Shown piece after piece: positions 1-64,000 of a stretch of 64,000 bases of DNA (the stretch's first letter is position 1; each line of letters begins with the position of its first letter). The DNA is taken from contig DALI01000049.1 of assembly GCA_002496725.1 (NCBI GenBank), positions 1,772 to 65,771 on the forward strand. Direction: 5' to 3'. A program made the position numbers and the translations under genes. Source of the DNA: Euryarchaeota archaeon UBA181 (GTDB taxonomy: Archaea > Thermoplasmatota > Poseidoniia > Poseidoniales > Thalassarchaeaceae). A model generated the notes under the pieces. It did no database searches. It was given only the letters and a program-made list of their open reading frames with translations, and had not been told where the DNA came from.

Positions 1-2807
1 ATGTCAGCTACGGAGCCTCGTACACAACAACCGGCTTGACTGGACTGACAGACGGCGACTACTTCGGAGTCACCAGCTTCGCGACAACTGTGGGCGCCTT
101 CACCGAAGGGACACAGGGCTACCAGATGTCCGATACGGATGGTATAACCACCTTTACCACCAGCAGCGTCTCCGATGTAGACAGCGTCTCAATGGACGTC
201 TTCTTCCAGAGCACAAGCTGGGAACTTTCCGACTACATCACGGTCAGCTTCGTAGGCACAACGACCACAGTACTTCTGGACACCAACGGATACGACATCA
301 ATCTAGACTTCCCTACATACGAGGGAGCTTGGACGACAGTGTCAGGAGCAGTCTCAGGAACTGGATACCTTTCAGTCGAGTTCTCCTCGAACGAGGCCAC
401 AGAGTCTGTTTTCTTGGACAACATCATGTTCATGTCTGATGGACTAGACCTGGATCTGGACGATGACGACGACGGCTACATGGACATCAATGACGATTGT
501 CCGTTCGATGCCGCAGAGCACGTTGACACTGATGGCGATGGATTCTGTAACGTACAGGACACAGACGACGACGGAGACGGAACATACGACTGGAACGATC
601 TGTACCCACTCGACCCAACGGAGACCGCGGACGCTGATGGCGATGGAATCGGCGATAACGCAGACACTGACGACGACAACGACGGTACCCCAGACGCATC
701 GGACGCATTCCCGAACGATCCTTCTGAGGACTCAGACGTCGATGGCGACCTAATAGGCGACAACGCAGATACCGACGATGATAACGACGGTGTTAGCGAC
801 CTTGAGGACGTGTGGCCACTAGATGGCACGCAGAGTACCGATACAGATGGAGACGGCATCGCCGACTTCCTCAACTCGATCACGCCAGGCGAGTCGTTTG
901 ACTTCGAGACAGGTTCCATACCGACCAATGTGACTACGGCGTGGGGATACTCGCAATGCACTGGGTACGGTAACACGACCCTGGGTACTGTGAGCTCATG
1001 CACGCCGACAACAGTCCACAACGACTGGTCTGTGACCAACAGCGACCCAATAGCCGGTAGCTACTCACTGATGTCTGGTCAACTATCCTCTGGGTACTAT
1101 GGGGATCTGACAGTCTCAGCAACGTTCTTCACCACAGGTGGAGACATAGTATGGGACTACAAGGTCAGCTCGGTAGAGAGGACCTACTCGACTCAGTTCC
1201 ACGAGGGCCTGAAGGTCTTCGTGAACGGCGTTCAGATAGACGCATCCCAATATGGTGGAAGCTTCAACGGAGAGTGGTCAGGTGAGCGCACAGGGTCCAT
1301 GTCATGGGCCGTACCAACCGGTACTAACACGATCGAGTTCACCTTCGACTTCGGAACCAGCGGTTCCGGCGGTTCAAGCACAGCCTGGATAGACAACCTA
1401 GTCCTCCCAAGCGTCATGACATCGTCGAACTACGACTTGGATGACGATGGCGATGGAGCAAACGACTCAATCGACCTAGACAGCCTTGACCCATGCATCG
1501 GACTGGACTCTGACGGCGATGGACTATCTGATAACCTCGGACTGATGCTCGATGGCTCTGCCTGCGATGCGTCTGCCTACACGATAGACGATGACGATGA
1601 CGACGATGGCTGGACTGATGCTGAAGAGACAGCGTGTGGCACAGACACCCTTGATGCTACATCCATGTCCCCTGACAACGATGCAGACGGAATATGCGAC
1701 GGAATGGACGATGATGACGACAACGATGGCGTCTCTGATGCCAATGACGCGTTCCCAATGGATGCAAGCGAGTTCTCTGACAACGATGGCGATGGAACAG
1801 GCGACAACAACGATACCGACGATGACAACGACGGCGTCACAGATGGCCTGGATGCGTTCCCACTGGATGCAAGCGAGACTTCTGACTACGATGGAGACGG
1901 CATTGGAGACAACGCCGACACTGACGACGATGGCGACGGATGCGACGACGCTAGTGACGCGTTCCCATACAACGCCAACGAGTGCATCGACACAGATGGC
2001 GACGGACTGGGCGACACGGTTGATCCAGACGACGACAACGATGGCGTGGCAGACGTGGCAGATCCATTCCCCTTGGATGCCAGTGAGTCATCCGACGATG
2101 ACGGCGATGGAATTGGTAACAACGCAGACACTGACGACGACGGCGATGGAGTCGACGACGTAGACGACGCGTTCCCGATGGACCCAAGCGAGACTTCTGA
2201 TCTCGATGGCGATGGCCAGGGCGACAACTCCGATGCGGATGACGATGGCGATGGTGTCAACGACGGTATCGACGCGTTCCCAACCGATGCTACCGAGAGC
2301 GCAGATCTCGATGGAGACGGCATTGGCGACAACTCAGACACTGACGACGACGGCGATGGAGTCTCAGACACTGACGACGCGTTCCCAAGCAACCCAGGAG
2401 AGTCTGCCGACTTTGACGGCGATGGCATCGGAGACAATGCTGACAATGACGATGACGGTGATGGATATGCTGACTCCAATGACTGGGCGCCAATGGATTC
2501 CACTGAGTGGCTCGACACAGATGGTGACGGAACAGGAAACAACGCTGACGACAATGACGATGGCGATGACTACACCGACGAGTACGAGATATCCTGCGGT
2601 ACTGATTCACTAGATTCAGATGAAGTCCCATCGGACTTCGATGATGATGGCATTTGTGACGCTCTTGACGAGATAGACGACAAAGCAGGCACCGGCGATG
2701 AGGAAACCGAGTTGGGATGGACCAACACAGTTCCCGGATTCCCCTCACTGCTTGCTGGAATCGCTCTGATCGGCGCCGCACTAGTCGGTCGCAGAAAGGA
2801 AGACTGA
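1..2807 (+). CDS. Secreted, highly acidic Ca-binding surface protein with many thrombospondin type-3-like repeats and a C-terminal PGF-CTERM archaeosortase sorting signal. It is 5' partial: the frame is open to the window edge, and the track start at 36 is a TTG.
   Basis: Reiterated Dx[DN]xDGxxDxxD motifs (DTDGDGIGDNADTDDDNDGV...). C-terminus is ...VPGFPSLLAGIALIGAALVGRRKED, i.e. PGF motif, one TM helix and a basic tail. There is no in-frame stop between position 3 and 36. Confidence 0.75.
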   Translation, partial: VSYGASYTTTGLTGLTDGDYFGVTSFATTVGAFTEGTQGYQMSDTDGITTFTTSSVSDVDSVSMDVFFQSTSWELSDYITVSFVGTTTTVLLDTNGYDINLDFPTYEGAWTTVSGAVSGTGYLSVEFSSNEATESVFLDNIMFMSDGLDLDLDDDDDGYMDINDDCPFDAAEHVDTDGDGFCNVQDTDDDGDGTYDWNDLYPLDPTETADADGDGIGDNADTDDDNDGTPDASDAFPNDPSEDSDVDGDLIGDNADTDDDNDGVSDLEDVWPLDGTQSTDTDGDGIADFLNSITPGESFDFETGSIPTNVTTAWGYSQCTGYGNTTLGTVSSCTPTTVHNDWSVTNSDPIAGSYSLMSGQLSSGYYGDLTVSATFFTTGGDIVWDYKVSSVERTYSTQFHEGLKVFVNGVQIDASQYGGSFNGEWSGERTGSMSWAVPTGTNTIEFTFDFGTSGSGGSSTAWIDNLVLPSVMTSSNYDLDDDGDGANDSIDLDSLDPCIGLDSDGDGLSDNLGLMLDGSACDASAYTIDDDDDDDGWTDAEETACGTDTLDATSMSPDNDADGICDGMDDDDDNDGVSDANDAFPMDASEFSDNDGDGTGDNNDTDDDNDGVTDGLDAFPLDASETSDYDGDGIGDNADTDDDGDGCDDASDAFPYNANECIDTDGDGLGDTVDPDDDNDGVADVADPFPLDASESSDDDGDGIGNNADTDDDGDGVDDVDDAFPMDPSETSDLDGDGQGDNSDADDDGDGVNDGIDAFPTDATESADLDGDGIGDNSDTDDDGDGVSDTDDAFPSNPGESADFDGDGIGDNADNDDDGDGYADSNDWAPMDSTEWLDTDGDGTGNNADDNDDGDDYTDEYEISCGTDSLDSDEVPSDFDDDGICDALDEIDDKAGTGDEETELGWTNTVPGFPSLLAGIALIGAALVGRRKED
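430..2700 (+). repeat. In-frame tandem array of Asp-rich calcium-binding (TSP3-like) repeat units inside the surface-protein CDS.
   Basis: Nucleotide-level near-repeats (gacactgacgacgac..ggcgatgg..) recur about every 100–120 nt. Antisense frames give long spurious S/P-rich ORFs. Confidence 0.6.
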
Positions 2808-2937
2808 GCAATCAGTCAACGAAACCCGGCCCGGGGGAGTGTCCTCCGGGTCGGGCCAAACACCCTTGGTGGAGCTGTAGCCGTAAGTATACACTGGCAA
2901 TGCTGATAAGTCGACTCAATCAGCGTGAGTTGATAGT

Positions 2938-3324
2938 ATGCCGGGAACTACGAGAGTTGAGATTAGGACATTGAAAGTTGGAAGGTACGTAGCCCTCGAG
3001 GAGAATGCCTACAAGATACTCGGAATGAGCAAGTCAAAGCCCGGAAAGCACGGTTCGGCAAAGGCTAGAATTGAGCTAGAAGATATTTTTACAGGGCAGA
3101 AGAGAAGTCATGTCGGTACTGTTACCGATACCATCCATGTTCCTCTGATAGAGAAGGGTTCTGCGATAGTTACGCATATTCAGGGCAGTGAGGTACATGC
3201 CATGGACAACAAGACATACGAGACACTCATCCTACCTCTGGATAACGAGCTAAACCTTGTTTCAGGAGGGGAAATACAGTGGATGGAAGCCATGGGCAGA
3301 TACAAGGTGACTCGTGACCATTGA
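2938..3324 (+). CDS. eif5a: Translation initiation factor 5A (aIF5A/eIF5A), the hypusine-containing factor.
   Basis: Carries ...GMSKSKPGKHGSAKARIE..., the conserved hypusination loop K-P-G-K-H-G. Length is 128 aa. Confidence 0.85.
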   Translation: MPGTTRVEIRTLKVGRYVALEENAYKILGMSKSKPGKHGSAKARIELEDIFTGQKRSHVGTVTDTIHVPLIEKGSAIVTHIQGSEVHAMDNKTYETLILPLDNELNLVSGGEIQWMEAMGRYKVTRDH

Positions 3325-3404
3325 TCCATAAACTCGTTCCTTAACCCCTCCATTGGCGTGAATGTATAAGCGACGTCCCCCTCAGTCAGGTAGAAGGCGA
3401 TTGT

Positions 3405-5762
3405 ATGGGTGATGTCGAGAAATCAGCCTACAGGCAACCAGTAACGGCTTCTGGTCTTGAGGCGATCGAGAAGGGGACTCTGACCTGGCTCGATGAGGAC
3501 ATGTATAACAACCTCAACACAGGGGTGCTAGAGCAGTACTTGGAAGAAAAGAATATCAATGAGTCCTTCGAGATTAGCCATTGGAACACCAGGAAGGTAC
3601 TCATTGGGGTACTTATCGGGGCCCTCTTCAGCGGAGTCACTGCGTATATCGGACTCAAGATAGGGATGGCGGTCTCAGCTGCTTGGTATGTGGCATATCT
3701 CCTAGGGATGGCGCTGAAGTGGTCCCCTTCTGAGGTAAACATAGCCACCAGCGCCACTACTGGGGCTACACATGCCTCAACGGGCTTCATTTTCACATTC
3801 CCCGCAATTTTCCTCTTGGCCTACTCTGATTCTTACAAGGTTGGGGACGGTTTCCTAATTTCTTCCGTCGATACCCTGCAGTTGGCATTCATCGGTATAA
3901 TAGCCTCCATGTTCGCCGGATTCCTAGGGGTGATGTACTTCATAATATTCAGGAGAGTATGGTTAGTAGAGGACCCTCTGCCGATGCCAGGTTTCGAGGC
4001 TACACTGAAGATGCTAGACATAGCCTCAGACGTCAGTACCGGTGCCGCGGACGCAGCCAGGGACTCACTAAGGACAGTCGGCGTCTGGACAGTCATGACA
4101 ATGGCGTTCATGTTCGTAATTGACTACCCTATTCGTTGGGGGAGGAAGCTAGCAGGCGCCCCTAGTAGCATAGCAGATTGGTTCGCTATGACTCTGTCTG
4201 GCCAGGACTGGGGCCTTGCTTCCGTGTATACTCAAAGATGGATACACCAACCAAGCAAGCTAGACAACGGATTCGCACCATACAACGGAATTACCCCCTA
4301 TGCCAGCTCGAACCCATTCTCATACACGTTCCTGGGCATCGAGCTAAGCCCAACCCTTCTAGCAATAGGTTGGTTCATGAAGTTCAGAGTGGCATTCCTT
4401 GTCAACCTAGGCTCTATAGTGGCATGGTTTTTCCTAGTTCCGCTAGTGGTTATCCAAGACGTCCCAGTATACGACCCATCCCTGGGGTCATACGTCAATA
4501 TCACAGAATATGCAGACTCATCTTCCAGTATCTATTATCCAACAATCCAGTGGAAGGCATTCTCTTCCGTTGTCAGGACAATCGCCATTGGGGCAATCCT
4601 GGGGGGCGGAATATTCGGGCTAGTGAAGATGGCACCTACATTCATCTCGATCTTCGGGGACATATCATCCGCCTTCACCGGCGAGAGAGGAGATGAATTT
4701 ATCGAGAATAAGGGATGGTATGAGTGGCCATTGACGCACATCCCAGTATTCATGGTAATTTCATTTTTCGCCATGATTCTGACTTTCCTCATTGGCGGAT
4801 TCCCCCTGCTCCCCTCTGCAATTTTCGCTATAGTGCTCATTTTCACAACTTTCCTATTGGGGGCAATTGCCGTCAGAGTCATGGGGGAGACTGGCATAGA
4901 GCCAGTATCAGGGACGTCATTCATCGTTCTGCTAATGCTCCTTCTGATTTTCCTGAATCTTGATGTCGGCTTGGACAAAGAGGAATCAGTCCTCATTGCA
5001 CTTGTCGGTACGACTGTTTTCGGTTCTGCAATAAGCATGAGCGGAACAGTGGTCGGGGATTACAAGAACAGTCTATACATTGGAAATCGTCCATATCATA
5101 TCTCCAAGGGCAACATAATGGGAGTGGTCCCAGGTGCAATCCTGGGTGCTGCAGTAGCGATCTTCCTCTCTAAGCTCCTCGCAGACGGGACCATAGATCT
5201 TCTAGCTCCCCAAGCAAATGCATTCGCATACTTCACCACAATCCTGGCAGAAGGGCAGGGGGACTGGGGGGCATTGGCTCTTGGCTTCGCACTGGGGGCG
5301 TTCGTAGAGTGGGCGACAGGGATGGGAACGTCCTTCGGCCTGGGGATGTACCTTCCCACGCCAGCTACATTCCCGATGCTTCTGGGAGGGGCCGCCAGGG
5401 ACTGGTGGGAGAAGAGGAGGCTACAACCCAAGGTAGACTCACTAAGGATAGAGAAGGGCGCCCAAGAGGCAGAGAGAGGAAGGGCACTTATGCTCCTATA
5501 CACGTTCATGATAGCCGCAGGCGCCCTCACTGGAGAGGCATTCTACGGTGTCGAAGCGGCCATACTAGCTGTCCTGGATGATCAGATCGGCACCGGCCTA
5601 TCCAACTGGCCTGCAATCAGACTAGCTGGCTTCATAATCCTCAATGCCGTCTTGGGGGCGTTGATCTACGTGCTCTTCAGCAAGGCTGGCATCATCGGCC
5701 CTAGCAAGGGTCCCGATAAGCCACAAGACTCGGAAGAATATTTGGAAGCAGAGTTAGCGTGA
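3405..5762 (+). CDS. Polytopic membrane transporter, probably OPT-family oligopeptide transporter.
   Basis: 785 aa with more than 14 predicted TM helices. The DPLPMPGFEATLKML segment resembles the OPT 'LPFPSGTATAE' signature. Confidence 0.5.
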   Translation: MGDVEKSAYRQPVTASGLEAIEKGTLTWLDEDMYNNLNTGVLEQYLEEKNINESFEISHWNTRKVLIGVLIGALFSGVTAYIGLKIGMAVSAAWYVAYLLGMALKWSPSEVNIATSATTGATHASTGFIFTFPAIFLLAYSDSYKVGDGFLISSVDTLQLAFIGIIASMFAGFLGVMYFIIFRRVWLVEDPLPMPGFEATLKMLDIASDVSTGAADAARDSLRTVGVWTVMTMAFMFVIDYPIRWGRKLAGAPSSIADWFAMTLSGQDWGLASVYTQRWIHQPSKLDNGFAPYNGITPYASSNPFSYTFLGIELSPTLLAIGWFMKFRVAFLVNLGSIVAWFFLVPLVVIQDVPVYDPSLGSYVNITEYADSSSSIYYPTIQWKAFSSVVRTIAIGAILGGGIFGLVKMAPTFISIFGDISSAFTGERGDEFIENKGWYEWPLTHIPVFMVISFFAMILTFLIGGFPLLPSAIFAIVLIFTTFLLGAIAVRVMGETGIEPVSGTSFIVLLMLLLIFLNLDVGLDKEESVLIALVGTTVFGSAISMSGTVVGDYKNSLYIGNRPYHISKGNIMGVVPGAILGAAVAIFLSKLLADGTIDLLAPQANAFAYFTTILAEGQGDWGALALGFALGAFVEWATGMGTSFGLGMYLPTPATFPMLLGGAARDWWEKRRLQPKVDSLRIEKGAQEAERGRALMLLYTFMIAAGALTGEAFYGVEAAILAVLDDQIGTGLSNWPAIRLAGFIILNAVLGALIYVLFSKAGIIGPSKGPDKPQDSEEYLEAELA

Positions 5763-5766
5763 TGAT

Positions 5767-6720
5767 ATGCTCCTCGACAGAGTCCCCAGAGCAGGGCCTT
5801 ACGCCCTCCTTGCTATCGCACTGGTGGCTGTATCAAGCGCTGGCGCCGTACTACAACAGATGGAGGGCGTGCCCCCTCTTCTGAAAGCATCATGGAGGAT
5901 GTATGGTACCTCAATCGTGCTCCTTCCGGGATTTTTTTACCAGTGGTACCATGTGAGTGATGGCCTTCCCCCTAGAAAGGACTGGTTCCTCATCTGCCTA
6001 TCCTCACTGTTCCTCGCGCTCCACTTCGGTAGTTGGATCTGGTCACTCGATAATACCAGTCTCGTGCATAGTCTACTTTTCGTAACCAGTCACCCATTGG
6101 TAGTGGTCGCACTAATGCCAATAATAGGTGCATCTGTCAGAAGAGGGCATTTCTACGGCGCCTTGATAGGGTTCATTGGCGCCTCAATAGCTCTGATGGA
6201 AATCGGTGGAAACAGTGAGGTCACATTAATCGGCGATGCGGCCGCATTCGTAGGTGCAGTCACAGTAGTCGGGTATCTGATGATAGGCAGGCACCTAAGG
6301 GCCACTAGGGAGACTCCAGTATTCATTTATGCATTTCCTGTCACCTTAATGGCAGGCCTATTGTTGACTATCGGTTCCGTTTCATTAGAGGGAACAGGAC
6401 TATCCTCGACAACTCCTGAACTCAGTGCATTCGGTTGGCTAGATGCAGTTTGGCTCCCTTGGATAGCATATCTATCGATAGGCCCTGGGCTCTGTGGGCA
6501 TACGGTCATCAACACAATACTCCGGTGGGTCTCACCGATCGTCGTATCGGTCGCACTACTGTTCGAACCAGTTATCGGCGGAACTATCGGTTGGATAATT
6601 ACGGGAGAGGCGTATCTGGGCCCATGGACATTAGTTGGTGGGCCACTGATGCTCCTAGGTGCGATTCTGGTTACTCTTGAGGAGAGTAAGAATGACTCAT
6701 CCGCAGACACTCATTCATGA
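5767..6720 (+). CDS. DMT-superfamily (EamA-like) permease.
   Basis: 317 aa with about 10 TM helices in two halves of 4–5 helices each, typical of EamA duplication. Confidence 0.45.
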   Translation: MLLDRVPRAGPYALLAIALVAVSSAGAVLQQMEGVPPLLKASWRMYGTSIVLLPGFFYQWYHVSDGLPPRKDWFLICLSSLFLALHFGSWIWSLDNTSLVHSLLFVTSHPLVVVALMPIIGASVRRGHFYGALIGFIGASIALMEIGGNSEVTLIGDAAAFVGAVTVVGYLMIGRHLRATRETPVFIYAFPVTLMAGLLLTIGSVSLEGTGLSSTTPELSAFGWLDAVWLPWIAYLSIGPGLCGHTVINTILRWVSPIVVSVALLFEPVIGGTIGWIITGEAYLGPWTLVGGPLMLLGAILVTLEESKNDSSADTHS

Positions 6721-7669
6721 ACCCCTTGCATGTCGGACATACGTGGAGAAAACACATCTACTGGTCACAAATGACGATGGCATAGAGGCCGACGGGCTGA
6801 TAGCCCTGGTAACTAGGCTCCATAGTGAAGGGCACCCGCTCGTAGTTTTAGCACCTGAGAAAGAACAGTCGGCTACAGGGATGAAACTGACACTTGCCAG
6901 TGGGATGAAGTTCACAGAGAGAACAGATATATCCGACTCGATCATTACCCAGGGGGGACCCCCTCTCAGAATGTTCTCACTCGATGGAAGCCCGTGTGAC
7001 TGCGTCATCGTAGCCTTAGAAGGGGGACTGAAGGCATGGGCCCCAGAAATAGAACCAATGATGTGCATCTCGGGTATTAATCACGGTCCGAACCTATCAG
7101 TCGACGTTCTACATTCGGGTACTGTCTCAGCCGCGAGGGAGGCTTCTCTGTATGGCATGCCCGCTATAGCAACAAGCCTCGCTACCTATGAGCACAGGAA
7201 CTTTGAAGACACCTTAACAGTGGTTACGGCGCTGATCGAAAGGTGCGTTTCTTCACTCCCCTCTTCACTCCCCAATCTACTGAGACCCGAGGGTACGGGA
7301 AATTACCCCCATGGAGATGATGAGAGATCAGTATTACGGTCAGCATTCCACCATGGAGATATTTTCCTAAATGTCAATACTCCTGTAAAGTGGTCTGGTG
7401 GAATCTCCACCGTGTCGCTTGGTGCTAGGTGGTACCGAAGTGCATCAGATATGGAGGAGGCCCCTCTCAATGGCATAGAATTCGAGGTTGGAGCTGCAAC
7501 AATTATCGAAGAGGACATCCCACTTACGGACTGTAACGCCATAAACGATGGACTCGCATCAATCACGCCCCTTGGGAGCTGGCCAGCCAATCATCCTCTG
7601 GGAATAAGCGGAAAGATGCTCAAGTCTGCAACATCGGAGGACTCCGATGGATTCCCCTACTGGATCTGA
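6692..7669 (+). CDS. surE: 5'/3'-nucleotidase SurE. The true start is probably the internal Met (MTHPQ...), not the track start at 6659.
   Basis: N-terminal LLVTNDDGIEADGL motif (the SurE DDG motif), followed by ...SGINHGPN.... Confidence 0.8.
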   Translation: MTHPQTLIHEPLACRTYVEKTHLLVTNDDGIEADGLIALVTRLHSEGHPLVVLAPEKEQSATGMKLTLASGMKFTERTDISDSIITQGGPPLRMFSLDGSPCDCVIVALEGGLKAWAPEIEPMMCISGINHGPNLSVDVLHSGTVSAAREASLYGMPAIATSLATYEHRNFEDTLTVVTALIERCVSSLPSSLPNLLRPEGTGNYPHGDDERSVLRSAFHHGDIFLNVNTPVKWSGGISTVSLGARWYRSASDMEEAPLNGIEFEVGAATIIEEDIPLTDCNAINDGLASITPLGSWPANHPLGISGKMLKSATSEDSDGFPYWI

Positions 7670-8163
7670 GAATCCATAATGTGATGCACAATCGAAATAC
7701 ACGAGTGCCCCTGTAGCCAAGTATCTCCCAAAGACAGGCTAGAAACTGTCTCAGGATCAAACACAACCTCCTTCTCAAGAGGTAAATCATCTGATATGAC
7801 GAACCCGCATTTCCCACTTAGTGGGGTCTCTGAGATATCATCACCTGTCACGTCGAGGATGTAGCATGTGACGCCATCATCCTGCCACTCGCTCAATGTC
7901 TGCCGTATGCCTCCCCCGGATTGCCTTATGCCCTTGGAAACATCAGAGAAGTGCCCTATGGGGGGAACAGGGGTCTTCATCAATGATTTGAAATGTCCTG
8001 CTATGGACCTTTCGTCAGGTCTCACGCCCCTCAGTTCAGAGCCATCAAAAAATACTCTTCGAGGTATCCCCTCGCCCATCAAGTGGGCCACTATCTGAGT
8101 ATTCTTCCTGATGCCATGTGAAATGAATAATGCTGAATTTATGGCTCTTACAATCACATCCAT
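7657..8163 (-). CDS. trmY: SPOUT-family tRNA (pseudouridine54-N1)-methyltransferase TrmY-like (COG1901). The N-terminus may extend to about 8250 with a non-canonical start.
   Basis: Motifs SALFISHGIRKNT, FDGSELRGVRPDERSIA and C-terminal LSLGDTWLQGHSCISIVHHIMD fit the TrmY/DUF358 trefoil-knot family. Upstream there are 34 in-frame sense codons without a stop (...RRFAIVGHRTPSGGKLNLNDLPGTGGR-M). Confidence 0.5.
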   Translation of the reverse strand: MDVIVRAINSALFISHGIRKNTQIVAHLMGEGIPRRVFFDGSELRGVRPDERSIAGHFKSLMKTPVPPIGHFSDVSKGIRQSGGGIRQTLSEWQDDGVTCYILDVTGDDISETPLSGKCGFVISDDLPLEKEVVFDPETVSSLSLGDTWLQGHSCISIVHHIMDSQIQ

Positions 8164-8254
8164 CCTCCCGCCGGTCCCCGGTAGATCGTTCAGGTTTAGC
8201 TTTCCCCCACTGGGGGTTCTGTGCCCGACTATAGCAAATCTACGTTCCAGGGCA

Positions 8255-9613
8255 TCACCCCATGCCTAGCTCAGAATCATCGAAATCCATCATCGATTGC
8301 ATCTGCCTTCGGAATCGCCTATCGCCCTTCATGCCACGCATCATCTTCTTACTTCTGTTCCATTGGGCAAGTAATTCCTTCACTTCTTTCTCTGTGACCC
8401 CGGAGCCTCTGGCTATTCTTCTAATCCGACTCGACTTGAGTAATACCGGCTCATCCTTCTCATTTTGGGTCATTGAATCCATGATTATTCTAAACTTCTC
8501 CAAGTTACTCTGCATCTGCTTTTTCTGACCTCTGCTGAGATTCCCCATTCCTCCAAACATACTATCGGGTAAGTGTGAGAGCAGTTTGTCCATCGTTCCT
8601 ATTTTACTCATCATTTCCATCTGGGAGTACATATCGGTCAAAGTAAACCTCCCTGACATCATTCTTTGTGTGATCCGCATTGCTTCATCTTGATCCAAAT
8701 CTTCCGGCGTTAGGTCAATTAGTCCCTTTATGTCTCCCATTCCGAGTAATCTGGATATGAAACGATCAGATTCAAACTTCTCCAAGTCTTGGATTCTTTC
8801 TCCCTCGCCTACGAAAACGATAGGTGCGCCCGTGGTCGATACAGCGCTTAGTGCCCCTCCTCCTCTCGCAGTTCCATCTAGCTTAGTGACAATAGTTCCA
8901 GTTACTCCGACAAGATCATGAAAAGTCTCGGCAACCGGTCCAGCCGCCTGTCCAACCTGAGCGTCTATGACTAGGAATCTCTCGGTCGCATTAGCAATCT
9001 CAGCTATGGATACAAGCTCCTGCCTCAATGAGTCATCAAGGCTGTCCCTCCCAGCTGTATCTATTATCACAACGTCAGAATTACTGAATTTTTTCAATCC
9101 ATTCTTTACGATTTTAGATGCATCATCCTCTCCTGGTTCGCCATGAACTTCTACGCCCGTCCCCTCGAGCAACTGACAAAGCTGCTCATATGCCCCTGGA
9201 CGGTGCGTATCAGCTTCTATGACAGAGACTCTGACTCCATGTCTCCTCCTCCACCAATCTGCCACCTTGGCAGTCGTAGTGGTCTTACCCTGTCCATACA
9301 AGCCCACCATCAATATTGTTTCATTGTGCGGTCTAATGTCCCTAGGTGGCCCCAAGAGTCTAACTAGCTCCGTGTAAATGATGTTCATTGCATGAGTTTC
9401 TAGTTTAGTCCCAGGACGTGGCTCTTCCTCAACCATCCTTCTCTCGACCTTCTCAGTAAGTTCCTTTGTCTGCCGCACATTAAAATCAGCTTCCAGAAGT
9501 GCCCGCCTCAGAGACTTGCTGAGCTCCTTGACAGTCTCATCATCTACCTCCCTCTTTCCTTTAAGCAAGCCCGCAGAACCGAGAATTCTCATCTTCAACG
9601 TGTCGAGCGCCAT
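8255..9613 (-). CDS. srp54: Signal recognition particle protein SRP54. The start is placed at MALDTLK...; the track ORF carries a 160-codon stop-free upstream extension.
   Basis: NG domain with [19 protein letters not shown] and [15 protein letters not shown] domain is Met-rich ([30 protein letters not shown]). Confidence 0.85.
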
Positions 9614-9674
9614 GACCACGGGTCCCGATAGGGTGGTTTGAACATTATCCGAGGCAGATGCACTCAAATGCCCG

Positions 9675-10475
9675 GTGCCATGGCATGCCATGGCTACAGG
9701 CATGTGGCAAACCCAAGCGGCATTCGCCATAGGCATAATCGGTGTTTTCGTTGGCTGGCGTGGCTCTATAGCTAGGATGACAGGTTTTTTCGATCTCTCG
9801 GGCTCGGTAAAATACCTACTTTTCGGCATTGTATCCGGGATGTTACTTGCATCAGCTGCCGACTCAATGATTTTGTCGGGAATTATCACCGGGCAAGTTA
9901 ATATCGTTACCGCGGCATCATATGCGCTACTGATAGCAATCGCAGAGTCGGCATTCGTACTATTCTTACTGGGGAGGCCCAGAAATGTGGCTCTGAGAGC
10001 GTCCCCTCCTTTCGGATGGACGTTAGGTCTTGGCATCGGTGCCATGCAAGCTTCCGTTCTGGCTTTCAGATTGTTTGACGAAGAACTCAATTCATCATTT
10101 TCGGGATTCTCCCCCTACTCAATATTGATCTCTTTGCTGATTTCCATTACTGCCTGCACAGGACATGCTATGCTGGCAACATACCAAGGAGCGATGATTC
10201 TAGAGCCGAGTAGACTCGGGCCATTCTTCTCAACATCCATTCTCAGGGCCATTCTTCTTCTTTCTGTTATCTTGTCAATTTTTACTCCAGTTATTTTGTT
10301 GGCTCCCTTGACTGCAATAGTTGCGGCTTGGGCCCCCTCCCAAGAGAGGTGGCTGCCCTCAGGCCTCACTCCAGCGGCTAGACAGGCATATAGGAGGACT
10401 ACAAGGCAGTCAGAGAGGCACAGGACTGCCTCAAACACCAGGAAAAGAGGCTCCCCAGTCAGTGAAGAGGAATAG
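9675..10475 (+). CDS. Hypothetical polytopic membrane protein of about 7 TM helices, divergent from srp54.
   Basis: 266 aa, hydrophobic helices with a basic C-terminal tail. The opposite strand here is only the spurious SRP54 extension. Confidence 0.4.
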   Translation: MPWHAMATGMWQTQAAFAIGIIGVFVGWRGSIARMTGFFDLSGSVKYLLFGIVSGMLLASAADSMILSGIITGQVNIVTAASYALLIAIAESAFVLFLLGRPRNVALRASPPFGWTLGLGIGAMQASVLAFRLFDEELNSSFSGFSPYSILISLLISITACTGHAMLATYQGAMILEPSRLGPFFSTSILRAILLLSVILSIFTPVILLAPLTAIVAAWAPSQERWLPSGLTPAARQAYRRTTRQSERHRTASNTRKRGSPVSEEE

Positions 10476-10514
10476 CACATAAACTCATCATTGGGGTTTT
10501 ATCGGGCATGCGTA

Positions 10515-10545
10515 TGGCGCATGATTATATTCATCCGGTCAAGGG
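10515..10545 (+). promoter_or_regulatory. Putative archaeal TATA/BRE promoter for trkA. The transcript is probably leaderless or near-leaderless.
   Basis: gattatattc lies about 27–33 nt upstream of the trkA start codon at 10555. Confidence 0.25.
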
Positions 10546-10554
10546 TTATGGTCA

Positions 10555-11973
10555 ATGAGGGTGATTATAGCCGGAGCAGGCGAGGTCGGACGTGGAGTTG
10601 CAGCCGCTTTGCGCCAGGAGCGTAGAAGCGTCGCACTCATTGACCCAGACCCATCTGCTATCAATGAATCACAGTATCTCGATTGTCTTCTGATAACCGG
10701 GAGTGCCCTCTCCAGAGATTCTCTGATGAGGGCTGGAATAAGTGATGCTGAAATTTTCATCATGGCTACTAATGACGATATGGTGAATCTCCTAGGGTGC
10801 TCCTTTGCGAAAAAGGTCTACAGTGAGTTAGTAGGAGAGAGGAATGCAACTGGCTTGAGGACTATTGCCAATATCAACGACCCCACTCTAGACCATCCTT
10901 CGAGGGGTGCAGGGCCTCTTAGCAACTGGACTAGGGCCGATCATATTGTCAGCGCTGCCGATGAGATAGTGGATCAGCTAGCCGCTAGTCTGCTAGCCCC
11001 CTCTATTGACGAGATTCTGCCCCTTGGCGAATCATCATGGATTGCATCCAGCGTAGTTACTACATCTTCTGCACTCATCGGAACCACCACTGGAGAGGTA
11101 GGGGGTATATTCTCCGGGATGCCCTCGATATACGCCATAAAAAAATCCGAAAAGAAAGGAGTTCTATGCAACGGGGACGAAATAATCGAGCCAGGCGATA
11201 TCCTAGTCTTCGTCTCGAACTCAACAGATCAATTCTCACAGATAACACGTAGCGTTGGAAAGACGGATCCGGAATTGAAAGAGAAGGCACAGATAGCTAT
11301 TTTCGGAGCCAGCCAGTTTGGAGTCAGGCTGACTGGCCATTATCTCAGGAGAGGGCATAGTGTTGTTGTCATAGAGCCGGACCTAGACTTGGCAAATGAA
11401 CTCGTAGGCTCAACTGTGGGAAATAGCAAGAGGTTGGATGTCATTCACGGGGACCCCCAAGACGAGGAGCTTCTGAGAGAGCTAGATATCCACAGTCACG
11501 ATATTGCTGTCGCCGCTCTCGAGGATGACAATCTCAATATCGCCATTTCCATGAGGGCCAAGGACAAGGGCGTTCAGAGGACTGGCCTTGTCCTCAAGGA
11601 CAGAGCCCTAGTGGAAGCCGTTCATCGTATCGGGACAATAAACCCCGTTAGTAGGAGACTAGTGGTAGTGACAGGGATTTTGAAATCAATCCATATGAAT
11701 GTGCCAGGGACCTTCCAAGTGATTCCTAATGTCTCAGAGGTCATTTCAATTTCGGCGGAGGTAAAGAGCGATCAAGGAATTGAAGGAAAGTCAGTATCCA
11801 AAGTAGAATCCAAGCTTGGGGCCAGAGTAGCCATGGTAGACAGGGTTCAGGAAGATGGTAAGACTATCGTACTTGATCCCAGTGACGTAGAATCTATTCA
11901 ACTAGGCGATCGTCTGTACATTCTTTTGCTCAAAGAGCACCTGAAGAAGCTTGAGAAGACTTTCGGGAGCTAA
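10555..11973 (+). CDS. trkA: Trk potassium uptake regulatory subunit TrkA (tandem RCK/NAD-binding domains).
   Basis: Two Rossmann starts, MRVIIAGAGEVGRGVA and IAIFGASQFGVRL, each followed by a TrkA-C-like segment. Length 472 aa. Confidence 0.8.
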   Translation: MRVIIAGAGEVGRGVAAALRQERRSVALIDPDPSAINESQYLDCLLITGSALSRDSLMRAGISDAEIFIMATNDDMVNLLGCSFAKKVYSELVGERNATGLRTIANINDPTLDHPSRGAGPLSNWTRADHIVSAADEIVDQLAASLLAPSIDEILPLGESSWIASSVVTTSSALIGTTTGEVGGIFSGMPSIYAIKKSEKKGVLCNGDEIIEPGDILVFVSNSTDQFSQITRSVGKTDPELKEKAQIAIFGASQFGVRLTGHYLRRGHSVVVIEPDLDLANELVGSTVGNSKRLDVIHGDPQDEELLRELDIHSHDIAVAALEDDNLNIAISMRAKDKGVQRTGLVLKDRALVEAVHRIGTINPVSRRLVVVTGILKSIHMNVPGTFQVIPNVSEVISISAEVKSDQGIEGKSVSKVESKLGARVAMVDRVQEDGKTIVLDPSDVESIQLGDRLYILLLKEHLKKLEKTFGS

Positions 11974-11975
11974 TC

Positions 11976-13544
11976 ATGCGCTGGGACGTGGTCGGCTTTG
12001 TTTTGGGCTGGACGATTAGGCTGGTAGCTCTCCCACTAGCAATAGTTGCGGCATATAGTTGCTATTTGGAAGCCGAGGGCTATGAATTTGCCACTAGGGC
12101 ATATCTTCTCCCTCTATTGCTAGCCGCAGTTGTCGGGCAAGGCCTCGTCTCTTTAGCCAAGGGAGCTGATACGGCATCGAGATTGAGGGACAAGGAAGCT
12201 TTCGCGTCTGTTGCTCTTGGTTGGATTCCAGTGGTCATCCTCGGTGCCCTCCCCTATTGGCTGGGGGGTGTATTCTACGGCCCCCTGGATCTCTCTACGG
12301 ACACTGTCGGAATTGTAGACGTTCTCTCAGGTGCCGTCCATTCATGGTTTGAATCGATGTCAGGATTCACTACTACCGGTTCCACGGTAATTGACCACAC
12401 AACTAGTCCAAGATGCCTAGAAGTATCAGATTGCATAAGTGCCCAGCCACAGAGTCTGATACTGTGGAGGTCACTTACCCAATGGCTTGGGGGGATGGGT
12501 GTCATTATGTTGGGTCTGCTGATATTATCTCAGGCTCTCGGAGGCGGAATGTCCCTAGCTAGGGCAGAGCTAACCGGTCCATCACTTTCCAGATTAGGCC
12601 CATCACTACAGTGGACCGCAAGGAGACTTTGGACGATATATATCGTTCTTACAGCCATTGAGGTGATGCTTCTCAGATTCGTTGGAGAGATGAGTGTCTT
12701 CGACTCGGTGAATTATGCCCTTACCACTCTTTCCTCTGGGGGTTTCGGTACCACTGATGGTGGAATAATGGCTTTCGGATCAGCTAGGATAGAAGTAATT
12801 CTCATGGTATTCATGGTCCTCACTTGCATAAACTTCAGCTTATTGCACTTAGTCCTATCAGGGAGATCAAAGGAAGCCATCAAGGATGGCGAAGTTCGGA
12901 CTTATCTGTTTATCCTACTCGTTGCATGGATTTCTATGGCATTCAACATCTATCAATCAGGCTCGCAAGACCTCGGTTTTCTTGAAACCATTAGGCACTC
13001 AATGTTCCAAGCTATATCCATATCAAGTACCGGGTATTCCTCGGCAGATTTCGCTGCTTGGCCTCTCTTCAGTCAATTCGTATTACTGCTTTTGATGATC
13101 ATAGGGGCTACAGCTGGATCGACAGGCGGCGGCTTGAAGGTTCTAAGAATCAGAATAGCATTCGAATTATCGAAAAGAGAGATTCTGAAAATAATACAGC
13201 CCAGGAAAGTGGTGGCTATCAGATTCAATGATGAAGTGATTGACGAGAGAAGAATCTGGACCGTCCTAGGCATGCTCAGTTCCTGGACGGTACTGGTTAC
13301 CGCCTCGATACTAGCTTTCTCTTTCTTGGAGCCATCTTTGGACATGACCGATGTTCTTTCTGTTTCCTTGTCGCTACTTGGTAACACCGGGCCAGCACTT
13401 GGTGCCTTTGGCCCCACGGCAACATGGGCATCACTAGGGGAGCCCTCGATGATAATCGCCTCTCTACTAATGTGGCTCGGCCGTCTTGAACTACTCACCG
13501 TCTTGGTTTTACTACACCCGAAAACATGGCGAAGTGACAATTAG
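11976..13544 (+). CDS. trkH: Trk/Ktr potassium transporter membrane subunit TrkH.
   Basis: Selectivity-filter-like motifs MSGFTTTGSTVI, SSGGFGT and GSTGGGLK. Immediately downstream of trkA. Confidence 0.8.
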   Translation: MRWDVVGFVLGWTIRLVALPLAIVAAYSCYLEAEGYEFATRAYLLPLLLAAVVGQGLVSLAKGADTASRLRDKEAFASVALGWIPVVILGALPYWLGGVFYGPLDLSTDTVGIVDVLSGAVHSWFESMSGFTTTGSTVIDHTTSPRCLEVSDCISAQPQSLILWRSLTQWLGGMGVIMLGLLILSQALGGGMSLARAELTGPSLSRLGPSLQWTARRLWTIYIVLTAIEVMLLRFVGEMSVFDSVNYALTTLSSGGFGTTDGGIMAFGSARIEVILMVFMVLTCINFSLLHLVLSGRSKEAIKDGEVRTYLFILLVAWISMAFNIYQSGSQDLGFLETIRHSMFQAISISSTGYSSADFAAWPLFSQFVLLLLMIIGATAGSTGGGLKVLRIRIAFELSKREILKIIQPRKVVAIRFNDEVIDERRIWTVLGMLSSWTVLVTASILAFSFLEPSLDMTDVLSVSLSLLGNTGPALGAFGPTATWASLGEPSMIIASLLMWLGRLELLTVLVLLHPKTWRSDN

Positions 13545-15037
13545 AAAGAATCCAATGTGAATTGTTTGTCACCAGACTCTGAAGCCTTGATATTAGGTGT
13601 GACATCCTCTTCATTTGCTTCCACGTGTTCGTCTTTCTGATCGATTTCATCAAATTTTTTTATTATCAATTTTCCCTGCTTGCTACTCTTTGCTATTCCA
13701 TGCAAAGACAGGTGTTCCTCGACCCCAATGCCCATTCTGGAGGAGAGGCTGAAATCCATAGGGTCGCCTCCAAGTGATTCATCATGGACAGCCAATAACA
13801 AGGGCCAAAGCTCCTCTCTGAATGACGACCGACTCGTAGATACCTTGCTTGACATAGTGGTGACGACATTCACACTCCTCCATGACTCGCTGCCACGTCT
13901 TAGAAAATCAGGATACCCCAAGTATGGATCGGACGTTATTGGAGTCTCCGATACTGCGGCTTGCGATGTTAGGGCCGAGCCCCAGTACCATGACCTGAAA
14001 GCACGATTAGTAAATTTAGTCGCTAACGATCTGTCCGCTAATTCCATAGCTCCACTGATCGACGAGAGGCCCTTGGAATCGAATACAGATTGATTATTCC
14101 AGGAGAACCAAGCAAGCATCTGATCAGGATCCTTGTCACTGTTTCTTAGGATCTCTGATGCCAACTGCCCATTCCTACTGGAGTATATCTCCTTCATGGC
14201 CCTGAAAACATCAATTTGTGAGTCTCTAATTGCTACAGACCTAAGTCCTCTAACTTCTTCGATAGTGATGTGCCCCTCAGATAGTGCCGATACCGCTTGA
14301 AGGTCCCTCACAAGGGCCCTAAGATCTCCTGGATTTCCAGAAATTAGCTCCTCCAAAGCACCGGGATCAATAGAAATGCCCTCCTCATCGAGAATTCTGT
14401 ATGCAATCTTCCTCATATCTCCCTGATTGGCCCTCTTGAACTGAATCATGTCAGCCAGTCTCAGTACTCTGTCTCTATTCATCCTCCACGATCTCCCACT
14501 TCCCCACAACCTCATGGGGTCATTACAAGTCATAATGACCGGTTGCATGGATGAACTAAGGAGATTCATCAGCTCCGCTTTCCCCCCAGAGTCTCCTGAG
14601 ATATTCTTAGAACCGTCATCAGATGAGATTGATTTCCCTATCCTATCTTCTGATATCTTTGAGAACCCCCCTGCAAGATGATCTACCTCATCTAAGAGAA
14701 TAACGGTTTTTCCCTCAGTTGACGATCCACTGGAGAATAGATCCAGCGAAATATGCTGAGACCCCCTCGTCGCGACCTTTCTGATAGAGGCTGCATTCCT
14801 CTCCTCCGAAGCATTTAGCTCTATGATGGCCCACTCCCTCTCCTTTGCCACAGCCTTTGCCAGAGTGGTCTTGCCAACTCCTGGGGGGCCGGAAAGCAAG
14901 ATACCTCTCTTTTTGGGAATCTTATCGCCCCTCCAACTATCTAGCCATTGCCTGATAGTACTGATCTGCGCACCATTCCCTTCCATCTCCCTGATGTTAC
15001 CTGGACGGTAGCGTTCAGTCCAATCGTCAGCAGACAC
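13541..15037 (-). CDS. rfcL: Replication factor C large subunit.
   Basis: WTERYRP N-terminal box, Walker A LSGPPGVGKTT, ILLDEVD, then a C-terminal acidic tail. Length 498 aa. Confidence 0.8.
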   Translation of the reverse strand: MSADDWTERYRPGNIREMEGNGAQISTIRQWLDSWRGDKIPKKRGILLSGPPGVGKTTLAKAVAKEREWAIIELNASEERNAASIRKVATRGSQHISLDLFSSGSSTEGKTVILLDEVDHLAGGFSKISEDRIGKSISSDDGSKNISGDSGGKAELMNLLSSSMQPVIMTCNDPMRLWGSGRSWRMNRDRVLRLADMIQFKRANQGDMRKIAYRILDEEGISIDPGALEELISGNPGDLRALVRDLQAVSALSEGHITIEEVRGLRSVAIRDSQIDVFRAMKEIYSSRNGQLASEILRNSDKDPDQMLAWFSWNNQSVFDSKGLSSISGAMELADRSLATKFTNRAFRSWYWGSALTSQAAVSETPITSDPYLGYPDFLRRGSESWRSVNVVTTMSSKVSTSRSSFREELWPLLLAVHDESLGGDPMDFSLSSRMGIGVEEHLSLHGIAKSSKQGKLIIKKFDEIDQKDEHVEANEEDVTPNIKASESGDKQFTLDSF

Positions 15038-15075
15038 GTTTGCCCGTTGAGTAGGGGCCCCATGAAGATTGGGAG

Positions 15076-16794
15076 TCAGAATAGAGATTCTATAGTTCGA
15101 TTTTTAACGTGCACTATCAATTCCTCGGAGCTTATTCTAACTTGTCTTTGATCATCTCTCTTTCTTACGGTGACAGTCCCGTCATCAAGGGTTGAGTGAT
15201 CAACGGTAATGGCCCAAGGGACTCCAATCTCATCTGCCCTGGCGTACCTTTTACCGATTGACCCAGAAGAGTCGATATCCGCATGAATCCCTCTAATGGT
15301 AGAAACTTGATTGAACATACCCCTCGCAAATTCACCCATTCCATCCTTGTCGAATAGGGGTAATATCGACAGGTCATATGGGCATACCGTTTCACTCAAT
15401 CTTAGGGTGACATAGCCTTCCTCGTCCTTCCCATCCTCAATGAAGGAATGATCAAGAACATGCCAGATTATTCTATCTATGCCGAATGCGGGCTCTATCA
15501 CATGGGGTGTAAACCATTCTCCGTGAATATTTCTCTCCTCCTTCACCAAGCTAACCATTTCCTTTGTTATTTCAGCCTCGAAACCACCATCCAGAACTAT
15601 GGTGAATGGAAAGGATCCCGGTATGTCGACCAATTCAGAAATAGCGGTGGAAATAGCACCCGCCCTTTGCTTGAATAATGGCCCAATAACTGAACTATTG
15701 GGAGAGAGTCCCTCCTTGAATATTTTCTTAGGGGTAACAAACTGCCTCCAAGAGCGGAGGAGGTTGCTCCCTGAATGCAATTCATGGGATTCGAGATCAT
15801 GGCAGGTTCTATTCGCTATGCCTACGCACTCAATCCAATCATATTCTCCCAGAATCTCACAGTCCCAGCAGTCAGATGCGTAATGCGCCATTTCCGAACC
15901 AGCGTGTTGCCTAAACCTAATCTTTTCAGAATCAATTCCAATTTTGGTCAAGAAATCATATGTTCTTGCCATAAACCAAGCTACGGTACTGTGCTTAATC
16001 AATCCCGATTGGTTTGCCTCACTGAAGGTTGATCTAATTTCTCCTTGATTCTCACCTTCTGGATCAGGAATCAGACTAATCTTGTCAGTATATTGTCCCA
16101 GATCTCCGCATGGTTGGTCCAATGGATCTATGAAGTATTCTAATTCGGCCATATTGAATTCCCTCAGTCTAATCATCCCCTTCCTAGGGCTGATTTCATT
16201 CCTATATCCTCTACCTGTCTGGACCGCACCAAAAGGTAATTTTTGCTTAAAATGACGATATAATGAGGGGAATAGCATAAACATTCCCTGAGCTGTTTCA
16301 GGCCTCATGTATGCTTCTCTTCCCCCACCCATGGCACCGATAGTTGTGGGGAACATCAGGTTCATTGGCCTAGCTTTAGCCCATTCTCCTCCTTGACAGT
16401 TGGGACAAGTTACCGAGTTTGAAGAAATGAGCGAATCCAGCTCTTCTCCTTCCAAAGTATCTGGACTGGGATGCATACCCTCGACTAAGTGATCACTGCG
16501 AAAGATAGCATTACAGGACAAACATTCAGACATCTGATCATTAAATTCGCCAACATGTCCACTTGCAACTAGAACTGCCTTGGGAGTAATGGTGGGCGAA
16601 TCAACCTCCACGATGTCACCATTCGAGGTCCAGTGATCGATCCATGCTTGAATCACCTTGCGCTTTATCCTAGCTCCAACCGGGCCATAATCAACCAACC
16701 CTGCCACTCCGCCATAAATCTCAAACGAAGGCAGTACAATGCCACGACGGCGCATCATAGATGTGAGCCTGTCAAGCCTCCTAGATTCGGGCAT
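15076..16794 (-). CDS. glyS: Glycyl-tRNA synthetase, archaeal/eukaryotic alpha2 type.
   Basis: N-terminal RRGIVLPSFEIYGGVAGLVDYGPVG and class II motifs. Length 572 aa. Confidence 0.9.
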   Translation of the reverse strand: MPESRRLDRLTSMMRRRGIVLPSFEIYGGVAGLVDYGPVGARIKRKVIQAWIDHWTSNGDIVEVDSPTITPKAVLVASGHVGEFNDQMSECLSCNAIFRSDHLVEGMHPSPDTLEGEELDSLISSNSVTCPNCQGGEWAKARPMNLMFPTTIGAMGGGREAYMRPETAQGMFMLFPSLYRHFKQKLPFGAVQTGRGYRNEISPRKGMIRLREFNMAELEYFIDPLDQPCGDLGQYTDKISLIPDPEGENQGEIRSTFSEANQSGLIKHSTVAWFMARTYDFLTKIGIDSEKIRFRQHAGSEMAHYASDCWDCEILGEYDWIECVGIANRTCHDLESHELHSGSNLLRSWRQFVTPKKIFKEGLSPNSSVIGPLFKQRAGAISTAISELVDIPGSFPFTIVLDGGFEAEITKEMVSLVKEERNIHGEWFTPHVIEPAFGIDRIIWHVLDHSFIEDGKDEEGYVTLRLSETVCPYDLSILPLFDKDGMGEFARGMFNQVSTIRGIHADIDSSGSIGKRYARADEIGVPWAITVDHSTLDDGTVTVRKRDDQRQVRISSEELIVHVKNRTIESLF

Positions 16795-16949
16795 TGTATC
16801 GGCGACTCCATCACCTGTCTTTCAAGCCATCCTTGAGATTGGGGCCGATGAACAGGAACCGAGGGGTATTTTGCCATGTCACACAGACTCAAAAATGAGA
16901 CTCTTAGAGAAGCATTGATGTACTCTTAGGAAGCCCAACAGAGTGATAG

Positions 16950-19900
16950 GTGCCTAAAAAAATGCCAATTATAGAGTATGTAGAAGATAGGATGGAGACA
17001 GAAGAGCTCCTTGAGAGGCTATGTCCCCCTGTCAGGAATTGGTTCAAGGACAAGTTCCCCGACTTTACAGAGCCCCAGAAGGTAGCCATTCCGAGGATTC
17101 TCAACGGAGAGCATCTATTGCTCTGCTCGCCCACTGGATCAGGCAAGACTCTGACAGCATTCTTGACAATAATTGATGATCTAGTAAGACGCTCCCTGGA
17201 TGGCACACTTCCAGATTCTGTTCAGTGCGTCTACATCTCTCCAATCAAGGCTCTAGCCAATGATATCGAGAAGAACCTACTCGGCCCTCTTGGCGAGATT
17301 AAGGAAAAATACCTTCCAAGTCGGGCCAAGGAAATAAAAGTTGGACTTAGAACTGGCGATACCCCTCAGAGCGAGAGGCAAAAGATGCTAAGAAAACCCC
17401 CTCACATCTTGATTACAACACCAGAGTCCCTAGGCCTAGGGCTGGCATCAAAGAGATTCAGACCTATCCTTGATCAGATGAAATGGTTCATCATTGATGA
17501 AATGCACTCACTAGTCCCCACTAAGAGGGGGACTCATCTATCTCTCAGTATGGCATTGATGGACTCCGTTGTTTCTTCCGATGTCCAGAGAATTGGAATT
17601 AGTGCAACTATGGAGCCACTGGATGCAGTAGCGGAATTCTTAGTCGCTAGCGACCCAAGAGAATCAGATATTCATTCCCAGAATGACGACAACGAATCCA
17701 GTGAATTGGAAATACAGCCCCAGAAAGTCGCTATCGCAAAAATTTCTGGTGACAGAGAACTAGATTTAGATATTATACTGCCCAGTCCAAGATTCAGCTC
17801 CATCCCTGTAAAGGAAATCTTGGATCATAATGTGGATAGGATCAAAGAATTAGCAGAGGCACATACAACCACACTGGTATTCGTGAATACTAGGAATATG
17901 ACTGAAACAGTAGTCCAGAGGCTGAAGATTGCTGGAATGGAAGGCGTCGAGGGACATCATGGATCTATGGATAAGGCCATTAGACTAGATGTTGAAAGCC
18001 AGCTAAAGAAGGGCCTATTGAGATGCGTAGTATCCTCATCTAGCTTGGAGATGGGGATAGATATCGGTTCTGTTGATCTTGTCATACAAGTGGGTTCTCC
18101 GGGTTCCATAGCCACGGCTCTTCAGAGGATAGGTAGAGCAGGACACCAAGTTGACGGGCTCCCTAGGGCCAGGTTCCTTCCAACATCGCCACATGATTTG
18201 ATGGAGCTCGTAGCGTTACAGATGGCAATCTTAGAAGGCGAGATGGATTTACTGAAATTCCCCGAGAATTCTCTAGACGTACTTGCACAGTTCCTTATCG
18301 GCCTGACAATCATCAGAGAGTGGGATATCGATGACGCGTATCGCTTAGTGACATCATCATGGCCCTACAAATCCCTCCCCTATGATGATTACATAGAGGT
18401 CCTAGATATGCTAGACGAGGAGAGGAGACTCTGGCTCGATTGGGAGGATAATAGATTCGGCAAGAGAGGATTCGCTCAGATGATATACTATACTAATATC
18501 GGGACTATAGCGCCCGACAATAGCTATCTAGTCTTCACAGGAGACGGCACTCTCGTTGGTCAGCTTTCCTCCTCATTCGTATCGAGTCTCAGGAATGGGG
18601 ACGTCTTCCTCCTAGGCGGCTCCACATACAGAGTTGCTAGCATAAGGGGCACTAGGGTCAATGTCACACCAGCAACTGGCTACAGGCCGACTATTCCGTC
18701 TTGGACTGGTGAGGCAAATAGTCGCACTCATGAGCTCAGTCAAGCTGTCCTGAGATTACTCAGCAAAATCTCTGTAGGGGCGAGAATGGGCACTGATTAC
18801 GAACCAATACTGACAGAGGCGTTACAGCTAAACAGGCCAGTGGCCCTTGCTCTGAAGCAGTTCTTGGATGAGCATGTTGCTACTACCTTCCAAGTCCCCT
18901 CCAATGATAGAATACTGATTGAGCAAGTCGACTCCCCACTGCCAACGTATGTGGTTACAACATGCAGAGGAAGGGCATTCAATTTAGCACTCGGATATTT
19001 GTTTGCTGGAATAGCATCCAAAGAAAATATAATTATTCACGAGCTTTCCTTTGATGAGAACGGATTTATGGCCAAGTTGAGCCACGAGGTAGAGATATCT
19101 AAGATCCCCGAAGTCTTCAGGAACGATACCAGTGAAGAAATCCTTCAGAGGTACATGATGGACTCCCAGCTATTCTCCAAGAGATTCAGGGAGGTCTCTT
19201 CTAGGAGCATGCTGAACCCACGGAGAATAGGTGCCGAGGAGGTCAGTCCAAAGCAATTCCAACTAAAAGCCGAGGCCATAATGACCAAACATCGACAGAT
19301 GGAAGGATCAGTAATTATCCGCGAGGCGATGAGTGAAATACTGAATGGCGATTTAGATATGGGGCAATTGCGGAACTTCATCTCAAGGATGGATAGTGAA
19401 GATGTACGTATAGTCCATCGTCGTGTGAAAATGCCATCTCCATTGGGTATGACGCTATTCATGTCTGCATTCGAGGATTTGCTGAGCCTTAGGACCAGGG
19501 CATACCTGATCAAAGACGTCGATCCCGAAATCCTAAGGCGCCTATTGGGGGCTAGATCACTAGCCACAGATCTCGATAGGGAGATGATAGGTGAGTACTA
19601 TCAGTCTAAGGTAGTCGTACCGAGAAACTCAATTGACCTACTGAGACTGATGGATATGGGTGGTGGCCTAGAGCGTGAACTGACTAATCCACTATACAAT
19701 TCAAAATTAAGCGGGATTGAAATTCCCGTGATTAGGAAATGGGTCCACGAGCTTGCAGAGAGGGGACTGATTACCAAGGTCAGGAATACTAATCATGAAC
19801 AGATTGACGATAAGTGGTTCTCTATGAGGATGGCTGGAGTACATGGGACGTTGGGGTGCCTGGCTGTTGCTGGGGCATCGGAGATGGAGGACCTTAGGGC

Positions 19901-22292
19901 GCTTTACACAGGAGGTCTGACTTATGAGGTCGCAGAAGGATTCAGCGGTGCCACGCCATCAAAGTGGGTTTCATCAAATCTTTCTGACCCTCTTGACTGC
20001 CTCAGACTGAAACTTTTGGATATGCTTGGTTCAGAAGGCCCACAAACCCTAGAATCACTGAGTGACAGACTGCCCTTCCCAATAGCTCAAGTCGAGGCAG
20101 TACTTCAAGAGCTAGAAATGAGGAATTTAGTCTCAATTGGATTCTTCACCCAAACCGAGGAGGGTGAATTCATTCTCAGAGTTGACGAGTATAGGATCAC
20201 AGGAGGAAGCGTCGAAGTAGTAGACTACAGAACTCTCCAGACACTACTGCTCCAGAAATCATTTACGAAATTCGCTGAGCCTTCCGAGGCTATTAGATCA
20301 CTGGCATTAATTCAGAGAAGGGACGAACTACTCCACAGGGTGGAGAACTTTAGGTTCAGGGATTGGAAGGACTTTAAGCATGATAAAGACGTTTTCAATG
20401 GCAGACTTCTCCATAACAGGGTGGGCTATACTACCTTTGACCAGATACCAATGCTTCTGGGATTACGTTCAGAGCCTTGGATGGGTTCCTTAGAAGAAGA
20501 GCTTCTTGATAAGATTCCTGAAGATGGCATTACTAGGACAGAATTACTATCGGAATATCCAAGGGGCAAGGAAAACCAGCATATCCAGAAGAGCGTGAAA
20601 AGGGCGCTCTCAAATTTAGAACGACAACTGGTTGTGGCCAAGCAGTATCTCGATGTACCCAACAGGAAAAGATCGATAGCCATATTCAGGCGAATCCATG
20701 GCGTAGTAAAGCCGTTGGATTTTCCCGAGGCACTGTCTGCACTGATATCCAAAATAGGCCCTGTCAGATTACACACACTGAGATTCTTCGTCAGTAGGCC
20801 AGTCGAGGAACTAGCCGAGGTCCTCCGGGAATTAGAAACCGAAGGAAGCATATGCCGTGTAGTCGCTCTACAACCGGATCCAACCGATTACTATTCGTCG
20901 CATGTAGACGCCGAGAGGCTACTTTCTCCTATGCCCGAAGATAGGGAGATGCGTATCCTCGCCCAATCAGATCCCTTCTGCAGTCGTTTCATCCAAGAAG
21001 TTAGGATGATACTGAAGCAAGGATGGTACCATCCCGTCTTCAAAGGAGTGGACCCAATAGGGAGAATTTTGATGTTTGTAGTCAACGACTACCTGGAGAT
21101 AAAGGATGTCAATATCCCCCACTCATACCTAGATGAATTCAAATCAACCTTCAATGATCTTTTGGAAAACTACCGAGATCGACTCGTCGATGTTTCTGTA
21201 ATGCATGCTTTTAACGGAGTCCCTGTTCATGACTGCGATGATAATATTCAGAGTATTCTTTCTGAACTTGGATTCGTCTCAATGGGTGATGGTGAGAGAT
21301 ATATCCGAGGAGGAGTTGTTGAACCTAGATCTAGGAACAAGGTGAACAGACTTCTCTTCCACACTCACAATATCCATCAAATCAGTAGATGGGAAAATGA
21401 GACTTACGCTTTGAAGGAAATCAACGAATTGAGGGATGACTTCGCATTGAGGGGCCGTTGCGAAATGTTCAGGGTAGATCTACAATCTATGGCGGCAACC
21501 GAGCAATTGCATCAAGGAACAAATCTCAGGGGTCATCAGGTATGGGCAAGGCTCCCACATTTCCAGAGGCTCCTTGCGATTAGGAACGCCCCTCCTGACG
21601 ACGATGACTTTGGTATTCTTGAGTTCTTCAGGAGTCATAACGATCCAGCAGTATTCATGGAGAGACTAGCAATGCGCAGAGCTGAGTTTAGGAAATTAAT
21701 CTCTCCCCTGGTGAGAAGCGGTCACTTAGTTCAGGACTACAGAGGGGGGTTCAAGACCGTAGAGCCAGTGAAGGGCGTCGATCTCTGGACAATAAAGAGA
21801 ACATACCTGAGGGAACTAGTGGAGGACTATCCGGTCATCTCAATGAAGCAGTTTGAGAGGCTGGCAGGAACGCCTTTCTCACCTGAGGAAATTAGCGATG
21901 TCCTCCACGAATTTGAAGAGGATGGGACACTGATCAAAGGATTCCTCATAGATGATCAGCATGATATTAGTTGGGGCAGAAAAGACCTATTGGAGTCAGA
22001 GGGGATACCAAAGACAAGAGATTTGGTAATACCTCCCTCAGACCCATTGATACATTATTTTGGAGGTATCCTGCGAGAGAGATTTGGATTCGGTTCTGCA
22101 TATCTGGTGTTTCACAAGGAGGAGCCAATTGCGGCATTCAAGGCAAATACGAGAAATGCGACAATCGATGTAACAGACTTCGTGGGCGATTCAGAGTTAG
22201 AGAAAGAGGCCCTGAGGGTGATGAAAGAATTCGCATGGGAACATCAAATGCCCCTAACAGGGGACCTATATGAGAAAATGAGATCAAGATGA
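16950..22292 (+). CDS. lhr: Lhr-like large ATP-dependent helicase. It has an SF2 DExH core plus about 1300 aa of extra C-terminal domains (1780 aa in total).
   Basis: Helicase motifs FTEPQKVAIP, CSPTGSGKT, IIDEMHS, ISATM and QRIGRAGH. The C-terminal third is wHTH/YcaQ-like in character. Confidence 0.75.
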   Translation: MPKKMPIIEYVEDRMETEELLERLCPPVRNWFKDKFPDFTEPQKVAIPRILNGEHLLLCSPTGSGKTLTAFLTIIDDLVRRSLDGTLPDSVQCVYISPIKALANDIEKNLLGPLGEIKEKYLPSRAKEIKVGLRTGDTPQSERQKMLRKPPHILITTPESLGLGLASKRFRPILDQMKWFIIDEMHSLVPTKRGTHLSLSMALMDSVVSSDVQRIGISATMEPLDAVAEFLVASDPRESDIHSQNDDNESSELEIQPQKVAIAKISGDRELDLDIILPSPRFSSIPVKEILDHNVDRIKELAEAHTTTLVFVNTRNMTETVVQRLKIAGMEGVEGHHGSMDKAIRLDVESQLKKGLLRCVVSSSSLEMGIDIGSVDLVIQVGSPGSIATALQRIGRAGHQVDGLPRARFLPTSPHDLMELVALQMAILEGEMDLLKFPENSLDVLAQFLIGLTIIREWDIDDAYRLVTSSWPYKSLPYDDYIEVLDMLDEERRLWLDWEDNRFGKRGFAQMIYYTNIGTIAPDNSYLVFTGDGTLVGQLSSSFVSSLRNGDVFLLGGSTYRVASIRGTRVNVTPATGYRPTIPSWTGEANSRTHELSQAVLRLLSKISVGARMGTDYEPILTEALQLNRPVALALKQFLDEHVATTFQVPSNDRILIEQVDSPLPTYVVTTCRGRAFNLALGYLFAGIASKENIIIHELSFDENGFMAKLSHEVEISKIPEVFRNDTSEEILQRYMMDSQLFSKRFREVSSRSMLNPRRIGAEEVSPKQFQLKAEAIMTKHRQMEGSVIIREAMSEILNGDLDMGQLRNFISRMDSEDVRIVHRRVKMPSPLGMTLFMSAFEDLLSLRTRAYLIKDVDPEILRRLLGARSLATDLDREMIGEYYQSKVVVPRNSIDLLRLMDMGGGLERELTNPLYNSKLSGIEIPVIRKWVHELAERGLITKVRNTNHEQIDDKWFSMRMAGVHGTLGCLAVAGASEMEDLRALYTGGLTYEVAEGFSGATPSKWVSSNLSDPLDCLRLKLLDMLGSEGPQTLESLSDRLPFPIAQVEAVLQELEMRNLVSIGFFTQTEEGEFILRVDEYRITGGSVEVVDYRTLQTLLLQKSFTKFAEPSEAIRSLALIQRRDELLHRVENFRFRDWKDFKHDKDVFNGRLLHNRVGYTTFDQIPMLLGLRSEPWMGSLEEELLDKIPEDGITRTELLSEYPRGKENQHIQKSVKRALSNLERQLVVAKQYLDVPNRKRSIAIFRRIHGVVKPLDFPEALSALISKIGPVRLHTLRFFVSRPVEELAEVLRELETEGSICRVVALQPDPTDYYSSHVDAERLLSPMPEDREMRILAQSDPFCSRFIQEVRMILKQGWYHPVFKGVDPIGRILMFVVNDYLEIKDVNIPHSYLDEFKSTFNDLLENYRDRLVDVSVMHAFNGVPVHDCDDNIQSILSELGFVSMGDGERYIRGGVVEPRSRNKVNRLLFHTHNIHQISRWENETYALKEINELRDDFALRGRCEMFRVDLQSMAATEQLHQGTNLRGHQVWARLPHFQRLLAIRNAPPDDDDFGILEFFRSHNDPAVFMERLAMRRAEFRKLISPLVRSGHLVQDYRGGFKTVEPVKGVDLWTIKRTYLRELVEDYPVISMKQFERLAGTPFSPEEISDVLHEFEEDGTLIKGFLIDDQHDISWGRKDLLESEGIPKTRDLVIPPSDPLIHYFGGILRERFGFGSAYLVFHKEEPIAAFKANTRNATIDVTDFVGDSELEKEALRVMKEFAWEHQMPLTGDLYEKMRSR

Positions 22293-23261
22293 CTTCAGAT
22301 CAGCCTTAGCGAATAGCCTAGTGACAGGCCTAGAAATTCTGATTATATGGCGATGTAATTCAGGTAGTAGATCGAATAATGCAGTAGCCATTAGGAACAT
22401 CGCAAACAAGCTAGCAACTTTCGCCACGTAGCTGTGCGTGAAATCGAACATATCAATGCCGAATAGTGACCATTCTGAATACGTATCACTGAGCCAGACG
22501 ATACCAGCATTCCTGAACACGTTCAATACATGTATTGTCGGAATTGCTACTAGGAGCCCCCTGATTCGCCTCTTCCAAGATACAGAATTTAATGCTACTA
22601 TGGCCCCTACGAATATTATCATAGATTGAAGGGCAGAGCATGCTAGAATGAAGCTGACGCTTACGGGGGTCCCGTCGGAGTGGTTGAACGGCACAAAGAA
22701 TCCACTGTCTCCAAGGGGCTCAGTAAGGAAATACCGGCTTCCCTCCCACTGTGATGCAGCGATCGCTCCACTAGGTAAATCAACCATCATCTCGCCCACT
22801 TGGTATGATCCCAAACCAGAGAATTCCAGCAACCATTCAGTGCTGTGAGCAGTCATCTCTACGAATTGCATATTCAGAATTGGAACGCTATATACCGCGT
22901 AATAAGGTATGACGGACCACGCAACAGCCCCTCTGAGCCAAACAAGGGATTCATCGCCTATCTCCCAATTCCTCACTTCCCATATCCCAAGGGCTATTCC
23001 TGCAGGCAATGCCCCCGCTGTCATCAAAATAAGAAGAGGGTCGGATATCTCAACGAAGTGTTCTGACTGCATATAGAAAAAGAGGCCCAAGAGGGTCCAT
23101 CCTACAGCCGCGGAATAAGGAGCCAATGAAGAACTTCTCCGGTGGAAAGAGAATCCTAGTGACAATGCTCCAAACCAGCAAAAAGAGAGCCAAAGGGAGA
23201 ATTCAGGTACCCCAATAGCCTCCGCGAAACCTTCGACCAAGGCTCCGATTGGGTCTTCCAT
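22284..23261 (-). CDS. artA: Archaeosortase/exosortase-family integral membrane transpeptidase, candidate ArtA for PGF-CTERM proteins.
   Basis: 325 aa polytopic protein with a conserved-looking Cys (ILACSALQ) and a PxxxxNxxR segment (AIPTIHVLNVFRNAGIVWL) as in the exosortase family. The window also holds a PGF-CTERM substrate. Confidence 0.5.
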   Translation of the reverse strand: MEDPIGALVEGFAEAIGVPEFSLWLSFCWFGALSLGFSFHRRSSSLAPYSAAVGWTLLGLFFYMQSEHFVEISDPLLILMTAGALPAGIALGIWEVRNWEIGDESLVWLRGAVAWSVIPYYAVYSVPILNMQFVEMTAHSTEWLLEFSGLGSYQVGEMMVDLPSGAIAASQWEGSRYFLTEPLGDSGFFVPFNHSDGTPVSVSFILACSALQSMIIFVGAIVALNSVSWKRRIRGLLVAIPTIHVLNVFRNAGIVWLSDTYSEWSLFGIDMFDFTHSYVAKVASLFAMFLMATALFDLLPELHRHIIRISRPVTRLFAKADLKSS

Positions 23262-23321
23262 GATGCCAACGAGCCATCAACCCGTAAATATGATGCCCCC
23301 AACGGATAGCCGGGTGTTCAC

Positions 23322-23891
23322 ATGGCTACCGACTTCACAGAGTTCGCAAACAGCTACATTCGGGATATTAAGAAAGCACTGGATCATTTGTCAATTGGAA
23401 AATTGAATGACCTATATTCACTCGTCTTAGGTGCCACATCATCAGGATCAACAGTCCACTTCATAGGAAATGGAGGGAGTGCAGCCACTCCTTCGCACAG
23501 TGCTGGAGACTGGTCCAAAGAATTAGGATTGAAGACGTTATCTCATACAGATAATGCTTCATCATTTTCAGCGTGGGCCAATGATGAGGGCTACTCTCAA
23601 GTATTCGTAGGCCAGTTATCCACCTTTGCAAATAGCAATGACCTAGTAATCGCCTATTCGGGTTCTGGAAATTCGGAGAACGTACTGAATGGAGTTGAGT
23701 TCGCAAATGGAATAGGTTGCAAGACAGTAGCCATTACTGGAAACTATAATGGTTTAGAAGGTGGTAAACTAGCAGAGATAGTCGATCTGGCCATAGTAAT
23801 ACCCAGTACCTCGATGGAAAGGATTGAAGACATCCAGTTGATGATAAACCATATCATCAAGGAAGCTGTAAAGTCCAATAAAGAGCAGTGA
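23322..23891 (+). CDS. gmhA: SIS-domain phosphoheptose isomerase (D-sedoheptulose-7-phosphate isomerase).
   Basis: FIGNGGSAATPSH, AYSGSGNSENVL and the 189-aa length are typical of GmhA. Confidence 0.75.
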   Translation: MATDFTEFANSYIRDIKKALDHLSIGKLNDLYSLVLGATSSGSTVHFIGNGGSAATPSHSAGDWSKELGLKTLSHTDNASSFSAWANDEGYSQVFVGQLSTFANSNDLVIAYSGSGNSENVLNGVEFANGIGCKTVAITGNYNGLEGGKLAEIVDLAIVIPSTSMERIEDIQLMINHIIKEAVKSNKEQ

Positions 23892-23895
23892 TAGA

Positions 23896-24537
23896 ATGTT
23901 CCCGCCAATGAGGGATAGGGATAGCTTGTACGCCCCACTCCATCTATTGCCCCTCCCTACAAATATGACATGGGGGGGCAAGATAGCATACTTAGATCGT
24001 GATGGAGTCATAATCAGAGGATTTGAGAGCTATGTCAACAATCCAGACGAAGTCTTTGTCCTCGATGGTGCCCCAAAGGCAGTTGGTGATCTTAGGAGAC
24101 TTGGTTTCAGGGTTTGCATCGTTACCAACCAGTCACCTGTAGGAAGAGGGATTTGGAGTAGAGAAAACCTCGCCTCTATTCATGATAAAGTTAGGTCAGA
24201 ACTACTTTCCGAAGATGCAGATGCCATTCTCGACCTAATTCTCCATAGCCCCTATGCTCCATGGCATAATTCGTGGGCCAGAAAACCAAATCCTGGAATG
24301 CTCGAGGCAGGCAGACAAATTATCGATGCCGCTGAGTCAAGCATCTTACTGTCTGAAGGGGACATTAAGTTCGGAGAGGAATGGAAAAATCGCCCATCTG
24401 AGAATTCCTCGATAATGGTAGGTGACAGGATCGTAGATATGGAAGCGGCGAAAGCTCACGGAACCCGCTCATTCAGATGTAATCCCGATGTGGGAATAAG
24501 TGATGTAATATCTGAAATCTTGGAGCTGAATGGATGA
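23896..24537 (+). CDS. gmhB: HAD-family D,D-heptose 1,7-bisphosphate phosphatase.
   Basis: HAD motif I AYLDRDGVII, with IVTNQSP and GDR further along. It follows gmhA directly. Confidence 0.65.
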   Translation: MFPPMRDRDSLYAPLHLLPLPTNMTWGGKIAYLDRDGVIIRGFESYVNNPDEVFVLDGAPKAVGDLRRLGFRVCIVTNQSPVGRGIWSRENLASIHDKVRSELLSEDADAILDLILHSPYAPWHNSWARKPNPGMLEAGRQIIDAAESSILLSEGDIKFGEEWKNRPSENSSIMVGDRIVDMEAAKAHGTRSFRCNPDVGISDVISEILELNG

Positions 24538-25790
24538 GTACAAGCAACACAAGCATTGTTAGGATTGGGTTAGATGATACCGATCACCCAGAATTCGGAT
24601 GTACTACACATTCATTCCATGACCTATTGAGCAATCTGACCACCATCCCTAGTGTAATCGTACTCGAGAGGATGCTTGTACGGCTCTGGCCGTATGCGTC
24701 AAGGAGGACCAGGGGGAACGGCGCACTATCGGCGACCTTGGAAATTCCATCTGAATCCAAGATTCAGTTTATCGACTCTTGCGCTGAATGGTTCGATTCA
24801 TTATTGTCCGAAATATCACATTATCCCGAAATATCAAATTCTGCAACACCCGCTCTTTTAATTTCGTTCGACCAGGCTCCCCCAAAATGGTACTGGGAGA
24901 CAGTAAGGGGGGAAGTAAACCTAGTGGATCGGGAATCTGAAATCAGAAGCTCGGGAGTGACTATCTTCTCTCATCCTGATAACTGGGGGATGGTTGGTGC
25001 TAGTGCCGCTATCTCATGGGAACCCGGAATTAATCACTCTTGGGAGCTAATCGCTTGGAGAGAAGATAGCAAAATAGGGTCAAGAAGGGCGGTTTCCAAG
25101 GATTCTGTGTTCGAGATGTCCAAACTATTCCCTGAGACCTTCCTGAATAGGGACCCTACGGCAGATAAGGGCATTATCGCCCCTAGGACCCCCTGCCCAG
25201 TTCTTTACGGTATCAGGGGTTCAAGTAAGGATGCGGTGGAATCAGCAAACTCCTGGTTACAACATAAGAATAGCACCGAGAAGTGCCTTGATTGGGCATC
25301 ACATAAGACTAATCAGCTCTCAGACGATCATCTCCCAGGACCTATGAGTGGGACAGTAATCACTTCGCCCGAGGTTCTGAAAGGTGCCCATGCGAGTTTG
25401 AAAGTAATTTCCGGTGGAAAAGGGGAGACATTAGTTGCATTCAGTGAAGGGGGGCCAGTGAATAAGCTACTTAGACAATTATCGCCAGGGGATAGAATTT
25501 CTTGGATGGGCCTAATTTCTCCCGATCGCTCAATACATCTGGAAAGGCTGAGAATTGAATCTGCTTCCCCTAGGATCTCATCCAGGCCTAGATGTTGTGG
25601 TAAGTCGATGAGGAGCAAGGGCAGGAATCAGCCCCTCTTCTGCTTAAGGTGTGGAAATAAGGAAAGCAAAATATGGCTATCAGATAACTGGTCTCCTGTG
25701 GGTGTCCCAAGTATTGACGGTTGGGTCCAGCCCCCTCCATCTCAGAGAAGACACCTTTCAATGCCCTTGGAACATGGAATTCCGGCATAG
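24534..25790 (+). CDS. tiaS: tRNA(Ile2) 2-agmatinylcytidine synthetase TiaS.
   Basis: N-terminal IGLDDTDHPEFGCTTH kinase-like start and a C-terminal zinc ribbon CCGKSMRSKGRNQPLFCLRCGNK. Length 418 aa. The ATGA overlap with gmhB suggests an operon. Confidence 0.75.
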   Translation: MSTSNTSIVRIGLDDTDHPEFGCTTHSFHDLLSNLTTIPSVIVLERMLVRLWPYASRRTRGNGALSATLEIPSESKIQFIDSCAEWFDSLLSEISHYPEISNSATPALLISFDQAPPKWYWETVRGEVNLVDRESEIRSSGVTIFSHPDNWGMVGASAAISWEPGINHSWELIAWREDSKIGSRRAVSKDSVFEMSKLFPETFLNRDPTADKGIIAPRTPCPVLYGIRGSSKDAVESANSWLQHKNSTEKCLDWASHKTNQLSDDHLPGPMSGTVITSPEVLKGAHASLKVISGGKGETLVAFSEGGPVNKLLRQLSPGDRISWMGLISPDRSIHLERLRIESASPRISSRPRCCGKSMRSKGRNQPLFCLRCGNKESKIWLSDNWSPVGVPSIDGWVQPPPSQRRHLSMPLEHGIPA

Positions 25791-26018
25791 GTGCATATTT
25801 ATCCCATCAGATTCTCAGAAGTTATGTGGAAACCCAGGCCGTCCTACAGTTCATCCTAATTGTCTCCGCAATCTTGCTGTTTCTGTATATCGTAAGAAAC
25901 CTCACTAGATTAACGCCAACCGATGAAGAAACATACTCGGGAACAGCGAGGTCTCCAGAGAACCTATACGAACCATCAGAGGAAGCCATATCAGAGATGG
26001 AAGGCTTAATTTCAAAGC

Positions 26019-26651
26019 TCAACTAATCAGTTCTTTAAGCCCCTTGGAAGTCATTTTCAGGTATCTCTCGGAATTATTCGAAGATACAATTTTCACACCA
26101 TCCTTGACTGGATGGTTCAGAAGGAAAACGGTCCTGAGAGAATTGCGAATAGATTTTCCACCTCTGCTAACCCAGCCACCATCCGATGCATTAGAAGCAT
26201 CCTCATAAGCTGATGATGTGATTACTAGATTAGTCCCTTCGCAAGACCCGGATAACGTATTGACTGCATGAATATCCCCCTTCTTAGCTCTGCCATGATT
26301 CTCACACCAATCATCTATTATGATGACATCACCCTCTCCGAAATCTACTGTACTGGACAATATCAGATCCAATTCCGAAGAAAGACTTCCTGATAGATGT
26401 AAAATTGATAGTCTCTCGTACCCTTTATTGCTAATATCCCAAAGAATTTCTGTTGCTCGTTCTTGATTAGGCATTTTCCTACATACCCAAACAACACGCC
26501 CTCCTCCCTTGATGGCCTCGGATGCAATACCTAGGCACAGAGTAGTCTTACCTGCTCCGGGCTCGGCAGAAATGTGCACAGCACCGTTCTTGTAGTCTAT
26601 CACGAGTATCCGAGTATGACAAAGCCAAAGAGCATTCCTGAGGCAATTCAC
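26019..26651 (-). CDS. RecA-superfamily ATPase, RadB/KaiC-like single domain.
   Basis: Walker A AEPGAGKTTLCLGIA and Walker B DVIIIDDW, with the topology of a compact RecA fold. Length 210 aa. Confidence 0.45.
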   Translation of the reverse strand: MNCLRNALWLCHTRILVIDYKNGAVHISAEPGAGKTTLCLGIASEAIKGGGRVVWVCRKMPNQERATEILWDISNKGYERLSILHLSGSLSSELDLILSSTVDFGEGDVIIIDDWCENHGRAKKGDIHAVNTLSGSCEGTNLVITSSAYEDASNASDGGWVSRGGKSIRNSLRTVFLLNHPVKDGVKIVSSNNSERYLKMTSKGLKELIS

Positions 26652-26699
26652 AGAGAAATATAATCAACATCTACCATAACGACTCATTGGGGGAGTCAG

Positions 26700-27005
26700 A
26701 TGAAAGAACGTATCCCGAGACGTGCAGCGCCAGATTTCCGTGAGTCCGAAGACGGACTCTTCACCTCTGTGATGGAAGACGGTTTCCTGAATGTAGCACT
26801 TGATGATGCCAATCAGTACGGCCCTCATGCAATGATACTCTTCCTGGGCATTGTTTCTGTTTTGACCGGCTTTGTTCTAGGTCTAGCTATGATCGATCCG
26901 GTATTTTCATTCATAGCGGCTGCGATAATAATTGCTTCCTTCGGTTTGAGGAAATTTTTACAAACAAGAGCCACTAATAATGTGGTCAAAAGTAGTACGG
27001 AGTAG
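26700..27005 (+). CDS. Small hypothetical membrane protein with 2 TM helices.
   Basis: 101 aa. The hydrophobic hairpin is ILFLGIVSVLTGFVLGLAMIDPVFSFIAAAIIIASF. Confidence 0.25.
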   Translation: MKERIPRRAAPDFRESEDGLFTSVMEDGFLNVALDDANQYGPHAMILFLGIVSVLTGFVLGLAMIDPVFSFIAAAIIIASFGLRKFLQTRATNNVVKSSTE

Positions 27006-27008
27006 TGC

Positions 27009-28355
27009 CTACACCCTTTCACGAGCGAGTGACACTGCGTTATCGACTATCTCTCCCGATACTCCAAGATGACTCGCCGGAGAAAAAAGGTATTCGAGCT
27101 CTTCGGAACTGAAGATAGAACTAATCTGATCATTCTCTTGGCATACCTCCATTAGATTCCTACCAAACTCCAGTGCCTCCATTGACGAAACTCTGAGGAC
27201 CTCATGAGCTTCATCCCTAGGCATGCCAGAGTCAACAAGGGCCAGCATGACCTTCTCTGCCATCACTAGTCCCTTCTGAGACTCTATGTTTTGTAGCATC
27301 CTTTCTCGATCAACAACCAGCCTAGACATGACCCTCTCACACTTAGCGAATATGTCATCTAGAAGTATCATTGAGTGAGAAAGAGTGAATCTCTCCGACG
27401 ATGAATTAGCCAGATCTCTCTCATGCCATAGAAGGGCATTCTCATAAGATGGAATTATCATGGATCTCACGATCCTAGCCAGGCCACATGCATTCTCAGC
27501 TGTGATGGGATTCCTCTTGTGTGCCATCGTAGAAGATCCCACTTGCTTTTCGACATCAAATGCCTCGGCTACCTCGGCAATCTCACTCCTCTGAAGGTTC
27601 CTCACCTCCTGCAAAACCTTCTCTATACTAGTTGCGACGTTCGCCATCCATCCGACCCACTCGATGTAACGATCCCTGCCGACGACCTGTGTTGTCGCAA
27701 CAGGGACTTCTAAACCCAGCTCGCCTAGAATCAAGCTCTGGAGCTCTAATGCATTCTCTCCTTGTGCGGCTCCCGTGCCAACCGCTCCCAAGAACTTCCC
27801 TGCAGTTATCCTTGTCTTCATGGACTCAAGCCTATCGAGATGCCTTCGGAATTCATCGACCCATACGGCCACCTTGAGTCCGAATGTAATCGGTACAGCT
27901 GCCTGGCCGTGGGTCCTACCAATCATTATCGTGTCTCTTTCCCTTTCAGCCATATCACAAAGGGTAGATATTAGGGACTTCAGGGACTCTAACTGCAACT
28001 TGACGCTGTCTTTGATTTGGAGGGCTACAGCAGAGTCAACTATGTCGTTACTGGTAGCCCCAAGGTGGATGCACCAACCAGCCTCTCCCGCTACCTCGGC
28101 CATAGCCTTGGTTAGTGCCATTATATCGTGCCTAGTTTCTGCCTCAATTTCATCCACCCTATCAGCGGTAACTATTCCCGGATCTGATATGTCTGCTACC
28201 ATGTCATAATGTTCTGCACTAACTCTGCCCATCTTGCAATGCGCCCAGACCAACGCTCTTTCCACTTCTATTTGTCTAGAATGCCTGCCTTCCCTCGACC
28301 AAATAGCTTTGGCCTCATCACGTCCGTATCTGTAGTCTAGTGGTGAAACTGACAT
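27009..28355 (-). CDS. purB: Adenylosuccinate lyase.
   Basis: Fumarate-lyase signature GSSTMAHKRNP and the N-terminal LDYRYG motif. Length 448 aa. Confidence 0.85.
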   Translation of the reverse strand: MSVSPLDYRYGRDEAKAIWSREGRHSRQIEVERALVWAHCKMGRVSAEHYDMVADISDPGIVTADRVDEIEAETRHDIMALTKAMAEVAGEAGWCIHLGATSNDIVDSAVALQIKDSVKLQLESLKSLISTLCDMAERERDTIMIGRTHGQAAVPITFGLKVAVWVDEFRRHLDRLESMKTRITAGKFLGAVGTGAAQGENALELQSLILGELGLEVPVATTQVVGRDRYIEWVGWMANVATSIEKVLQEVRNLQRSEIAEVAEAFDVEKQVGSSTMAHKRNPITAENACGLARIVRSMIIPSYENALLWHERDLANSSSERFTLSHSMILLDDIFAKCERVMSRLVVDRERMLQNIESQKGLVMAEKVMLALVDSGMPRDEAHEVLRVSSMEALEFGRNLMEVCQENDQISSIFSSEELEYLFSPASHLGVSGEIVDNAVSLARERV

Positions 28356-28394
28356 TATATCCCCAAACCTGCGACTCGGGCTTCATGTTTGAGA

Positions 28395-29147
28395 CTAGCG
28401 ATTAGAAGATAGTCGCCCAGAAGAGATAATCCACGACCCTCTTCCCCTTTCCCATGTTTTCTCACCTATCAAAATTGAACTACTCGACATTGCAGGTGAA
28501 TCCACAACTAGAGTCTCATATTCTCCCCCTTCTCCATCAGGGTTAAAACGATATTTGAGAGACGTTTCTATCAATTCCTCAATTTCCTCTGCCCCCAATT
28601 TCTTCCCTACCCAGCTACTATCAAGTCCGTCCGCAGATACCGATGAAAGCCTGACATCAAAACCGTGTCGGGGAAAACAGCGCATGTGTTCAACTGGATC
28701 ATGATGCCATAATGGTGAGAATGACTTGATCCCTAGTCGTGAACACATCCTATCTATTCTGGTCCTTTGATAGTCGGATCTTAGTGCTCCGGTTACCAAG
28801 GCATCTATTTCCAGTGCTTCTTCATGTAAGATTATTCCATTCTTATCCCAAGTTTCTGGCCAGAATGAGTTGAAGTCAGCCACTACATTAGTTTCGCCAG
28901 CAATCCCCCTCTGCAAGTCTTCCACCTCTTTCTCCTCTGCCCCTTCGGTAATAATTGGGAGCCAAGGTATGCCTGAAGAGGCGGATTGTAGTCCAGCAGC
29001 ACACACTCCTCCTGTTTGAAACATCATAGAGTCATCACCAGTTACACACAGGGTAACTAGTGCCTTTACATCCCATCCTCTCATTATGCACCACCATGTG
29101 GCGTAGGACGAGTCCTTTCCCCCCGAGCATAGTACCGCCACACGCAC
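28395..29147 (-). CDS. PP-loop ATP pyrophosphatase of the diphthine–ammonia ligase family (Dph6/MJ0570-like). The start is probably a GTG near 29147.
   Basis: PP-loop AVLCSGGKDSSYA near the N-terminus. In-frame GTG codons lie at 29147 and 29141. Divergent from psmA. Confidence 0.45.
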   Translation of the reverse strand: MRVAVLCSGGKDSSYATWWCIMRGWDVKALVTLCVTGDDSMMFQTGGVCAAGLQSASSGIPWLPIITEGAEEKEVEDLQRGIAGETNVVADFNSFWPETWDKNGIILHEEALEIDALVTGALRSDYQRTRIDRMCSRLGIKSFSPLWHHDPVEHMRCFPRHGFDVRLSSVSADGLDSSWVGKKLGAEEIEELIETSLKYRFNPDGEGGEYETLVVDSPAMSSSSILIGEKTWERGRGSWIISSGRLSSNR

Positions 29148-29246
29148 ATCTCTTCGTACGGACCTTTCCGCTTGAATGCAACGAAGGAAGACCCCCTTCC
29201 CAACCAACCTTGATAAGAGGCCGTTGGCGCATGGGTGTTGATTACG

Positions 29247-29954
29247 ATGCAACCGAGCGGACGCGGATACGATTCTTCAGTAGGAACTTTCTCACCAGAC
29301 GGACGACTTCACCAAGTCGAGTATGCCCGAGAGTCGGTCAAGAGAGGCTCAACAACAGTAGGGGTAAAATTCCGAGATGGAGTCATACTAATTGTCGCAA
29401 AAAGAATACCTAGCAAGTTGGTAATACCCGAGTCAATCGAGAAGATGTACAAGATTGATGATCACATAGGAATAACGACCTCGGGCCTCGTTGCTGATGC
29501 CAGGCAGTTAGTTGACAGAGCTAGGGTCCAGTGCCAGATTAACAAGATGACTTATGGGGACTCAATCGATGTCACCACTCTAGTGAAGAAGATGTGTGAC
29601 TATAAGCAGTCATTCACCCAATATGGAGGTGCAAGGCCATTCGGTACAGCATTACTCATTGCAGGCGTAGATTCGGAGGGGGCTCATCTCTACGAGACTG
29701 ATCCTTCAGGTGCGTATGGCTCGTACCAAGCAGGGGCCATTGGTAGTGGCCGCAGCGAAGTCATTTCTTACTTCGAAGAAAAATGGAAGCCAGGAATGAC
29801 AGAAAATGCGGCCATAAAGACCGGTTTAGAGGCACTTTCAGCTACTCTTGAAGATGGACTCTCCGATGAATCAGTGGAGATATGTGTGATTAATGAAGGC
29901 GGCTACAGGGAACTAGGCCCTGAAGATCTGCAGAAGCATATTTCCAAGCTTTAG
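29247..29954 (+). CDS. psmA: Proteasome alpha subunit.
   Basis: YDSSVGTFSPDGRLHQVEYA N-terminal signature. Confidence 0.9.
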   Translation: MQPSGRGYDSSVGTFSPDGRLHQVEYARESVKRGSTTVGVKFRDGVILIVAKRIPSKLVIPESIEKMYKIDDHIGITTSGLVADARQLVDRARVQCQINKMTYGDSIDVTTLVKKMCDYKQSFTQYGGARPFGTALLIAGVDSEGAHLYETDPSGAYGSYQAGAIGSGRSEVISYFEEKWKPGMTENAAIKTGLEALSATLEDGLSDESVEICVINEGGYRELGPEDLQKHISKL

Positions 29955-29978
29955 TGGCCTGCTTTCCACTATCTCCTT

Positions 29979-30692
29979 ATGCCCCTAGCATGTACGAGCT
30001 ACATGGTTAGCCTCGACGACGCGGTTATTGCGAGACTCGAGAAAGGTGGGTCAAGGTATGAGATTCTCGTTGATCCCGACCTCGTTGATGTATGGAAGGG
30101 CGATCCGTCATCAGTTGAGATGGACGACCTCCTAGCAGTAAGTGAGGTTTGGACAGATTCTCGTAATGGCGAGAGGCCAACTTCCGAAGCATTGCTTAGC
30201 GTGTTTGGCAGTAATGATATCCATCAGTGCGTCGATATCATACTTAGAAAAGGCTCAATACAACTTACTACGATACAGAGAAAGAAGATGGTACAAGAGA
30301 AAAAACTTCAGATAATAAATGAAATAGCTACAACTGCTACCGATCCAAAGACAAGGATGCCACATCCCAGGACTAGGATAGAGAATGCCCTGGAGGAAGC
30401 ACGTTTTTCTGTTGATCCATTCAAATCAGTTGAGAGTCAGGTTTCTGATGCCGTGAAGGTACTCAAACCACTAATTCCACTACAGTTTATCACAATAAGA
30501 CTTGCTTTCAAGATTCCCGGGGCATCATATGGTTCTGTGAATCAAATCCTTAGGGACCTAGTCAAACGTCAAGAATGGCTTACTGATGGTACATGGGCAT
30601 GTGTTGTTGAGGTCCCAGGAGGGATGAAGAATGAATTAATTAGCAAGGTTGCAAGTAGGGCCTCAGAGGCTGAAGTCAAGGAGCTTGACTGA
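29979..30692 (+). CDS. sdo1: Ribosome maturation protein SDO1/SBDS.
   Basis: SBDS-like N-terminal FYSH domain (RYEILVDPDLVDVWK). Length 237 aa. Sits at the conserved superoperon position after psmA. Confidence 0.75.
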   Translation: MPLACTSYMVSLDDAVIARLEKGGSRYEILVDPDLVDVWKGDPSSVEMDDLLAVSEVWTDSRNGERPTSEALLSVFGSNDIHQCVDIILRKGSIQLTTIQRKKMVQEKKLQIINEIATTATDPKTRMPHPRTRIENALEEARFSVDPFKSVESQVSDAVKVLKPLIPLQFITIRLAFKIPGASYGSVNQILRDLVKRQEWLTDGTWACVVEVPGGMKNELISKVASRASEAEVKELD

Positions 30693-30723
30693 CTCCCCAC
30701 CGAAGGTGTCGACATCAACGGTT

Positions 30724-31425
30724 ATGAATAGTAGGCCGGTCGGGCAGCTCGATAACATGAGTAATGAGAGCAACGCGGGCGGACCGCGAGACTCACGACG
30801 CACCCTCGTCGTCGTGCCAGGAGAAGACCTGGGAGTATCTGAGGGGATTGAAGCTGGTCACGGCGTTTTAGTTGTTGATGACAGAATCATATCGACGAAA
30901 CAAGGACGAATGAGTAGAAAGGGAAACACAATTTCTGTTGACCCCCTTCACACAAGATATATGCCTAGGCCAGGTGATTTGGTAATAGGCCATATTGAGG
31001 GATGCACTAACAATATCTGGTTCATAGACATAGGTGCCCCATTCAATTCAATTCTACCGATGAGCCTCGGTCCTGCCAAGGTCGAATTCGGCGGAACTAG
31101 GAAGGTTCTGGATATTGGTGACTCTATCCTTTGCAGGGTTCAAGAAGTTGAAGAAACCCATCAAAGCGTCGTTACGATGAAGGGAATGGGACTCAGGAAG
31201 ATTCGCTCAGGCGCACTAGACGAACTAGACCCCCACCTTCTTGGTAGGCTAATAGGCAAGGGAGGCGCGTTCCTCAGAGAGATGAAGATGGAAACTGATT
31301 GTAGAATCGTTGTCGCCGACAATGGCCGTCTATGGATAGATGGAGAGCTAAGTAACATATTAGAGGTCAGAAGGAGAATTAATAGTATATCTTCCGAGGC
31401 CAGAGTTGTAGGAGTTGATGCTTAA
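30724..31425 (+). CDS. rrp4: Exosome RNA-binding subunit Rrp4 (S1 and KH domains).
   Basis: S1 segment PGDLVIGHI...W.IDIG and KH segment LIGKGGAFLREM. The N-terminal 25 codons of the track ORF overlap sdo1 and were trimmed. Confidence 0.75.
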   Translation: MNSRPVGQLDNMSNESNAGGPRDSRRTLVVVPGEDLGVSEGIEAGHGVLVVDDRIISTKQGRMSRKGNTISVDPLHTRYMPRPGDLVIGHIEGCTNNIWFIDIGAPFNSILPMSLGPAKVEFGGTRKVLDIGDSILCRVQEVEETHQSVVTMKGMGLRKIRSGALDELDPHLLGRLIGKGGAFLREMKMETDCRIVVADNGRLWIDGELSNILEVRRRINSISSEARVVGVDA

Positions 31426-32141
31426 TGGGTGGATATGGAGATGTTAGGATGATTGATGAAAATGGGCTTAGGATGGATGGCAGAAAGCCAGGAGACGTCA
31501 GGCCCATAACAATAGAAACCGGAGTAGTTCCAGTGGCAGATGGATCATGTAGGATGGTTTGGGGAACCAATGAGGCCATAGTGGCAGTTTACGGTCCTAT
31601 GGAGGCACACCCAAGAAAGATTCAACGCCAAGACAGGGCAGTAATTGATGTCGCGTACAACATGGCCCCATTTTCGACCACTGATAGGATTAGACCAGGC
31701 TTCAATAGAAGAAGTAGAGAAATCAGTAAGGTCACAAAGGATGCTTTAGAGAGCGTAGTTCTTCTGGAACTATACCCCAGATCAAAGATTAGAGTCAGCA
31801 TTGAGATAGTTTCTGCAGAGGCTGGAACTAGATGTGTTGGTCTGACTGCGGCCTCGGTCGCACTAGCTGATGCAGGAATTCCAATGACTGATCTGATCGT
31901 CAGTGTCGCTAGTGGCAAGGTAAACGATGTGGTCGTTTGTGACTTGAACAAAGAGGAGGACAACTATGGGGAGGCAGATCTACCAATGGGAGTACTGCCT
32001 AATTCAGGAGAGCTAGTTTTCTTACAGATGGACGGAAACCTGTCCCCTGAAGAGTTCAAGCAAGCATGGGACTACAATGTGGATGCGGCCATGGAAGTTC
32101 ACAAACTGATGGTAAAAGCCCTCAAGGGGGGTGACAACTGA
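31425..32141 (+). CDS. rrp41: Exosome catalytic subunit Rrp41 (RNase PH fold).
   Basis: RMDGRKPGDVRPI and GSCRMVWGTNEAIVAVYGP. TAATG overlap with rrp4. Confidence 0.85.
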   Translation: MGGYGDVRMIDENGLRMDGRKPGDVRPITIETGVVPVADGSCRMVWGTNEAIVAVYGPMEAHPRKIQRQDRAVIDVAYNMAPFSTTDRIRPGFNRRSREISKVTKDALESVVLLELYPRSKIRVSIEIVSAEAGTRCVGLTAASVALADAGIPMTDLIVSVASGKVNDVVVCDLNKEEDNYGEADLPMGVLPNSGELVFLQMDGNLSPEEFKQAWDYNVDAAMEVHKLMVKALKGGDN

Positions 32142-32914
32142 TGTCCGCGCCAACAGTTCCCAACTTGCTACGAGCCCATCTTTCAGATCTAGCTCTAAAC
32201 GATGCTAGACTAGATGGTAGATCCAAATTCGAGGGAAGAGAACTAAAGCTAGAAACAGGGATTCTCCCAAGAGCCGAGGGTTCTGCCAAGGTTACTATGG
32301 GCGATACGATAGTATTGGCAGGAGTCAAATTTCAGCTTATGACTCCATACTCAGACAGGCCAAACCAAGGAGGACTGATGTGCTCTTGCGAGGTCAGACC
32401 CTTAGCAGGAAGGCACTGGGAAGCAGGACCACCTAGTCCTGAATCAATAGAGTTAGGGAGGGTCGTAGACCGTGGAATTAGGGAATCGGGTTGTATAGAT
32501 GTCGATGATTTGTGCATCATTCCAGGAGAGAAGGCTTGGCAGGTCATCCTTGACCTTCACGCTATCTCGGATGATGGGAACCTCTTCGATGCTTTTGCTT
32601 TAGCAGGAATCGCCGCCCTAAGGAGCGCGATAATTCCCGCCGAGAGGTTCGAAGTAGGGGAAGATATGCCTTTGAAAGTCTCCAAAAAGCCGATTATGTG
32701 CTCATACCATAAGGTCGGAGGAAGGTTCGTCTATGACGCTTCTTACAAAGAGGAACTAGGTGGGGATGAGAGAATTCACATAACCCTGGGTGACGACGAT
32801 CACGTCCATTCTCTCCAGAAGGGTCTAAAGGGAATCTTCACGGCAGACGAATTCGCTGAGATAATGGAGCACGCCAAAGTAAGATGTGCTGAACTTAGGA
32901 AAATTGTGGATTAA
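32141..32914 (+). CDS. rrp42: Exosome subunit Rrp42 (RNase PH-like, non-catalytic).
   Basis: RLDGRSKFEGRELKLETGIL. TGATG overlap with rrp41. Confidence 0.8.
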   Translation: MSAPTVPNLLRAHLSDLALNDARLDGRSKFEGRELKLETGILPRAEGSAKVTMGDTIVLAGVKFQLMTPYSDRPNQGGLMCSCEVRPLAGRHWEAGPPSPESIELGRVVDRGIRESGCIDVDDLCIIPGEKAWQVILDLHAISDDGNLFDAFALAGIAALRSAIIPAERFEVGEDMPLKVSKKPIMCSYHKVGGRFVYDASYKEELGGDERIHITLGDDDHVHSLQKGLKGIFTADEFAEIMEHAKVRCAELRKIVD

Positions 32915-32917
32915 TAG

Positions 32918-33295
32918 GTGATTGAAATGGCAAAAAGAACTCAGAAAGCTGGACTAACCGCTCGATTCGGTTCGAGATATGGAGTTAGCGTAAGAAGGCG
33001 AGCTGGATCAGCTCTCAAGAAGAAATCTAGACAGTATACCTGTCCATCATGTCAGTACCCTAAGGTAAGGAGGAAGTCCGCTGGAATTTGGGAATGCAGG
33101 AAATGCAATTATACATTCACTGGCGGAGTTTGGGAGCCGTTTACTAGGGCCTCCGATGCTAACAACAGAGTAGTTAGAAGATCAATGGAAGGTGCAACAG
33201 CAACTGACATGGCGGTTATAGCACAACAAGCCGCAATGGATTTTGAGAGAAAATTGGTGGAGGCAGACGAAGTTGCCGACTCAGAGGAAGAATGA
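32918..33295 (+). CDS. rpl37ae: Ribosomal protein L37Ae (eL43) with an acidic C-terminal extension.
   Basis: RFGSRYGVSVRRR and zinc ribbon CPSCQ...CRKCNYTFTGG. Confidence 0.8.
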   Translation: MIEMAKRTQKAGLTARFGSRYGVSVRRRAGSALKKKSRQYTCPSCQYPKVRRKSAGIWECRKCNYTFTGGVWEPFTRASDANNRVVRRSMEGATATDMAVIAQQAAMDFERKLVEADEVADSEEE

Positions 33296-33515
33296 GGATA
33301 AAATCTCAATCGATCTCGATTTTCCTCATGCGGACGCTGAGCATATAGCAAGCGGACTCCGGACAGAATCTGAATTCACAGAGCTTAATGGGATAATTTC
33401 CATTTCAATCTCCGCTACAAATTTCTCAGATCTAAGGGCGATATGGAATTCAACGATGAGGGGCTTGGTAGCTTCAGAGCAAGCTTTGAATGCTATCAAA
33501 GGGTCAAGTGAGTAG
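33243..33515 (+). CDS. pcc1: KEOPS subunit Pcc1-like small protein. The start is either ATG 33243 or TTG 33273; both overlap the rpl37ae 3' end.
   Basis: LRAIWNSTMRGLVASEQAL matches the Pcc1 LRAxxNSxLRxL helix. About 80–90 aa, at the Pcc1 slot of the archaeal exosome superoperon. Confidence 0.5.
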   Translation: MRENWWRQTKLPTQRKNEDKISIDLDFPHADAEHIASGLRTESEFTELNGIISISISATNFSDLRAIWNSTMRGLVASEQALNAIKGSSE

Positions 33516-33516
33516 T

Positions 33517-33840
33517 ATGAGTGGCAATGACGAAGTCGCTGAGGCCCTGAAAAGAGTAGCACAAGAGCTACAGGCAACGCTGTCCCAGATACAAAATGTA
33601 ACTACACAACTAAGCGAACTATCTATCACAATTGATGCACTTTCGTCTCAAGACCCTGGAAAACCAGTATACAGGGCCATAGGAAGCCTTCTTCTCGAAG
33701 TAGAAGATAGGGATTCCCTGAAGGATGATCTCGAGTCATCGATGAGGGCCTTTCAAGAACATATGGATAGACTTTCCTCCAAGGAGGGCGAACTACGTAG
33801 CAATTATGATGCTCTAGTCAGCGCCTATGAATCACAGTGA
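33517..33840 (+). CDS. pfdB: Prefoldin beta subunit.
   Basis: Coiled coil–beta hairpin–coiled coil pattern (QELQATLSQIQ...VYRAIGSLLLEVED...LRSNYDAL), about 107 aa. Confidence 0.7.
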   Translation: MSGNDEVAEALKRVAQELQATLSQIQNVTTQLSELSITIDALSSQDPGKPVYRAIGSLLLEVEDRDSLKDDLESSMRAFQEHMDRLSSKEGELRSNYDALVSAYESQ

Positions 33841-34676
33841 GAGGCATGACTGAATCATTCTCAGAAAAAAATAATCTCGGAGACGAGCTGAATTTAATGC
33901 TGGAATTGCTAGCAGTCGGTAAGGCAGAAGAAGCTAAGGTGATATCTCAAGAAATATTGGATAGATCCAGGTCCACCTCCGAGAGGAATCACGAGATAGA
34001 AGCTCGCGTCAGGGTTGAAAGAGCTTTGATTGGCGCCATCCCAGTCGAGACTATTGGGACTGAATTGAGATGGTGCGCGGATAGGCTGAATGCTATTTCA
34101 CCCGGCACCTCTTTACATGGCTTAGCACTATTGAATTTAGCTACATGGCATGCGAACAGGGGTGAGTCAATGATGGCTTTAGCTACTCATTCAGAAATAT
34201 CCATCAATAACGGACACCCTCTGGATATCAACTCTTTATCTCGATTAGAAGTTGGGAGGATACTATCCGCCATGAAAGATTACGGCCCTTCTATGAGGCA
34301 CCTATGGTCAGCTAGGAACGGATTCATTGAGCTTAAGATGTATCCCGAGGCAATATCCTCCTCACTAGAATGGCTCGATTTAGCTCTCGATGATGTTAGT
34401 TCGGATTCGCCAAACATGTCTTCGATATTAGAGAATGCCAAACCGCGCGCCGGGCCTGGCAATACCTATCTTTCCTCAAATCGAGATGATGTCAAATCCG
34501 TTGTTGAGTATCTGTTCCCACTACTAACCGAAGATCTATCTGGAATATCGAGAATTGATCTAGGGCTTATTCTGGAAGCCTCTGATAAATTAGACAGGGA
34601 AATTTGGAAGAACGCAATTTTAGCAAGGATTGATGAGATTCAAGATCCTAACATTTTGGAAGAGCTCCAATCATGA
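33837..34676 (+). CDS. Hypothetical all-alpha (TPR-like) protein.
   Basis: 279 aa with no recognisable motif. ATGA overlap with pfdB suggests co-transcription. Confidence 0.4.
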   Translation: MRGMTESFSEKNNLGDELNLMLELLAVGKAEEAKVISQEILDRSRSTSERNHEIEARVRVERALIGAIPVETIGTELRWCADRLNAISPGTSLHGLALLNLATWHANRGESMMALATHSEISINNGHPLDINSLSRLEVGRILSAMKDYGPSMRHLWSARNGFIELKMYPEAISSSLEWLDLALDDVSSDSPNMSSILENAKPRAGPGNTYLSSNRDDVKSVVEYLFPLLTEDLSGISRIDLGLILEASDKLDREIWKNAILARIDEIQDPNILEELQS

Positions 34677-35032
34677 CTCTTGATACGCTCTATCTCTTCT
34701 TCATCCCATGATAGCCTAGAGGGGACATCAATACACCATCCAACTTCCTCTATTGAGGAATCTTCGGATACCCATGGTTCCGGAACTGGTTCATCATTAA
34801 CTTCAACCAATACAACGACCCCATCTTTCACTAGCTTCGTTTCATATGAAATGGCGGTCCCAAGTAGGCCTGTTTCCTCGTATAGCTCCCTCAATGCGGC
34901 AACATCCCACTCCTCGTCTTTCATTACATTCCCTCCTGGTAGCTCCCAACCTCTCTCTCGATGCAAAACCATCACCCAAGGATTTCCAAGATCAGCTCCT
35001 TTACTAGAATAAACCCAACATACTACAAACAC
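34640..35032 (-). CDS. Nudix hydrolase.
   Basis: Nudix box GWELPGGNVMKDEEWDVAALRELYEETGL (Gx5Ex7REUxEExGU). Confidence 0.65.
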   Translation of the reverse strand: MFVVCWVYSSKGADLGNPWVMVLHRERGWELPGGNVMKDEEWDVAALRELYEETGLLGTAISYETKLVKDGVVVLVEVNDEPVPEPWVSEDSSIEEVGWCIDVPSRLSWDEEEIERIKSHDWSSSKMLGS

Positions 35033-36027
35033 TATTCTCCCTCCATTCTCCCACGTAGTCCTTCATGAATTTCCAACGCACCTTCGACGCCTTGGGTAGC
35101 CATCCTCCTGGACATAAAGAAAGCCTCAGAAACCCTACCACTGTTTATGAGCTCTTGGACTTCCAGCAAAGGGTCGTCTACAGATTCCCCCATCTCAGTT
35201 AATTCTGTATACTCTGGAGTAGCCATATCTTCCATCTTCCTAAGGAAGTCGACTCGTTGCTTCACCCCAGGAGATGTCCAAGCGGTCTTCTCGACTCCAT
35301 CGATTTCATTTTCCATCCTCACTTTAAACTCATCACGGACAGGATTAGATGGAAAGCATACTTGGGCTTGATCATAGCAAAGCCATGCATCACTATACTC
35401 CATTCTTCTCTCGTGCATTCTACCCAGAGAGGTCCAAGCCTCATGGTTAGAAGGCCTCTGAGCTAGAATTAACCTTGATAGCCTCAGGAATTGCTCTTCA
35501 TCTCCAGAATCCCTTATTCTTTCAATCCTTCTGGAGAAAAGAACATTCGCGCGCCTATCTCTAAGATCAAGCTTTCCAGCACGATCTAGGAAGTCTGCAA
35601 GTAGTGATTCTGAGACTGATACTAATTTCCACCAATGATCCGGATCTAGGGGGTCCGCATCCAATGAGGCATCTAGCAAAAGGGCGCCCGATGTAAGGAA
35701 GTCTATCCCGTCAAGTTGAATAAGATGCTCGGGCTTCCTTCCCAGGACGGCAAAAAGGTCTTCCAATGCCGATCTGATGCCTATTGTGTCCCCTAACAGT
35801 ACCTTCACCCTGACAAGATTCTTCCAGTTCTCAGGGTTTGTGAAATCGTACAGAACCGCCTGACGCGCGCTTTGCTCGCCCCACTCAAGATTAACGGATC
35901 TATCCGGGTCGACTACTCCATTGGCATCAAGTGCCAGGGAAACGTATTTCTCAGATTGGCTCCTGTGTCTATCTCCAAGACTTCTTCTTGGATGTTGCAG
36001 ACTATCTGAGATATCTAACTTCGACAT
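35032..36027 (-). CDS. Hypothetical helical protein.
   Basis: 331 aa. Shares a start/stop junction with the Nudix gene and lies 8 nt from the ubiD-like stop. Confidence 0.4.
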   Translation of the reverse strand: MSKLDISDSLQHPRRSLGDRHRSQSEKYVSLALDANGVVDPDRSVNLEWGEQSARQAVLYDFTNPENWKNLVRVKVLLGDTIGIRSALEDLFAVLGRKPEHLIQLDGIDFLTSGALLLDASLDADPLDPDHWWKLVSVSESLLADFLDRAGKLDLRDRRANVLFSRRIERIRDSGDEEQFLRLSRLILAQRPSNHEAWTSLGRMHERRMEYSDAWLCYDQAQVCFPSNPVRDEFKVRMENEIDGVEKTAWTSPGVKQRVDFLRKMEDMATPEYTELTEMGESVDDPLLEVQELINSGRVSEAFFMSRRMATQGVEGALEIHEGLRGRMEGE

Positions 36028-36034
36028 ATGGACA

Positions 36035-37348
36035 TCACAAAACCGACTCGTAAGGGGATCTATCTATGCCCGGGGTCAATGTTGCATCCATGCCAATCTT
36101 ACTGGTAATCCCATCTTCGCTACGACTTGGATCAAGACTCGAGCCCCTCTGTCCCGTCAAGATCATGGTATCCTTGTCAGGTTGCCATCTAGTCATCAGT
36201 GCCCACTCGACCCTTTTGGAATCAGAAATATCGATATCTGTGTCTACGACAACAACTTGCTTCATTGAGGGGTGCCCCTGAAAAGCCGCTTCTATAGCTA
36301 ACATACCGTCTCCTTCTTTCTTTGGTACTATCTGCACTACTGATGAAAGCCATCCACAACCACCATCGGTCATCTGCACGTCAACACATTCTACTACCTT
36401 GGAAACAGAATTCTTGATCGTTGGAGCCCTTGGCATCCCCATAAGAGTTCTATGCTCGATCCCAGTTGGAATAAGGGCATGGAATATTGGATCAATTCGA
36501 TGATTGACTTTCTCATATCTTATGACGTGCTCCTGCCTGATATCGTCTACCGTACCCGTGATATCCACGTAAGGCCCCTCATCATCCCTCTCAGTGGTTA
36601 TTTTGGCTTCCATGGCATATTCTGCGTCTGCCGGTACCATCACGCCATTAGGGAGTATTACCACCTTCAGAGGAGTTCCGTGTAGCTTTCTGTGTAGGGA
36701 CGAGGCGACTGTCAACTCATCCACATAATCCGAGAAAGACATAGCAGCTGCCAAAAGAACGGTTGGATCAGCACCATTCACTACGGCTATTGGAACGTCC
36801 TCCCCGGCTTCTGCAGCTTCTGCACTGATGGTCCTCAGATGCCTAGGGACAAGCCTAGCCACCGTATGCTCAGGATCTCTTAGTAACTGACGATGGAAAG
36901 ACACATTCCTGATTCCTGAATACTGAGCAACAATTATTGATGCCGATTGGTATCTACCTCCATCCTCTCTGAAATGCCAAGGAATTGGAATCTTCGTCAA
37001 ATCTACCTTTTCTTGACCCGACTGCATCACAGGAGCTTCAGACGCCTCTACAATCTCTGGCTCCGATGGATTTTCCATGGCCCATGCTAATACATCAATC
37101 AGGTCTCCAGGTGAGATATCAAACATTTCGCATAGCCTAGATTTTTCTAAAACATTCAGAGCGGCCCTATGGCCTGGTGCTTCATCTATCTCATCGAAAA
37201 TAAGTGGAACATCTCCTAGACGGTTAGAGGCATCTATCATGCCGTGCAATACACTAATTGTTTCCTTTACGTTCATGACGTCTCCAAGCATGTCCCGGAA
37301 GGCCATATCAGGGGGCGGAGTCAATACATGCTTGAATGTTAGTGACAT
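36035..37348 (-). CDS. UbiD-family prFMN-dependent (de)carboxylase. Candidate functions are anhydromevalonate-phosphate decarboxylase or a quinone-pathway decarboxylase.
   Basis: UbiD hallmarks KIPIPWHFREDGGRYQSASIIVA and ...E..DEGPYVDITGTVD. Length 437 aa. Confidence 0.75.
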   Translation of the reverse strand: MSLTFKHVLTPPPDMAFRDMLGDVMNVKETISVLHGMIDASNRLGDVPLIFDEIDEAPGHRAALNVLEKSRLCEMFDISPGDLIDVLAWAMENPSEPEIVEASEAPVMQSGQEKVDLTKIPIPWHFREDGGRYQSASIIVAQYSGIRNVSFHRQLLRDPEHTVARLVPRHLRTISAEAAEAGEDVPIAVVNGADPTVLLAAAMSFSDYVDELTVASSLHRKLHGTPLKVVILPNGVMVPADAEYAMEAKITTERDDEGPYVDITGTVDDIRQEHVIRYEKVNHRIDPIFHALIPTGIEHRTLMGMPRAPTIKNSVSKVVECVDVQMTDGGCGWLSSVVQIVPKKEGDGMLAIEAAFQGHPSMKQVVVVDTDIDISDSKRVEWALMTRWQPDKDTMILTGQRGSSLDPSRSEDGITSKIGMDATLTPGIDRSPYESVL

Positions 37349-37439
37349 TAACCCCCTCTAGCCCCTACTAAGCACAGGCTACCCCGTCACGCTCTTATAC
37401 CCCATGAGGGTCGGCGAGACGTCATTCTGAGGTGTCATT

Positions 37440-37880
37440 TTGGGTAGAGGTCTTTTCTCCGGACAGAAGATGAAGACCGATAGGAAGAGATATCGCTGGA
37501 AGGAGCGCAAGTTCAGAGACCGTCAATTCAAGCAGCAGAGGGGCGGCGTACTGAAGCACGACCCACTGGTGGGAAGTACTCAAGCTAAGGGAATAGTTAT
37601 AGAAAAAGTAGGTTTTGAGGCCAAACAGCCTAATTCTGGAATTCGTAAGGCAGTGAAGATAAGTCTGATAAAGACTGGAAATCAACTTACTGCCTTCGCT
37701 CCAGGGGATGGTGCTATTTCATTCATAGACGAGCATGACGAGGTCCTCGTAGAGGGCATCGGAGGAAGCAAAGGTAGGTCATATGGTGATCTTCCGGGTG
37801 TCAGATACAAGGTTATCAAGGTAAACGGCGTTTCACTTGATGAAATGGTCAGAGGACGCAAGGAAAAGCCAATCAGGTAG
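37440..37880 (+). CDS. rps12: Ribosomal protein S12 (uS12).
   Basis: [30 protein letters not shown]. Confidence 0.9.
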
Positions 37881-37887
37881 TGTTGTG

Positions 37888-38505
37888 ATGTCCGAAGAAT
37901 CAATTCAGGAAGCTACTGCGGTAGAGGCCCCCATTGCTGGAATTGGGACAATGGTTTTCGGAAAGTGGGATGCAACTGAAGTTACTTGCTCAGATCCCGG
38001 ACTAGCACCATACATCAACTTGACAACAATAGGTACCCCTCACAGCGGAGGCCGGCATGCTAATGCATGGTTTGGAAAATCAAAACTTTCAGTAGTTGAG
38101 AGATTCATCAATAATCTGATGAGGACAGGAAAATTCTCTGGAAAGAAGCAACATTGTGCGAAGGCGTACGAAGCGGCCCTCGATTCAATCAATGAGAGGA
38201 GTGGAGAGAATCCCCTCCAATCGTTTATCGACGCGATCGTTGAGGCCGCCCCTTGCGAAGAGATTACTAGAATCAAGCAAGGAGCTGTTAGCACTCCTAA
38301 GGCCGTCGACTCTTCTCCAAGCAGGAGATTAGATATCGCATTGAGGAACCTAGCAATAGGTTGCACATCAGCTACAGCCGGCAGTAAGAGGACATTGGTA
38401 CAGGGAATAGTCAGTGAAATTTCCAAGGCTGCAGAGGGAGATGTTGCAGCTTTCTCCATAGGAAAGAGGGAAGAAATCGAACGTGTCGCCGCTTCCGCAA
38501 GGTAA
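37888..38505 (+). CDS. rps7: Ribosomal protein S7 (uS7). Start taken at MSEES.
   Basis: KSKLSVVERFINNLMRTGK and the S7 fold pattern. Follows S12. Confidence 0.9.
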   Translation: MSEESIQEATAVEAPIAGIGTMVFGKWDATEVTCSDPGLAPYINLTTIGTPHSGGRHANAWFGKSKLSVVERFINNLMRTGKFSGKKQHCAKAYEAALDSINERSGENPLQSFIDAIVEAAPCEEITRIKQGAVSTPKAVDSSPSRRLDIALRNLAIGCTSATAGSKRTLVQGIVSEISKAAEGDVAAFSIGKREEIERVAASAR

Positions 38506-38510
38506 TACTC

Positions 38511-38536
38511 GAGTAGTCTTTCGGTCTACTTTTTAC
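38511..38536 (+). terminator. Imperfect hairpin followed by a T5 tract directly after the rps7 stop.
   Basis: gagtagtctttcggtctac-ttttt: agtag/ctact stem plus a run of T, typical of an archaeal oligo-T terminator. Confidence 0.25.
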
Positions 38537-38597
38537 TTCTTGCTACAATCGGATTTATGAACCAAAGTCAGGTGGCTCGACCCATAGAGGAATTGAG

Positions 38598-40805
38598 ATG
38601 GGTCGTAAGGAAGACAACATCAAGAGAGCTACAGAGATAATGCACGACCGTGACCATATCAGAAACATTGCAATTGCCGCTCATATCGATCATGGCAAGA
38701 CCACGCTTTCGGATAATCTGATTGCCGGTGCTGGAATGATGTCAGAAGATCTTGCAGGTAAGTCAAGGGTTCTCGATTTCGATGAACAGGAAAGTGCGCG
38801 TGGCATCACAATCAATGCTGCAAGTGCATCGATGGTCCACGTTGTTGGTGGACAAGACTACCTGATAAATCTCATCGATACCCCTGGGCACGTTGACTTC
38901 GGAGGAGACGTTACAAGGGCCATGAGGGCCGTAGATGGATGTATAATTCTAGCATGTGCAGTAGAGGGAACCATGCCTCAGACAGAAACCGTTGTCCGTC
39001 AGGCACTCAAGGAGAAGGTCCGACCAGTACTTTTCATAAACAAGGTTGATCGTTTGATTAATGAGTTACAAATAGATGGCCCAGAGATGATGGCCAGATT
39101 TGAGAAGATAATCACCAAGGTCAATAAATTGATTTCTACCTATGCACCAGAGGAATTGAGAAGGGACTGGCAGGTTTCAGTTCAGAAGGGGACCGTTGCC
39201 TTCGGCTCCGCATACTACAACTGGGGCATGTCCATTCCTTACATGCAAAAAAGCAACATCAACTTCAAGCAGATTTTTGAGTTCTGCCATAACGATAATC
39301 AGAAAGAACTGGCAAAGCTCGCACCAGTACACACCGTACTACTCGATATGACTGTTGAGAAGCACCCCTCTCCTGTAATAGCTCAGAAGTACAGAATTCC
39401 TAATATTTGGCAGGGTGATTTGGAATCAGGAGTTGGTAAGGCTATGATGGATTGTGATCCAGATGGCCCACTTTCATTGATGATTACAAAGATCTGGATG
39501 GATCCACATGCAGGAGAGGTAGCCGTCGGAAGAGTATACTCGGGTAGAATAAAACATGGTGAGTCCGTGTGGGCAATTGGTGCCGCAAAGGCAGAGAGGG
39601 TTCAACAGGTCGGTATGATGGTTGGTGGCGATAGAATCGCTACCTCAGAGGTAACATCTGGAAACATTGCGGCTATTACTGGAATACGCAGTGCCGCCGC
39701 TGGTGTAACGATCTCCAGAGAAAAAGACGCCCCTCCATTCGAGGCCATTAGGCATATCTCAGAACCTGTAGTCACGGTTGCTGTCGAGCCTAAGTCAATG
39801 AAAGACCTCCCTAAGTTCATCGATGCATTGAGGGGTCTCGCGAAGGCAGACGCTTCTCTGGAGGTCTCAACTAATCAAGAAACTGGTGAGGCCCTACTAG
39901 CTGGTATGGGGGAGCTCCATCTGGAGATTACTGTGTACAGACTGGAGGAGGAGCAGGGAATCAAGGTTAAGGTAAGTGAGCCAATTGTGGTTTACAGGGA
40001 ATCCGTTCAGAGTGATAACAAGGGGAGTGCATTTGAAGGTAAGTCTCCAAATAGGCACAACAGATTTTACATAGAGACAGAGCCACTTCCAGATATTGTT
40101 GTTGATAAGCTCAGAGCCGGTGAATTTAGAGACGGGACAGTCAGGGCCAAAGACTCTAAAGAAATCGGTGATCAGTTCGCAGAGCTCGGTATGAACAAAG
40201 ATTTGATGCGCAAGATTTACGCTATCAATGGCACCAACGTACTAGTAAATGATACCAAGGGAATTCAGAATCTGCATGAGACCAGAGAGCTAATAATCGA
40301 TGGTTTCAATGACGTCTGTAAGAAGGGCCCAGTTGCTGATGAACCATTGATGGGAGTTATGGTAAGGCTAGTTGATGCAAAACTGCATGAGGATGCCATA
40401 CACAGGGGTCCCGCGCAAACAATCCCTGCTGTGAGAAACGCGGTCAAGGGTGCTTTTATGAGATCCAGGCCAGTAATATTTGAGCCAATTCAGAAGATTC
40501 AGATTGACTCTCCGAATGATGTTATCGGAGGAGTAACTAGAGAAGTCTCAACAAGGAGGGGAATTATCGAGGACATGCCAGTGGAAGATGGCGTAACCAA
40601 GGTAATCGGAACTATTCCAGTAGCTGAGACATTCGGTTTCTCGAATGATATACGAGCTGCGAGCCAGGGAAGGGCGATTTGGAACATGGAAAATGCCGGT
40701 TTCGTTCACTTACCACCGAATCTGTTTGAGAAGGTAACTTCTGAGATCAGGGAAAGAAAGGGTCTCAAAGCTGAAATTCCAGGTGAGCTACATTACCAGG
40801 ACTAG
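38598..40805 (+). CDS. fusA: Elongation factor 2 (aEF-2).
   Basis: AHIDHGKTTLSDNL, DTPGHVDF and the diphthamide-site loop DAIHRGPAQ. Length 735 aa. Confidence 0.95.
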   Translation: MGRKEDNIKRATEIMHDRDHIRNIAIAAHIDHGKTTLSDNLIAGAGMMSEDLAGKSRVLDFDEQESARGITINAASASMVHVVGGQDYLINLIDTPGHVDFGGDVTRAMRAVDGCIILACAVEGTMPQTETVVRQALKEKVRPVLFINKVDRLINELQIDGPEMMARFEKIITKVNKLISTYAPEELRRDWQVSVQKGTVAFGSAYYNWGMSIPYMQKSNINFKQIFEFCHNDNQKELAKLAPVHTVLLDMTVEKHPSPVIAQKYRIPNIWQGDLESGVGKAMMDCDPDGPLSLMITKIWMDPHAGEVAVGRVYSGRIKHGESVWAIGAAKAERVQQVGMMVGGDRIATSEVTSGNIAAITGIRSAAAGVTISREKDAPPFEAIRHISEPVVTVAVEPKSMKDLPKFIDALRGLAKADASLEVSTNQETGEALLAGMGELHLEITVYRLEEEQGIKVKVSEPIVVYRESVQSDNKGSAFEGKSPNRHNRFYIETEPLPDIVVDKLRAGEFRDGTVRAKDSKEIGDQFAELGMNKDLMRKIYAINGTNVLVNDTKGIQNLHETRELIIDGFNDVCKKGPVADEPLMGVMVRLVDAKLHEDAIHRGPAQTIPAVRNAVKGAFMRSRPVIFEPIQKIQIDSPNDVIGGVTREVSTRRGIIEDMPVEDGVTKVIGTIPVAETFGFSNDIRAASQGRAIWNMENAGFVHLPPNLFEKVTSEIRERKGLKAEIPGELHYQD

Positions 40806-40807
40806 AC

Positions 40808-42496
40808 TCAGTTAATTCTGATTAGTTGGAAATCAGTCATCTCTCTGAGTATGGATACTGAGTCGGAATCGCCTAGAATATCCAAGCACGAATGGGCCTT
40901 TGAATGGTGGAACATAGCCCTGTCCTTGGCATATTGTATAGATCCGTTGTCATGAAGTTCCTGCACGGCCTTAGCTAGTAGCTCTGATTCACACTCCCCT
41001 GATCCGTAAGCTTCTCTGAAGGATGGGAGCTCTTTCCCTGTGCCTAAAGCATGAATCGCTATCAGAGTTCTTTTTCCTTGAACAATATCGGAACCTGCGG
41101 GTTTACCCAGTGTCTCAGTATCTCCCGTGATGTCAATCAAATCATCCATCAACTGAAAGCACAGGCCCATATTAAGGCCCCATTCCGCCATTGATTCAAC
41201 TATTTGTTCCGTCGCCCCGGATAATTTTGCTCCTGTCATTGCACAGGTCTCGAACATTGCCGAAGTCTTACCAGCGATCATCTCTATGTATTCATCTTCA
41301 GAAACATGTTCCCTTTTCTCGAATTCCATATCAATCATCTGACCTTCAGCAACCCTCCTGACCATCTCACCAATAGATTTGACCAAGAAAACTAGGTCAT
41401 CCGAAATTATGTCATCAGACTCAGCGAGAATTTCAAATGCTACTGCGAGCATAGCATCTCCAGCATTAATTGCGGTCGCGTCATCATAAGCAACGTGTAC
41501 TGCATCCAAGCCCCTTCTAATCGGATCTTGATCCATGATGTCATCATGAACCAACGTGAAGTTGTGAATAATTTCTATAGATGCTCCAAGGGTCGTATGG
41601 CCTGCATTTGATTGGCCCACTGCGTCTCCAACAAGTTTCGGCAAGATAGCCCTCAACCTCTTTCCCCCTCCCGTGAAAAGGTGAGTCATTGCCCCATGCA
41701 ACCTTTCTTGTTTTATCTTAGACAAGCTCATCAGAATTTCATCCTCGACAGTTTCCCTATGCTCCTTTAATGCCGCCATTAGCGAAGAACCAGGTGATAT
41801 TACCACGCTTCCAATGTCCACTTCTCCGAATTTAACCACACCGACCCGTTTATTGATGCCTGTTAGATTTGGATAATCTCCCTCAAGGAACTCCATCCAT
41901 AGTAGTCTGAACCAAGGAGCTACTAGCTCGTCCTCCCACTTTCCAGAACCCTCCATAATATCTGATATCTCCTCTGAATCTACCCACATGTATGAAGAAA
42001 TTTCATTTTCATTAGGATTGATATCCAAGGAATCAACTTTAGTTATGAGTACGTGGTCAACTTCGTTTTCTAACCACTCATCGTTCCACCTGCACTTGTA
42101 TTGAAAAGCTCCAAGATGTACGAAAACTAGGGAATCAGCTCTCTCCTTGCTTATTCCCAATTCTTGAGGGAGCTTCCTTCTTGCGGCATTGATACAACCC
42201 TGTACGGGATCGTCATTTTCCCCTTCAATATCCAGGGGATGGCTACAGCAACTGTTGGCCCAGATCCCAGGGAATGTAATTTTCTCAGAGGAACGTTGCT
42301 GAATTAGTAGTCTATTCTCCGAATCAAAAATAAGTACACTGAATGCGCGATGTAGCAAACCCTCACCGTTATGGCAAACTAATTTGCTCGCAGCCCCCAT
42401 CATTTTGTCATTATGGTCAACCAGAATACACGACTCTGCCATCATTTCAGCCTGTGAGTTGTCATGCCCGGAAAGAGCGTTCGTCCCATCGGCCAT
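40808..42496 (-). CDS. Bifunctional fusion: type-1 isopentenyl-diphosphate isomerase (Nudix-fold IDI1) joined N-terminally to a trans-prenyl (geranylgeranyl) diphosphate synthase.
   Basis: IDI1 motifs HRAFSVLIFDSENRLLIQQRSSEKITFPGIWANSCCSHP in the first 200 aa. Polyprenyl synthase FARM LVHDDIMDQD and SARM FQLMDDLID in the C-terminal 350 aa. 562 aa in total. Confidence 0.75.
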   Translation of the reverse strand: MADGTNALSGHDNSQAEMMAESCILVDHNDKMMGAASKLVCHNGEGLLHRAFSVLIFDSENRLLIQQRSSEKITFPGIWANSCCSHPLDIEGENDDPVQGCINAARRKLPQELGISKERADSLVFVHLGAFQYKCRWNDEWLENEVDHVLITKVDSLDINPNENEISSYMWVDSEEISDIMEGSGKWEDELVAPWFRLLWMEFLEGDYPNLTGINKRVGVVKFGEVDIGSVVISPGSSLMAALKEHRETVEDEILMSLSKIKQERLHGAMTHLFTGGGKRLRAILPKLVGDAVGQSNAGHTTLGASIEIIHNFTLVHDDIMDQDPIRRGLDAVHVAYDDATAINAGDAMLAVAFEILAESDDIISDDLVFLVKSIGEMVRRVAEGQMIDMEFEKREHVSEDEYIEMIAGKTSAMFETCAMTGAKLSGATEQIVESMAEWGLNMGLCFQLMDDLIDITGDTETLGKPAGSDIVQGKRTLIAIHALGTGKELPSFREAYGSGECESELLAKAVQELHDNGSIQYAKDRAMFHHSKAHSCLDILGDSDSVSILREMTDFQLIRIN

Positions 42497-42534
42497 GCTA
42501 TTGCGAGAAACCTACGACATATAACAGAATCCAA

Positions 42535-43329
42535 TCAACCTAGTATTTTGGTGCCTATGGTGGTCCCACTATCTATTAGCTGGCTTATTCTGTCCGGATG
42601 ATTCCCATTGATGAACCAAACCTCTTCAATATCAGTGGATATTGCCGATGCTCTCGAGGCCTTCAGAACTATTCCCCCTGTCACATCCTGTTCCGCATTA
42701 TGCATTGTTTCGACGAATTCCCCCTCCTTCCATGTTTCCAATAATCTTGATCCTTTCATATCAGGGGGCCTATCCAACATGCCATCAGCATCTCCAAGAA
42801 GAAAAATACAGTGTGTAACGGAGGGTACTTCTAGGGAAATCCTAGCCATCAGATCATCACCTGATAGAATTCCGAATTCATTATCTCCCGGGACGCTAAC
42901 TACGTCTCCGAAGGTTATCGGTACTATCTCACTTGGAATATTTTCAAAAATTCCGATGTCACCCTCAAATCCCTCTCCAGTTCCTGTAGCCCATTCAGAA
43001 GGTGGAAAAACCCTGCTATTGACTCCCTGTCTCCTCAATGAGCTAGTCACAAATTCACAGAGCTCAACCATATCACTTCTTACTTCCCCTACAGCTTCAC
43101 GTTGTTGAACAGATATCTCAGGTCTCAACCCCCCGGATAGTGACCATTTCTTGGCTAGAAGATGTCCAAATGATCCAGCTCCATGTACTATGATGACCGA
43201 GTGTCCATTCGAAATTAGTTTCGAAACTTCTTTGCTAATGGCGTCTATTATGTCAATTTTTGGAGTCTTAAATAACGACTTATCAGTGATTAAACCCCCG
43301 CCTAACTTGACTACAATCCTCGCCGCCAT
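42535..43329 (-). CDS. ipk: Isopentenyl phosphate kinase (amino-acid-kinase fold).
   Basis: IVVKLGGGLITDK...HGAGSFGH, typical of IPK. Start taken at MAARIVVK. Confidence 0.7.
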   Translation of the reverse strand: MAARIVVKLGGGLITDKSLFKTPKIDIIDAISKEVSKLISNGHSVIIVHGAGSFGHLLAKKWSLSGGLRPEISVQQREAVGEVRSDMVELCEFVTSSLRRQGVNSRVFPPSEWATGTGEGFEGDIGIFENIPSEIVPITFGDVVSVPGDNEFGILSGDDLMARISLEVPSVTHCIFLLGDADGMLDRPPDMKGSRLLETWKEGEFVETMHNAEQDVTGGIVLKASRASAISTDIEEVWFINGNHPDRISQLIDSGTTIGTKILG

Positions 43330-43412
43330 GATGTTGCAGAGGCACTGGTTAGATTTGGGTTCTCCTATCAATTAATTGAAAGGTTCATTTCTATGAGGGT
43401 TTTGGAAGTATC

Positions 43413-43742
43413 ATGGGCGAAGCCGGTGAGATTGAAATCTTCCAAAGATGGCTACAATCAAAACTTGCAGCTTCTGAGCATATAGAAGATCCTTCAGAGA
43501 GGGATAGGAGGAGGCTTCACATTGAATCAGCCATCTCGGAGACTATTTTTTTCAGAGAATCGCTCGAGAAACTAGAGTCATTGGAGTCACCAGCTCCTTT
43601 CATTGAGAGGAGCACAGCAGTTAGGGCCTTGGAAAAATCCCCTCAAGCTGTTTCAACCAAGGATGGTAAGAACTGCATCAAGTGCTCCTCGGAGTTAGCC
43701 TCAGACCTAGACTTCTGTCCATCTTGTGGAGAAGAGAATTAA
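43413..43742 (+). CDS. Small hypothetical protein with a C-terminal zinc ribbon.
   Basis: CIKCSSELASDLDFCPSCG at the C-terminus. 109 aa. Confidence 0.35.
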   Translation: MGEAGEIEIFQRWLQSKLAASEHIEDPSERDRRRLHIESAISETIFFRESLEKLESLESPAPFIERSTAVRALEKSPQAVSTKDGKNCIKCSSELASDLDFCPSCGEEN

Positions 43743-44462
43743 TCACTCTTCTTCATCCCACTTGGCTCTAGCCAATTCGAACTCGGGATTATCTTCTGGT
43801 AGAATACTCAAGTATTCCCCTGCAACAGAATCTGCTAAGTAAACCGTTACACCAGCATGCCAAACTGTATCTCCCGATGCTACCATTGATGCAGTATCGA
43901 CCTCTAGAATTGTCGGTCTGCTATGATGAACCTTTCCAGCTTCTGCGGCTGATCTGACTGTAGCAGAAAGATGTACATGTGACCTTCCGCTTGGTGAAAT
44001 TCCAACTTCTAGGAGATTCTCAGCCTCATCGGGAGAGCAAGGATAGAAAAGCGAAGGTGGAATATTATCCGTGGGAAGGTCTAGCTCGATCTCTAGGCTA
44101 TGCCCGTATGTGGCCCTAATCATATTTCCTCTGACCTCATATCTTCCTTTGGGATCGGTTTCCGATATTGCCCTAAAGTGATGAGGCCTCAACCAGTGAT
44201 ATCTTCTTTCATTAGACTTCTTGAATTGCCTGATTATGTCTTTGATGTCTATCCAACCATTGATGTCCATTTCCAAATCAAACTTCTCTGGAGCGTGTCT
44301 GAGAACCAGAGCAAGTCTTCTTGCAATAGAGTCTCTTTCATTACCTCTCATAATGAATTTTCCTTCTGAATTGCATGCTGGACATAGGTCATCATCTGAG
44401 AAATATCCATGTGTTTCGCACTCTCTAATCATATTATCATCCCGGCCAGTTGCAGCCTTCAC
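43743..44462 (-). CDS. kptA: RNA 2'-phosphotransferase KptA/Tpt1 with an N-terminal zinc ribbon.
   Basis: RLALVLRHAPEKFDLEMDINGWIDIKDI and HLS...HAG motifs, N-terminal CETHG...CPAC. Confidence 0.65.
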   Translation of the reverse strand: MKAATGRDDNMIRECETHGYFSDDDLCPACNSEGKFIMRGNERDSIARRLALVLRHAPEKFDLEMDINGWIDIKDIIRQFKKSNERRYHWLRPHHFRAISETDPKGRYEVRGNMIRATYGHSLEIELDLPTDNIPPSLFYPCSPDEAENLLEVGISPSGRSHVHLSATVRSAAEAGKVHHSRPTILEVDTASMVASGDTVWHAGVTVYLADSVAGEYLSILPEDNPEFELARAKWDEEE

Positions 44463-44536
44463 ATGAACCTCTCGGTTGATGACTTTCTATTGTATCATCC
44501 ACCAAGTGTTATTTTCCTCCATCTCTCCCGAGGCTC

Positions 44537-45667
44537 GTGAGAGCAGTAATTGTAGATTGGATGAGAAGCCCGTTTCATCGTGCACACAAGGGAAACTTGT
44601 CAGCGATCCGCCCTGATGAAATGCTAGGGCAAGTAACTAAGTCACTTCTTACAAGGAATAGTATCAATCCCAAAGATATTGATGATATAATCGTAGGTTG
44701 CGCCTATCCCGAGGGAGAGCAGGGATACAATATCGGTAGATTAACGGCTTTCCTGGGCAATATTCCTTCAGATGTTCCAGGGATGACAATCAATAGGCTA
44801 TGTGGCTCCTCAATGCAGGCCATATTAGTTGCCGCCTCAAACATAGAGTCTGGATGGGGAGAATGCTTTCTTTGTGCTGGTATCGAATCTATGAGTAGGG
44901 TGAAGAGAAGGGGTTTCAACTGGAGTCCTCACCCAATCTTGAAGGACGAATTTCCTGAAGCATACATAAACATGGGAATAACCGCTGAGAATGTTGCAGA
45001 TTCCTGGGGAATATCTAGGATATCTCAAGAGCAATTCGCACTCGATTCTCACATGAAATCAATTTATGCCAGGGATAATGGAAATTTTGATGATGAGATA
45101 TGCCCAATAAATACCGATGGAGGAGTCATCAGTGAAGATGGCTGTATCAGAGAAACTAGCCTAGAATCAATGTCTAAATTGAGTCCTGTTTTCCGAGAAA
45201 ATGGATCTGTCACTGCCGCCACTTCTTCCCCTCTTACGGATGGAGCAGTTTGTATGATCGTTTGTAGCTCGGAATTCGCCGAGATTAATGGTTTGGAGCC
45301 ATTAGCCAGAATCGTATCAAGCGCAGTCACTGGTTGCCCCCCAGAAATAATGGGCATAGGCCCGATCAAATCTACTGAGATCGCACTTAATAGATCAGGG
45401 TGGACCATCGATGACGTCGATGTCTTTGAAATCAACGAAGCTTTCTCTTCACAGAGTCTCGCAGTCATTAATGATCTTTCAATCGACTACCAGAAAGTGA
45501 ATTTAGACGGTGGAGCTATCTCAATTGGCCATCCCTTGGGTGCCTCGGGAGCGAGGATAGTCGGAAAGGCCGCTTCTATACTCAGGCGTACTGGTTCCAA
45601 TAAGGCCCTAGCTACTATGTGCATAGGAGGGGGAATGGGTATTTCCATCACTTTAGAGAGCATCTAG
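44537..45667 (+). CDS. Acetyl-CoA C-acetyltransferase (thiolase II type).
   Basis: NRLCGSSMQA contains the active-site Cys. C-terminal GHPLGASGAR and CIGGGMG motifs. Confidence 0.8.
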   Translation: MRAVIVDWMRSPFHRAHKGNLSAIRPDEMLGQVTKSLLTRNSINPKDIDDIIVGCAYPEGEQGYNIGRLTAFLGNIPSDVPGMTINRLCGSSMQAILVAASNIESGWGECFLCAGIESMSRVKRRGFNWSPHPILKDEFPEAYINMGITAENVADSWGISRISQEQFALDSHMKSIYARDNGNFDDEICPINTDGGVISEDGCIRETSLESMSKLSPVFRENGSVTAATSSPLTDGAVCMIVCSSEFAEINGLEPLARIVSSAVTGCPPEIMGIGPIKSTEIALNRSGWTIDDVDVFEINEAFSSQSLAVINDLSIDYQKVNLDGGAISIGHPLGASGARIVGKAASILRRTGSNKALATMCIGGGMGISITLESI

Positions 45668-46218
45668 GGTACTAGCTTCCCATTGCATTCAGGACAAATA
45701 TCATTCTTAGTTAGAAGTGATGGGATTACTGCAAGTACACTAGAGCAATGAGGACATGCGGCAATAACTTCCTCATTTTCCAAATTTATTGGATTTATAG
45801 AATTTTTTCCTTCGAACCAAGATACGTATGTCGTGTTATTCAATGATGCAATTCTTCTAAATGAGGTGATCCCCAACATGGCGTACAACGCCCCGACAAT
45901 TATTGAGGGACCCGTCAAAATCAGCAAAATTCCTTCGATGACGAAGCATAACCCAAGTGACCCGAGCGATATCGAGCATACAAAAATACCCGGACTCTTG
46001 CGAAGCCTCAGAAGTATGGCGCCCAAAAACGATAACGGTAGGGAGATAATGGCAAAAATCATCGGAAAAATGTAAAAAATTGATTTATCATATGGTAGGC
46101 TAAAAATCGCTACGAACTGCACAATTGCCAGTATTACGATTAGAAAAGATATGTGCCGAGTGACGGATTCCATGCCCCGACTCATGATTTCAGACCTCCA
46201 CGGGAGCGACGCACTCAT
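45664..46218 (-). CDS. Hypothetical membrane protein (4 TM helices) with a C-terminal zinc ribbon.
   Basis: CPHCSSVLAV...CPECNGKL at the C-terminus. 184 aa. Confidence 0.4.
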   Translation of the reverse strand: MSASLPWRSEIMSRGMESVTRHISFLIVILAIVQFVAIFSLPYDKSIFYIFPMIFAIISLPLSFLGAILLRLRKSPGIFVCSISLGSLGLCFVIEGILLILTGPSIIVGALYAMLGITSFRRIASLNNTTYVSWFEGKNSINPINLENEEVIAACPHCSSVLAVIPSLLTKNDICPECNGKLVP

Positions 46219-46241
46219 GAATCACTCGGCAATCGCATGTC

Positions 46242-47429
46242 ATGGACGGGGACACCGGCGTAAGCCAGCATAGCCATTCCCTATCCGGTAGAAGCATCCT
46301 TCTTGCTGTATCTGGGGGCATTGCCGCGGTTGAGTCAGTAAGACTCTGTCGGGAATTGAGGAGGCATGGAGCCACAGTCTCTCCAATGATGACAAAGGAA
46401 GCAACAAAGATACTCTCTCCATTGGCACTTTCGTGGGGTTCTGGTACTGAGGTAATCTCCACTTGGGAGTCATCTATGGCCCAACTTGACAAATATGACG
46501 CCATTGTTGTTGCCCCCGCTACGAGGAACACCATTGCTAAGCACTTGAATGGAATAATGGACTCTCCATTGATGATGGCTCTATCTGCGGCCAGAGGAAG
46601 TAAAACTCCTCTGGTTTTTGTTCCATCAATGCACTCCGATTTATTTGACGATCCAGTAACTGGAGATTTGCTATCATCATTAGAGGATGAAGGCTCTGAA
46701 GTAATTTTTGATGATGAGGAAGAAGGGAAAAGAAAACAGCCAGATCCAGTTGAGATAGTAGCTCAGATATGTCACATTGTTAATTCCAGACTTCCGAACA
46801 GAAGAATCGTGGCAATCACACTAGGTGCTAATTCAGCTCCAATAGATGACATTAGGAGCGTTACAAATACATCCTCAGGCCTTACAGGGTGGACTATTTC
46901 CGAACACCTCCATAGAATGGGGCATAAAGTGACTTGTATAGCGGGAAACACAACAAAAAATCCTAACTTTATTTTACCTGATATTAGACGTGCGTTCGAC
47001 CCACAGAAGATGCTTGATCAGGCACTTAAAGTTGCCACAGAACTTTCACCTGACACATGGATTTTCTGTGCTGCTGTTTTAGACTACATACCTGAGTACG
47101 TCTCCGGGAAAATACCCAGTTCCCAAGACGAACTCTCCGTAAAATTCCTGCCCACACAGAAACACATCCCATTGATTCTAGAGAAAACTGGAGAATGCTA
47201 TTCTATAGGTTTCAAATTAGAGAGCTCAGTCGAAATTCAGCAATTAATAGATAATGCTTCATCACAGGTTGATAGATATTCAATGAATGCAGTATTCGCA
47301 AATAGACTCGAAGATATGGCGAATGAGAACTCTTCACGTGCATGGTTAATAGAATCCGACGGCAATACTCGGGAAATTCCAGATCTGACTTCTCTGTGTG
47401 AGAATATTGAGGCATTAATGGCCAGTTAA
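46242..47429 (+). CDS. coaBC: Bifunctional phosphopantothenoylcysteine decarboxylase / phosphopantothenate–cysteine ligase.
   Basis: N-terminal flavoprotein ILLAVSGGIAA...VAPAT. CoaB motif ITLGANSAPIDDIRSVTNTSSG. Confidence 0.75.
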   Translation: MDGDTGVSQHSHSLSGRSILLAVSGGIAAVESVRLCRELRRHGATVSPMMTKEATKILSPLALSWGSGTEVISTWESSMAQLDKYDAIVVAPATRNTIAKHLNGIMDSPLMMALSAARGSKTPLVFVPSMHSDLFDDPVTGDLLSSLEDEGSEVIFDDEEEGKRKQPDPVEIVAQICHIVNSRLPNRRIVAITLGANSAPIDDIRSVTNTSSGLTGWTISEHLHRMGHKVTCIAGNTTKNPNFILPDIRRAFDPQKMLDQALKVATELSPDTWIFCAAVLDYIPEYVSGKIPSSQDELSVKFLPTQKHIPLILEKTGECYSIGFKLESSVEIQQLIDNASSQVDRYSMNAVFANRLEDMANENSSRAWLIESDGNTREIPDLTSLCENIEALMAS

Positions 47430-47477
47430 CGCCCACATGATACGAATTATTCAAACCGTCCCCGTACACGGAGTTAC

Positions 47478-48998
47478 ATGGGCGCCCCTAGGAAGGCCAA
47501 GAGGGGCATTCCCCCGAAGTCAGAATTCAACTCATGGTACCCTTCAATAATCGAGATAGCAGATTTGGTCGATAAGAGATACCCAATCAAGGGCATGGAT
47601 GTATGGAAGCCCTATGGGCTTAGGGCGATGTCACTCATTGACGGCCTTACTAGGAATCAGATGTCTATGACAAACCACCATGAACACAGATTTCCCCTAT
47701 TGGTCCCTGAAAATCTACTGGATAAGGAAAACAAACTAGTCTCGAGGCTAAAGGCCGCAAGAGAGGCCGGCGTTGATCCCTCCGAGCTAAGGATGGATGA
47801 TGAAGACTCGGGATTCAAGAAAGAGGTATACTGGGTAACACACGGTGGTGAGAACGAGCTCGAATCACCTATGTTCCTGAGGCCAACATCGGAGACACCG
47901 ATGTATACCATGTTCTCTCTATGGATTAGAAGTCATACCGATCTTCCACTCAAGACATTCCAGATTGTTAATACATTCCGATATGAGACAAAGCAAACTA
48001 GGTCCTTCATCAGAGTTAGAGAGATACACTTCTTCGAGGCTCATACTGTACATGCAGATGAAGAGGGCGCCACAGAGCAAATCTCTGAAGATGCATCAAT
48101 GGTCCAAAATATACTGAGTGACCTTTGCCTTCCAAGTTTAGTCTCCAAGAGGCCTGTTTGGGATACATTTCCAGGGGCTTGGTATACTATGGCCGCAGAT
48201 GTGGTTATGCCAAATGGGAGAACATTGCAAGTAGCCACATATCACCATTACAGGGATCAGTGGGCAAGGTCCTTTGATTTGAATTATGAAGATCATAATG
48301 GTGAGACTCAATTTTGTCATCAAACGACCTTTGGAATGTCCGAGAGACTACTGGGCTCAGTTGTCGGAATGCATGGGGACGATCAAGGACTCATCATGCC
48401 CCCCTCAATTGCACCCCACCAAGTAGTCCTCCTGCCAATAGCTGCGCATGTCAGAGACGACGTCATTACTGAGATCGAGACTCTTTCCGATAAGCTATCT
48501 AATCATGGAATTAGAACCTTTGTCGACGATCGGGATGTCAGGCCGGGAGTTAAGCACTATGACTGGGAGATCAAGGGTGCCCCAATAAGGTTAGAACTTG
48601 GCCCCAGGGATATCGATGCAGGCAAATGCATCATTACCGAGAGAACTGGGAAGAAGTATGAAACTCCCCTATCTAATATTGAGGAATCCATCATTAACGC
48701 TCTAGATTCTGTGGCTAGTGAACTAAAGATAAGGGCGAATGAGAACTTTTCAAATCATGTAAGGCCGTTACCAGAAATTATCAAAACTGATGATGGCTAT
48801 GAGTTCGAATCTCCATTGGAAGACGGTATTGTGTACTCATTCCCCTTTTGTGGTAATGATTCTGATGCAGAGATATTGGAAAAGCTCTCAGGTCTCACAA
48901 TGTTAGGTGAATGTGTAGAAGAATATTCAGAAATAAGAAATTGCGTAATTACAGGTACGGGGACAACAAAAATGCAACATCTTGCAAGGATGTATTAG
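47478..48998 (+). CDS. proS: Prolyl-tRNA synthetase, archaeal/eukaryotic type.
   Basis: Class II motifs FRYETKQTRSFIRVREIHFFEAHT, plus an anticodon-binding domain and the C-terminal Zn domain. Confidence 0.85.
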   Translation: MGAPRKAKRGIPPKSEFNSWYPSIIEIADLVDKRYPIKGMDVWKPYGLRAMSLIDGLTRNQMSMTNHHEHRFPLLVPENLLDKENKLVSRLKAAREAGVDPSELRMDDEDSGFKKEVYWVTHGGENELESPMFLRPTSETPMYTMFSLWIRSHTDLPLKTFQIVNTFRYETKQTRSFIRVREIHFFEAHTVHADEEGATEQISEDASMVQNILSDLCLPSLVSKRPVWDTFPGAWYTMAADVVMPNGRTLQVATYHHYRDQWARSFDLNYEDHNGETQFCHQTTFGMSERLLGSVVGMHGDDQGLIMPPSIAPHQVVLLPIAAHVRDDVITEIETLSDKLSNHGIRTFVDDRDVRPGVKHYDWEIKGAPIRLELGPRDIDAGKCIITERTGKKYETPLSNIEESIINALDSVASELKIRANENFSNHVRPLPEIIKTDDGYEFESPLEDGIVYSFPFCGNDSDAEILEKLSGLTMLGECVEEYSEIRNCVITGTGTTKMQHLARMY

Positions 48999-49870
48999 AC
49001 TCTTTTTCTTGCTGAAATTATCATCATTAAGGCGAATAGCATCATCAATGCACCATCTAATATCTCACCATTGCCCGATTCACCCCATGCCTCATTACTA
49101 CCTAAATCAGAGTACTCAGACCAAATTAGCCGAGTATTGTCTTCGCAATAATTCCCTTCATCCGATGCTGTTGTTAGAGTCGTAATAATGTCTCCAGAGC
49201 CATTAGAATATGCTACTGGTAAACCATCTTCATACAGTGTTGAAAGATATGAGTAAGGCAGAGTGTCTATGATCCAGTTCTTTGAATTAATTCTTGCTGT
49301 TTCCGATGAGATCCACGACGAGTTTGCAAATTCAACTACTTCGCTGGATCCATTTTGTGAGATCCTCCATTCTAATGTGTATTCCGAGTAATTGTTCAAG
49401 CCATGCATACTCCAAACTACAATCAGGGTACCGTTGTTAATTTGACTTGTAGAACTCATTTCCAACTCCTGAATTTTCTCCTCTTCTTCACACAATGGTA
49501 ACACAGTACCTAATCCGAATGCAACATTGTAACTAGAGACTATTAGGAAGAAAAGCATTACTAAGGGTATGAAAAACCTCCTTCTGGGAATCTTTTCCAT
49601 CTCATTATCCGAACCTCTGGCGCTATCAATACTGACGGGAATTTCAACACCTCCATTTCCGTTAGGATATAGGAGTCCTCCCTCAGGGGGGGTAACCGGT
49701 GGATCTACGCCCATTTCTTCTAACGCATCCCTGCCATAGATTCTTTCCGCCATGGAATATAGTTCAGTATCACCACTAATTTCCGATGGATGGATGGACC
49801 CATCTAGGACTCCCTTAATTTTCTCTGAGGCATCCATGCCACGCGGTTCAATGGATACTTCATGAATCAA
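48995..49870 (-). CDS. Hypothetical type-II-like membrane protein with an extracytoplasmic domain rich in N-x-S/T sequons and a C-terminal hydrophobic anchor.
   Basis: TM helix FFIPLVMLFFLIVSSY. Downstream sequons NGT, NYS, NGS, NSS and NGSG. C-terminus LMMLFALMMIISARKRV. Confidence 0.4.
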   Translation of the reverse strand: MIHEVSIEPRGMDASEKIKGVLDGSIHPSEISGDTELYSMAERIYGRDALEEMGVDPPVTPPEGGLLYPNGNGGVEIPVSIDSARGSDNEMEKIPRRRFFIPLVMLFFLIVSSYNVAFGLGTVLPLCEEEEKIQELEMSSTSQINNGTLIVVWSMHGLNNYSEYTLEWRISQNGSSEVVEFANSSWISSETARINSKNWIIDTLPYSYLSTLYEDGLPVAYSNGSGDIITTLTTASDEGNYCEDNTRLIWSEYSDLGSNEAWGESGNGEILDGALMMLFALMMIISARKRV

Positions 49871-49899
49871 ACCCCAAACTGGGAGACTTTAGTCCCGAT

Positions 49900-50841
49900 T
49901 CATGACACTAAGGATTCACACGAGTTTACGATGTCCTTGTGTGTCATGCCTAGTGATTCCATAAGTTGCTCAGGTGTGCCACTTTCACCAAATCTATCAG
50001 ATACTCCAATCATTCGCATCGGCGTGTCCCCCCTTGATGAGAGATGCTCGGCAACTGCGCTACCTAATCCCCCAATTACTGAATGATCTTCTGCAGTAAC
50101 TATCCCCTTGCATGTATCAGCCAACTCATCTATCAGATCCTTATCTAGGGGCTTTAGAGTATGCATATCTACCACTGCGGCCGAGATTCCTTTCGAGAAT
50201 AGATATTCGGCCGCTTTGATAGATTCGCTGACCATGACACCACAAGATATGATGGCCACATCTGAACCTTCTCTGAGGATTGAGCCCTTGCCTATTCTCA
50301 ACTTCTTGCAACTATCCCCATCATACATTCTCGGCGTCTTGTTCCTAGCTGTCCGGGTATATGATGGATTTTCATGACCCAATAGCTGAACTGTCAGCTC
50401 CTCTGCTGATAGATCATCACAAGGATGCATCACGGTCATCCCAGGTATAGTTCTGTAAAGTGCTAAATCTTCAATTGATTGAGCACTACTACCATCCGTA
50501 CCGGTATGAATTCCTCCATGGCTACCGCATAGGTGTACGACCAAACCCGGCCTAGCAACCCCATTTCTCACTTGTTCGAATCCCCTCTCTGTGAAGATAG
50601 CAAAAGTACTCGCGAAAGGGATTTTTCCAGATGAGGACATGCCTGCTGCAACTAAAATCATATTTTGCTCAGCAATGCCCAATGAAATAGTCCTCTCGGG
50701 ATGGGCTTCCCTGAATAAGCAGGATTTAGTAGACTTCCCAAGATCAGCTTCCAATACAACCACGCGCTGATCCGCTGCTAGCCTGAGTAAAGCGGCGCCA
50801 TAACCATCCCTGGAGGCCCCTCCTGTGGATGGGGCGCTCAT
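49900..50841 (-). CDS. Transketolase, C-terminal (pyrimidine-binding/transketolase C) subunit of a split enzyme.
   Basis: ISLGIAEQNMILVAAG and ...GSHGGIHTGTDG. Confidence 0.85.
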   Translation of the reverse strand: MSAPSTGGASRDGYGAALLRLAADQRVVVLEADLGKSTKSCLFREAHPERTISLGIAEQNMILVAAGMSSSGKIPFASTFAIFTERGFEQVRNGVARPGLVVHLCGSHGGIHTGTDGSSAQSIEDLALYRTIPGMTVMHPCDDLSAEELTVQLLGHENPSYTRTARNKTPRMYDGDSCKKLRIGKGSILREGSDVAIISCGVMVSESIKAAEYLFSKGISAAVVDMHTLKPLDKDLIDELADTCKGIVTAEDHSVIGGLGSAVAEHLSSRGDTPMRMIGVSDRFGESGTPEQLMESLGMTHKDIVNSCESLVS

Positions 50842-51674
50842 GACAACTCCTCCAATGCTATTTGCAACTCTTCGTCGTTAGGGGCCTTGCCATGGAATGA
50901 TGGATTGTTCTCCATGAAGGATACCCCCTTTCCTTTGGTAGTATGAGCTATTATTGCGGTAGGGCGAGCGGAATTAGACAAAGACCAATCTATGGAAGAT
51001 ACAATTTCCTCCATATTGTGTCCATCTATTTCTATGACCTCCCATCCGAATGAGGATAGCTTTGCTGCAACATCCCCTACTTCCATCTGAGTCTCTACGA
51101 AATCATCATTCTGAATCCGGTTTCTATCGACAACCAAGTTTAACCTACCTGCAGAGTGAAAATCCGCGGCCATAGCAGCCTCCCAGAACTGGCCTTCTTG
51201 AATCTCCCCATCGCCAACCATTACCCAGATATTCCTATCACTCGAATCCATTCTCGCAGCCAAAGCACAACCCAGTCCAAATGACAATCCCATTCCCAAG
51301 CTACCCGCAGAGAAATCAACTCCATCAGTCCATTTCATGTCAACGTGACCCTGGCAAACCGAACCCATAGATCTGAAAGACATCATATCCATTTCAGAGA
51401 TAAACCCCATCTCATAGAGTATTGAGTATATCGCAGGACTAGCATGTCCTTTACTCATTATGAATCGATCCCTGTCTCCCCAATCTGGATTACTGGTTTC
51501 GATTCGTAATCGATTACCATATAGTGCAACTATAATGTCTATTGCCGATAATGACCCACCTGGATGGCCGGCACCTGCTGAATGAATCATTTTTACTATG
51601 TGCCTGCGGCACTTGAGAGCCAACTCTTCCAATTGAGAATTTGTCATCTCTATCGACGGGGCCGTTGAATTCAC
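50838..51674 (-). CDS. Transketolase, N-terminal (TPP-binding) subunit of a split enzyme.
   Basis: GAGHPGGSLSAIDI and GDGEIQEG. Overlaps the C-terminal subunit gene by 4 nt. Confidence 0.85.
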   Translation of the reverse strand: MNSTAPSIEMTNSQLEELALKCRRHIVKMIHSAGAGHPGGSLSAIDIIVALYGNRLRIETSNPDWGDRDRFIMSKGHASPAIYSILYEMGFISEMDMMSFRSMGSVCQGHVDMKWTDGVDFSAGSLGMGLSFGLGCALAARMDSSDRNIWVMVGDGEIQEGQFWEAAMAADFHSAGRLNLVVDRNRIQNDDFVETQMEVGDVAAKLSSFGWEVIEIDGHNMEEIVSSIDWSLSNSARPTAIIAHTTKGKGVSFMENNPSFHGKAPNDEELQIALEELS

Positions 51675-51774
51675 GACACTCCTAGAAAATCTAACTAATG
51701 ATGCTTTCCGGAGATGTGACTTGTGAGCATAGACGAATTCTTATGATGTCGATGCCGGACCAACAATCGTTAGA

Positions 51775-52989
51775 ATGGCAGTCGAGGCGATTTCATTTTC
51801 AGATTCGCGATGGAGGAGCAGGCTTTCTTCCATGCAAGTACCACTGGCTGTCAGCTCCAATAGTTCCGCACTCAATTGCCTAGAAACACTAATTTCCCAT
51901 GGAAGACTGTCTTTCAGTCAAGGTATTGATCTAATGAAAAATCCCGATCTTTCTTCTGTTACTTCTTTGGCTAACATGGTCAAGTCTGCACGATTCTCCA
52001 GTCATGTCTTCTTCAATGAAAATTTACATGTAAATTCGACTAATATTTGTGTTCTCGCATGTAGATTCTGTGCCTTTCGAAAGGGACCAAGGCATCCAGA
52101 CGCCTATTCACTAGATGTGAACCAATATCTGGAAAGAATAGATCCCTACTCTTCCAGAATTGATGAGGTCCATACAGTTGGTGGGCTACACCCTAGCTGG
52201 ACAGTATCAGAGTATTGCAAACTATTCTCTAGTGTTAAAGAAAAGTATCCGCACATACACATCAAAGCACTCACAGCGGTTGAGATAAAGCATCTTTCCT
52301 CTAGGTCTTCACTTTCTTTCCACCAAACTCTTTCCACACTTGCCGAGGCAGGTCTGAACTCATTACCAGGAGGGGGGGCAGAGATTCTTGTGGATAAGGT
52401 CAGAGATAGAATCTGCAGGGGCAAGGAATCATCCGCCGAGTATCTGGAGATTCACGGCATTGCACACTCCCTTGGAATGCCAACAAACTGTACAATGTTA
52501 TTCGGAACCGTTGAATCGATAGAAGATAGAATTACACATCTAGTCAGACTAAGAGAGCAACAAGATGAATCATGTGGTTTCCAATGCTTTGTCCCATACC
52601 CGTTTCTTCCGGATAAATCTAGGCTCCCTGAAGCACAGCTTGCAACCGGTCAGGAAATCATCAGAATGATTTCCGTTTCTAGACTTATGCTAGACAATAT
52701 ACCTCACATCAAGGCCTACAGGATGAACATTGGAGATAAATTATCTTCATTCGCTATCAATTGTGGCGCCGATGATGTCGATGGTACAGTTGGTCATGAG
52801 GAGATAATGCATGAGGCAGGTAGTAAGACCAGCCTCAGTACAACTTCTGAACAAATGGCCAGGATGATAGTCTCAGCTGGTTCCATACCAGTAAAGAGAA
52901 ATTCATCATACACCCAATTTGAGATTATTGAACTTCCCGAGTCTAGAAATTCAAAATCACTTCCTATTCTTACTATGGAGGGGAATTAG
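51775..52989 (+). CDS. Radical SAM enzyme of the futalosine-pathway MqnC/MqnE family (aminofutalosine synthase or cyclic dehypoxanthinyl-futalosine synthase).
   Basis: NICVLACRFCAF CxxxCxxC-variant cluster typical of MqnC/MqnE/CofH-type enzymes. Adjacent to mqnA. Confidence 0.55.
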   Translation: MAVEAISFSDSRWRSRLSSMQVPLAVSSNSSALNCLETLISHGRLSFSQGIDLMKNPDLSSVTSLANMVKSARFSSHVFFNENLHVNSTNICVLACRFCAFRKGPRHPDAYSLDVNQYLERIDPYSSRIDEVHTVGGLHPSWTVSEYCKLFSSVKEKYPHIHIKALTAVEIKHLSSRSSLSFHQTLSTLAEAGLNSLPGGGAEILVDKVRDRICRGKESSAEYLEIHGIAHSLGMPTNCTMLFGTVESIEDRITHLVRLREQQDESCGFQCFVPYPFLPDKSRLPEAQLATGQEIIRMISVSRLMLDNIPHIKAYRMNIGDKLSSFAINCGADDVDGTVGHEEIMHEAGSKTSLSTTSEQMARMIVSAGSIPVKRNSSYTQFEIIELPESRNSKSLPILTMEGN

Positions 52990-53785
52990 TATCAGTTGGA
53001 CAGATGTCATAGGTCGAGTTTCTTTCTCAAATTGCGATCCAATATTTGATGGGATTAATCAAGAATGGACAATACTTTCCGCTCCCCCTGCGTGGCTCAC
53101 AGGCCATATCATGCGAAGAGACTGTATCACAGCACCAATTCCTTCGGCAGATTATGCGAAGAATAGTGAAGAGTTACTTCTCCTTCCAGATATTGGTATA
53201 GTCAGTAGCGGGGAAGTAGGGTCTGTACTACTTTTTGGTAATCGACCCATAGAGAAAATGAGAGATATCGCACTACCAACCGACTCTTCCACATCTAAGG
53301 TATTACTGAGCTGGATAGTTAGAAATAGAGGTTTAGACCCTAAATTTGTAGAGTCTGGGCCAGATATCAACTCAATGTTAGAGAAATGCGATGGAGCTCT
53401 GTTGATTGGAGATAGGGCAATATTGGCATCTCTCTCAAATCCAGACCTAGTTAGAATGGATCTAGGTGCAGAGTGGACAAGAATCACTGGTCTCCCAATG
53501 GTCTTCGGTGTTTTTGTTGCGAGGAGGGATTCCTCTGAAGAAATTCTAAGGAATGCACATTCAGATATGATTAATCAGGTTGAATTATTTGATAATGATA
53601 AAGTTTGGAGGGATGGCGTAATAAGAAGAACTTCTAAGAAATTAGGATTCCCAGTAGACAGGGTGGAAGAATATTTCAGGACTGAGGTCAGGAATAGAAT
53701 GTCTGAAGACGACATCAAAGGATTAATGACTTTCCTGAAGGAAGCATGCGACATGGACGAAGAACCAATTTGGCTAGATATCTAA
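52919..53785 (+). CDS. mqnA: Chorismate dehydratase MqnA-like (PF02621 family).
   Basis: N-terminal IGRVSFSNCDPIF resembles the IGxISYLNxxP motif. ...SVLLFGN, STSKVLL and DGALLIGDRAIL are also present. The only canonical start is TTG 52919, overlapping the upstream gene by 71 nt. Confidence 0.5.
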   Translation: MRLLNFPSLEIQNHFLFLLWRGISISWTDVIGRVSFSNCDPIFDGINQEWTILSAPPAWLTGHIMRRDCITAPIPSADYAKNSEELLLLPDIGIVSSGEVGSVLLFGNRPIEKMRDIALPTDSSTSKVLLSWIVRNRGLDPKFVESGPDINSMLEKCDGALLIGDRAILASLSNPDLVRMDLGAEWTRITGLPMVFGVFVARRDSSEEILRNAHSDMINQVELFDNDKVWRDGVIRRTSKKLGFPVDRVEEYFRTEVRNRMSEDDIKGLMTFLKEACDMDEEPIWLDI

Positions 53786-54261
53786 TCCGTGTAGTCCAGC
53801 TTTTTGCTGGAGACCCACTCTAGAAGATCTAATGCAACTTCGCATGATTCTGCGACCACGGTATCCTTGTCATCTTTGAATTTCTCAAGTACTGAGAGGG
53901 CCGTTCTATCACCTATGGCACCTAATGCTTCTGCCGCTTCATGCCTAACCATTACATCCTCATCAAAGTCCTGCAATCTATCGATTAAGTATGGAAGAGC
54001 GGCTGAATCTTGCATTTGCCCCATGACATATGCGATCTCATGTTTCAGTAATGCCGATGAAGATCCAAAAGCCGCGGCTAGGGCTTCTACTGATTCCTGC
54101 CCCCCTATGTTCCTAAGTGCAAATAAGGCCCTCATCCTCTGGAACATTTTCTCATCTTCATCACAAATCGTCATTCTCAGTTTTCTCACATCATCAATAT
54201 TACTCGGTGGTGCCGGATCAACAGAATCGAATTCACTGACCTCTGGTCTTTTCTCTTCCAT
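53782..54261 (-). CDS. Half-length deoxyhypusine hydroxylase (DOHH)-like HEAT-repeat protein with two His-Glu metal-binding motifs.
   Basis: FALRNIGG...SALLKHEIAYVMGQMQDSAALPYL...DVMVRHEAAEALGAIGD...ESCEVALDLLEW is collinear with each half of eukaryotic DOHH. The N-terminus SVDPAPPS matches the linker that begins the second DOHH half. Confidence 0.55.
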   Translation of the reverse strand: MEEKRPEVSEFDSVDPAPPSNIDDVRKLRMTICDEDEKMFQRMRALFALRNIGGQESVEALAAAFGSSSALLKHEIAYVMGQMQDSAALPYLIDRLQDFDEDVMVRHEAAEALGAIGDRTALSVLEKFKDDKDTVVAESCEVALDLLEWVSSKKLDYTD

Positions 54262-55119
54262 TTATTCACCCGACCCAACGAAAACTATTGAATCAACATC
54301 AAGATCTTCTCTTACCATTCCAATTTCCTGACCCCTTTTTAGAAAAAGTCGAATTGCTTCCCTACCATCTTCTCCGTAATCCAAGGTTCGATTATTGACA
54401 TACATGCCGACGAATTCTTCGTTGGTTTCGTCATCAATTCCCCTTCCCCATTCCTTGGCGAATTTGAGAGCCTCCGTTGGATTATTGAGAGAGTGCTTGA
54501 TACTGTTACGAACATCTTCAGTTATCATTTCACAGAGCTCAATCCCAAGATCCTTCCTCACTACATTTCCCCCCAGGGGTAGTGGGAGGCCAGTTTCTTC
54601 ATTCCACCATACTCCCAGGTCTAAAACTAGATTCACGCCTTCATCTTTCCAAGTTAGTTGACCTTCATGAATAATCACACCAACATCATAGTCGCCTCTC
54701 TGAACGGCAGGCATTATGTCATCAAATGGTACAACTTCGTATCTCACATCTCCCAAAGCGAGTTTTAGAGCCAAATAAGCACTAGTCCCGACTCCTGGTA
54801 TCGCGAAGACTTTCCCTCTAGCATCTTCCACTGTCATCTCTTCCCTTGAAATTATCATCGGACCATAACCCTCTCCCATGGATGCTCCACAATTCATAAG
54901 ATGATACTTTTCAGATATCTCTGGAAATGAGTGAATACTGACGGCAGAAACCTCATAATCACCATTGATAGCATGTTTATTCAATGTCTCAATATCCAAC
55001 AGAACATGTTCATAACCCCTCCCTCCGGTATCTATTGCTCCTGTCGTCATGGCATGGAACATGAATGCATCATCTGGGTCTGGGGAGTGTCCGACTCGGT
55101 AAGAGCGCGCCTCGTTCAT
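54262..55119 (-). CDS. mqnD: 1,4-dihydroxy-6-naphthoate synthase MqnD-like (PF02621 family).
   Basis: N-terminal YRVGHSPDPDDAFMFHAM signature of the MqnA/MqnD family. 285 aa. Confidence 0.55.
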   Translation of the reverse strand: MNEARSYRVGHSPDPDDAFMFHAMTTGAIDTGGRGYEHVLLDIETLNKHAINGDYEVSAVSIHSFPEISEKYHLMNCGASMGEGYGPMIISREEMTVEDARGKVFAIPGVGTSAYLALKLALGDVRYEVVPFDDIMPAVQRGDYDVGVIIHEGQLTWKDEGVNLVLDLGVWWNEETGLPLPLGGNVVRKDLGIELCEMITEDVRNSIKHSLNNPTEALKFAKEWGRGIDDETNEEFVGMYVNNRTLDYGEDGREAIRLFLKRGQEIGMVREDLDVDSIVFVGSGE

Positions 55120-55207
55120 GTACCGTCGCAAGCAATTAGATTCAAAATTCCTCCGTGTCAGAACCCTCCGTAGTAAGAGTGAATAGTCGGTTGTATTACG
55201 GGACTAC

Positions 55208-55405
55208 ATGCCCGATCCCAATAAGCTCTCCACTGCTACTGGACAATTGGGCCCAATATGCTCTGTTACGGGGAAGCCTATCACATTCTCAGAAGCAATT
55301 GTTGTAGATGACAGGTATGTTTGTTACGAAGCATATGTGGAGATGATGGGTCAAGGTTCTGCAACTGACTCCCGAGAAGTCCCCTCTAAGCTTCCCCTAG
55401 AATAG
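55208..55405 (+). CDS. Small YHS/TRASH-like domain protein.
   Basis: GPICSVTGKPITFSEAIVVDDRYVCYEAY resembles the YHS metal-binding fold. 65 aa. Confidence 0.25.
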   Translation: MPDPNKLSTATGQLGPICSVTGKPITFSEAIVVDDRYVCYEAYVEMMGQGSATDSREVPSKLPLE

Positions 55406-55443
55406 ATGCGCACCTTCATCAGTACAAGTCCCCCCTACGTCAT

Positions 55444-56616
55444 GTGGCAGTTGGTTGGAGCAGGTACGCACTAAGGTTCGGAGACTACTATCGATCCTTG
55501 TCAACTAGTGATCTCTGGACTCCCCCTAGACTTCGTTCTAGGGAATGGATGTTCATTCCATGGGGGTCTAAACCACCAGATAGGCATAGGGCACTTCCCA
55601 CCAAAGATGACTTACTCAGATACCTACAAACAAGATCTCCGCACTCCTGCTTCCACAGCACCGCATATTACGAAGACCCAAGTCAAAGAAAAATGAATGA
55701 CAAGGGATGGCTTGGTGCTGATTTGATATTCGATCTCGATGGGGACCATTTGCCCGGCGTATCTGACAATGACTTCCCCGGTATGATGGAGAAGATTCAG
55801 GAACAGGCATGGAGTCTTTGGTCTGATTTTCTAGAACCAGAGTTTGGATTCAAAGAAAAGTATGTCCAGACCACTTTCTCAGGACACAGAGGTTTCCATA
55901 TTCACGTCAGAGACCCCTCACTTATGCATCTTGATTCAAATGCTAGGAGGGAACTCGTGAATTACATAACTGGTGTCGGAATTGACGTACAGTCAGTGAT
56001 GACCGGACCGAAGATCGGCTGGTCGGAAAGAATAGACCTTGGCTTCGAGAAAGTCGTTAGCTCACTGGATAGTATCTCTTCAGGAGAAAAATCCAGTGAA
56101 TTGACCAATGCCCTTCATTCAAGCTTGAAATCTAGGAACTATCCCTGCTCCAAGGAACTCATCAAAAAGCTAGCTTCTGAATCTACAGCAGGTGGTCGAA
56201 TTAATAGGCTCAGAGAAGATAATAGCAGACCAGTTTTTACAACCAAGAAGCTCAATGGAGCTTTCTGGGAATTGGTTAAGGGCGCCCCTCTAGCAGTTGG
56301 AGAGACGGATGAAAATGTCACTGTGGACATAAAGAGAGTGATCAGATGGGTTGGCAGCCTCCATGGAAAATCGGGACTAAGGGTTACCGAGTTCCCTCTA
56401 AACCGTCTAGAACCGGGTAGGAAGACCTCCTTCGACCCAATGTCTGAGTCCTCTGTTTTCAGTACACAGAACACGTGTGAGATGGAGTTAATTGTCGATG
56501 ATGTAACTACTAGGATATCGGGCCAGGAGGTTTCCGGATCCACTGGTGATGTATTCAATGTCCATGAATCAATGGCCACATTCTTGGGGCTCAAAGGTTG
56601 GGCAATCATGCACTAA
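55444..56616 (+). CDS. priS: DNA primase small (catalytic) subunit PriS.
   Basis: REWMF, catalytic DLIFDLDGDH and SGHRGFHIHV motifs of the AEP primase family. Confidence 0.8.
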   Translation: MAVGWSRYALRFGDYYRSLSTSDLWTPPRLRSREWMFIPWGSKPPDRHRALPTKDDLLRYLQTRSPHSCFHSTAYYEDPSQRKMNDKGWLGADLIFDLDGDHLPGVSDNDFPGMMEKIQEQAWSLWSDFLEPEFGFKEKYVQTTFSGHRGFHIHVRDPSLMHLDSNARRELVNYITGVGIDVQSVMTGPKIGWSERIDLGFEKVVSSLDSISSGEKSSELTNALHSSLKSRNYPCSKELIKKLASESTAGGRINRLREDNSRPVFTTKKLNGAFWELVKGAPLAVGETDENVTVDIKRVIRWVGSLHGKSGLRVTEFPLNRLEPGRKTSFDPMSESSVFSTQNTCEMELIVDDVTTRISGQEVSGSTGDVFNVHESMATFLGLKGWAIMH

Positions 56617-56631
56617 TGCGGGCATTTAGGT

Positions 56632-57420
56632 ATGCTTAATCACAGAATGTTGAATAGTGTAGAGTCCCGGAAATCAACTGAGACGAGTATGCCGGACGAG
56701 GAAGAAGCTGGAGTAGCGCCCAATGGAATGCCTTTGCCCCCCCCTCCGCCAGGCATCAATTTCCCGCCACCTCCACCTTTGCCACCTCCGCCGCCGCCTC
56801 CAATGAATGAAACGCCCTCTTCCGACGACCCGTCTTCCACAGATGAAGAAATTGAATCTGACAACTCTAACGATTTCCACACTCACTGGGAGAAGAGGAA
56901 GTCAGATGGCGAAGCACCAGATGTAGGAAGTAGGGACAGCATGTATGGGCATATCGATAGGATTTCTTCGGGACAGGTTGGTTCACTGATGGACAGATTC
57001 TCTGACAGGTTCGGGTCAGAATTAGATCGTGAGATAATCGTCCTTAGGAAAAAGCAACAACAGGATCTTCTCGCCATTAAGCCGACGGTTGAACTAATTT
57101 CATCCCCTGAGATGGACGAAGTCGATGATACGGAAGAATCTGATTCTTCTTCTGAATTATTTAGCTCATTTTTTGATGTTGTGAACAACTTACTGGGAGA
57201 TATGGAAGAAGATTTCATAGACAATTTCGTATCATCAGATGACTTTCCATTATTTCAGAGAGTTGGAGAATCGCCTTTAGAATCAGACGAAGAAACTCGT
57301 GCAGAGTTTTTCTCCATGATTAATCGAGTCTTAGGTGAGCTTCCAGAGGACAAGATTGAAGATTTCGTTTCTTCCCCGGGATTCGAAATATACCAAGAAA
57401 TGGGCGAGATATATTCCTAA
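56632..57420 (+). CDS. Hypothetical acidic protein with a polyproline tract and a C-terminal tandem repeat of about 40 aa.
   Basis: PLPPPPPGINFPPPPPLPPPPPPP. Repeat 1 is ELFSSFFDVVNNLLGDMEEDFIDNFVSSDDFPLFQRVGE; repeat 2 is AEFFSMINRVLGELPEDKIEDFVSSPGFEIYQEMGE. Confidence 0.45.
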   Translation: MLNHRMLNSVESRKSTETSMPDEEEAGVAPNGMPLPPPPPGINFPPPPPLPPPPPPPMNETPSSDDPSSTDEEIESDNSNDFHTHWEKRKSDGEAPDVGSRDSMYGHIDRISSGQVGSLMDRFSDRFGSELDREIIVLRKKQQQDLLAIKPTVELISSPEMDEVDDTEESDSSSELFSSFFDVVNNLLGDMEEDFIDNFVSSDDFPLFQRVGESPLESDEETRAEFFSMINRVLGELPEDKIEDFVSSPGFEIYQEMGEIYS

Positions 57421-57443
57421 AAATAAAATATTGAGGTGCAAAC

Positions 57444-58268
57444 ATGGGATTACTAGAGAAGGCAGGGAAGATTTCAGACGAAGAGAAGAAAGAAGAGCCA
57501 GCACCAGTCGCTACTCCAGTTAAGGCGGATCCAGCACCAGTTACAAAAAAATCGAAGGCTTCAAGGAAAAAAAGTGCGAAGGCCCCCAAGAAAGTAGCTC
57601 CAAAGAAACCCAAGAAAACCAGGGCAAAGAGGCCGAAATCAGAACCCAAAGTCATACCTGAAGGGTTTGAGGAAGTTGTTGGTGCCAGGAGTTCTCTGAG
57701 GTTATTCATAGACTTCTCTGTCAATTTCGGTTTCATAATAGCAATATTCGTTGCTTTCGCGCTAATTGAGATTCCTACGACATTATTTCTCTCTGTAGCA
57801 TTACTTCTTTCCATCTTCAATTTGATAATAATGCCAATCAGGTTCAAACGCTCTATGGGGAATGTTATTTCCCGTACTCAGTTCATCAATTCAAGAGGTG
57901 ATAATGCAACATTCATTTATCATTCAATGAAAAATACCACACTTGCTTCCTATTTCATATTCCTGCTAGGTGTATTCTTCGGAATTTCTATGCTTGGGGA
58001 CAGCTCTGGAATCGAGGGTGGAGACTTTATGAATGCGTTCATAGCGATCTGTCTATCTACAATTTTGATCCCGCTTTTAGATTATATTTTCAGAAGGACA
58101 AGGGAAGACTCAATGGGCCTCTGGGAAGTTGCATTTGGAGGGATTTGGCTGGCTAAGGCGACTTCATCTCCAAGTGATAACTCGAAATCGAGATTCATGC
58201 AGAGGCTAGAATCGATGGCCGACTATGCTGAGTCTAGAGTTGATCTTGATGACGAGACTGAGGACTAA
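57444..58268 (+). CDS. Membrane protein with a Lys/Ala/Pro-rich (histone-H1-like) N-terminal tail and an RDD-like 3-TM domain.
   Basis: KKSKASRKKSAKAPKKVAPKKPKKTRAKRPK, then three hydrophobic helices and a conserved R...D pattern. Confidence 0.45.
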   Translation: MGLLEKAGKISDEEKKEEPAPVATPVKADPAPVTKKSKASRKKSAKAPKKVAPKKPKKTRAKRPKSEPKVIPEGFEEVVGARSSLRLFIDFSVNFGFIIAIFVAFALIEIPTTLFLSVALLLSIFNLIIMPIRFKRSMGNVISRTQFINSRGDNATFIYHSMKNTTLASYFIFLLGVFFGISMLGDSSGIEGGDFMNAFIAICLSTILIPLLDYIFRRTREDSMGLWEVAFGGIWLAKATSSPSDNSKSRFMQRLESMADYAESRVDLDDETED

Positions 58269-59324
58269 TCACTCATTCTCTTCAATCCTCTGCTTGGCTA
58301 ACTCACGCATATCTTCGTGATGTACCCCTCCGTCTATCGCTTCTTGGTCAGACTCATCAACAATCTCGACCCCAAGGAGCGTCTCAATGACATCCTCCAT
58401 AGTGACGAGTCCCTCAGTGCCTCCGAACTCATCTTCAACGATCAGTATCTGTGACTTGGTCTCCAAGAGAATATCCAACGCCCTATCTACAGAATCGTCA
58501 TGCTTACAGACGTTTACCGGCCTACATATCTCTGACATCTTCTTATCATAGTCATCAACTGCCGCTCTCCTTAGTATCTCACTCCTTAGAACCACTCCTC
58601 TGAGATCATCGATATTGCCGCCAGTAACTGGCATCCTTCCATGAATCATTATTGGAATCCTCTCTAAAACATCAGACACCGTATCATCTGTTGATACTGA
58701 TGTAACGACTACTCTTGGAGTCATGATGTCACTAACCATTATTTCCCTGAGTCTTAGTAAGTTCTGGATAACTGCCTCCTCGTCCTCTTCGATTACGTCT
58801 GTCTCTTCGGCGATATCGGCCAATACCGATAGTTCATCTCTTGTCACCGTCTCTGTTTCTACTGCTGGTAAGAGCGATCTCGTTATCTCTATTGGTTTCA
58901 CTATTATCCACAGTGCGAACATCATTCCCTTCAGCACTCTAGCCGAGGGTACAGTGAGCTTCCTCCAATACAACGCACCTATTGTTTTTGGAAGTATTTC
59001 ACTGAGTAGTAGTATTGCCAACGTCAAAACTGCCGCCGCTGCATGTACAATCATTCCGCCGCCAAATTGTGTTTGGACTTCTGCCCCCACACCTAACGCT
59101 CCGACTGTGTGCGCTATTGTATTCAGGGTGAGAATAGCTGTCAGTGGCCTTTCTGGATCGTCTTTCCACTGTGACCATAAGTCGCTTACCTTCGGATGAG
59201 TATCTTTCAGGGCCGCTATATGTCCATGGCTCGTCGACAGTAGAACCGCTTCGAGAATGCTGCATAAGAATGAGGCTCCAAGGGCTAAGCCAGAGTAGGC
59301 TAAAATTAGTGTGTAGTCTACCAA
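58269..59324 (-). CDS. CNNM/CorC-family transporter: DUF21 transmembrane domain plus a CBS pair.
   Basis: 4-TM DUF21 N-terminus, CBS pair (IMVSDIMTPRVVV..., ...GLVTMEDVIETLLG) and acidic C-terminus. Confidence 0.7.
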   Translation of the reverse strand: MVDYTLILAYSGLALGASFLCSILEAVLLSTSHGHIAALKDTHPKVSDLWSQWKDDPERPLTAILTLNTIAHTVGALGVGAEVQTQFGGGMIVHAAAAVLTLAILLLSEILPKTIGALYWRKLTVPSARVLKGMMFALWIIVKPIEITRSLLPAVETETVTRDELSVLADIAEETDVIEEDEEAVIQNLLRLREIMVSDIMTPRVVVTSVSTDDTVSDVLERIPIMIHGRMPVTGGNIDDLRGVVLRSEILRRAAVDDYDKKMSEICRPVNVCKHDDSVDRALDILLETKSQILIVEDEFGGTEGLVTMEDVIETLLGVEIVDESDQEAIDGGVHHEDMRELAKQRIEENE

Positions 59325-59434
59325 CTATCTTTCCTCACATTTAGCGAAATTTAAACACGCGCGCAACACGAATGACTGCTCCTGAACCTCTTACGACCGA
59401 TTGCGACATAAATAGGTGACTGACCGCTAGACAT

Positions 59435-61636
59435 ATGTCGCAGGCCGAATATGTCACCATTTTCATGGCGTGGCCTTATGTGAACGCCCCCCTACATCTG
59501 GGTCACGTAGCTGGAAACTGCTTACCTGCGGATATTCAATACAGGTACGAAAGGGCCAGAGGCAGAAGGGTATTGATGTGCAGTGGCTCCGATGAGCACG
59601 GTACTCCAATAACAATCACGGCTGAGCAACTAGGCGTCTCTCCCCAAGAGGTCGTGGACAAATATCATGATCTTGCTTTGAAATCCCTTACTGACTTAGG
59701 TTGTGCATGGACTCAGAATGTTGATAGAAGAGGGATAGAATACGGCGGTGCATTGTATAACAGAACCTCTGACTCAAGACACAAAGAACTTGTCCGTGAT
59801 GTTTTCTCAGATTTACTTGAGTCAGAACTTCTAGTTAAGCAGACAATGAAGCAATATTGTTCTATTTCAGGTGAAAATATTAGATTCCTTCCAGACAGGT
59901 ATGTGGAAGGAACATGCCCGGTTTGTGAAGCGGCTGGTGCTAGGGGGGACCAATGTGATGAATGTGGGTCAACTTATGAGGCCCATGAGCTAATCAGTCC
60001 GTTCTCTAAGCTTGACCCTGAAGCAACTATTGAGGTCAGGGATACAGATCATTTCTTCTTTAGATTAGATATGTTTCAGGAAAGCTTAGAGAAGCACTCT
60101 TCCTTGAGAGATTCTGTTTGGAAGCCCAATGTTAGATCCATGACAAGAAACTGGCTCAATATGGGCCTCAGGCCTAGAGCTGTAACAAGGGATATTGAGT
60201 GGGGGATAGACCTTCCCCTAGAGGGTTCTGAATGGTCTTCAAAGAGTATCTATGTCTGGTTCGAGGCAGTTCAGGGCTATTACACATGTGCGAGAATTTG
60301 GTCTGAAAGGTTTGCCGCGAGTAACAATCACCCAGATGGTAAATCAGCATGGGAGAATTGGTGGAGAAAATCCAAGGATGGAAAGTCTCCGAGACATATC
60401 TACTTCATGGGTAAAGATAACATTCCATTCCATACTGTAATCTGGCCAGCACTGATTATGGGGATGAATGCTTCAGAAAATAATGCTAGCATTACCAATG
60501 AGATATCTCCTGGCAATCTTGTCCTAGAGTCGAACGTTTCATCCAATGAGTACCTTATGTTGCAAGGAGGGCAGTTCAGCAAGAGTAGAAAGCACGCCGT
60601 ATGGCTTCCTGCATTCTTGGAAAGGTACGATGCCGACTGCTTGAGATATTATCTATCCATCAATATGCCGGAAACACACGATACCGACTTCAAGTGGAGA
60701 GATTTTGTGGAGAGGGTGAATAATGAGTTGATAGGAACTTATGGTAACTTTGTGCATAGAGTGATGACACTAACTCACAGATTATCCAATCAGGATGGAA
60801 ACCCTTTGGTTCCCTATGATAATCTGAACGATCATTCCGATTTAATTTCATCTTGCCAAGAGTTGATCTCTTCAGCCATAAACTCAATGGAAAGACAGAG
60901 ATTCAAAGAGGCTCTAAGGTCAATAATGTCTATCGCACAGCTAGGAAATCAACTTCTCCAGCACGCCGCCCCTTGGAAGCATCTTAACTCTGAAGAGTCT
61001 CCAGAGAAGAGTCATTCCCTCTCTGCTCTTGCAATGTCTTGGAGACTTTGTAGAACCCTGGCAATATGCACTATGCCCTTCATGCCGTTCCAATCTGAGA
61101 GGGTATGGCAAATGTTGGGAGGGTCCGATGATTTGGAAAATACACTCTGGGATGATGCCCTTGACTTCACTGGAGATATGGGTTGGAATGAATCTAGTCC
61201 CGAACCCCTATTCTCAAGGTTAGATCTTGATGAAATATTAACTTATGAGATGTCTCTAGCCAATGATATTAGTGATGACCCCCTCGAGAATGATGATAAG
61301 GAGGGCGGTTACATAGATTTTGAAGATTTCATGAAGGTTGAAATGAAGACTGGAAAGGTAATTTCTGTCGAAGAGCACCCCAATGCAGACAAGCTGTATG
61401 TAGTAACAATCCAAGATGGCCCAGATTCCACTAGAACGGTTTGTGCAGGTCTAAAAGAGCATTATGATCCTAGTGATTTAGAGGGCCTTAATGTCATATT
61501 CGTAGCTAATCTCGAGCCAAGAAAACTAAGAGGCGTATTGTCTGAAGGAATGCTTCTTGCCGCAGATGATGGAGATGGAAATGTCAGTATTCTGACCACA
61601 AAAGGAGAAATTGAATCTGGATCCACGGTAAGATAA
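59435..61636 (+). CDS. metG: Methionyl-tRNA synthetase with a C-terminal EMAP/tRNA-binding domain.
   Basis: HLGH (PLHLGHVAGN), Zn knuckle CPVCEA...CDECG, KMSKS variant FSKSRK, and a C-terminal OB-fold (LYVVTIQDG). Confidence 0.9.
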   Translation: MSQAEYVTIFMAWPYVNAPLHLGHVAGNCLPADIQYRYERARGRRVLMCSGSDEHGTPITITAEQLGVSPQEVVDKYHDLALKSLTDLGCAWTQNVDRRGIEYGGALYNRTSDSRHKELVRDVFSDLLESELLVKQTMKQYCSISGENIRFLPDRYVEGTCPVCEAAGARGDQCDECGSTYEAHELISPFSKLDPEATIEVRDTDHFFFRLDMFQESLEKHSSLRDSVWKPNVRSMTRNWLNMGLRPRAVTRDIEWGIDLPLEGSEWSSKSIYVWFEAVQGYYTCARIWSERFAASNNHPDGKSAWENWWRKSKDGKSPRHIYFMGKDNIPFHTVIWPALIMGMNASENNASITNEISPGNLVLESNVSSNEYLMLQGGQFSKSRKHAVWLPAFLERYDADCLRYYLSINMPETHDTDFKWRDFVERVNNELIGTYGNFVHRVMTLTHRLSNQDGNPLVPYDNLNDHSDLISSCQELISSAINSMERQRFKEALRSIMSIAQLGNQLLQHAAPWKHLNSEESPEKSHSLSALAMSWRLCRTLAICTMPFMPFQSERVWQMLGGSDDLENTLWDDALDFTGDMGWNESSPEPLFSRLDLDEILTYEMSLANDISDDPLENDDKEGGYIDFEDFMKVEMKTGKVISVEEHPNADKLYVVTIQDGPDSTRTVCAGLKEHYDPSDLEGLNVIFVANLEPRKLRGVLSEGMLLAADDGDGNVSILTTKGEIESGSTVR

Positions 61637-61643
61637 TCTCTAT

Positions 61644-62210
61644 TCATAATGGCTTGTCAAAGAATTCCCACTGTAAATTAGCTAATTCTTCATTAGTTTC
61701 GGCCTCTGCATATGCATCAAGGGGAACTCTATTCAATTCTAGAAAGGTTTCACCATAAGGCAGGCAGGATAGTATTCTTCTTGCTTGCTCTTTCCTTCCC
61801 AGAATATGTAATGATGAAGCGAAAGCTTCTGCTGTAGAGAGCCTACCGGGTTTACCCCATGATATTGGGTTTGCCGCTAGTAGCACTGGAAGCGTTCTGC
61901 CTTCCAACTTCGTATACTTAGAAATCGAGTCCAATGATTCTTCAAGCTTCTTCCATGAACAATCCAGTGCAACTATGGCCCCACCTCTTGATATTGTTCT
62001 CAAATCATCCGGGCCCATCAATATCCCACTCGAAGGATCAAGTAAGAATCCCCTTCTTGGCGCCCCTCGAGTTCTTTTATGCAGTATTACATGCCCATTC
62101 TTGGACAGTCTCCTAGCACTGCACTTCTTGGGGTCGTCCTGATCGAGGTGTATGACATGCAGAGGGATGTCCTCCAGATCATTCTTTGGCGAGGAACTCA
62201 TCAAGTGCAT
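61644..62210 (-). CDS. tsr3: Tsr3-like 16S rRNA aminocarboxypropyltransferase (DUF367).
   Basis: HVIHLDQDDPKKCSARRL and ...VALDCSW motifs. 188 aa. Confidence 0.55.
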   Translation of the reverse strand: MHLMSSSPKNDLEDIPLHVIHLDQDDPKKCSARRLSKNGHVILHKRTRGAPRRGFLLDPSSGILMGPDDLRTISRGGAIVALDCSWKKLEESLDSISKYTKLEGRTLPVLLAANPISWGKPGRLSTAEAFASSLHILGRKEQARRILSCLPYGETFLELNRVPLDAYAEAETNEELANLQWEFFDKPL

Positions 62211-62664
62211 CTCCTATTGTCAAGCCTCTGCTAGTAGGGGTTTTGACAGATCTCTCAGGTTCTGAAAGTCCGTCCTCGAAAAGAGTGATATCAAGTGCCT
62301 TTTCTATCTTCTTGAGTACTGAATCAGAGGGCTGAACGCCAGCCTCGGCCTTCTGGACATCATTTAGTCGAAGGTTCATTCTCTTAGCTAAATCACGTGT
62401 ACTCCATCCCTTCGACTCTCTGGCCACCTTAATTCTAGAGTGAAAATTTAGGGCTACTTCCTTCTCCGTCTTGGAGATATTTCGCGTATATGTCCTAGTT
62501 CTTTCCGCTTCCGTACTAACATTTGTAGAAACATGTGTTCTTCTTTCTAAAACTGTTAGATTATTGGATTCGATGCATCTTGGGCAACATCTAAGTTTCG
62601 CACCAGAAATTTCTGAAAGCAATGTCGAAACCCTATCTGTCCCACACATCTCACATGTACCCAT
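62179..62664 (-). CDS. mbf1: Multiprotein-bridging factor aMBF1 (zinc ribbon plus HTH_XRE). Start taken at MGTCEMCG; the track ORF has an 87-codon stop-free upstream extension.
   Basis: CEMCG...CCPRC zinc ribbon, then an HTH (SKGWSTRDLAKRMNLRLNDVQKAEAG). Confidence 0.6.
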   Translation of the reverse strand: MGTCEMCGTDRVSTLLSEISGAKLRCCPRCIESNNLTVLERRTHVSTNVSTEAERTRTYTRNISKTEKEVALNFHSRIKVARESKGWSTRDLAKRMNLRLNDVQKAEAGVQPSDSVLKKIEKALDITLFEDGLSEPERSVKTPTSRGLTIGDALDEFLAKE

Positions 62665-62734
62665 GGTAACTCCACGCAAGCACTCCAACATATGGGTTGG
62701 GGTTATTTGAAATGAAATACCCCTTGCGTGGCAT

Positions 62735-63949
62735 ATGGCTACAGGTTCTGAAACGCATCGCTCAGATGATATTCCATCTAGCTCAGCTATTTCCAACTTA
62801 CAATCAGAAATGAAGGATCTCTCTGAAACTGCCCAGCAATTACTCACAGATAAGCTTCTTTTGGAAAATGAAATTACACAGGTAAAGAAAAGAGCTAGCA
62901 GACTTGAAGATGAGATTCGCAATCTTAGAACCCCTCCTATGATAATTGGTCACTTGCAAGACCTGACAGAAGATGGCGCCATAGTAAGAAGCTCCAATGG
63001 TACTGTATTCCTAGTCTCGGTAAATCCTAGAATAGACAAGTCTCTTCTAATTCCAGGGTCGAGAGTCGCACTAAATCAAGATACACTTTCCGTGATTGAG
63101 GTTATGTCCGACTCTTGGGATCCATTGGTAGTGACTTCGGAGATCATCGAAAAACCATCAGTCACATACGATGACATAGGAGGCCTTGAAGATCAAATTC
63201 TCGAGATCCGCGAGGCCGTTGAGCTTTCATTCACCAATCCGGGTGACTTTGAGAAATTTTCAATTGATCCTCCCAAGGGTGTTCTTCTAACTGGGCCACC
63301 TGGAACCGGTAAGACACTTCTGGCGAAAGCTGTGGCCAATTCTACAAATGCTGTTTTCCTAGGACTTGTCGCTTCTGAGCTAGCACAGAAGTATATCGGT
63401 GAAGGAGGAAGACTGGTAAGGGAGATATTTGATTTAGCTCGGAAGAAAGCTCCGGCAATAGTTTTCATAGACGAACTAGATGCAATAGGCTCTAAGAGAC
63501 TTGATGGCTCAACTTCTGGTGATCGAGAGGTTCAAAGAACTCTTATGCAACTACTGTCGGAACTAGATGGTTTTGAGCCTTTAGAAGATGTTAAAATCAT
63601 AGCCGCCACAAATAGGCCAGAGCTTCTCGACGCAGCTCTACTGAGGCCGGGAAGATTTGATAGAATTGTCGAAATCCCCCTTCCAGACGAGGAAGGAAGA
63701 CTATCTATTCTGAATGTACACACTAAGAAAACACCTATATCTAGCAAGATTAGCTTAGAAGATATCGCCTCTAAGACCGAGGGATTTAACGGTGCTGAAA
63801 TCAAGTCTCTAGTTGTGGAAGCTGGCGTGAGTGCCATATCGAAAGGCCGGGATAAAATTTCGAAAGCCGATTTCGATAATTCCTTGGATAAGCTTTCGAA
63901 AAATAAGGAAAAGGGCAAAATCGATAACTCCTCTGGACTTTATGATTGA
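62735..63949 (+). CDS. pan: Proteasome-activating nucleotidase PAN (AAA+ ATPase).
   Basis: N-terminal coiled coil, OB domain, Walker A GPPGTGKT, Walker B IVFIDELD, SRH/arginine finger, and a terminal hydrophobic-Tyr-x tail (..GLYD). Confidence 0.85.
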   Translation: MATGSETHRSDDIPSSSAISNLQSEMKDLSETAQQLLTDKLLLENEITQVKKRASRLEDEIRNLRTPPMIIGHLQDLTEDGAIVRSSNGTVFLVSVNPRIDKSLLIPGSRVALNQDTLSVIEVMSDSWDPLVVTSEIIEKPSVTYDDIGGLEDQILEIREAVELSFTNPGDFEKFSIDPPKGVLLTGPPGTGKTLLAKAVANSTNAVFLGLVASELAQKYIGEGGRLVREIFDLARKKAPAIVFIDELDAIGSKRLDGSTSGDREVQRTLMQLLSELDGFEPLEDVKIIAATNRPELLDAALLRPGRFDRIVEIPLPDEEGRLSILNVHTKKTPISSKISLEDIASKTEGFNGAEIKSLVVEAGVSAISKGRDKISKADFDNSLDKLSKNKEKGKIDNSSGLYD

Positions 63950-64000
63950 TAGGCAATCCTAATCTCTTAATCGCTATCGGACATCATGGGCGAACCACTG

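Follow-up and report, generated by a model that had tools for sequence, protein, structure and literature searches.

The mevalonate route yields only IPP, and a GGPP synthase uses one DMAPP per three IPP. Archaeal type-I GGPP synthases have an established chain-length signature: a Phe at position -5 to the FARM, a small residue at -4 and no insertion in the FARM. In archaea, the FMN-dependent type-2 IPP isomerase (IDI2) is the rule (PMC3533463). Among the closest described gene arrangements is the MVK-IPK-IDI2-(RNase J)-IdsA cluster of methanogens and Methanomassiliicoccales, in which isopentenyl phosphate kinase (IPK), isomerase and GGPP synthase (GGPPS) stand in the same order as in Marine Group II (MGII). 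We find MVK-IPK-IDI2-RNaseJ-GGPPS in Methanosarcinaceae (L072), and IPK-IDI2-GGPPS, at the same slot as in MGII, in Methanomassiliicoccales (L074) and in a basal relative (L069). A previous reading of this DNA (the sequence-only reading) had stated that archaea typically use IDI2 and a separate GGPPS, and this is what these three loci contain.

The window, i.e., the whole stretch of 64,000 nucleotides from Euryarchaeota archaeon UBA181 that was analysed, belongs to the MGIIb lineage (Thalassarchaeaceae). A scan of the window against Rfam gives zero hits. Here, a type-1 isomerase (IDI1) and a prenyl diphosphate synthase are parts of one gene, IDI1::GGPPS (40808..42496, - strand). The ORF runs from an ATG at 42496 to the stop codon at 40808-40810, with zero internal stops and zero frame changes. 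Pfam detects two domains in the protein, NUDIX (residues 48-189) and polyprenyl_synt (residues 264-513, matching positions 2-250 of a model with 251), and the NCBIfam model TIGR02150 scores above its cut-off. The ORF, Pfam and NCBIfam together uphold the claim that a single 562-aa ORF fuses a type-1 IDI to a trans-prenyl synthase, and the domain search that had been proposed places both domains in one continuous reading frame without a frameshift. The AF2 model of the fusion has a mean pLDDT of 84.3 and a pTM of 0.64.

The inter-domain junction (41783..41884, - strand, residues ~205-238) consists of the native IDI1 C-terminal tail, ~12 residues and the native GGPPS N-terminus. It is collinear with the separate genes of an unfused relative (L080), where the IDI1 tail (..IINKGELI, then stop) is followed by the GGPPS start (LSLPESVLSSLKEH). 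Unfused relatives differ from the fusion by a one-nucleotide frame offset over a TTGA overlap, and frame errors do occur in some long-read assemblies of unfused lineages, e.g., P0489, a 304-aa chimera. Both would fit an artefact in which adjacent IDI1 and GGPPS genes were merged through a spurious 1-nt indel. However, the identical 562-aa protein (P0001) is found in 8 contigs from five independent sources (NCBI, JGI, Logan, ENA, Tara), and hundreds of divergent orthologues (50-83% identity) all keep the same frame, which excludes a frameshift or mis-merge; we consider the chance of such an artefact negligible. The best 120 database relatives are all two-domain proteins of 560-594 aa, at 63-100% identity. 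The junction also argues against the artefact: it is the least conserved part of the protein (0.42-0.61), yet G224 is invariant there, and AF2 models it with a pLDDT of ~74-88 and a beta-hairpin at 220-233, which suggests that the linker is not floppy. Among the fusions, both length (about 12, 16 or 21 residues) and sequence of the linker vary.

The N-terminal domain (41843..42496, - strand, residues 1-218) is assigned to the metal-dependent, Nudix-fold type-1 IPP isomerases, in their "long", eukaryote-like subtype. From Pfam, only the generic NUDIX family is obtained (43.7 bits), and the conserved gene block holds another small Nudix gene (34640..35032). These two observations would agree with a generic Nudix hydrolase, or with a dead regulatory or scaffolding module with no isomerase activity. 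However, two models pass their curated cut-offs, TIGR02150 (IPP_isom_1, 154.0 bits against 105.8, residues 23-198) and PRK03759 (137.0 bits against 127). The closest solved structure is human IDI1, 2dho (E=7e-48, residues 12-218), at ~42% identity in a trimmed 198-column domain alignment; E. coli IDI matches at 1e-14 only. A Foldseek comparison of the AF2 isomerase domain with human IDI1, 2i6k, gives a TM-score of 0.86 and an rmsd of 2.3 Å. The domain also fills the exact slot that IDI2 occupies in the relatives.

The active-site residues point the same way. The catalytic pair is Cys84 and Glu145 (C67 and E116 in E. coli), and the metal ligands H42, H49, H86, E143 and E145 correspond to H25, H32, H69, E114 and E116 of E. 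coli. Further, E112 corresponds to the second-metal Glu87, Y133 to Tyr104 and W195 to the active-site Trp161. Conservation was assessed in 124 relatives of about 50-100% identity: K38, H42, H49, R68, K72, C84, E112, Y133, E143, E145 and W195 are unchanged in all of them, and H86 in 123. The curated models, the similarity to human IDI1 and these residues rule out a generic Nudix assignment, and we regard a domain without isomerase function as very improbable. The N-terminal half thus looks like a genuine IDI1 with the catalytic Cys and Glu, as had been claimed.

The C-terminal domain (40808..41791, - strand, residues 236-562) matches PF00348 over its full length with 222.8 bits and is placed among the short-chain trans-prenyl diphosphate synthases, and within these in the archaeal type-I GGPPS class. 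The FARM is D318-D319-I-M-D322 and the SARM D451-D452-L-I-D455, and their six Asp are invariant in the 124 relatives, in agreement with the earlier description of a complete synthase with both motifs. F313 (-5 to the FARM) and T314 (-4) are invariant as well, and the FARM, DDIMD, contains no 2-residue insertion. Since the IDI1 residues, the FARM, the SARM and Phe313 are invariant in the 124 relatives, both halves are under purifying selection.

Is the product GGPP? Every GGPPS equivalog model is missed (NF040698 IdsA_Meth, 268.8 against 468; NF041003 GGPP_syn, 244.8 against 500), and models for other chain lengths score similarly (gerfarn_diphsyn 231 bits, FPPsyn 181 bits). In Methanothermobacter, IdsA synthesises both FPP and GGPP. 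Futalosine-type menaquinone genes lie within the 64-kb window, and no ether lipids have ever been detected for MGII (PMC6962369). All this can be counted for a main product other than GGPP, i.e., FPP or a C15/C20 mixture, C25 GFPP or the primer from which a menaquinone side chain is built, with the fusion as a general isoprenoid entry point instead of a GGPPS dedicated to lipids. However, the free-standing GGPPS of L069, L074 and L080 fall under the same cut-offs, so the models cover less than the whole family, and the identity of the product cannot be read from HMMs alone. The free-standing GGPPS of L069, L072 and L074 carry an identical chain-length signature, and the best solved relatives of the synthase half are archaeal GGPPS, 5jfq (1.5e-61) and 1wy0; the AF2 model aligns to 5jfq with a Foldseek TM-score of 0.92. 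The MGII core genome also includes a GGGP synthase (PMC6336850). From the Phe -5 rule and the similarity to characterised archaeal GGPPS, the product is most probably C20 GGPP, and we consider a different main product unlikely.

The sequence-only reading went one step further and assigned this C20 synthesis to ether lipids, for which the analysis gives no support. MGII are without G1P dehydrogenase, the nature of their membrane lipids is not known, and classical archaeal lipids are not found in places that MGII dominate (PMC6962369). The menaquinone genes in the window need a prenyl donor too. Any fate that is assigned to GGPP in MGII is putative.

Next to the fusion lies the gene for IPK (42535..43329, - strand), with 264 aa from the likely ATG at 43329, the position at which the earlier annotation also ended. 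The mechanical ORF is longer (42535..43371, TTG at 43371); the full-length match to NF040647 IPPK_Arch (158 bits, cut-off 120) begins at ORF residue 19, and orthologues are called at 262-264 aa. The spacer from the IPK stop to the start of the fusion (42497..42534, - strand) is 38 nt, with a TTATAT, read from the sequence, ~25-30 nt 5' of the ATG. In almost every MGII locus, IPK is a direct neighbour of the fusion. It had been described as lying immediately downstream; the adjacency holds, the direction does not. Both genes are on the - strand and IPK has the higher coordinates on the + strand, so IPK is upstream of the fusion in transcription. By annotation, the gene order IPK then IDI1::GGPPS is the pathway order IP -> IPP -> DMAPP -> GGPP, and the two genes are probably co-transcribed.

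A survey of relatives finds the same fusion in ~68 MGII genomes at GTDB species level, with both families represented, in one chromosomal slot. The order of the surrounding block is ProRS-CoaBC-thiolase-Tpt1-IPK-[fusion]-EF2-S7-S12-UbiD. As judged from these genomes, the fusion belongs to the core genome throughout the MGII lineage (Poseidoniales). A search with the IDI2 of L069 matched no cluster labelled as MGII and no populous marine cluster, in keeping with the loss of IDI2. In the literature search no earlier description of the fusion in MGII was found, weak evidence of absence as most subscription papers lie outside that search; apparently, the fusion is undescribed so far, although it is made of well-known parts. 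The public labels are split: NCBI uses "isopentenyl-diphosphate delta-isomerase" and JGI "GGPP synthase type I". Reconstructions of the pathway from either label would miss one of the two functions.

The proposed extension of this cluster to a partly clustered alternative-mevalonate module fares less well. Both additional genes exist where they had been placed. The UbiD-family decarboxylase (36035..37348, - strand) matches TIGR00148 (290 bits, cut-off 244.85) and both UbiD and UbiD_C in Pfam, and is a candidate anhydromevalonate-phosphate decarboxylase whose membership of the system is uncertain. In the PDB it is closest to 6h6x, a generic UbiD-class decarboxylase (200 bits), the menaquinone-type model TIGR03701 gives 81 bits against 496, and no partner genes of such an enzyme (phosphomevalonate dehydratase, UbiX) are found within the 64-kb window. 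The thiolase (44537..45667, + strand) is a bacterial-type acetyl-CoA C-acyl/acetyltransferase (TIGR01930, 405 bits against 240.55). The next-best models are FadA-like, i.e., it is a FadA/AtoB-like enzyme; the block of one locus (L030) has no thiolase gene, and fatty-acid degradation belongs to the core genome of MGII (PMC6336850). Any connection of the thiolase with the mevalonate pathway would be putative.

The UbiD gene keeps its syntenic position whichever of the three states the IPK-isomerase-GGPPS slot is in. However, EF-2, S7 and S12 separate it from IPK and the fusion, and a Zn-ribbon ORF and Tpt1 lie on the thiolase side. Since synteny across MGII extends over 13 genes, unrelated housekeeping genes among them, the conserved proximity carries no specific information. 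Only IPK-IDI-GGPPS can be recognised as a functional cluster, and comparison with the methanogen order MVK-IPK-IDI2-(RNase J)-GGPPS indicates that this cluster is ancestral.

In the third state of the slot, IPK, IDI1 and GGPPS are unfused, and start and stop codons overlap by 4 nt (TTGA; L080-83, L087-88). The occurrence of IDI2, separate IDI1 and fused states in one slot suggests that a eukaryote-like IDI1 took the place of IDI2 in situ and that the pair was then fused. We propose that in an ancestral IPK-IDI2-GGPPS cluster the FMN-dependent IDI2 was swapped for the IDI1, and that the translationally coupled IDI1 and GGPPS were joined when the stop codon in the overlap was lost. The nearest free-standing IDI1 belong to other marine archaea, to Ca. 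Kentron and Endozoicomonas (gammaproteobacterial entries, ~44-50%) and to eukaryotes (~41-45%). As the IDI1 domain tree is star-like and these relatives are mixed, no donor can be named.

The IPK+GGPPS tree shows the series from IDI2 through separate IDI1 to a single fusion (bootstrap 87). However, in the trees of EF-2, S7, S12, UbiD, IPK and Tpt1 the fused L061 groups with the unfused L080/L087 (95-100%). The stepwise polarity was set aside, as it is contradicted by these independent housekeeping markers. Two independent fusions were also considered, from the GGPPS topology with L089, but this is weakened by the junction of L089, which resembles a fusion broken by one frame change (one assembly only). 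On these trees, the state has changed at least two times among close relatives, and the direction could be either way. Outside the group, other metagenomic IDI1-polyprenyl_synt fusions are found as singleton clusters (P0233, P0234, P0242, P0171), and by their sequences these are clearly events independent of the MGII fusion.

How could the fused protein work? We suggest that the N-terminal IDI1 interconverts IPP and DMAPP with Cys84 and Glu145 as acid-base pair and a site for a divalent metal, and that the C-terminal synthase condenses DMAPP with three IPP, most probably to C20 GGPP. The IPK -> IDI1::GGPPS unit would then encode the three final steps, by which isopentenyl phosphate becomes GGPP. 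The fusion would set a 1:1 stoichiometry of the enzymes, and DMAPP would be made beside its only committed consumer. The two activities, the C20 product and the benefit of the fusion are all predicted from the gene, and channelling of IPP/DMAPP into C20 is putative. The explanation as a whole, a bifunctional IDI1::GGPPS as second cistron after IPK, with a history of IDI2 displacement and fusion and present throughout MGII, seems to us very probable.

Close relatives manage without the fusion, so any advantage of it is not obligatory. The unfused lineages are diverse and long-lived, their 4-nt start/stop overlap could give a fusion by a single indel, the state changed repeatedly among close relatives and the linker is variable. 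It is accordingly conceivable, and a reading to which we give appreciable if minor weight, that the fusion brings no kinetic channelling but arose by near-neutral loss of a stop codon and is kept for equimolar expression or because it is harmless. However, there is no exception to the fusion across the large, old MGII core clade, independent IDI-prenyl synthase fusions have arisen from different parts (e.g., P0233), and the linker is modelled as structured. Flux also rises when IDI and CrtE are brought together: as summarised in PMC7322351, artificial assembly of the two raised the carotenoid titre 5.7-fold (Kang et al. 2019), which shows that closeness of these two enzymes can matter.

MGII are among the most abundant surface-ocean archaea and are uncultured. 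A strictly conserved fusion that hard-wires IPP isomerisation to C20 synthesis would imply that the cells invest in GGPP-level isoprenoids, and it offers one expressible ORF for defining product and flux. The fused, the 4-nt-overlapping and the IDI2 lineages together form a natural experiment on the fusion of consecutive enzymes. More speculatively, and in our view rather doubtfully, the fusion could be the sole MGII gateway from C5 units to all isoprenoids, fused convergently at least twice in Poseidoniia as well as in unrelated microbes, after the reduced-flavin-dependent IDI2 had been swapped for a metal-dependent, eukaryote-like IDI1 as the lineage took up an aerobic, sunlit lifestyle. If this is true, the gene would be a clean synapomorphy-like marker, and a tractable experimental handle on which isoprenoid lipids, if any, MGII make.

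Compared with the known systems, the MGII locus can be described as a syntenic descendant of the methanogen-type MVK-IPK-IDI2-IdsA cluster. However, an unrelated type-1 isomerase fused to the synthase replaces the FMN-dependent IDI2, and MVK lies outside the block. With archaeal type-I GGPPS/IdsA (Geoglobus acetivorans 5JFQ, Pyrococcus horikoshii 1WY0, methanogen IdsA) the fusion shares the all-alpha fold, the FARM, the SARM, the Phe at -5 and the gene slot after IPK and IDI; it differs by the additional N-terminal IDI1 of 235 residues and by its scores under the lineage-specific NCBIfam equivalog cut-offs. With human IDI1 (2DHO, 2I6K, 2ICJ) it shares the Nudix fold, the Cys/Glu pair, the His/Glu metal site, the lid Trp of the active site and a C-terminal WW..L tail. 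However, human IDI1 is free-standing and monomeric, while the C-terminus of the MGII IDI1 runs on into the prenyl synthase, in an archaeal host, and for archaea IDI2 is the rule (PMC3533463).

Fusions of an IDI to a downstream enzyme are known or can be found elsewhere. The metagenomic P0233, P0234, P0242 and P0171 have the same domain order as the MGII fusion, IDI1 then polyprenyl_synt, but are built from a short E. coli-type IDI and either a bacterial FPP synthase (NF045485, 352 against 275), as in P0233, or a divergent "type 3" synthase. The diatom PtIDISQS (Fabris et al. 2014, as described in PMC12168105) is likewise a natural polypeptide of an IDI-1 and a downstream prenyl-chain enzyme. 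There, the partner, squalene synthase, does not catalyse the step that follows, and this fusion belongs to a eukaryote and arose independently. Finally, the engineered IDI-CrtE (GGPPS) assemblies contain the same two activities and give a measured gain in a GGPP-derived product; in the summary of PMC7322351 these rely on artificial peptide tags, with enzymes from bacteria or yeast, while in MGII the fusion is natural and covalent. The MGII protein is thus a natural counterpart to the IDI-GGPPS assemblies of metabolic engineers.

The IDI1-GGPPS fusion gene is a single ORF of 562 codons on the minus strand of the window (40808..42496). As claimed in the sequence-only reading, it joins a type-1 IPP isomerase (IDI1) to a complete prenyl synthase: Pfam identifies a NUDIX domain (residues 48-189) and a full-length polyprenyl synthase domain (residues 264-513), and the type-1 isomerase model TIGR02150 of NCBIfam matches the N-terminal part with 154 bits, above its curated cut-off of 105.8. 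In NCBIfam the C-terminal part is closest to the archaeal short-chain synthase models IdsA and GGPP_syn, scoring below the narrow equivalog cut-offs of both. For residues 12-218, human IDI1 (E=7e-48) is a much closer solved structure than E. coli IDI (1e-14), and residues 236-559 match the archaeal GGPP synthases 5jfq and 1wy0. The building parts of the fusion are two thoroughly known enzyme families.

The same fusion was found in a survey of relatives in a collection of 5.8 billion proteins, where the best 120 are all 560-594 aa long with both Pfam domains (63-100% identity), and eight contigs from five sources (NCBI, JGI, Logan, ENA, Tara) record the identical protein. The N-terminal half could have been a generic Nudix domain; however, in an alignment of 124 family members with E. 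coli IDI and human IDI1, the catalytic Cys84 and Glu145 are invariant in the family. So are the metal ligands (His42, His49, Glu143, Glu145), Glu112 for the second metal, Tyr133, Trp195 and three residues that bind diphosphate (Lys38, Arg68, Lys72), the sole exception being the metal ligand His86 (123 of the 124). In the synthase half, the two DDxxD motifs, FARM (D318, D319, D322) and SARM (D451, D452, D455), are likewise invariant, as is Phe313 at -5 relative to FARM, and FARM has no insertion of two residues. According to established rules on chain length in this enzyme family, Phe at -5 without a FARM insertion is the archaeal type-I GGPPS signature; free-standing GGPPSs of relatives have the identical signature.

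From 46 sequences, AlphaFold2 models the protein with a mean pLDDT of 84.3 and a pTM of 0.64. At the junction (residues about 205-238), pLDDT is about 74-88 and a beta-hairpin is present, so that in the model the junction is not a disordered tether. Using Foldseek, the synthase half aligns to its solved counterpart with TM 0.92 and the IDI1 half with TM 0.86; no PDB entry covering both domains was found. Judged from the sequences, the fusion gene is genuine and lineage-wide, and we predict a bifunctional IDI1-GGPPS with both halves functional.

The window's UbiD protein has an identical counterpart in GenBank, listed for a Candidatus Thalassarchaeaceae archaeon, which places the window in MGIIb. 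A GTDB scan with one genome per species gave 79 loci, about 68 with a full-length fusion. Their labels (Poseidoniales, Thalassarchaeaceae, Thalassarchaeum, MGII MED-G34/G37) show that both MGII families are represented, and the fusion-bearing loci keep the block ProRS-CoaBC-TM protein-thiolase-Tpt1-Zn-ribbon-IPK-[fusion]-EF2-S7-S12-UbiD-TPR-Nudix. One locus, L030 (PBMR01000009.1), has the fusion in a block without IPK and thiolase, and a typical MGII block deposited as 'Pedosphaera sp.' (L068, NYYT01000056.1) probably reflects mis-binning of its contig. When 1.84 billion cluster representatives were searched exhaustively with HMMER, two close two-domain representatives were added (Poseidonia, 51%; P0122, 42%), along with a few clearly unrelated IDI1-prenyl synthase fusions. 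Unlike the MGII fusion, P0233 combines a short E. coli-type IDI with a genuine FPP synthase of bacterial type, P0234 and P0242 are assembled from other parts, and the synthase part of P0171 is 'type 3'. The order IDI1-then-prenyl-synthase thus arose several times, and only the MGII version forms a large family. Public databases list the protein under one-function names, and no description of the MGII fusion was found in the literature searched; since coverage of the literature is incomplete, we call it undescribed only provisionally.

The evolutionary context of the gene is instructive. The adjoining ORF is an isopentenyl phosphate kinase (IPK; NCBIfam, 158 bits against a cut-off of 120), whose likely ATG at 43329 is also where the sequence-only reading ended this region. 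Its adjacency was correctly noted, but it is not downstream: both genes are on the minus strand and IPK lies 38 nt upstream, so that the transcriptional order IPK, isomerase, synthase is the pathway order. In a more divergent relative (L069, EF-2 72% identical) the slot holds IPK, a type-2 IDI (IDI2; TIGR02151, 359 bits), a free-standing GGPPS and EF-2. Methanomassiliicoccales have contiguous IPK-IDI2-GGPPS and Methanosarcinaceae MVK-IPK-IDI2-RNase J-GGPPS; the IPK-isomerase-GGPPS cluster is thus old in archaea. A search with the L069 IDI2 had only five small clusters as close matches; beyond these came generic Thermoplasmata sequences, nothing like the thousands of MGII fusion entries, which, below whole-genome level, is consistent with loss of IDI2 in MGII.

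A third state, seen in L080-83 and L087-88, has IPK, a free-standing IDI1 of 224-235 aa and a GGPPS of 332 aa, the IDI1 TGA stop overlapping the GGPPS TTG start as TTGA. Many independent assemblies show it, among them contigs of 1.2-1.9 Mb, and its IDI1 family is diverse (at least 14 clusters, 59-89% identity). The fusion linker is collinear with the unfused IDI1 tail followed by the GGPPS N-terminus, and a one-nucleotide frame change across the overlap would be enough to interconvert the two states. Such diverse unfused relatives make plausible a neutral origin of the fusion by stop-codon loss, with no channelling, an account we consider less likely than not.

A rooted IPK+GGPPS tree suggests a tidy series ending in a single fused clade (bootstrap 87). 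This series is contradicted by synthase-free markers (EF-2; EF-2+S7+S12+UbiD with or without IPK; EF-2+S7+IPK+Tpt1), in which the fused L061, whose single ORF of 553 aa was verified and occurs on four assemblies, groups with the unfused L080/L087 at 95-100%, together forming the sister of the fused MGII core. The state therefore changed at least twice, by two fusions or by one fusion and one fission. The unfused L089 groups with the MGII core at 79% in the GGPPS tree; its junction, known from one assembly, resembles a fusion broken by one frame change.

Within the block, the unfused lineages carry an MreB/actin-like gene (MreB_Mbl, Salactin, Volactin; L080 751-1779, L087 1-795, L089 757-1779) that is absent at that position in the window and the MGII core. 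In L089, a deep-sea (Guaymas) relative, EF-2 and S7 are separated by an inserted fatty-acid desaturase gene (9018-10175). In a further group of marine archaea, the genes of a 226-aa IDI1 and, after it, a 327-aa prenyl synthase overlap as ATGA (L085 5001-6661, L086 2917-4577) in a different neighbourhood (aldehyde dehydrogenase, GXGXG protein, ABC transporter); this synthase groups with Methanomassiliicoccales, not MGII.

The fusion IDI1 domain is of the long, eukaryote-like subtype (a trimmed 198-column alignment gives 42% identity with human IDI1, against 29% with E. coli IDI). The nearest free-standing IDI1s, at similar distances, are marine archaeal, two gammaproteobacterial entries and eukaryotic, and the domain tree singles out no donor. 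In the part of the literature covered, Haloarchaea and Thaumarchaeota are the only archaea recorded with IDI1, probably through transfer (PMC3533463). In the domain tree, a free-standing 232-aa IDI1 (P0131) falls within the MGIIb fusion domains (48% identity in the trimmed alignment, about 50% in the search match), although its 2981-bp contig is attributed to Candidatus Kentron sp. LPFa, a gammaproteobacterial symbiont of ciliates; this could reflect gene transfer or a mis-binned short contig.

The proposal of a wider alternative-mevalonate module found no support, as UbiD lies beyond EF-2, S7 and S12, which separate it from the IPK-fusion cluster, and whole-block synteny takes in many unrelated genes. 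UbiD (TIGR00148, 290 bits) is a plausible candidate anhydromevalonate-phosphate decarboxylase if MGII use the Aeropyrum-type route (PMC9128505), an enzyme that NCBIfam and PDB comparisons do not separate from other UbiD enzymes. A TPR protein and a small stand-alone Nudix (130 aa) lie directly downstream on the same strand (34640-36027), an order kept across MGII and both unfused lineages; a functional link to UbiD is possible. The thiolase is a bacterial-type enzyme, and the MGII core genome includes fatty-acid degradation (PMC6336850).

Regarding the fate of GGPP, MGII keep GGGP/DGGGP synthases and lack G1P dehydrogenase, and water dominated by MGII yielded none of the known archaeal lipids (PMC6962369). 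In most MGII no beta-carotene cleavage enzyme is annotated (PMC6336850). Futalosine-type menaquinone genes in the window (51775-55131), namely a radical-SAM CofH/MqnC-like gene (51775..52989, +) and two VitK2_biosynth (MqnA/MqnD-like) genes (52919..53785, +; 54262..55131, -) with a HEAT-repeat ORF in between, imply a prenyl-donor need apart from lipids. In one Thalassarchaeaceae subgroup (L016 9664-14614; also L017, L019, L020, L023, L025, L027, L062, L064), an insert of about 5 kb between fusion and EF-2 holds an FAA-hydrolase-family gene, a DnaJ and an MMPL/Patched-type transporter of 1089 aa that has a sterol-sensing domain, so that a lipid-type transporter adjoins the isoprenoid genes. Elsewhere, the window contains a 923-aa ORF without Pfam match (36-2807) in its only raised-G+C part (0.55 vs about 0.45), a 611-aa SRP54 ORF (8255-10090) with an unusually long N-terminal extension and domains from about residue 174, and an Lhr-type helicase of 1780 aa (16950-22292) that carries DEAD_assoc and WH_Lhr domains.

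The mevalonate route yields IPP only, so a supply of DMAPP is obligatory. From the established enzymology of both families we infer that IPK, IDI1 and synthase would act in sequence: IPK would produce IPP, the IDI1 domain would equilibrate IPP and DMAPP, and the synthase domain, expected to dimerise as other family members do, would make GGPP from one DMAPP and three IPP. Fusion would then fix the stoichiometry and put the DMAPP source at its consumer. Closeness of IDI and GGPPS can raise flux: an artificial IDI-CrtE assembly increased carotenoid 5.7-fold (PMC7322351). Diatoms have an IDI-squalene synthase fusion (PMC12168105) that is natural like that of MGII, but its partner is squalene synthase, whereas the MGII partner is GGPPS.

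What the first reader, a model, noticed from the sequence alone, without database searches (positions are those of the whole stretch)
53782..54261. Half-size deoxyhypusine hydroxylase homologue: candidate archaeal hypusine hydroxylase acting as a homodimer
This 159-aa ORF is collinear with one half of eukaryotic DOHH. Its motifs FALRNIGG, LLKHEIAYVMGQMQD, VMVRHEAAEALGAIGD and SCEVALDLLEW sit at the positions of the human DOHH motifs (LFTLRGLGG, LLKHELAYCLGQMQD, PMVRHEAGEALGAIGD). Its N-terminus SVDPAPPS matches the inter-half linker (SVDPAPPAEE) that begins the second DOHH half. Eukaryotic DOHH is a pseudo-symmetric di-iron enzyme whose two halves each contribute two His-Glu pairs. A protein carrying only two HE pairs could form the 4×HE di-iron site only as a homodimer, i.e. 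the presumed ancestral state. To my knowledge the enzyme that hydroxylates deoxyhypusine in archaea has not been assigned. The substrate aIF5A, with the KPGKHG hypusination loop, is encoded in this same window at 2938..3324. The gene is wedged between mqnA and mqnD and has start/stop junctions with both neighbours, so it is expressed as part of that block.
Basis: partly seen in the sequence, partly recalled or inferred. Interest (0 to 1): 0.85.

Follow-up and report, generated by a model that had tools for sequence, protein, structure and literature searches.

The report
Half-size deoxyhypusine hydroxylase in marine archaea
Marine Group II archaea carry a strongly conserved gene for exactly one half of the eukaryotic enzyme that completes the hypusine modification of translation factor 5A; it probably works as a pair of identical halves, although the hypusine literature says archaea have no such enzyme.

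Summary
ORF 53782..54261 (-) encodes a 159-aa, four-HEAT-repeat protein. Its best solved relative by far is human deoxyhypusine hydroxylase (DOHH, E 1e-74). It aligns to both halves of DOHH (47% and 50% identity) and keeps both His-Glu iron motifs, the substrate-contact Gly and the SVDPAPP linker motif.

It is a single-copy core gene of Marine Group II archaea (Poseidoniales). At least 261 species genomes carry it, it is always half-size, and it is under strong purifying selection (dN/dS about 0.04). It always sits directly behind mqnD. No full-length DOHH was seen in these archaea.

The most likely reading is a homodimeric di-iron, O2-dependent hydroxylase that converts deoxyhypusine to hypusine on aIF5A. 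Dimerisation and activity are inferred, not shown.

Its sequence is intermediate between the eukaryotic N and C halves and is nested in neither. That fits a pre-duplication form, but the tree cannot be rooted.

- Only mqnD is co-directional; mqnA is convergent.
- The family appears confined to Marine Group II, so it does not explain hypusine in Crenarchaeota.
- KEGG and IMG pipelines already label it DOHH (K06072) in published supplementary tables, though no paper searched discusses it.

The parts
53782..54261 (-). Half-size DOHH homologue: 159 aa, four HEAT hairpins preceded by a roughly 21-residue N-terminal extension
   Evidence: ORF. Human DOHH E 1e-74, both halves aligned. AF2 model pLDDT 87.7 with 8 helices. 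Foldseek best hit 4D4Z, rmsd 0.7 A over 130 columns.
54205..54225 (-). S13-V-D-P-A-P-P19 motif, matching the inter-half linker of eukaryotic DOHH
   Evidence: Aligned to human SVDPAPP. D, P and A are kept in 227/227 half-size proteins. In 88 eukaryotic linkers D is 99%, P 100%, A 86% and P 92% conserved. Low confidence in the monomer model.
54037..54042 (-). His74-Glu75, equivalent to human H56-E57 and H207-E208 (iron ligand His; substrate-binding Glu)
   Evidence: Codons CAT GAG read. Alignment. Kept in 226/227. Residue roles from PMC9117371.
54019..54021 (-). Gly81, equivalent to human G63 and G214 (implicated in binding the deoxyhypusine side chain)
   Evidence: Alignment. Kept in 227/227. 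Role from PMC9117371, which prints G65/G214; the alignment places it at H+7, i.e. G63/G214.
53938..53943 (-). His107-Glu108, equivalent to human H89-E90 and H240-E241 (both iron ligands)
   Evidence: Codons CAT GAA read. Alignment. Kept in 227/227. The 33-residue spacing from H74 is the same as in both human halves.
54262..55131 (-). MqnD-like gene (1,4-dihydroxy-6-naphthoate synthase family) directly upstream on the same strand; its TAA stop abuts the ATG of the half-DOHH
   Evidence: PF02621. PDB TTHA1568/3A3U 4e-51 and AF1704 1e-70. Junction GGTGAATAAATGGAA. The adjacency holds in every related locus that has upstream sequence.
52919..53785 (+). MqnA-like chorismate dehydratase gene, convergent, overlapping the 3' end by 4 bp. 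Genomic context only, not co-transcribed.
   Evidence: PF02621. SCO4506 chorismate dehydratase 5e-25. Coordinates.
2938..3324 (+). aIF5A, the presumed substrate, with the SKPGKHGSAK modification loop; about 50 kb away and not linked
   Evidence: Translation. PF21485 IF5A-like_N, 2e-13.

Best explanation
The gene encodes a four-HEAT-repeat protein that is a true, half-length member of the deoxyhypusine hydroxylase lineage and a core single-copy gene of Marine Group II archaea.

Each chain carries one iron-binding set (His74, His107, Glu108) plus the substrate-contact residues Glu75 and Gly81. All of these lie on the conserved layer of second helices. The most likely mechanism has two steps. Two identical chains pack face to face through that layer, as the N and C halves of eukaryotic DOHH do, and so build a di-iron centre at the twofold interface. 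[quoted passage not shown]

Shown here: DOHH-specific homology, the fold, residue conservation, strong purifying selection, the constant half length, and the presence of aIF5A and DHS in the lineage.

Inferred: dimerisation, iron binding, substrate and product.
For: **Homology and fold**
- Human DOHH is the best solved relative at E 1e-74, and both halves align.
- Identity is 47% to the N half and 50% to the C half.
- The AF2 monomer is confident (pLDDT 87.7, 8 helices).
- It superposes on 4D4Z at 0.7 A over 130 columns, E 2e-10, against about 1e-5 and 2-7 A (mostly 6-7 A) for alphaRep proteins.

**Functional residues**
- All 15 columns that are at least 90% conserved in both eukaryotic halves are kept.
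- H74 and E75 are kept in 226/227, and G81, H107 and E108 in 227/227, half-size proteins at 57-99% identity. Their roles in the human enzyme are given in PMC9117371.
- Conservation is concentrated on the HE-bearing second helices. The window's residues are shared with eukaryotic halves at 58-65% there, against 27-28% on the first helices. That fits a buried functional face. [quoted passage not shown]

**A real, constrained, single-copy gene**
- dN/dS is about 0.04.
- In distant genomes it is more conserved than its neighbours MqnD, MqnA, MqnE and PriS.
- At least 261 GTDB species genomes carry it.
- The 226 sequences taken at 150-180 aa from the two protein searches are nearly all 154-164 aa.
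- No paralogue was found. The two-copy genome bins duplicate the whole syntenic block, which indicates mixed bins.

**Pathway and lifestyle**
- DHS is in 97-99% of MGII genomes and the DOHH-labelled cluster in 75-78%.
- aIF5A is in this window.
- MGII are described as obligate aerobes (PMC6336850), which suits an O2-dependent enzyme.
Against: - No experiment or multimer model supports dimerisation. The only attempt was a head-to-tail fusion folded without an alignment. It was low-confidence (pLDDT 58) and matched 4D4Z only loosely (TM 0.53-0.57, rmsd 8.5 A).
- The modification state of MGII aIF5A is unknown, because the organisms are uncultured.
- The tight, conserved coupling to mqnD could point to another substrate.
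- A symmetric homodimer would carry two SVDPAPP segments where the eukaryotic enzyme has one. It would also have to bind an asymmetric substrate on a twofold axis.
- From memory, not checked here because the papers are not held: separately expressed halves of the human enzyme were reported inactive.
Confidence: 0.68

Rival explanations
1. It is a di-iron (or mono-iron) oxygenase of the DOHH fold that acts on something other than aIF5A. One possibility is a step tied to menaquinone (futalosine pathway) biosynthesis, given its conserved translational coupling to mqnD.
For: The mqnD stop abuts or overlaps the start codon in every locus examined, across 57-99% protein identity. mqnA and a radical-SAM mqnE/C gene lie alongside.
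Against: - The residues implicated in binding the deoxyhypusine side chain in human DOHH (the E57/E208 and G63/G214 equivalents) are invariant.
- All 15 universally conserved DOHH columns are kept.
- From established knowledge of the futalosine pathway, none of its described steps needs an O2-dependent hydroxylation.
- Synteny within one archaeal order can persist by descent alone.
Confidence: 0.12
2. It is an ordinary non-catalytic PBS-lyase-type HEAT scaffold, and its resemblance to DOHH is generic repeat similarity.
For: Pfam and NCBI annotation see only HEAT_2 and HEAT_PBS. NCBI names it 'HEAT repeat domain-containing protein' or 'PBS lyase', and Prokka calls it 'HEAT repeat-containing taxis protein F'.
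Against: - The DOHH match (1e-74) is 30 or more orders of magnitude better than any HEAT scaffold match.
- NCBIfam lyase models reach 18-40 bits against cut-offs of 300 to 600.
- The His-Glu pairs, absent from alphaRep and PBS repeats in the alignments, are invariant.
- The structural match to 4D4Z is 0.7 A, against 2-7 A (mostly 6-7 A) for the scaffolds.
Confidence: 0.03
3. This rival concerns origin, not function. The half-size gene is not a relic of the pre-duplication enzyme. It is a secondary reduction of a full-length eukaryotic DOHH that an ancestor of Marine Group II acquired by horizontal transfer.
For: - Among prokaryotes the family was seen only in Marine Group II, whereas DOHH is universal in eukaryotes.
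- Identity to eukaryotic halves is unusually high, at 43-45% on average.
- The N-terminal SVDPAPP segment otherwise occurs as the linker ahead of the C half.
- MGII genomes are known for interdomain transfer, but this rests on the title of PMC4122925 only.
Against: - The MGII sequences are not nested in either half. In a neighbour-joining tree N, C and MGII form three separate clades.
- MGII is closer to both halves (42.7% and 45.0%) than the halves are to each other (36.8%).
- Diagnostic columns are mosaic and interleaved: 10 N-like, 4 C-like and 2 other. A single truncation or a single crossover would not produce that pattern.
- GC content matches the neighbouring genes.
- Against these points: bootstrap support for N and C monophyly is weak (43% and 27%), and there is no root.
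Confidence: 0.3
4. It works with a different partner, or as a monomer with a single iron, rather than as a homodimer. A possible partner is another HEAT protein, or the WD40 protein encoded just downstream in many lineages.
For: - Dimerisation is untested.
- A large MGII sub-lineage has an ~790-800-aa WD40 gene immediately downstream on the same strand.
- The fused-dimer model was uninformative.
Against: - No second DOHH-like half was found in any locus or search.
- The WD40 gene is absent from this window and from many lineages that keep the half-DOHH unchanged.
- Each chain has only a 2-His-1-Glu set, which in DOHH forms one of two iron sites at a pseudo-twofold interface.
Confidence: 0.07

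Closest known systems
Eukaryotic deoxyhypusine hydroxylase (human DOHH, PDB 4D4Z; yeast Lia1), EC 1.14.99.29
   Same: - HEAT-hairpin fold.
- 47% and 50% identity to its two halves.
- His-Glu pairs with the same 33-residue spacing, the conserved Gly at H+7, and the SVDPAPP linker motif.
- Conserved second-helix face.
- Occurs together with DHS and IF5A.
   Different: - One chain has four HEAT repeats and two His-Glu pairs, not eight and four. The di-iron site can only form between chains.
- It is found in an archaeal order, not in a eukaryote.
- A dimer would carry two linker-like segments.
- Activity is untested.
[quoted passage not shown]
   Same: The same repeat type (PF03130, PF13646) and a similar size for the small members. 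This is why annotation pipelines call it 'HEAT repeat' or 'PBS lyase'.
   Different: These proteins have no His-Glu pairs at the repeat positions. Sequence and structure scores are far weaker, and the curated NCBIfam cut-offs are missed by roughly 10- to 30-fold.
Internally symmetric di-iron proteins thought to descend from homodimers, such as symerythrin and the ferritin-like superfamily (recalled from memory, not tested here)
   Same: The same evolutionary logic: a metal site built on a twofold axis by two equivalent halves, later fixed by duplication and fusion.
   Different: These have an unrelated four-helix-bundle fold. No sequence or structural relationship is claimed.

Membership tests
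Deoxyhypusine hydroxylase (DOHH/Lia1, KEGG K06072) | Sequence similarity specific to DOHH rather than to HEAT repeats in general | tested here: met
   E 1e-74 to 4D4Z, against 2e-44 or weaker for multi-repeat scaffolds. In a search of 1.84 billion representatives, the top hits outside MGII and giant HEAT arrays are two-stretch proteins of about 300 aa; all nine whose names were looked up are eukaryotic or unnamed, none prokaryotic.
Deoxyhypusine hydroxylase (DOHH/Lia1, KEGG K06072) | Iron-ligand residues (human H56, H89, E90 / H207, H240, E241) and substrate-binding residues (E57/E208, G63/G214) | tested here: met
   H74, H107, E108, E75 and G81 align to them and are kept in 226-227 of 227 orthologues. 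Roles are from PMC9117371. Only one set is present per chain.
Deoxyhypusine hydroxylase (DOHH/Lia1, KEGG K06072) | Eight HEAT repeats in a symmetrical dyad with four His-Glu motifs in one polypeptide | tested here: not met
   159 aa, 8 helices forming 4 hairpins, and two His-Glu pairs. The listed hits to the window protein are nearly all 157-161 aa, and the sampled family is 154-164 aa with a few longer calls. The dyad could exist only as a homodimer.
Deoxyhypusine hydroxylase (DOHH/Lia1, KEGG K06072) | HEAT-repeat fold superposable on a DOHH domain | tested here: met
   Foldseek: 4D4Z chains A and B, rmsd 0.7 A over 130 columns, TM 0.81 normalised to the query. Caveat: the model comes from AlphaFold2, which has seen 4D4Z.
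Deoxyhypusine hydroxylase (DOHH/Lia1, KEGG K06072) | Assembly of a di-iron centre between two four-repeat units | tested here: inconclusive
   A head-to-tail fusion folded without an alignment gave pLDDT 58 and pTM 0.45. It matched 4D4Z at TM 0.53-0.57 and rmsd 8.5 A. No multimer or metal modelling was available.
Deoxyhypusine hydroxylase (DOHH/Lia1, KEGG K06072) | O2-dependent hydroxylation of deoxyhypusine on (e/a)IF5A | not testable with these tools
   Needs biochemistry, or mass spectrometry of native aIF5A.
Deoxyhypusine hydroxylase (DOHH/Lia1, KEGG K06072) | Occurs together with IF5A and deoxyhypusine synthase | tested here: met
   aIF5A is in the window. DHPS is in 153/158 and 91/92 MGII genomes, and the DOHH-labelled cluster is in 119/158 and 72/92 (PMC6336850 Supplementary Data 10). 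No DHS was found among the 10 ORFs of this window that were scanned.
Phycobilin-lyase / NblB HEAT proteins (NCBIfam NF045915, NF058502, NF058505) | Score at or above the curated family cut-off | tested here: not met
   40.5, 23 and 18 bits against cut-offs of 300, 330 and 600.

The most novel reading that the evidence does not exclude
The Marine Group II protein is a living representative of the pre-duplication ancestor of DOHH: a homodimeric four-HEAT di-iron enzyme. On this reading MGII aIF5A carries true hypusine made by a eukaryote-type pathway. Eukaryotic DOHH then arose from such an archaeal half by tandem duplication and fusion, with the conserved N-terminal SVDPAPP segment becoming the inter-domain linker.
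Probability: 0.3. Interest if true: 0.85.

Novelty: new variant of a known kind. Interest (0 to 1): 0.72.

Why it matters
**It contradicts a standing statement in the field.** Hypusine papers from 2012 to 2021 say that archaea have deoxyhypusine synthase but no DOHH orthologue, which left archaeal hypusine formation unexplained. Here is a clear DOHH-lineage gene that is core to one of the most abundant archaeal groups in the surface ocean.

**It makes open questions testable.**
- Do some archaea make hypusine by the eukaryotic route?
- Can a four-repeat half build the di-iron site as a homodimer?
- How did a HEAT scaffold become an oxygenase (PMC9040561)?

A natural half-enzyme would also be a compact model for the unusually stable peroxo-diiron intermediate.

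**Limits.**
- It does not explain hypusine in Crenarchaeota, which lack this gene according to the literature.
- Annotation pipelines already attach the KEGG DOHH label to it.

Tried and rejected
- **Fused-dimer model.** I folded a head-to-tail fusion of two copies as a stand-in for a dimer. It ran without an alignment, was low-confidence and was not informative.
- **AlphaFold-database fold search.** I wanted it to look for half-size relatives in other prokaryotes, but the library was not available.
- **A possible second subunit.** I suspected the 60%-identical cluster P0235 might be a paralogous partner. It sits in the same mqnD context in other Thalassarchaeaceae lineages, so it is an orthologue.
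- **Two-copy genome bins.** UBA105 and SAT218 looked like paralogy, but both copies lie in the full syntenic block, which indicates mixed bins.
- **DHS in the window.** None of the 10 mid-size ORFs scanned is DHS. I took DHS presence in the lineage from PMC6336850 instead.
- **Limits on 'MGII only'.**
  - The GTDB scan used MGII-specific peptide patterns and returned only the best 80 of 261 hits.
  - The representative search lists only the top 150, with a cut-off of 178 bits.
  - Half-size relatives below about 55% identity in other lineages would therefore have been missed by both.
- **Phylogeny.** The neighbour-joining bootstrap is too weak to fix the branching order of N, C and MGII. No maximum-likelihood software or outgroup was used.
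- **Papers not held.** The two founding DOHH papers (PMC1324997, PMC1868894) could not be read.
- **First dN/dS script.** It timed out. I reran it on 16 loci.
Full report
**What is there**

The minus strand at 53782..54261 holds an ATG-to-TAG ORF of 159 aa. Pfam recognises only generic HEAT_2 and HEAT_PBS repeats. The NCBIfam phycobilin-lyase and NblB models score 18-40 bits against cut-offs of 300 to 600.

Against every sequence in the PDB the picture is quite different. Human deoxyhypusine hydroxylase (DOHH, 4D4Z) comes first at E 1e-74. The 159-aa protein aligns twice to it: residues 25-151 to DOHH 12-138, and residues 6-150 to DOHH 144-288. The N-terminal SVDPAPP segment lies on the human inter-half linker. 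Identity is 47% to the N half and 50% to the C half. The next PDB hits are designed alphaRep HEAT proteins, which have no His-Glu pairs at the corresponding positions.

**Structure**

AlphaFold2, run with an alignment of 21 orthologues, gives a confident model (pLDDT 87.7). It has eight helices, i.e. four HEAT hairpins. Residues 1-21, which include SVDPAPPS, are of low confidence. Foldseek against the PDB returns the two chains of 4D4Z first, at rmsd 0.7 A over 130 columns and E 2e-10. The alphaRep proteins follow at about 1e-5, with rmsd of 2-7 A (mostly 6-7 A). The model may owe some of this accuracy to 4D4Z having been in AlphaFold's training data.

**Functional residues**

A review of DOHH (PMC9117371) lists these roles:
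- H56, H89, E90, H207, H240 and E241 anchor the di-iron centre.
- E57, E90, E208, E241 and two glycines bind the deoxyhypusine side chain.

In the window protein these correspond to H74, H107 and E108 (one iron set), E75, and G81 (His+7). The 33-residue spacing between the two His-Glu pairs is the same as in both human halves.

I pooled 227 half-size proteins from two database searches, spanning 57-99% identity to the window protein. H74 and E75 are kept in 226 of them. G81, H107 and E108 are kept in all 227, as are D15, P16 and A17 of the linker-like motif. In total, 66 of 159 positions are at least 98% conserved. All 15 alignment columns that are at least 90% conserved in both halves of 85-88 diverse eukaryotic DOHHs are also kept.

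Conservation is concentrated on the second helix of each hairpin, which carries the His-Glu pairs. The window's residues there are shared with eukaryotic halves at 58-65%, against 27-28% for the first helices. That is what one expects if this helix layer is a buried functional face. [quoted passage not shown]

**Whose gene it is**

The exact protein occurs on Tara Oceans contigs and in a marine genome bin. The closest 120 database proteins are nearly all 157-161 aa (one gene call is 196 aa) and 77-99% identical. Where they carry a name, it is Euryarchaeota, Poseidoniales or Thalassarchaeaceae, i.e. Marine Group II (MGII).

A scan of one genome per GTDB species found 261 genomes with a relative. 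The best 80 were all MGII. A more divergent set, found with the 60%-identical protein P0235, is again half-size (154-164 aa), MGII where named, and sits in the same genomic context.

An exhaustive HMMER search of 1.84 billion representatives gave three kinds of top hit:
- the MGII clusters;
- two-stretch proteins of about 300 aa, eukaryotic wherever a source organism was named (a fungus, an amphipod and a EukProt transcriptome) and otherwise unnamed metagenome proteins;
- giant HEAT arrays.

No full-length DOHH with an archaeal name appeared anywhere. The restriction to MGII is not proven. The GTDB scan used MGII-specific peptide patterns, and the representative list ends at 178 bits, so half-size relatives below about 55% identity would not have been shown.

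**Is the gene functional?**

- For orthologue pairs with unsaturated dS, dN/dS is about 0.04, like its neighbours mqnD (0.045) and priS (0.028).
- In more distant genomes the protein stays 69-81% identical, while MqnD, MqnA, MqnE and PriS fall to 61-73%, 50-63%, 57-66% and 44-61%.
- GC content (45.2%) matches its surroundings.
- Two bins with two copies carry the whole syntenic block twice, so they are mixed bins rather than evidence for a paralogous partner.

**Genomic context**

The upstream gene on the same strand (54262..55131) is MqnD-like (Thermus TTHA1568/3A3U, 4e-51). Its TAA stop is immediately followed by the ATG. This adjacency holds in every related locus that has upstream sequence, including the most divergent lineages. 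It also appears in a published MGII gene table.

The MqnA-like gene (52919..53785; chorismate dehydratase, 5e-25) is on the opposite strand and converges on the ORF with a 4-bp overlap.

The mqnD coupling is the main argument for a rival reading, in which the protein is an oxygenase with a quinone-related substrate. I rate that at about 0.12 for three reasons. The aIF5A-side-chain contact residues are invariant. From established knowledge of the futalosine pathway, none of its described steps needs an O2-dependent hydroxylation. Gene order within one order can also persist by descent alone.

**Pathway partners and lifestyle**

aIF5A, with an SKPGKHGSAK loop, is at 2938..3324. In the MGII pangenome of Tully (PMC6336850, Supplementary Data 10, sheet 'MGII Core'), deoxyhypusine synthase is in 153/158 and 91/92 genomes. 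A single gene cluster labelled 'DOHH; deoxyhypusine monooxygenase' by GhostKOALA is in 119/158 and 72/92. The paper's criterion for that sheet is presence in at least 70% of both MGIIa and MGIIb genomes. The same paper describes MGII as obligate aerobes, which suits an O2-dependent enzyme.

**Mechanism proposed**

Each chain supplies one 2-His-1-Glu iron site, and a di-iron centre needs two. There is no second DOHH-like gene. The simplest working assembly is therefore a homodimer that packs through the conserved second-helix layer, reproducing the pseudo-twofold arrangement of the eukaryotic enzyme. It would hydroxylate deoxyhypusine on aIF5A.

This part is inference. My only proxy for a dimer model was a head-to-tail fusion folded without an alignment, and it was low-confidence and uninformative. 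Open issues are how an asymmetric substrate binds on a true twofold axis, and what the two SVDPAPP segments do in a dimer.

**Ancestral or derived?**

I split 85-88 eukaryotic DOHHs into N and C halves and compared them with 15 MGII sequences over the 127 core columns.
- Mean identity is 42.7% between MGII and N halves and 45.0% between MGII and C halves, but only 36.8% between N and C halves. The archaeal protein is thus closer to both halves than they are to each other.
- In a neighbour-joining tree N, C and MGII form three separate clades. Bootstrap support is 96% for MGII but only 43% for N and 27% for C.
- At columns where the N and C consensus differ, MGII is a mosaic: 10 N-like, 4 C-like and 2 other at the 0.4 threshold. 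The N-like and C-like positions are interleaved along the sequence.
- With consensus sequences, N to C is 58%, MGII to N is 55% and MGII to C is 51%.

These results argue against a simple truncation of a modern C half or N half. They fit a lineage that separated around or before the duplication. Two things keep open an ancient transfer followed by reduction, which I put at about 0.3: the tree is unrooted and poorly supported, and the gene's distribution among archaea is narrow.

**What is known already**

- Hypusine papers state that no DOHH orthologue exists in archaea (2012 PMC3306375, 2016 PMC5178350, 2018 PMC6105217, 2021 PMC8153317).
- Full-text searches combining DOHH or hypusine with Marine Group II, Poseidoniales, Asgard and related terms found no paper that discusses this protein.
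- The automatic label exists, however. IMG names many members 'deoxyhypusine monooxygenase'. The KEGG K06072 label appears in supplementary tables of two MGII papers, without comment in their main texts.

The gene and its label are therefore in the databases. Three things appear to be new: that the protein is half-size, that it contradicts the field's standing statement, and what it implies for mechanism and origin. I class it as a new variant of a known kind.

**Verdict**

Confidence that this is a DOHH-lineage iron enzyme is high, at about 0.9. Confidence in the full proposal, a homodimeric deoxyhypusine hydroxylase of aIF5A, is about 0.68. Interest is 0.72.

Noticed in passing
L008 6542..8902; L091 4547..6922; L092 4532..6916; L093 4523..6928: In a large MGII sub-lineage an ~790-800-aa WD40 beta-propeller gene lies directly downstream of the half-DOHH on the same strand (mqnD, half-DOHH, WD40). 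It is absent at this position in the window.
   Followed up: partly
window 55208..55405 (+): A small 65-aa ORF between mqnD and priS is called as a 64-65-aa gene (85 aa in one locus) in nearly every related locus examined. It has no Pfam match and its function is unknown.
   Followed up: no
window 36..2807 (+): A 923-aa ORF is filled with Asp-rich DxDxDG/DTDDD-type repeats and ends in a hydrophobic tail followed by RRKED. It looks like a calcium-binding surface protein with a PGF-CTERM-like anchor.
   Followed up: no
window 28395..29252 (-), 24534..25790 (+), 36035..37348 (-): The window also holds a diphthamide-synthase-family gene, a TiaS (tRNA-Ile agmatidine synthetase) gene and a UbiD-family decarboxylase, which may be the menaquinone MqnL step. 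Several translation-apparatus modification enzymes therefore share this window with aIF5A.
   Followed up: partly
L027 and L061 (UBA105); L068 and L078 (SAT218): Two GTDB representative genome bins each carry two diverged copies of the whole priS, mqnD, half-DOHH, mqnA, mqnE block. This points to mixed-population bins rather than gene duplication.
   Followed up: yes
window 16950..22292 (+): A very long ORF of 1780 aa that I did not examine.
   Followed up: no
PMC9723583 supplementary file 4 (SIMO Bin 19-2, contig 36, 41114..41594): Three pipelines name the same MGII gene differently: Prokka 'HEAT repeat-containing taxis protein F', eggNOG 'PBS lyase HEAT domain protein' (best hit Nitrosopumilus Nmar_1251, 7e-22) and KEGG 'DOHH K06072'. 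The eggNOG best hit was not a protein of the MGIIa reference genome MG2-GG3, although the neighbouring genes did hit that genome.
   Followed up: no
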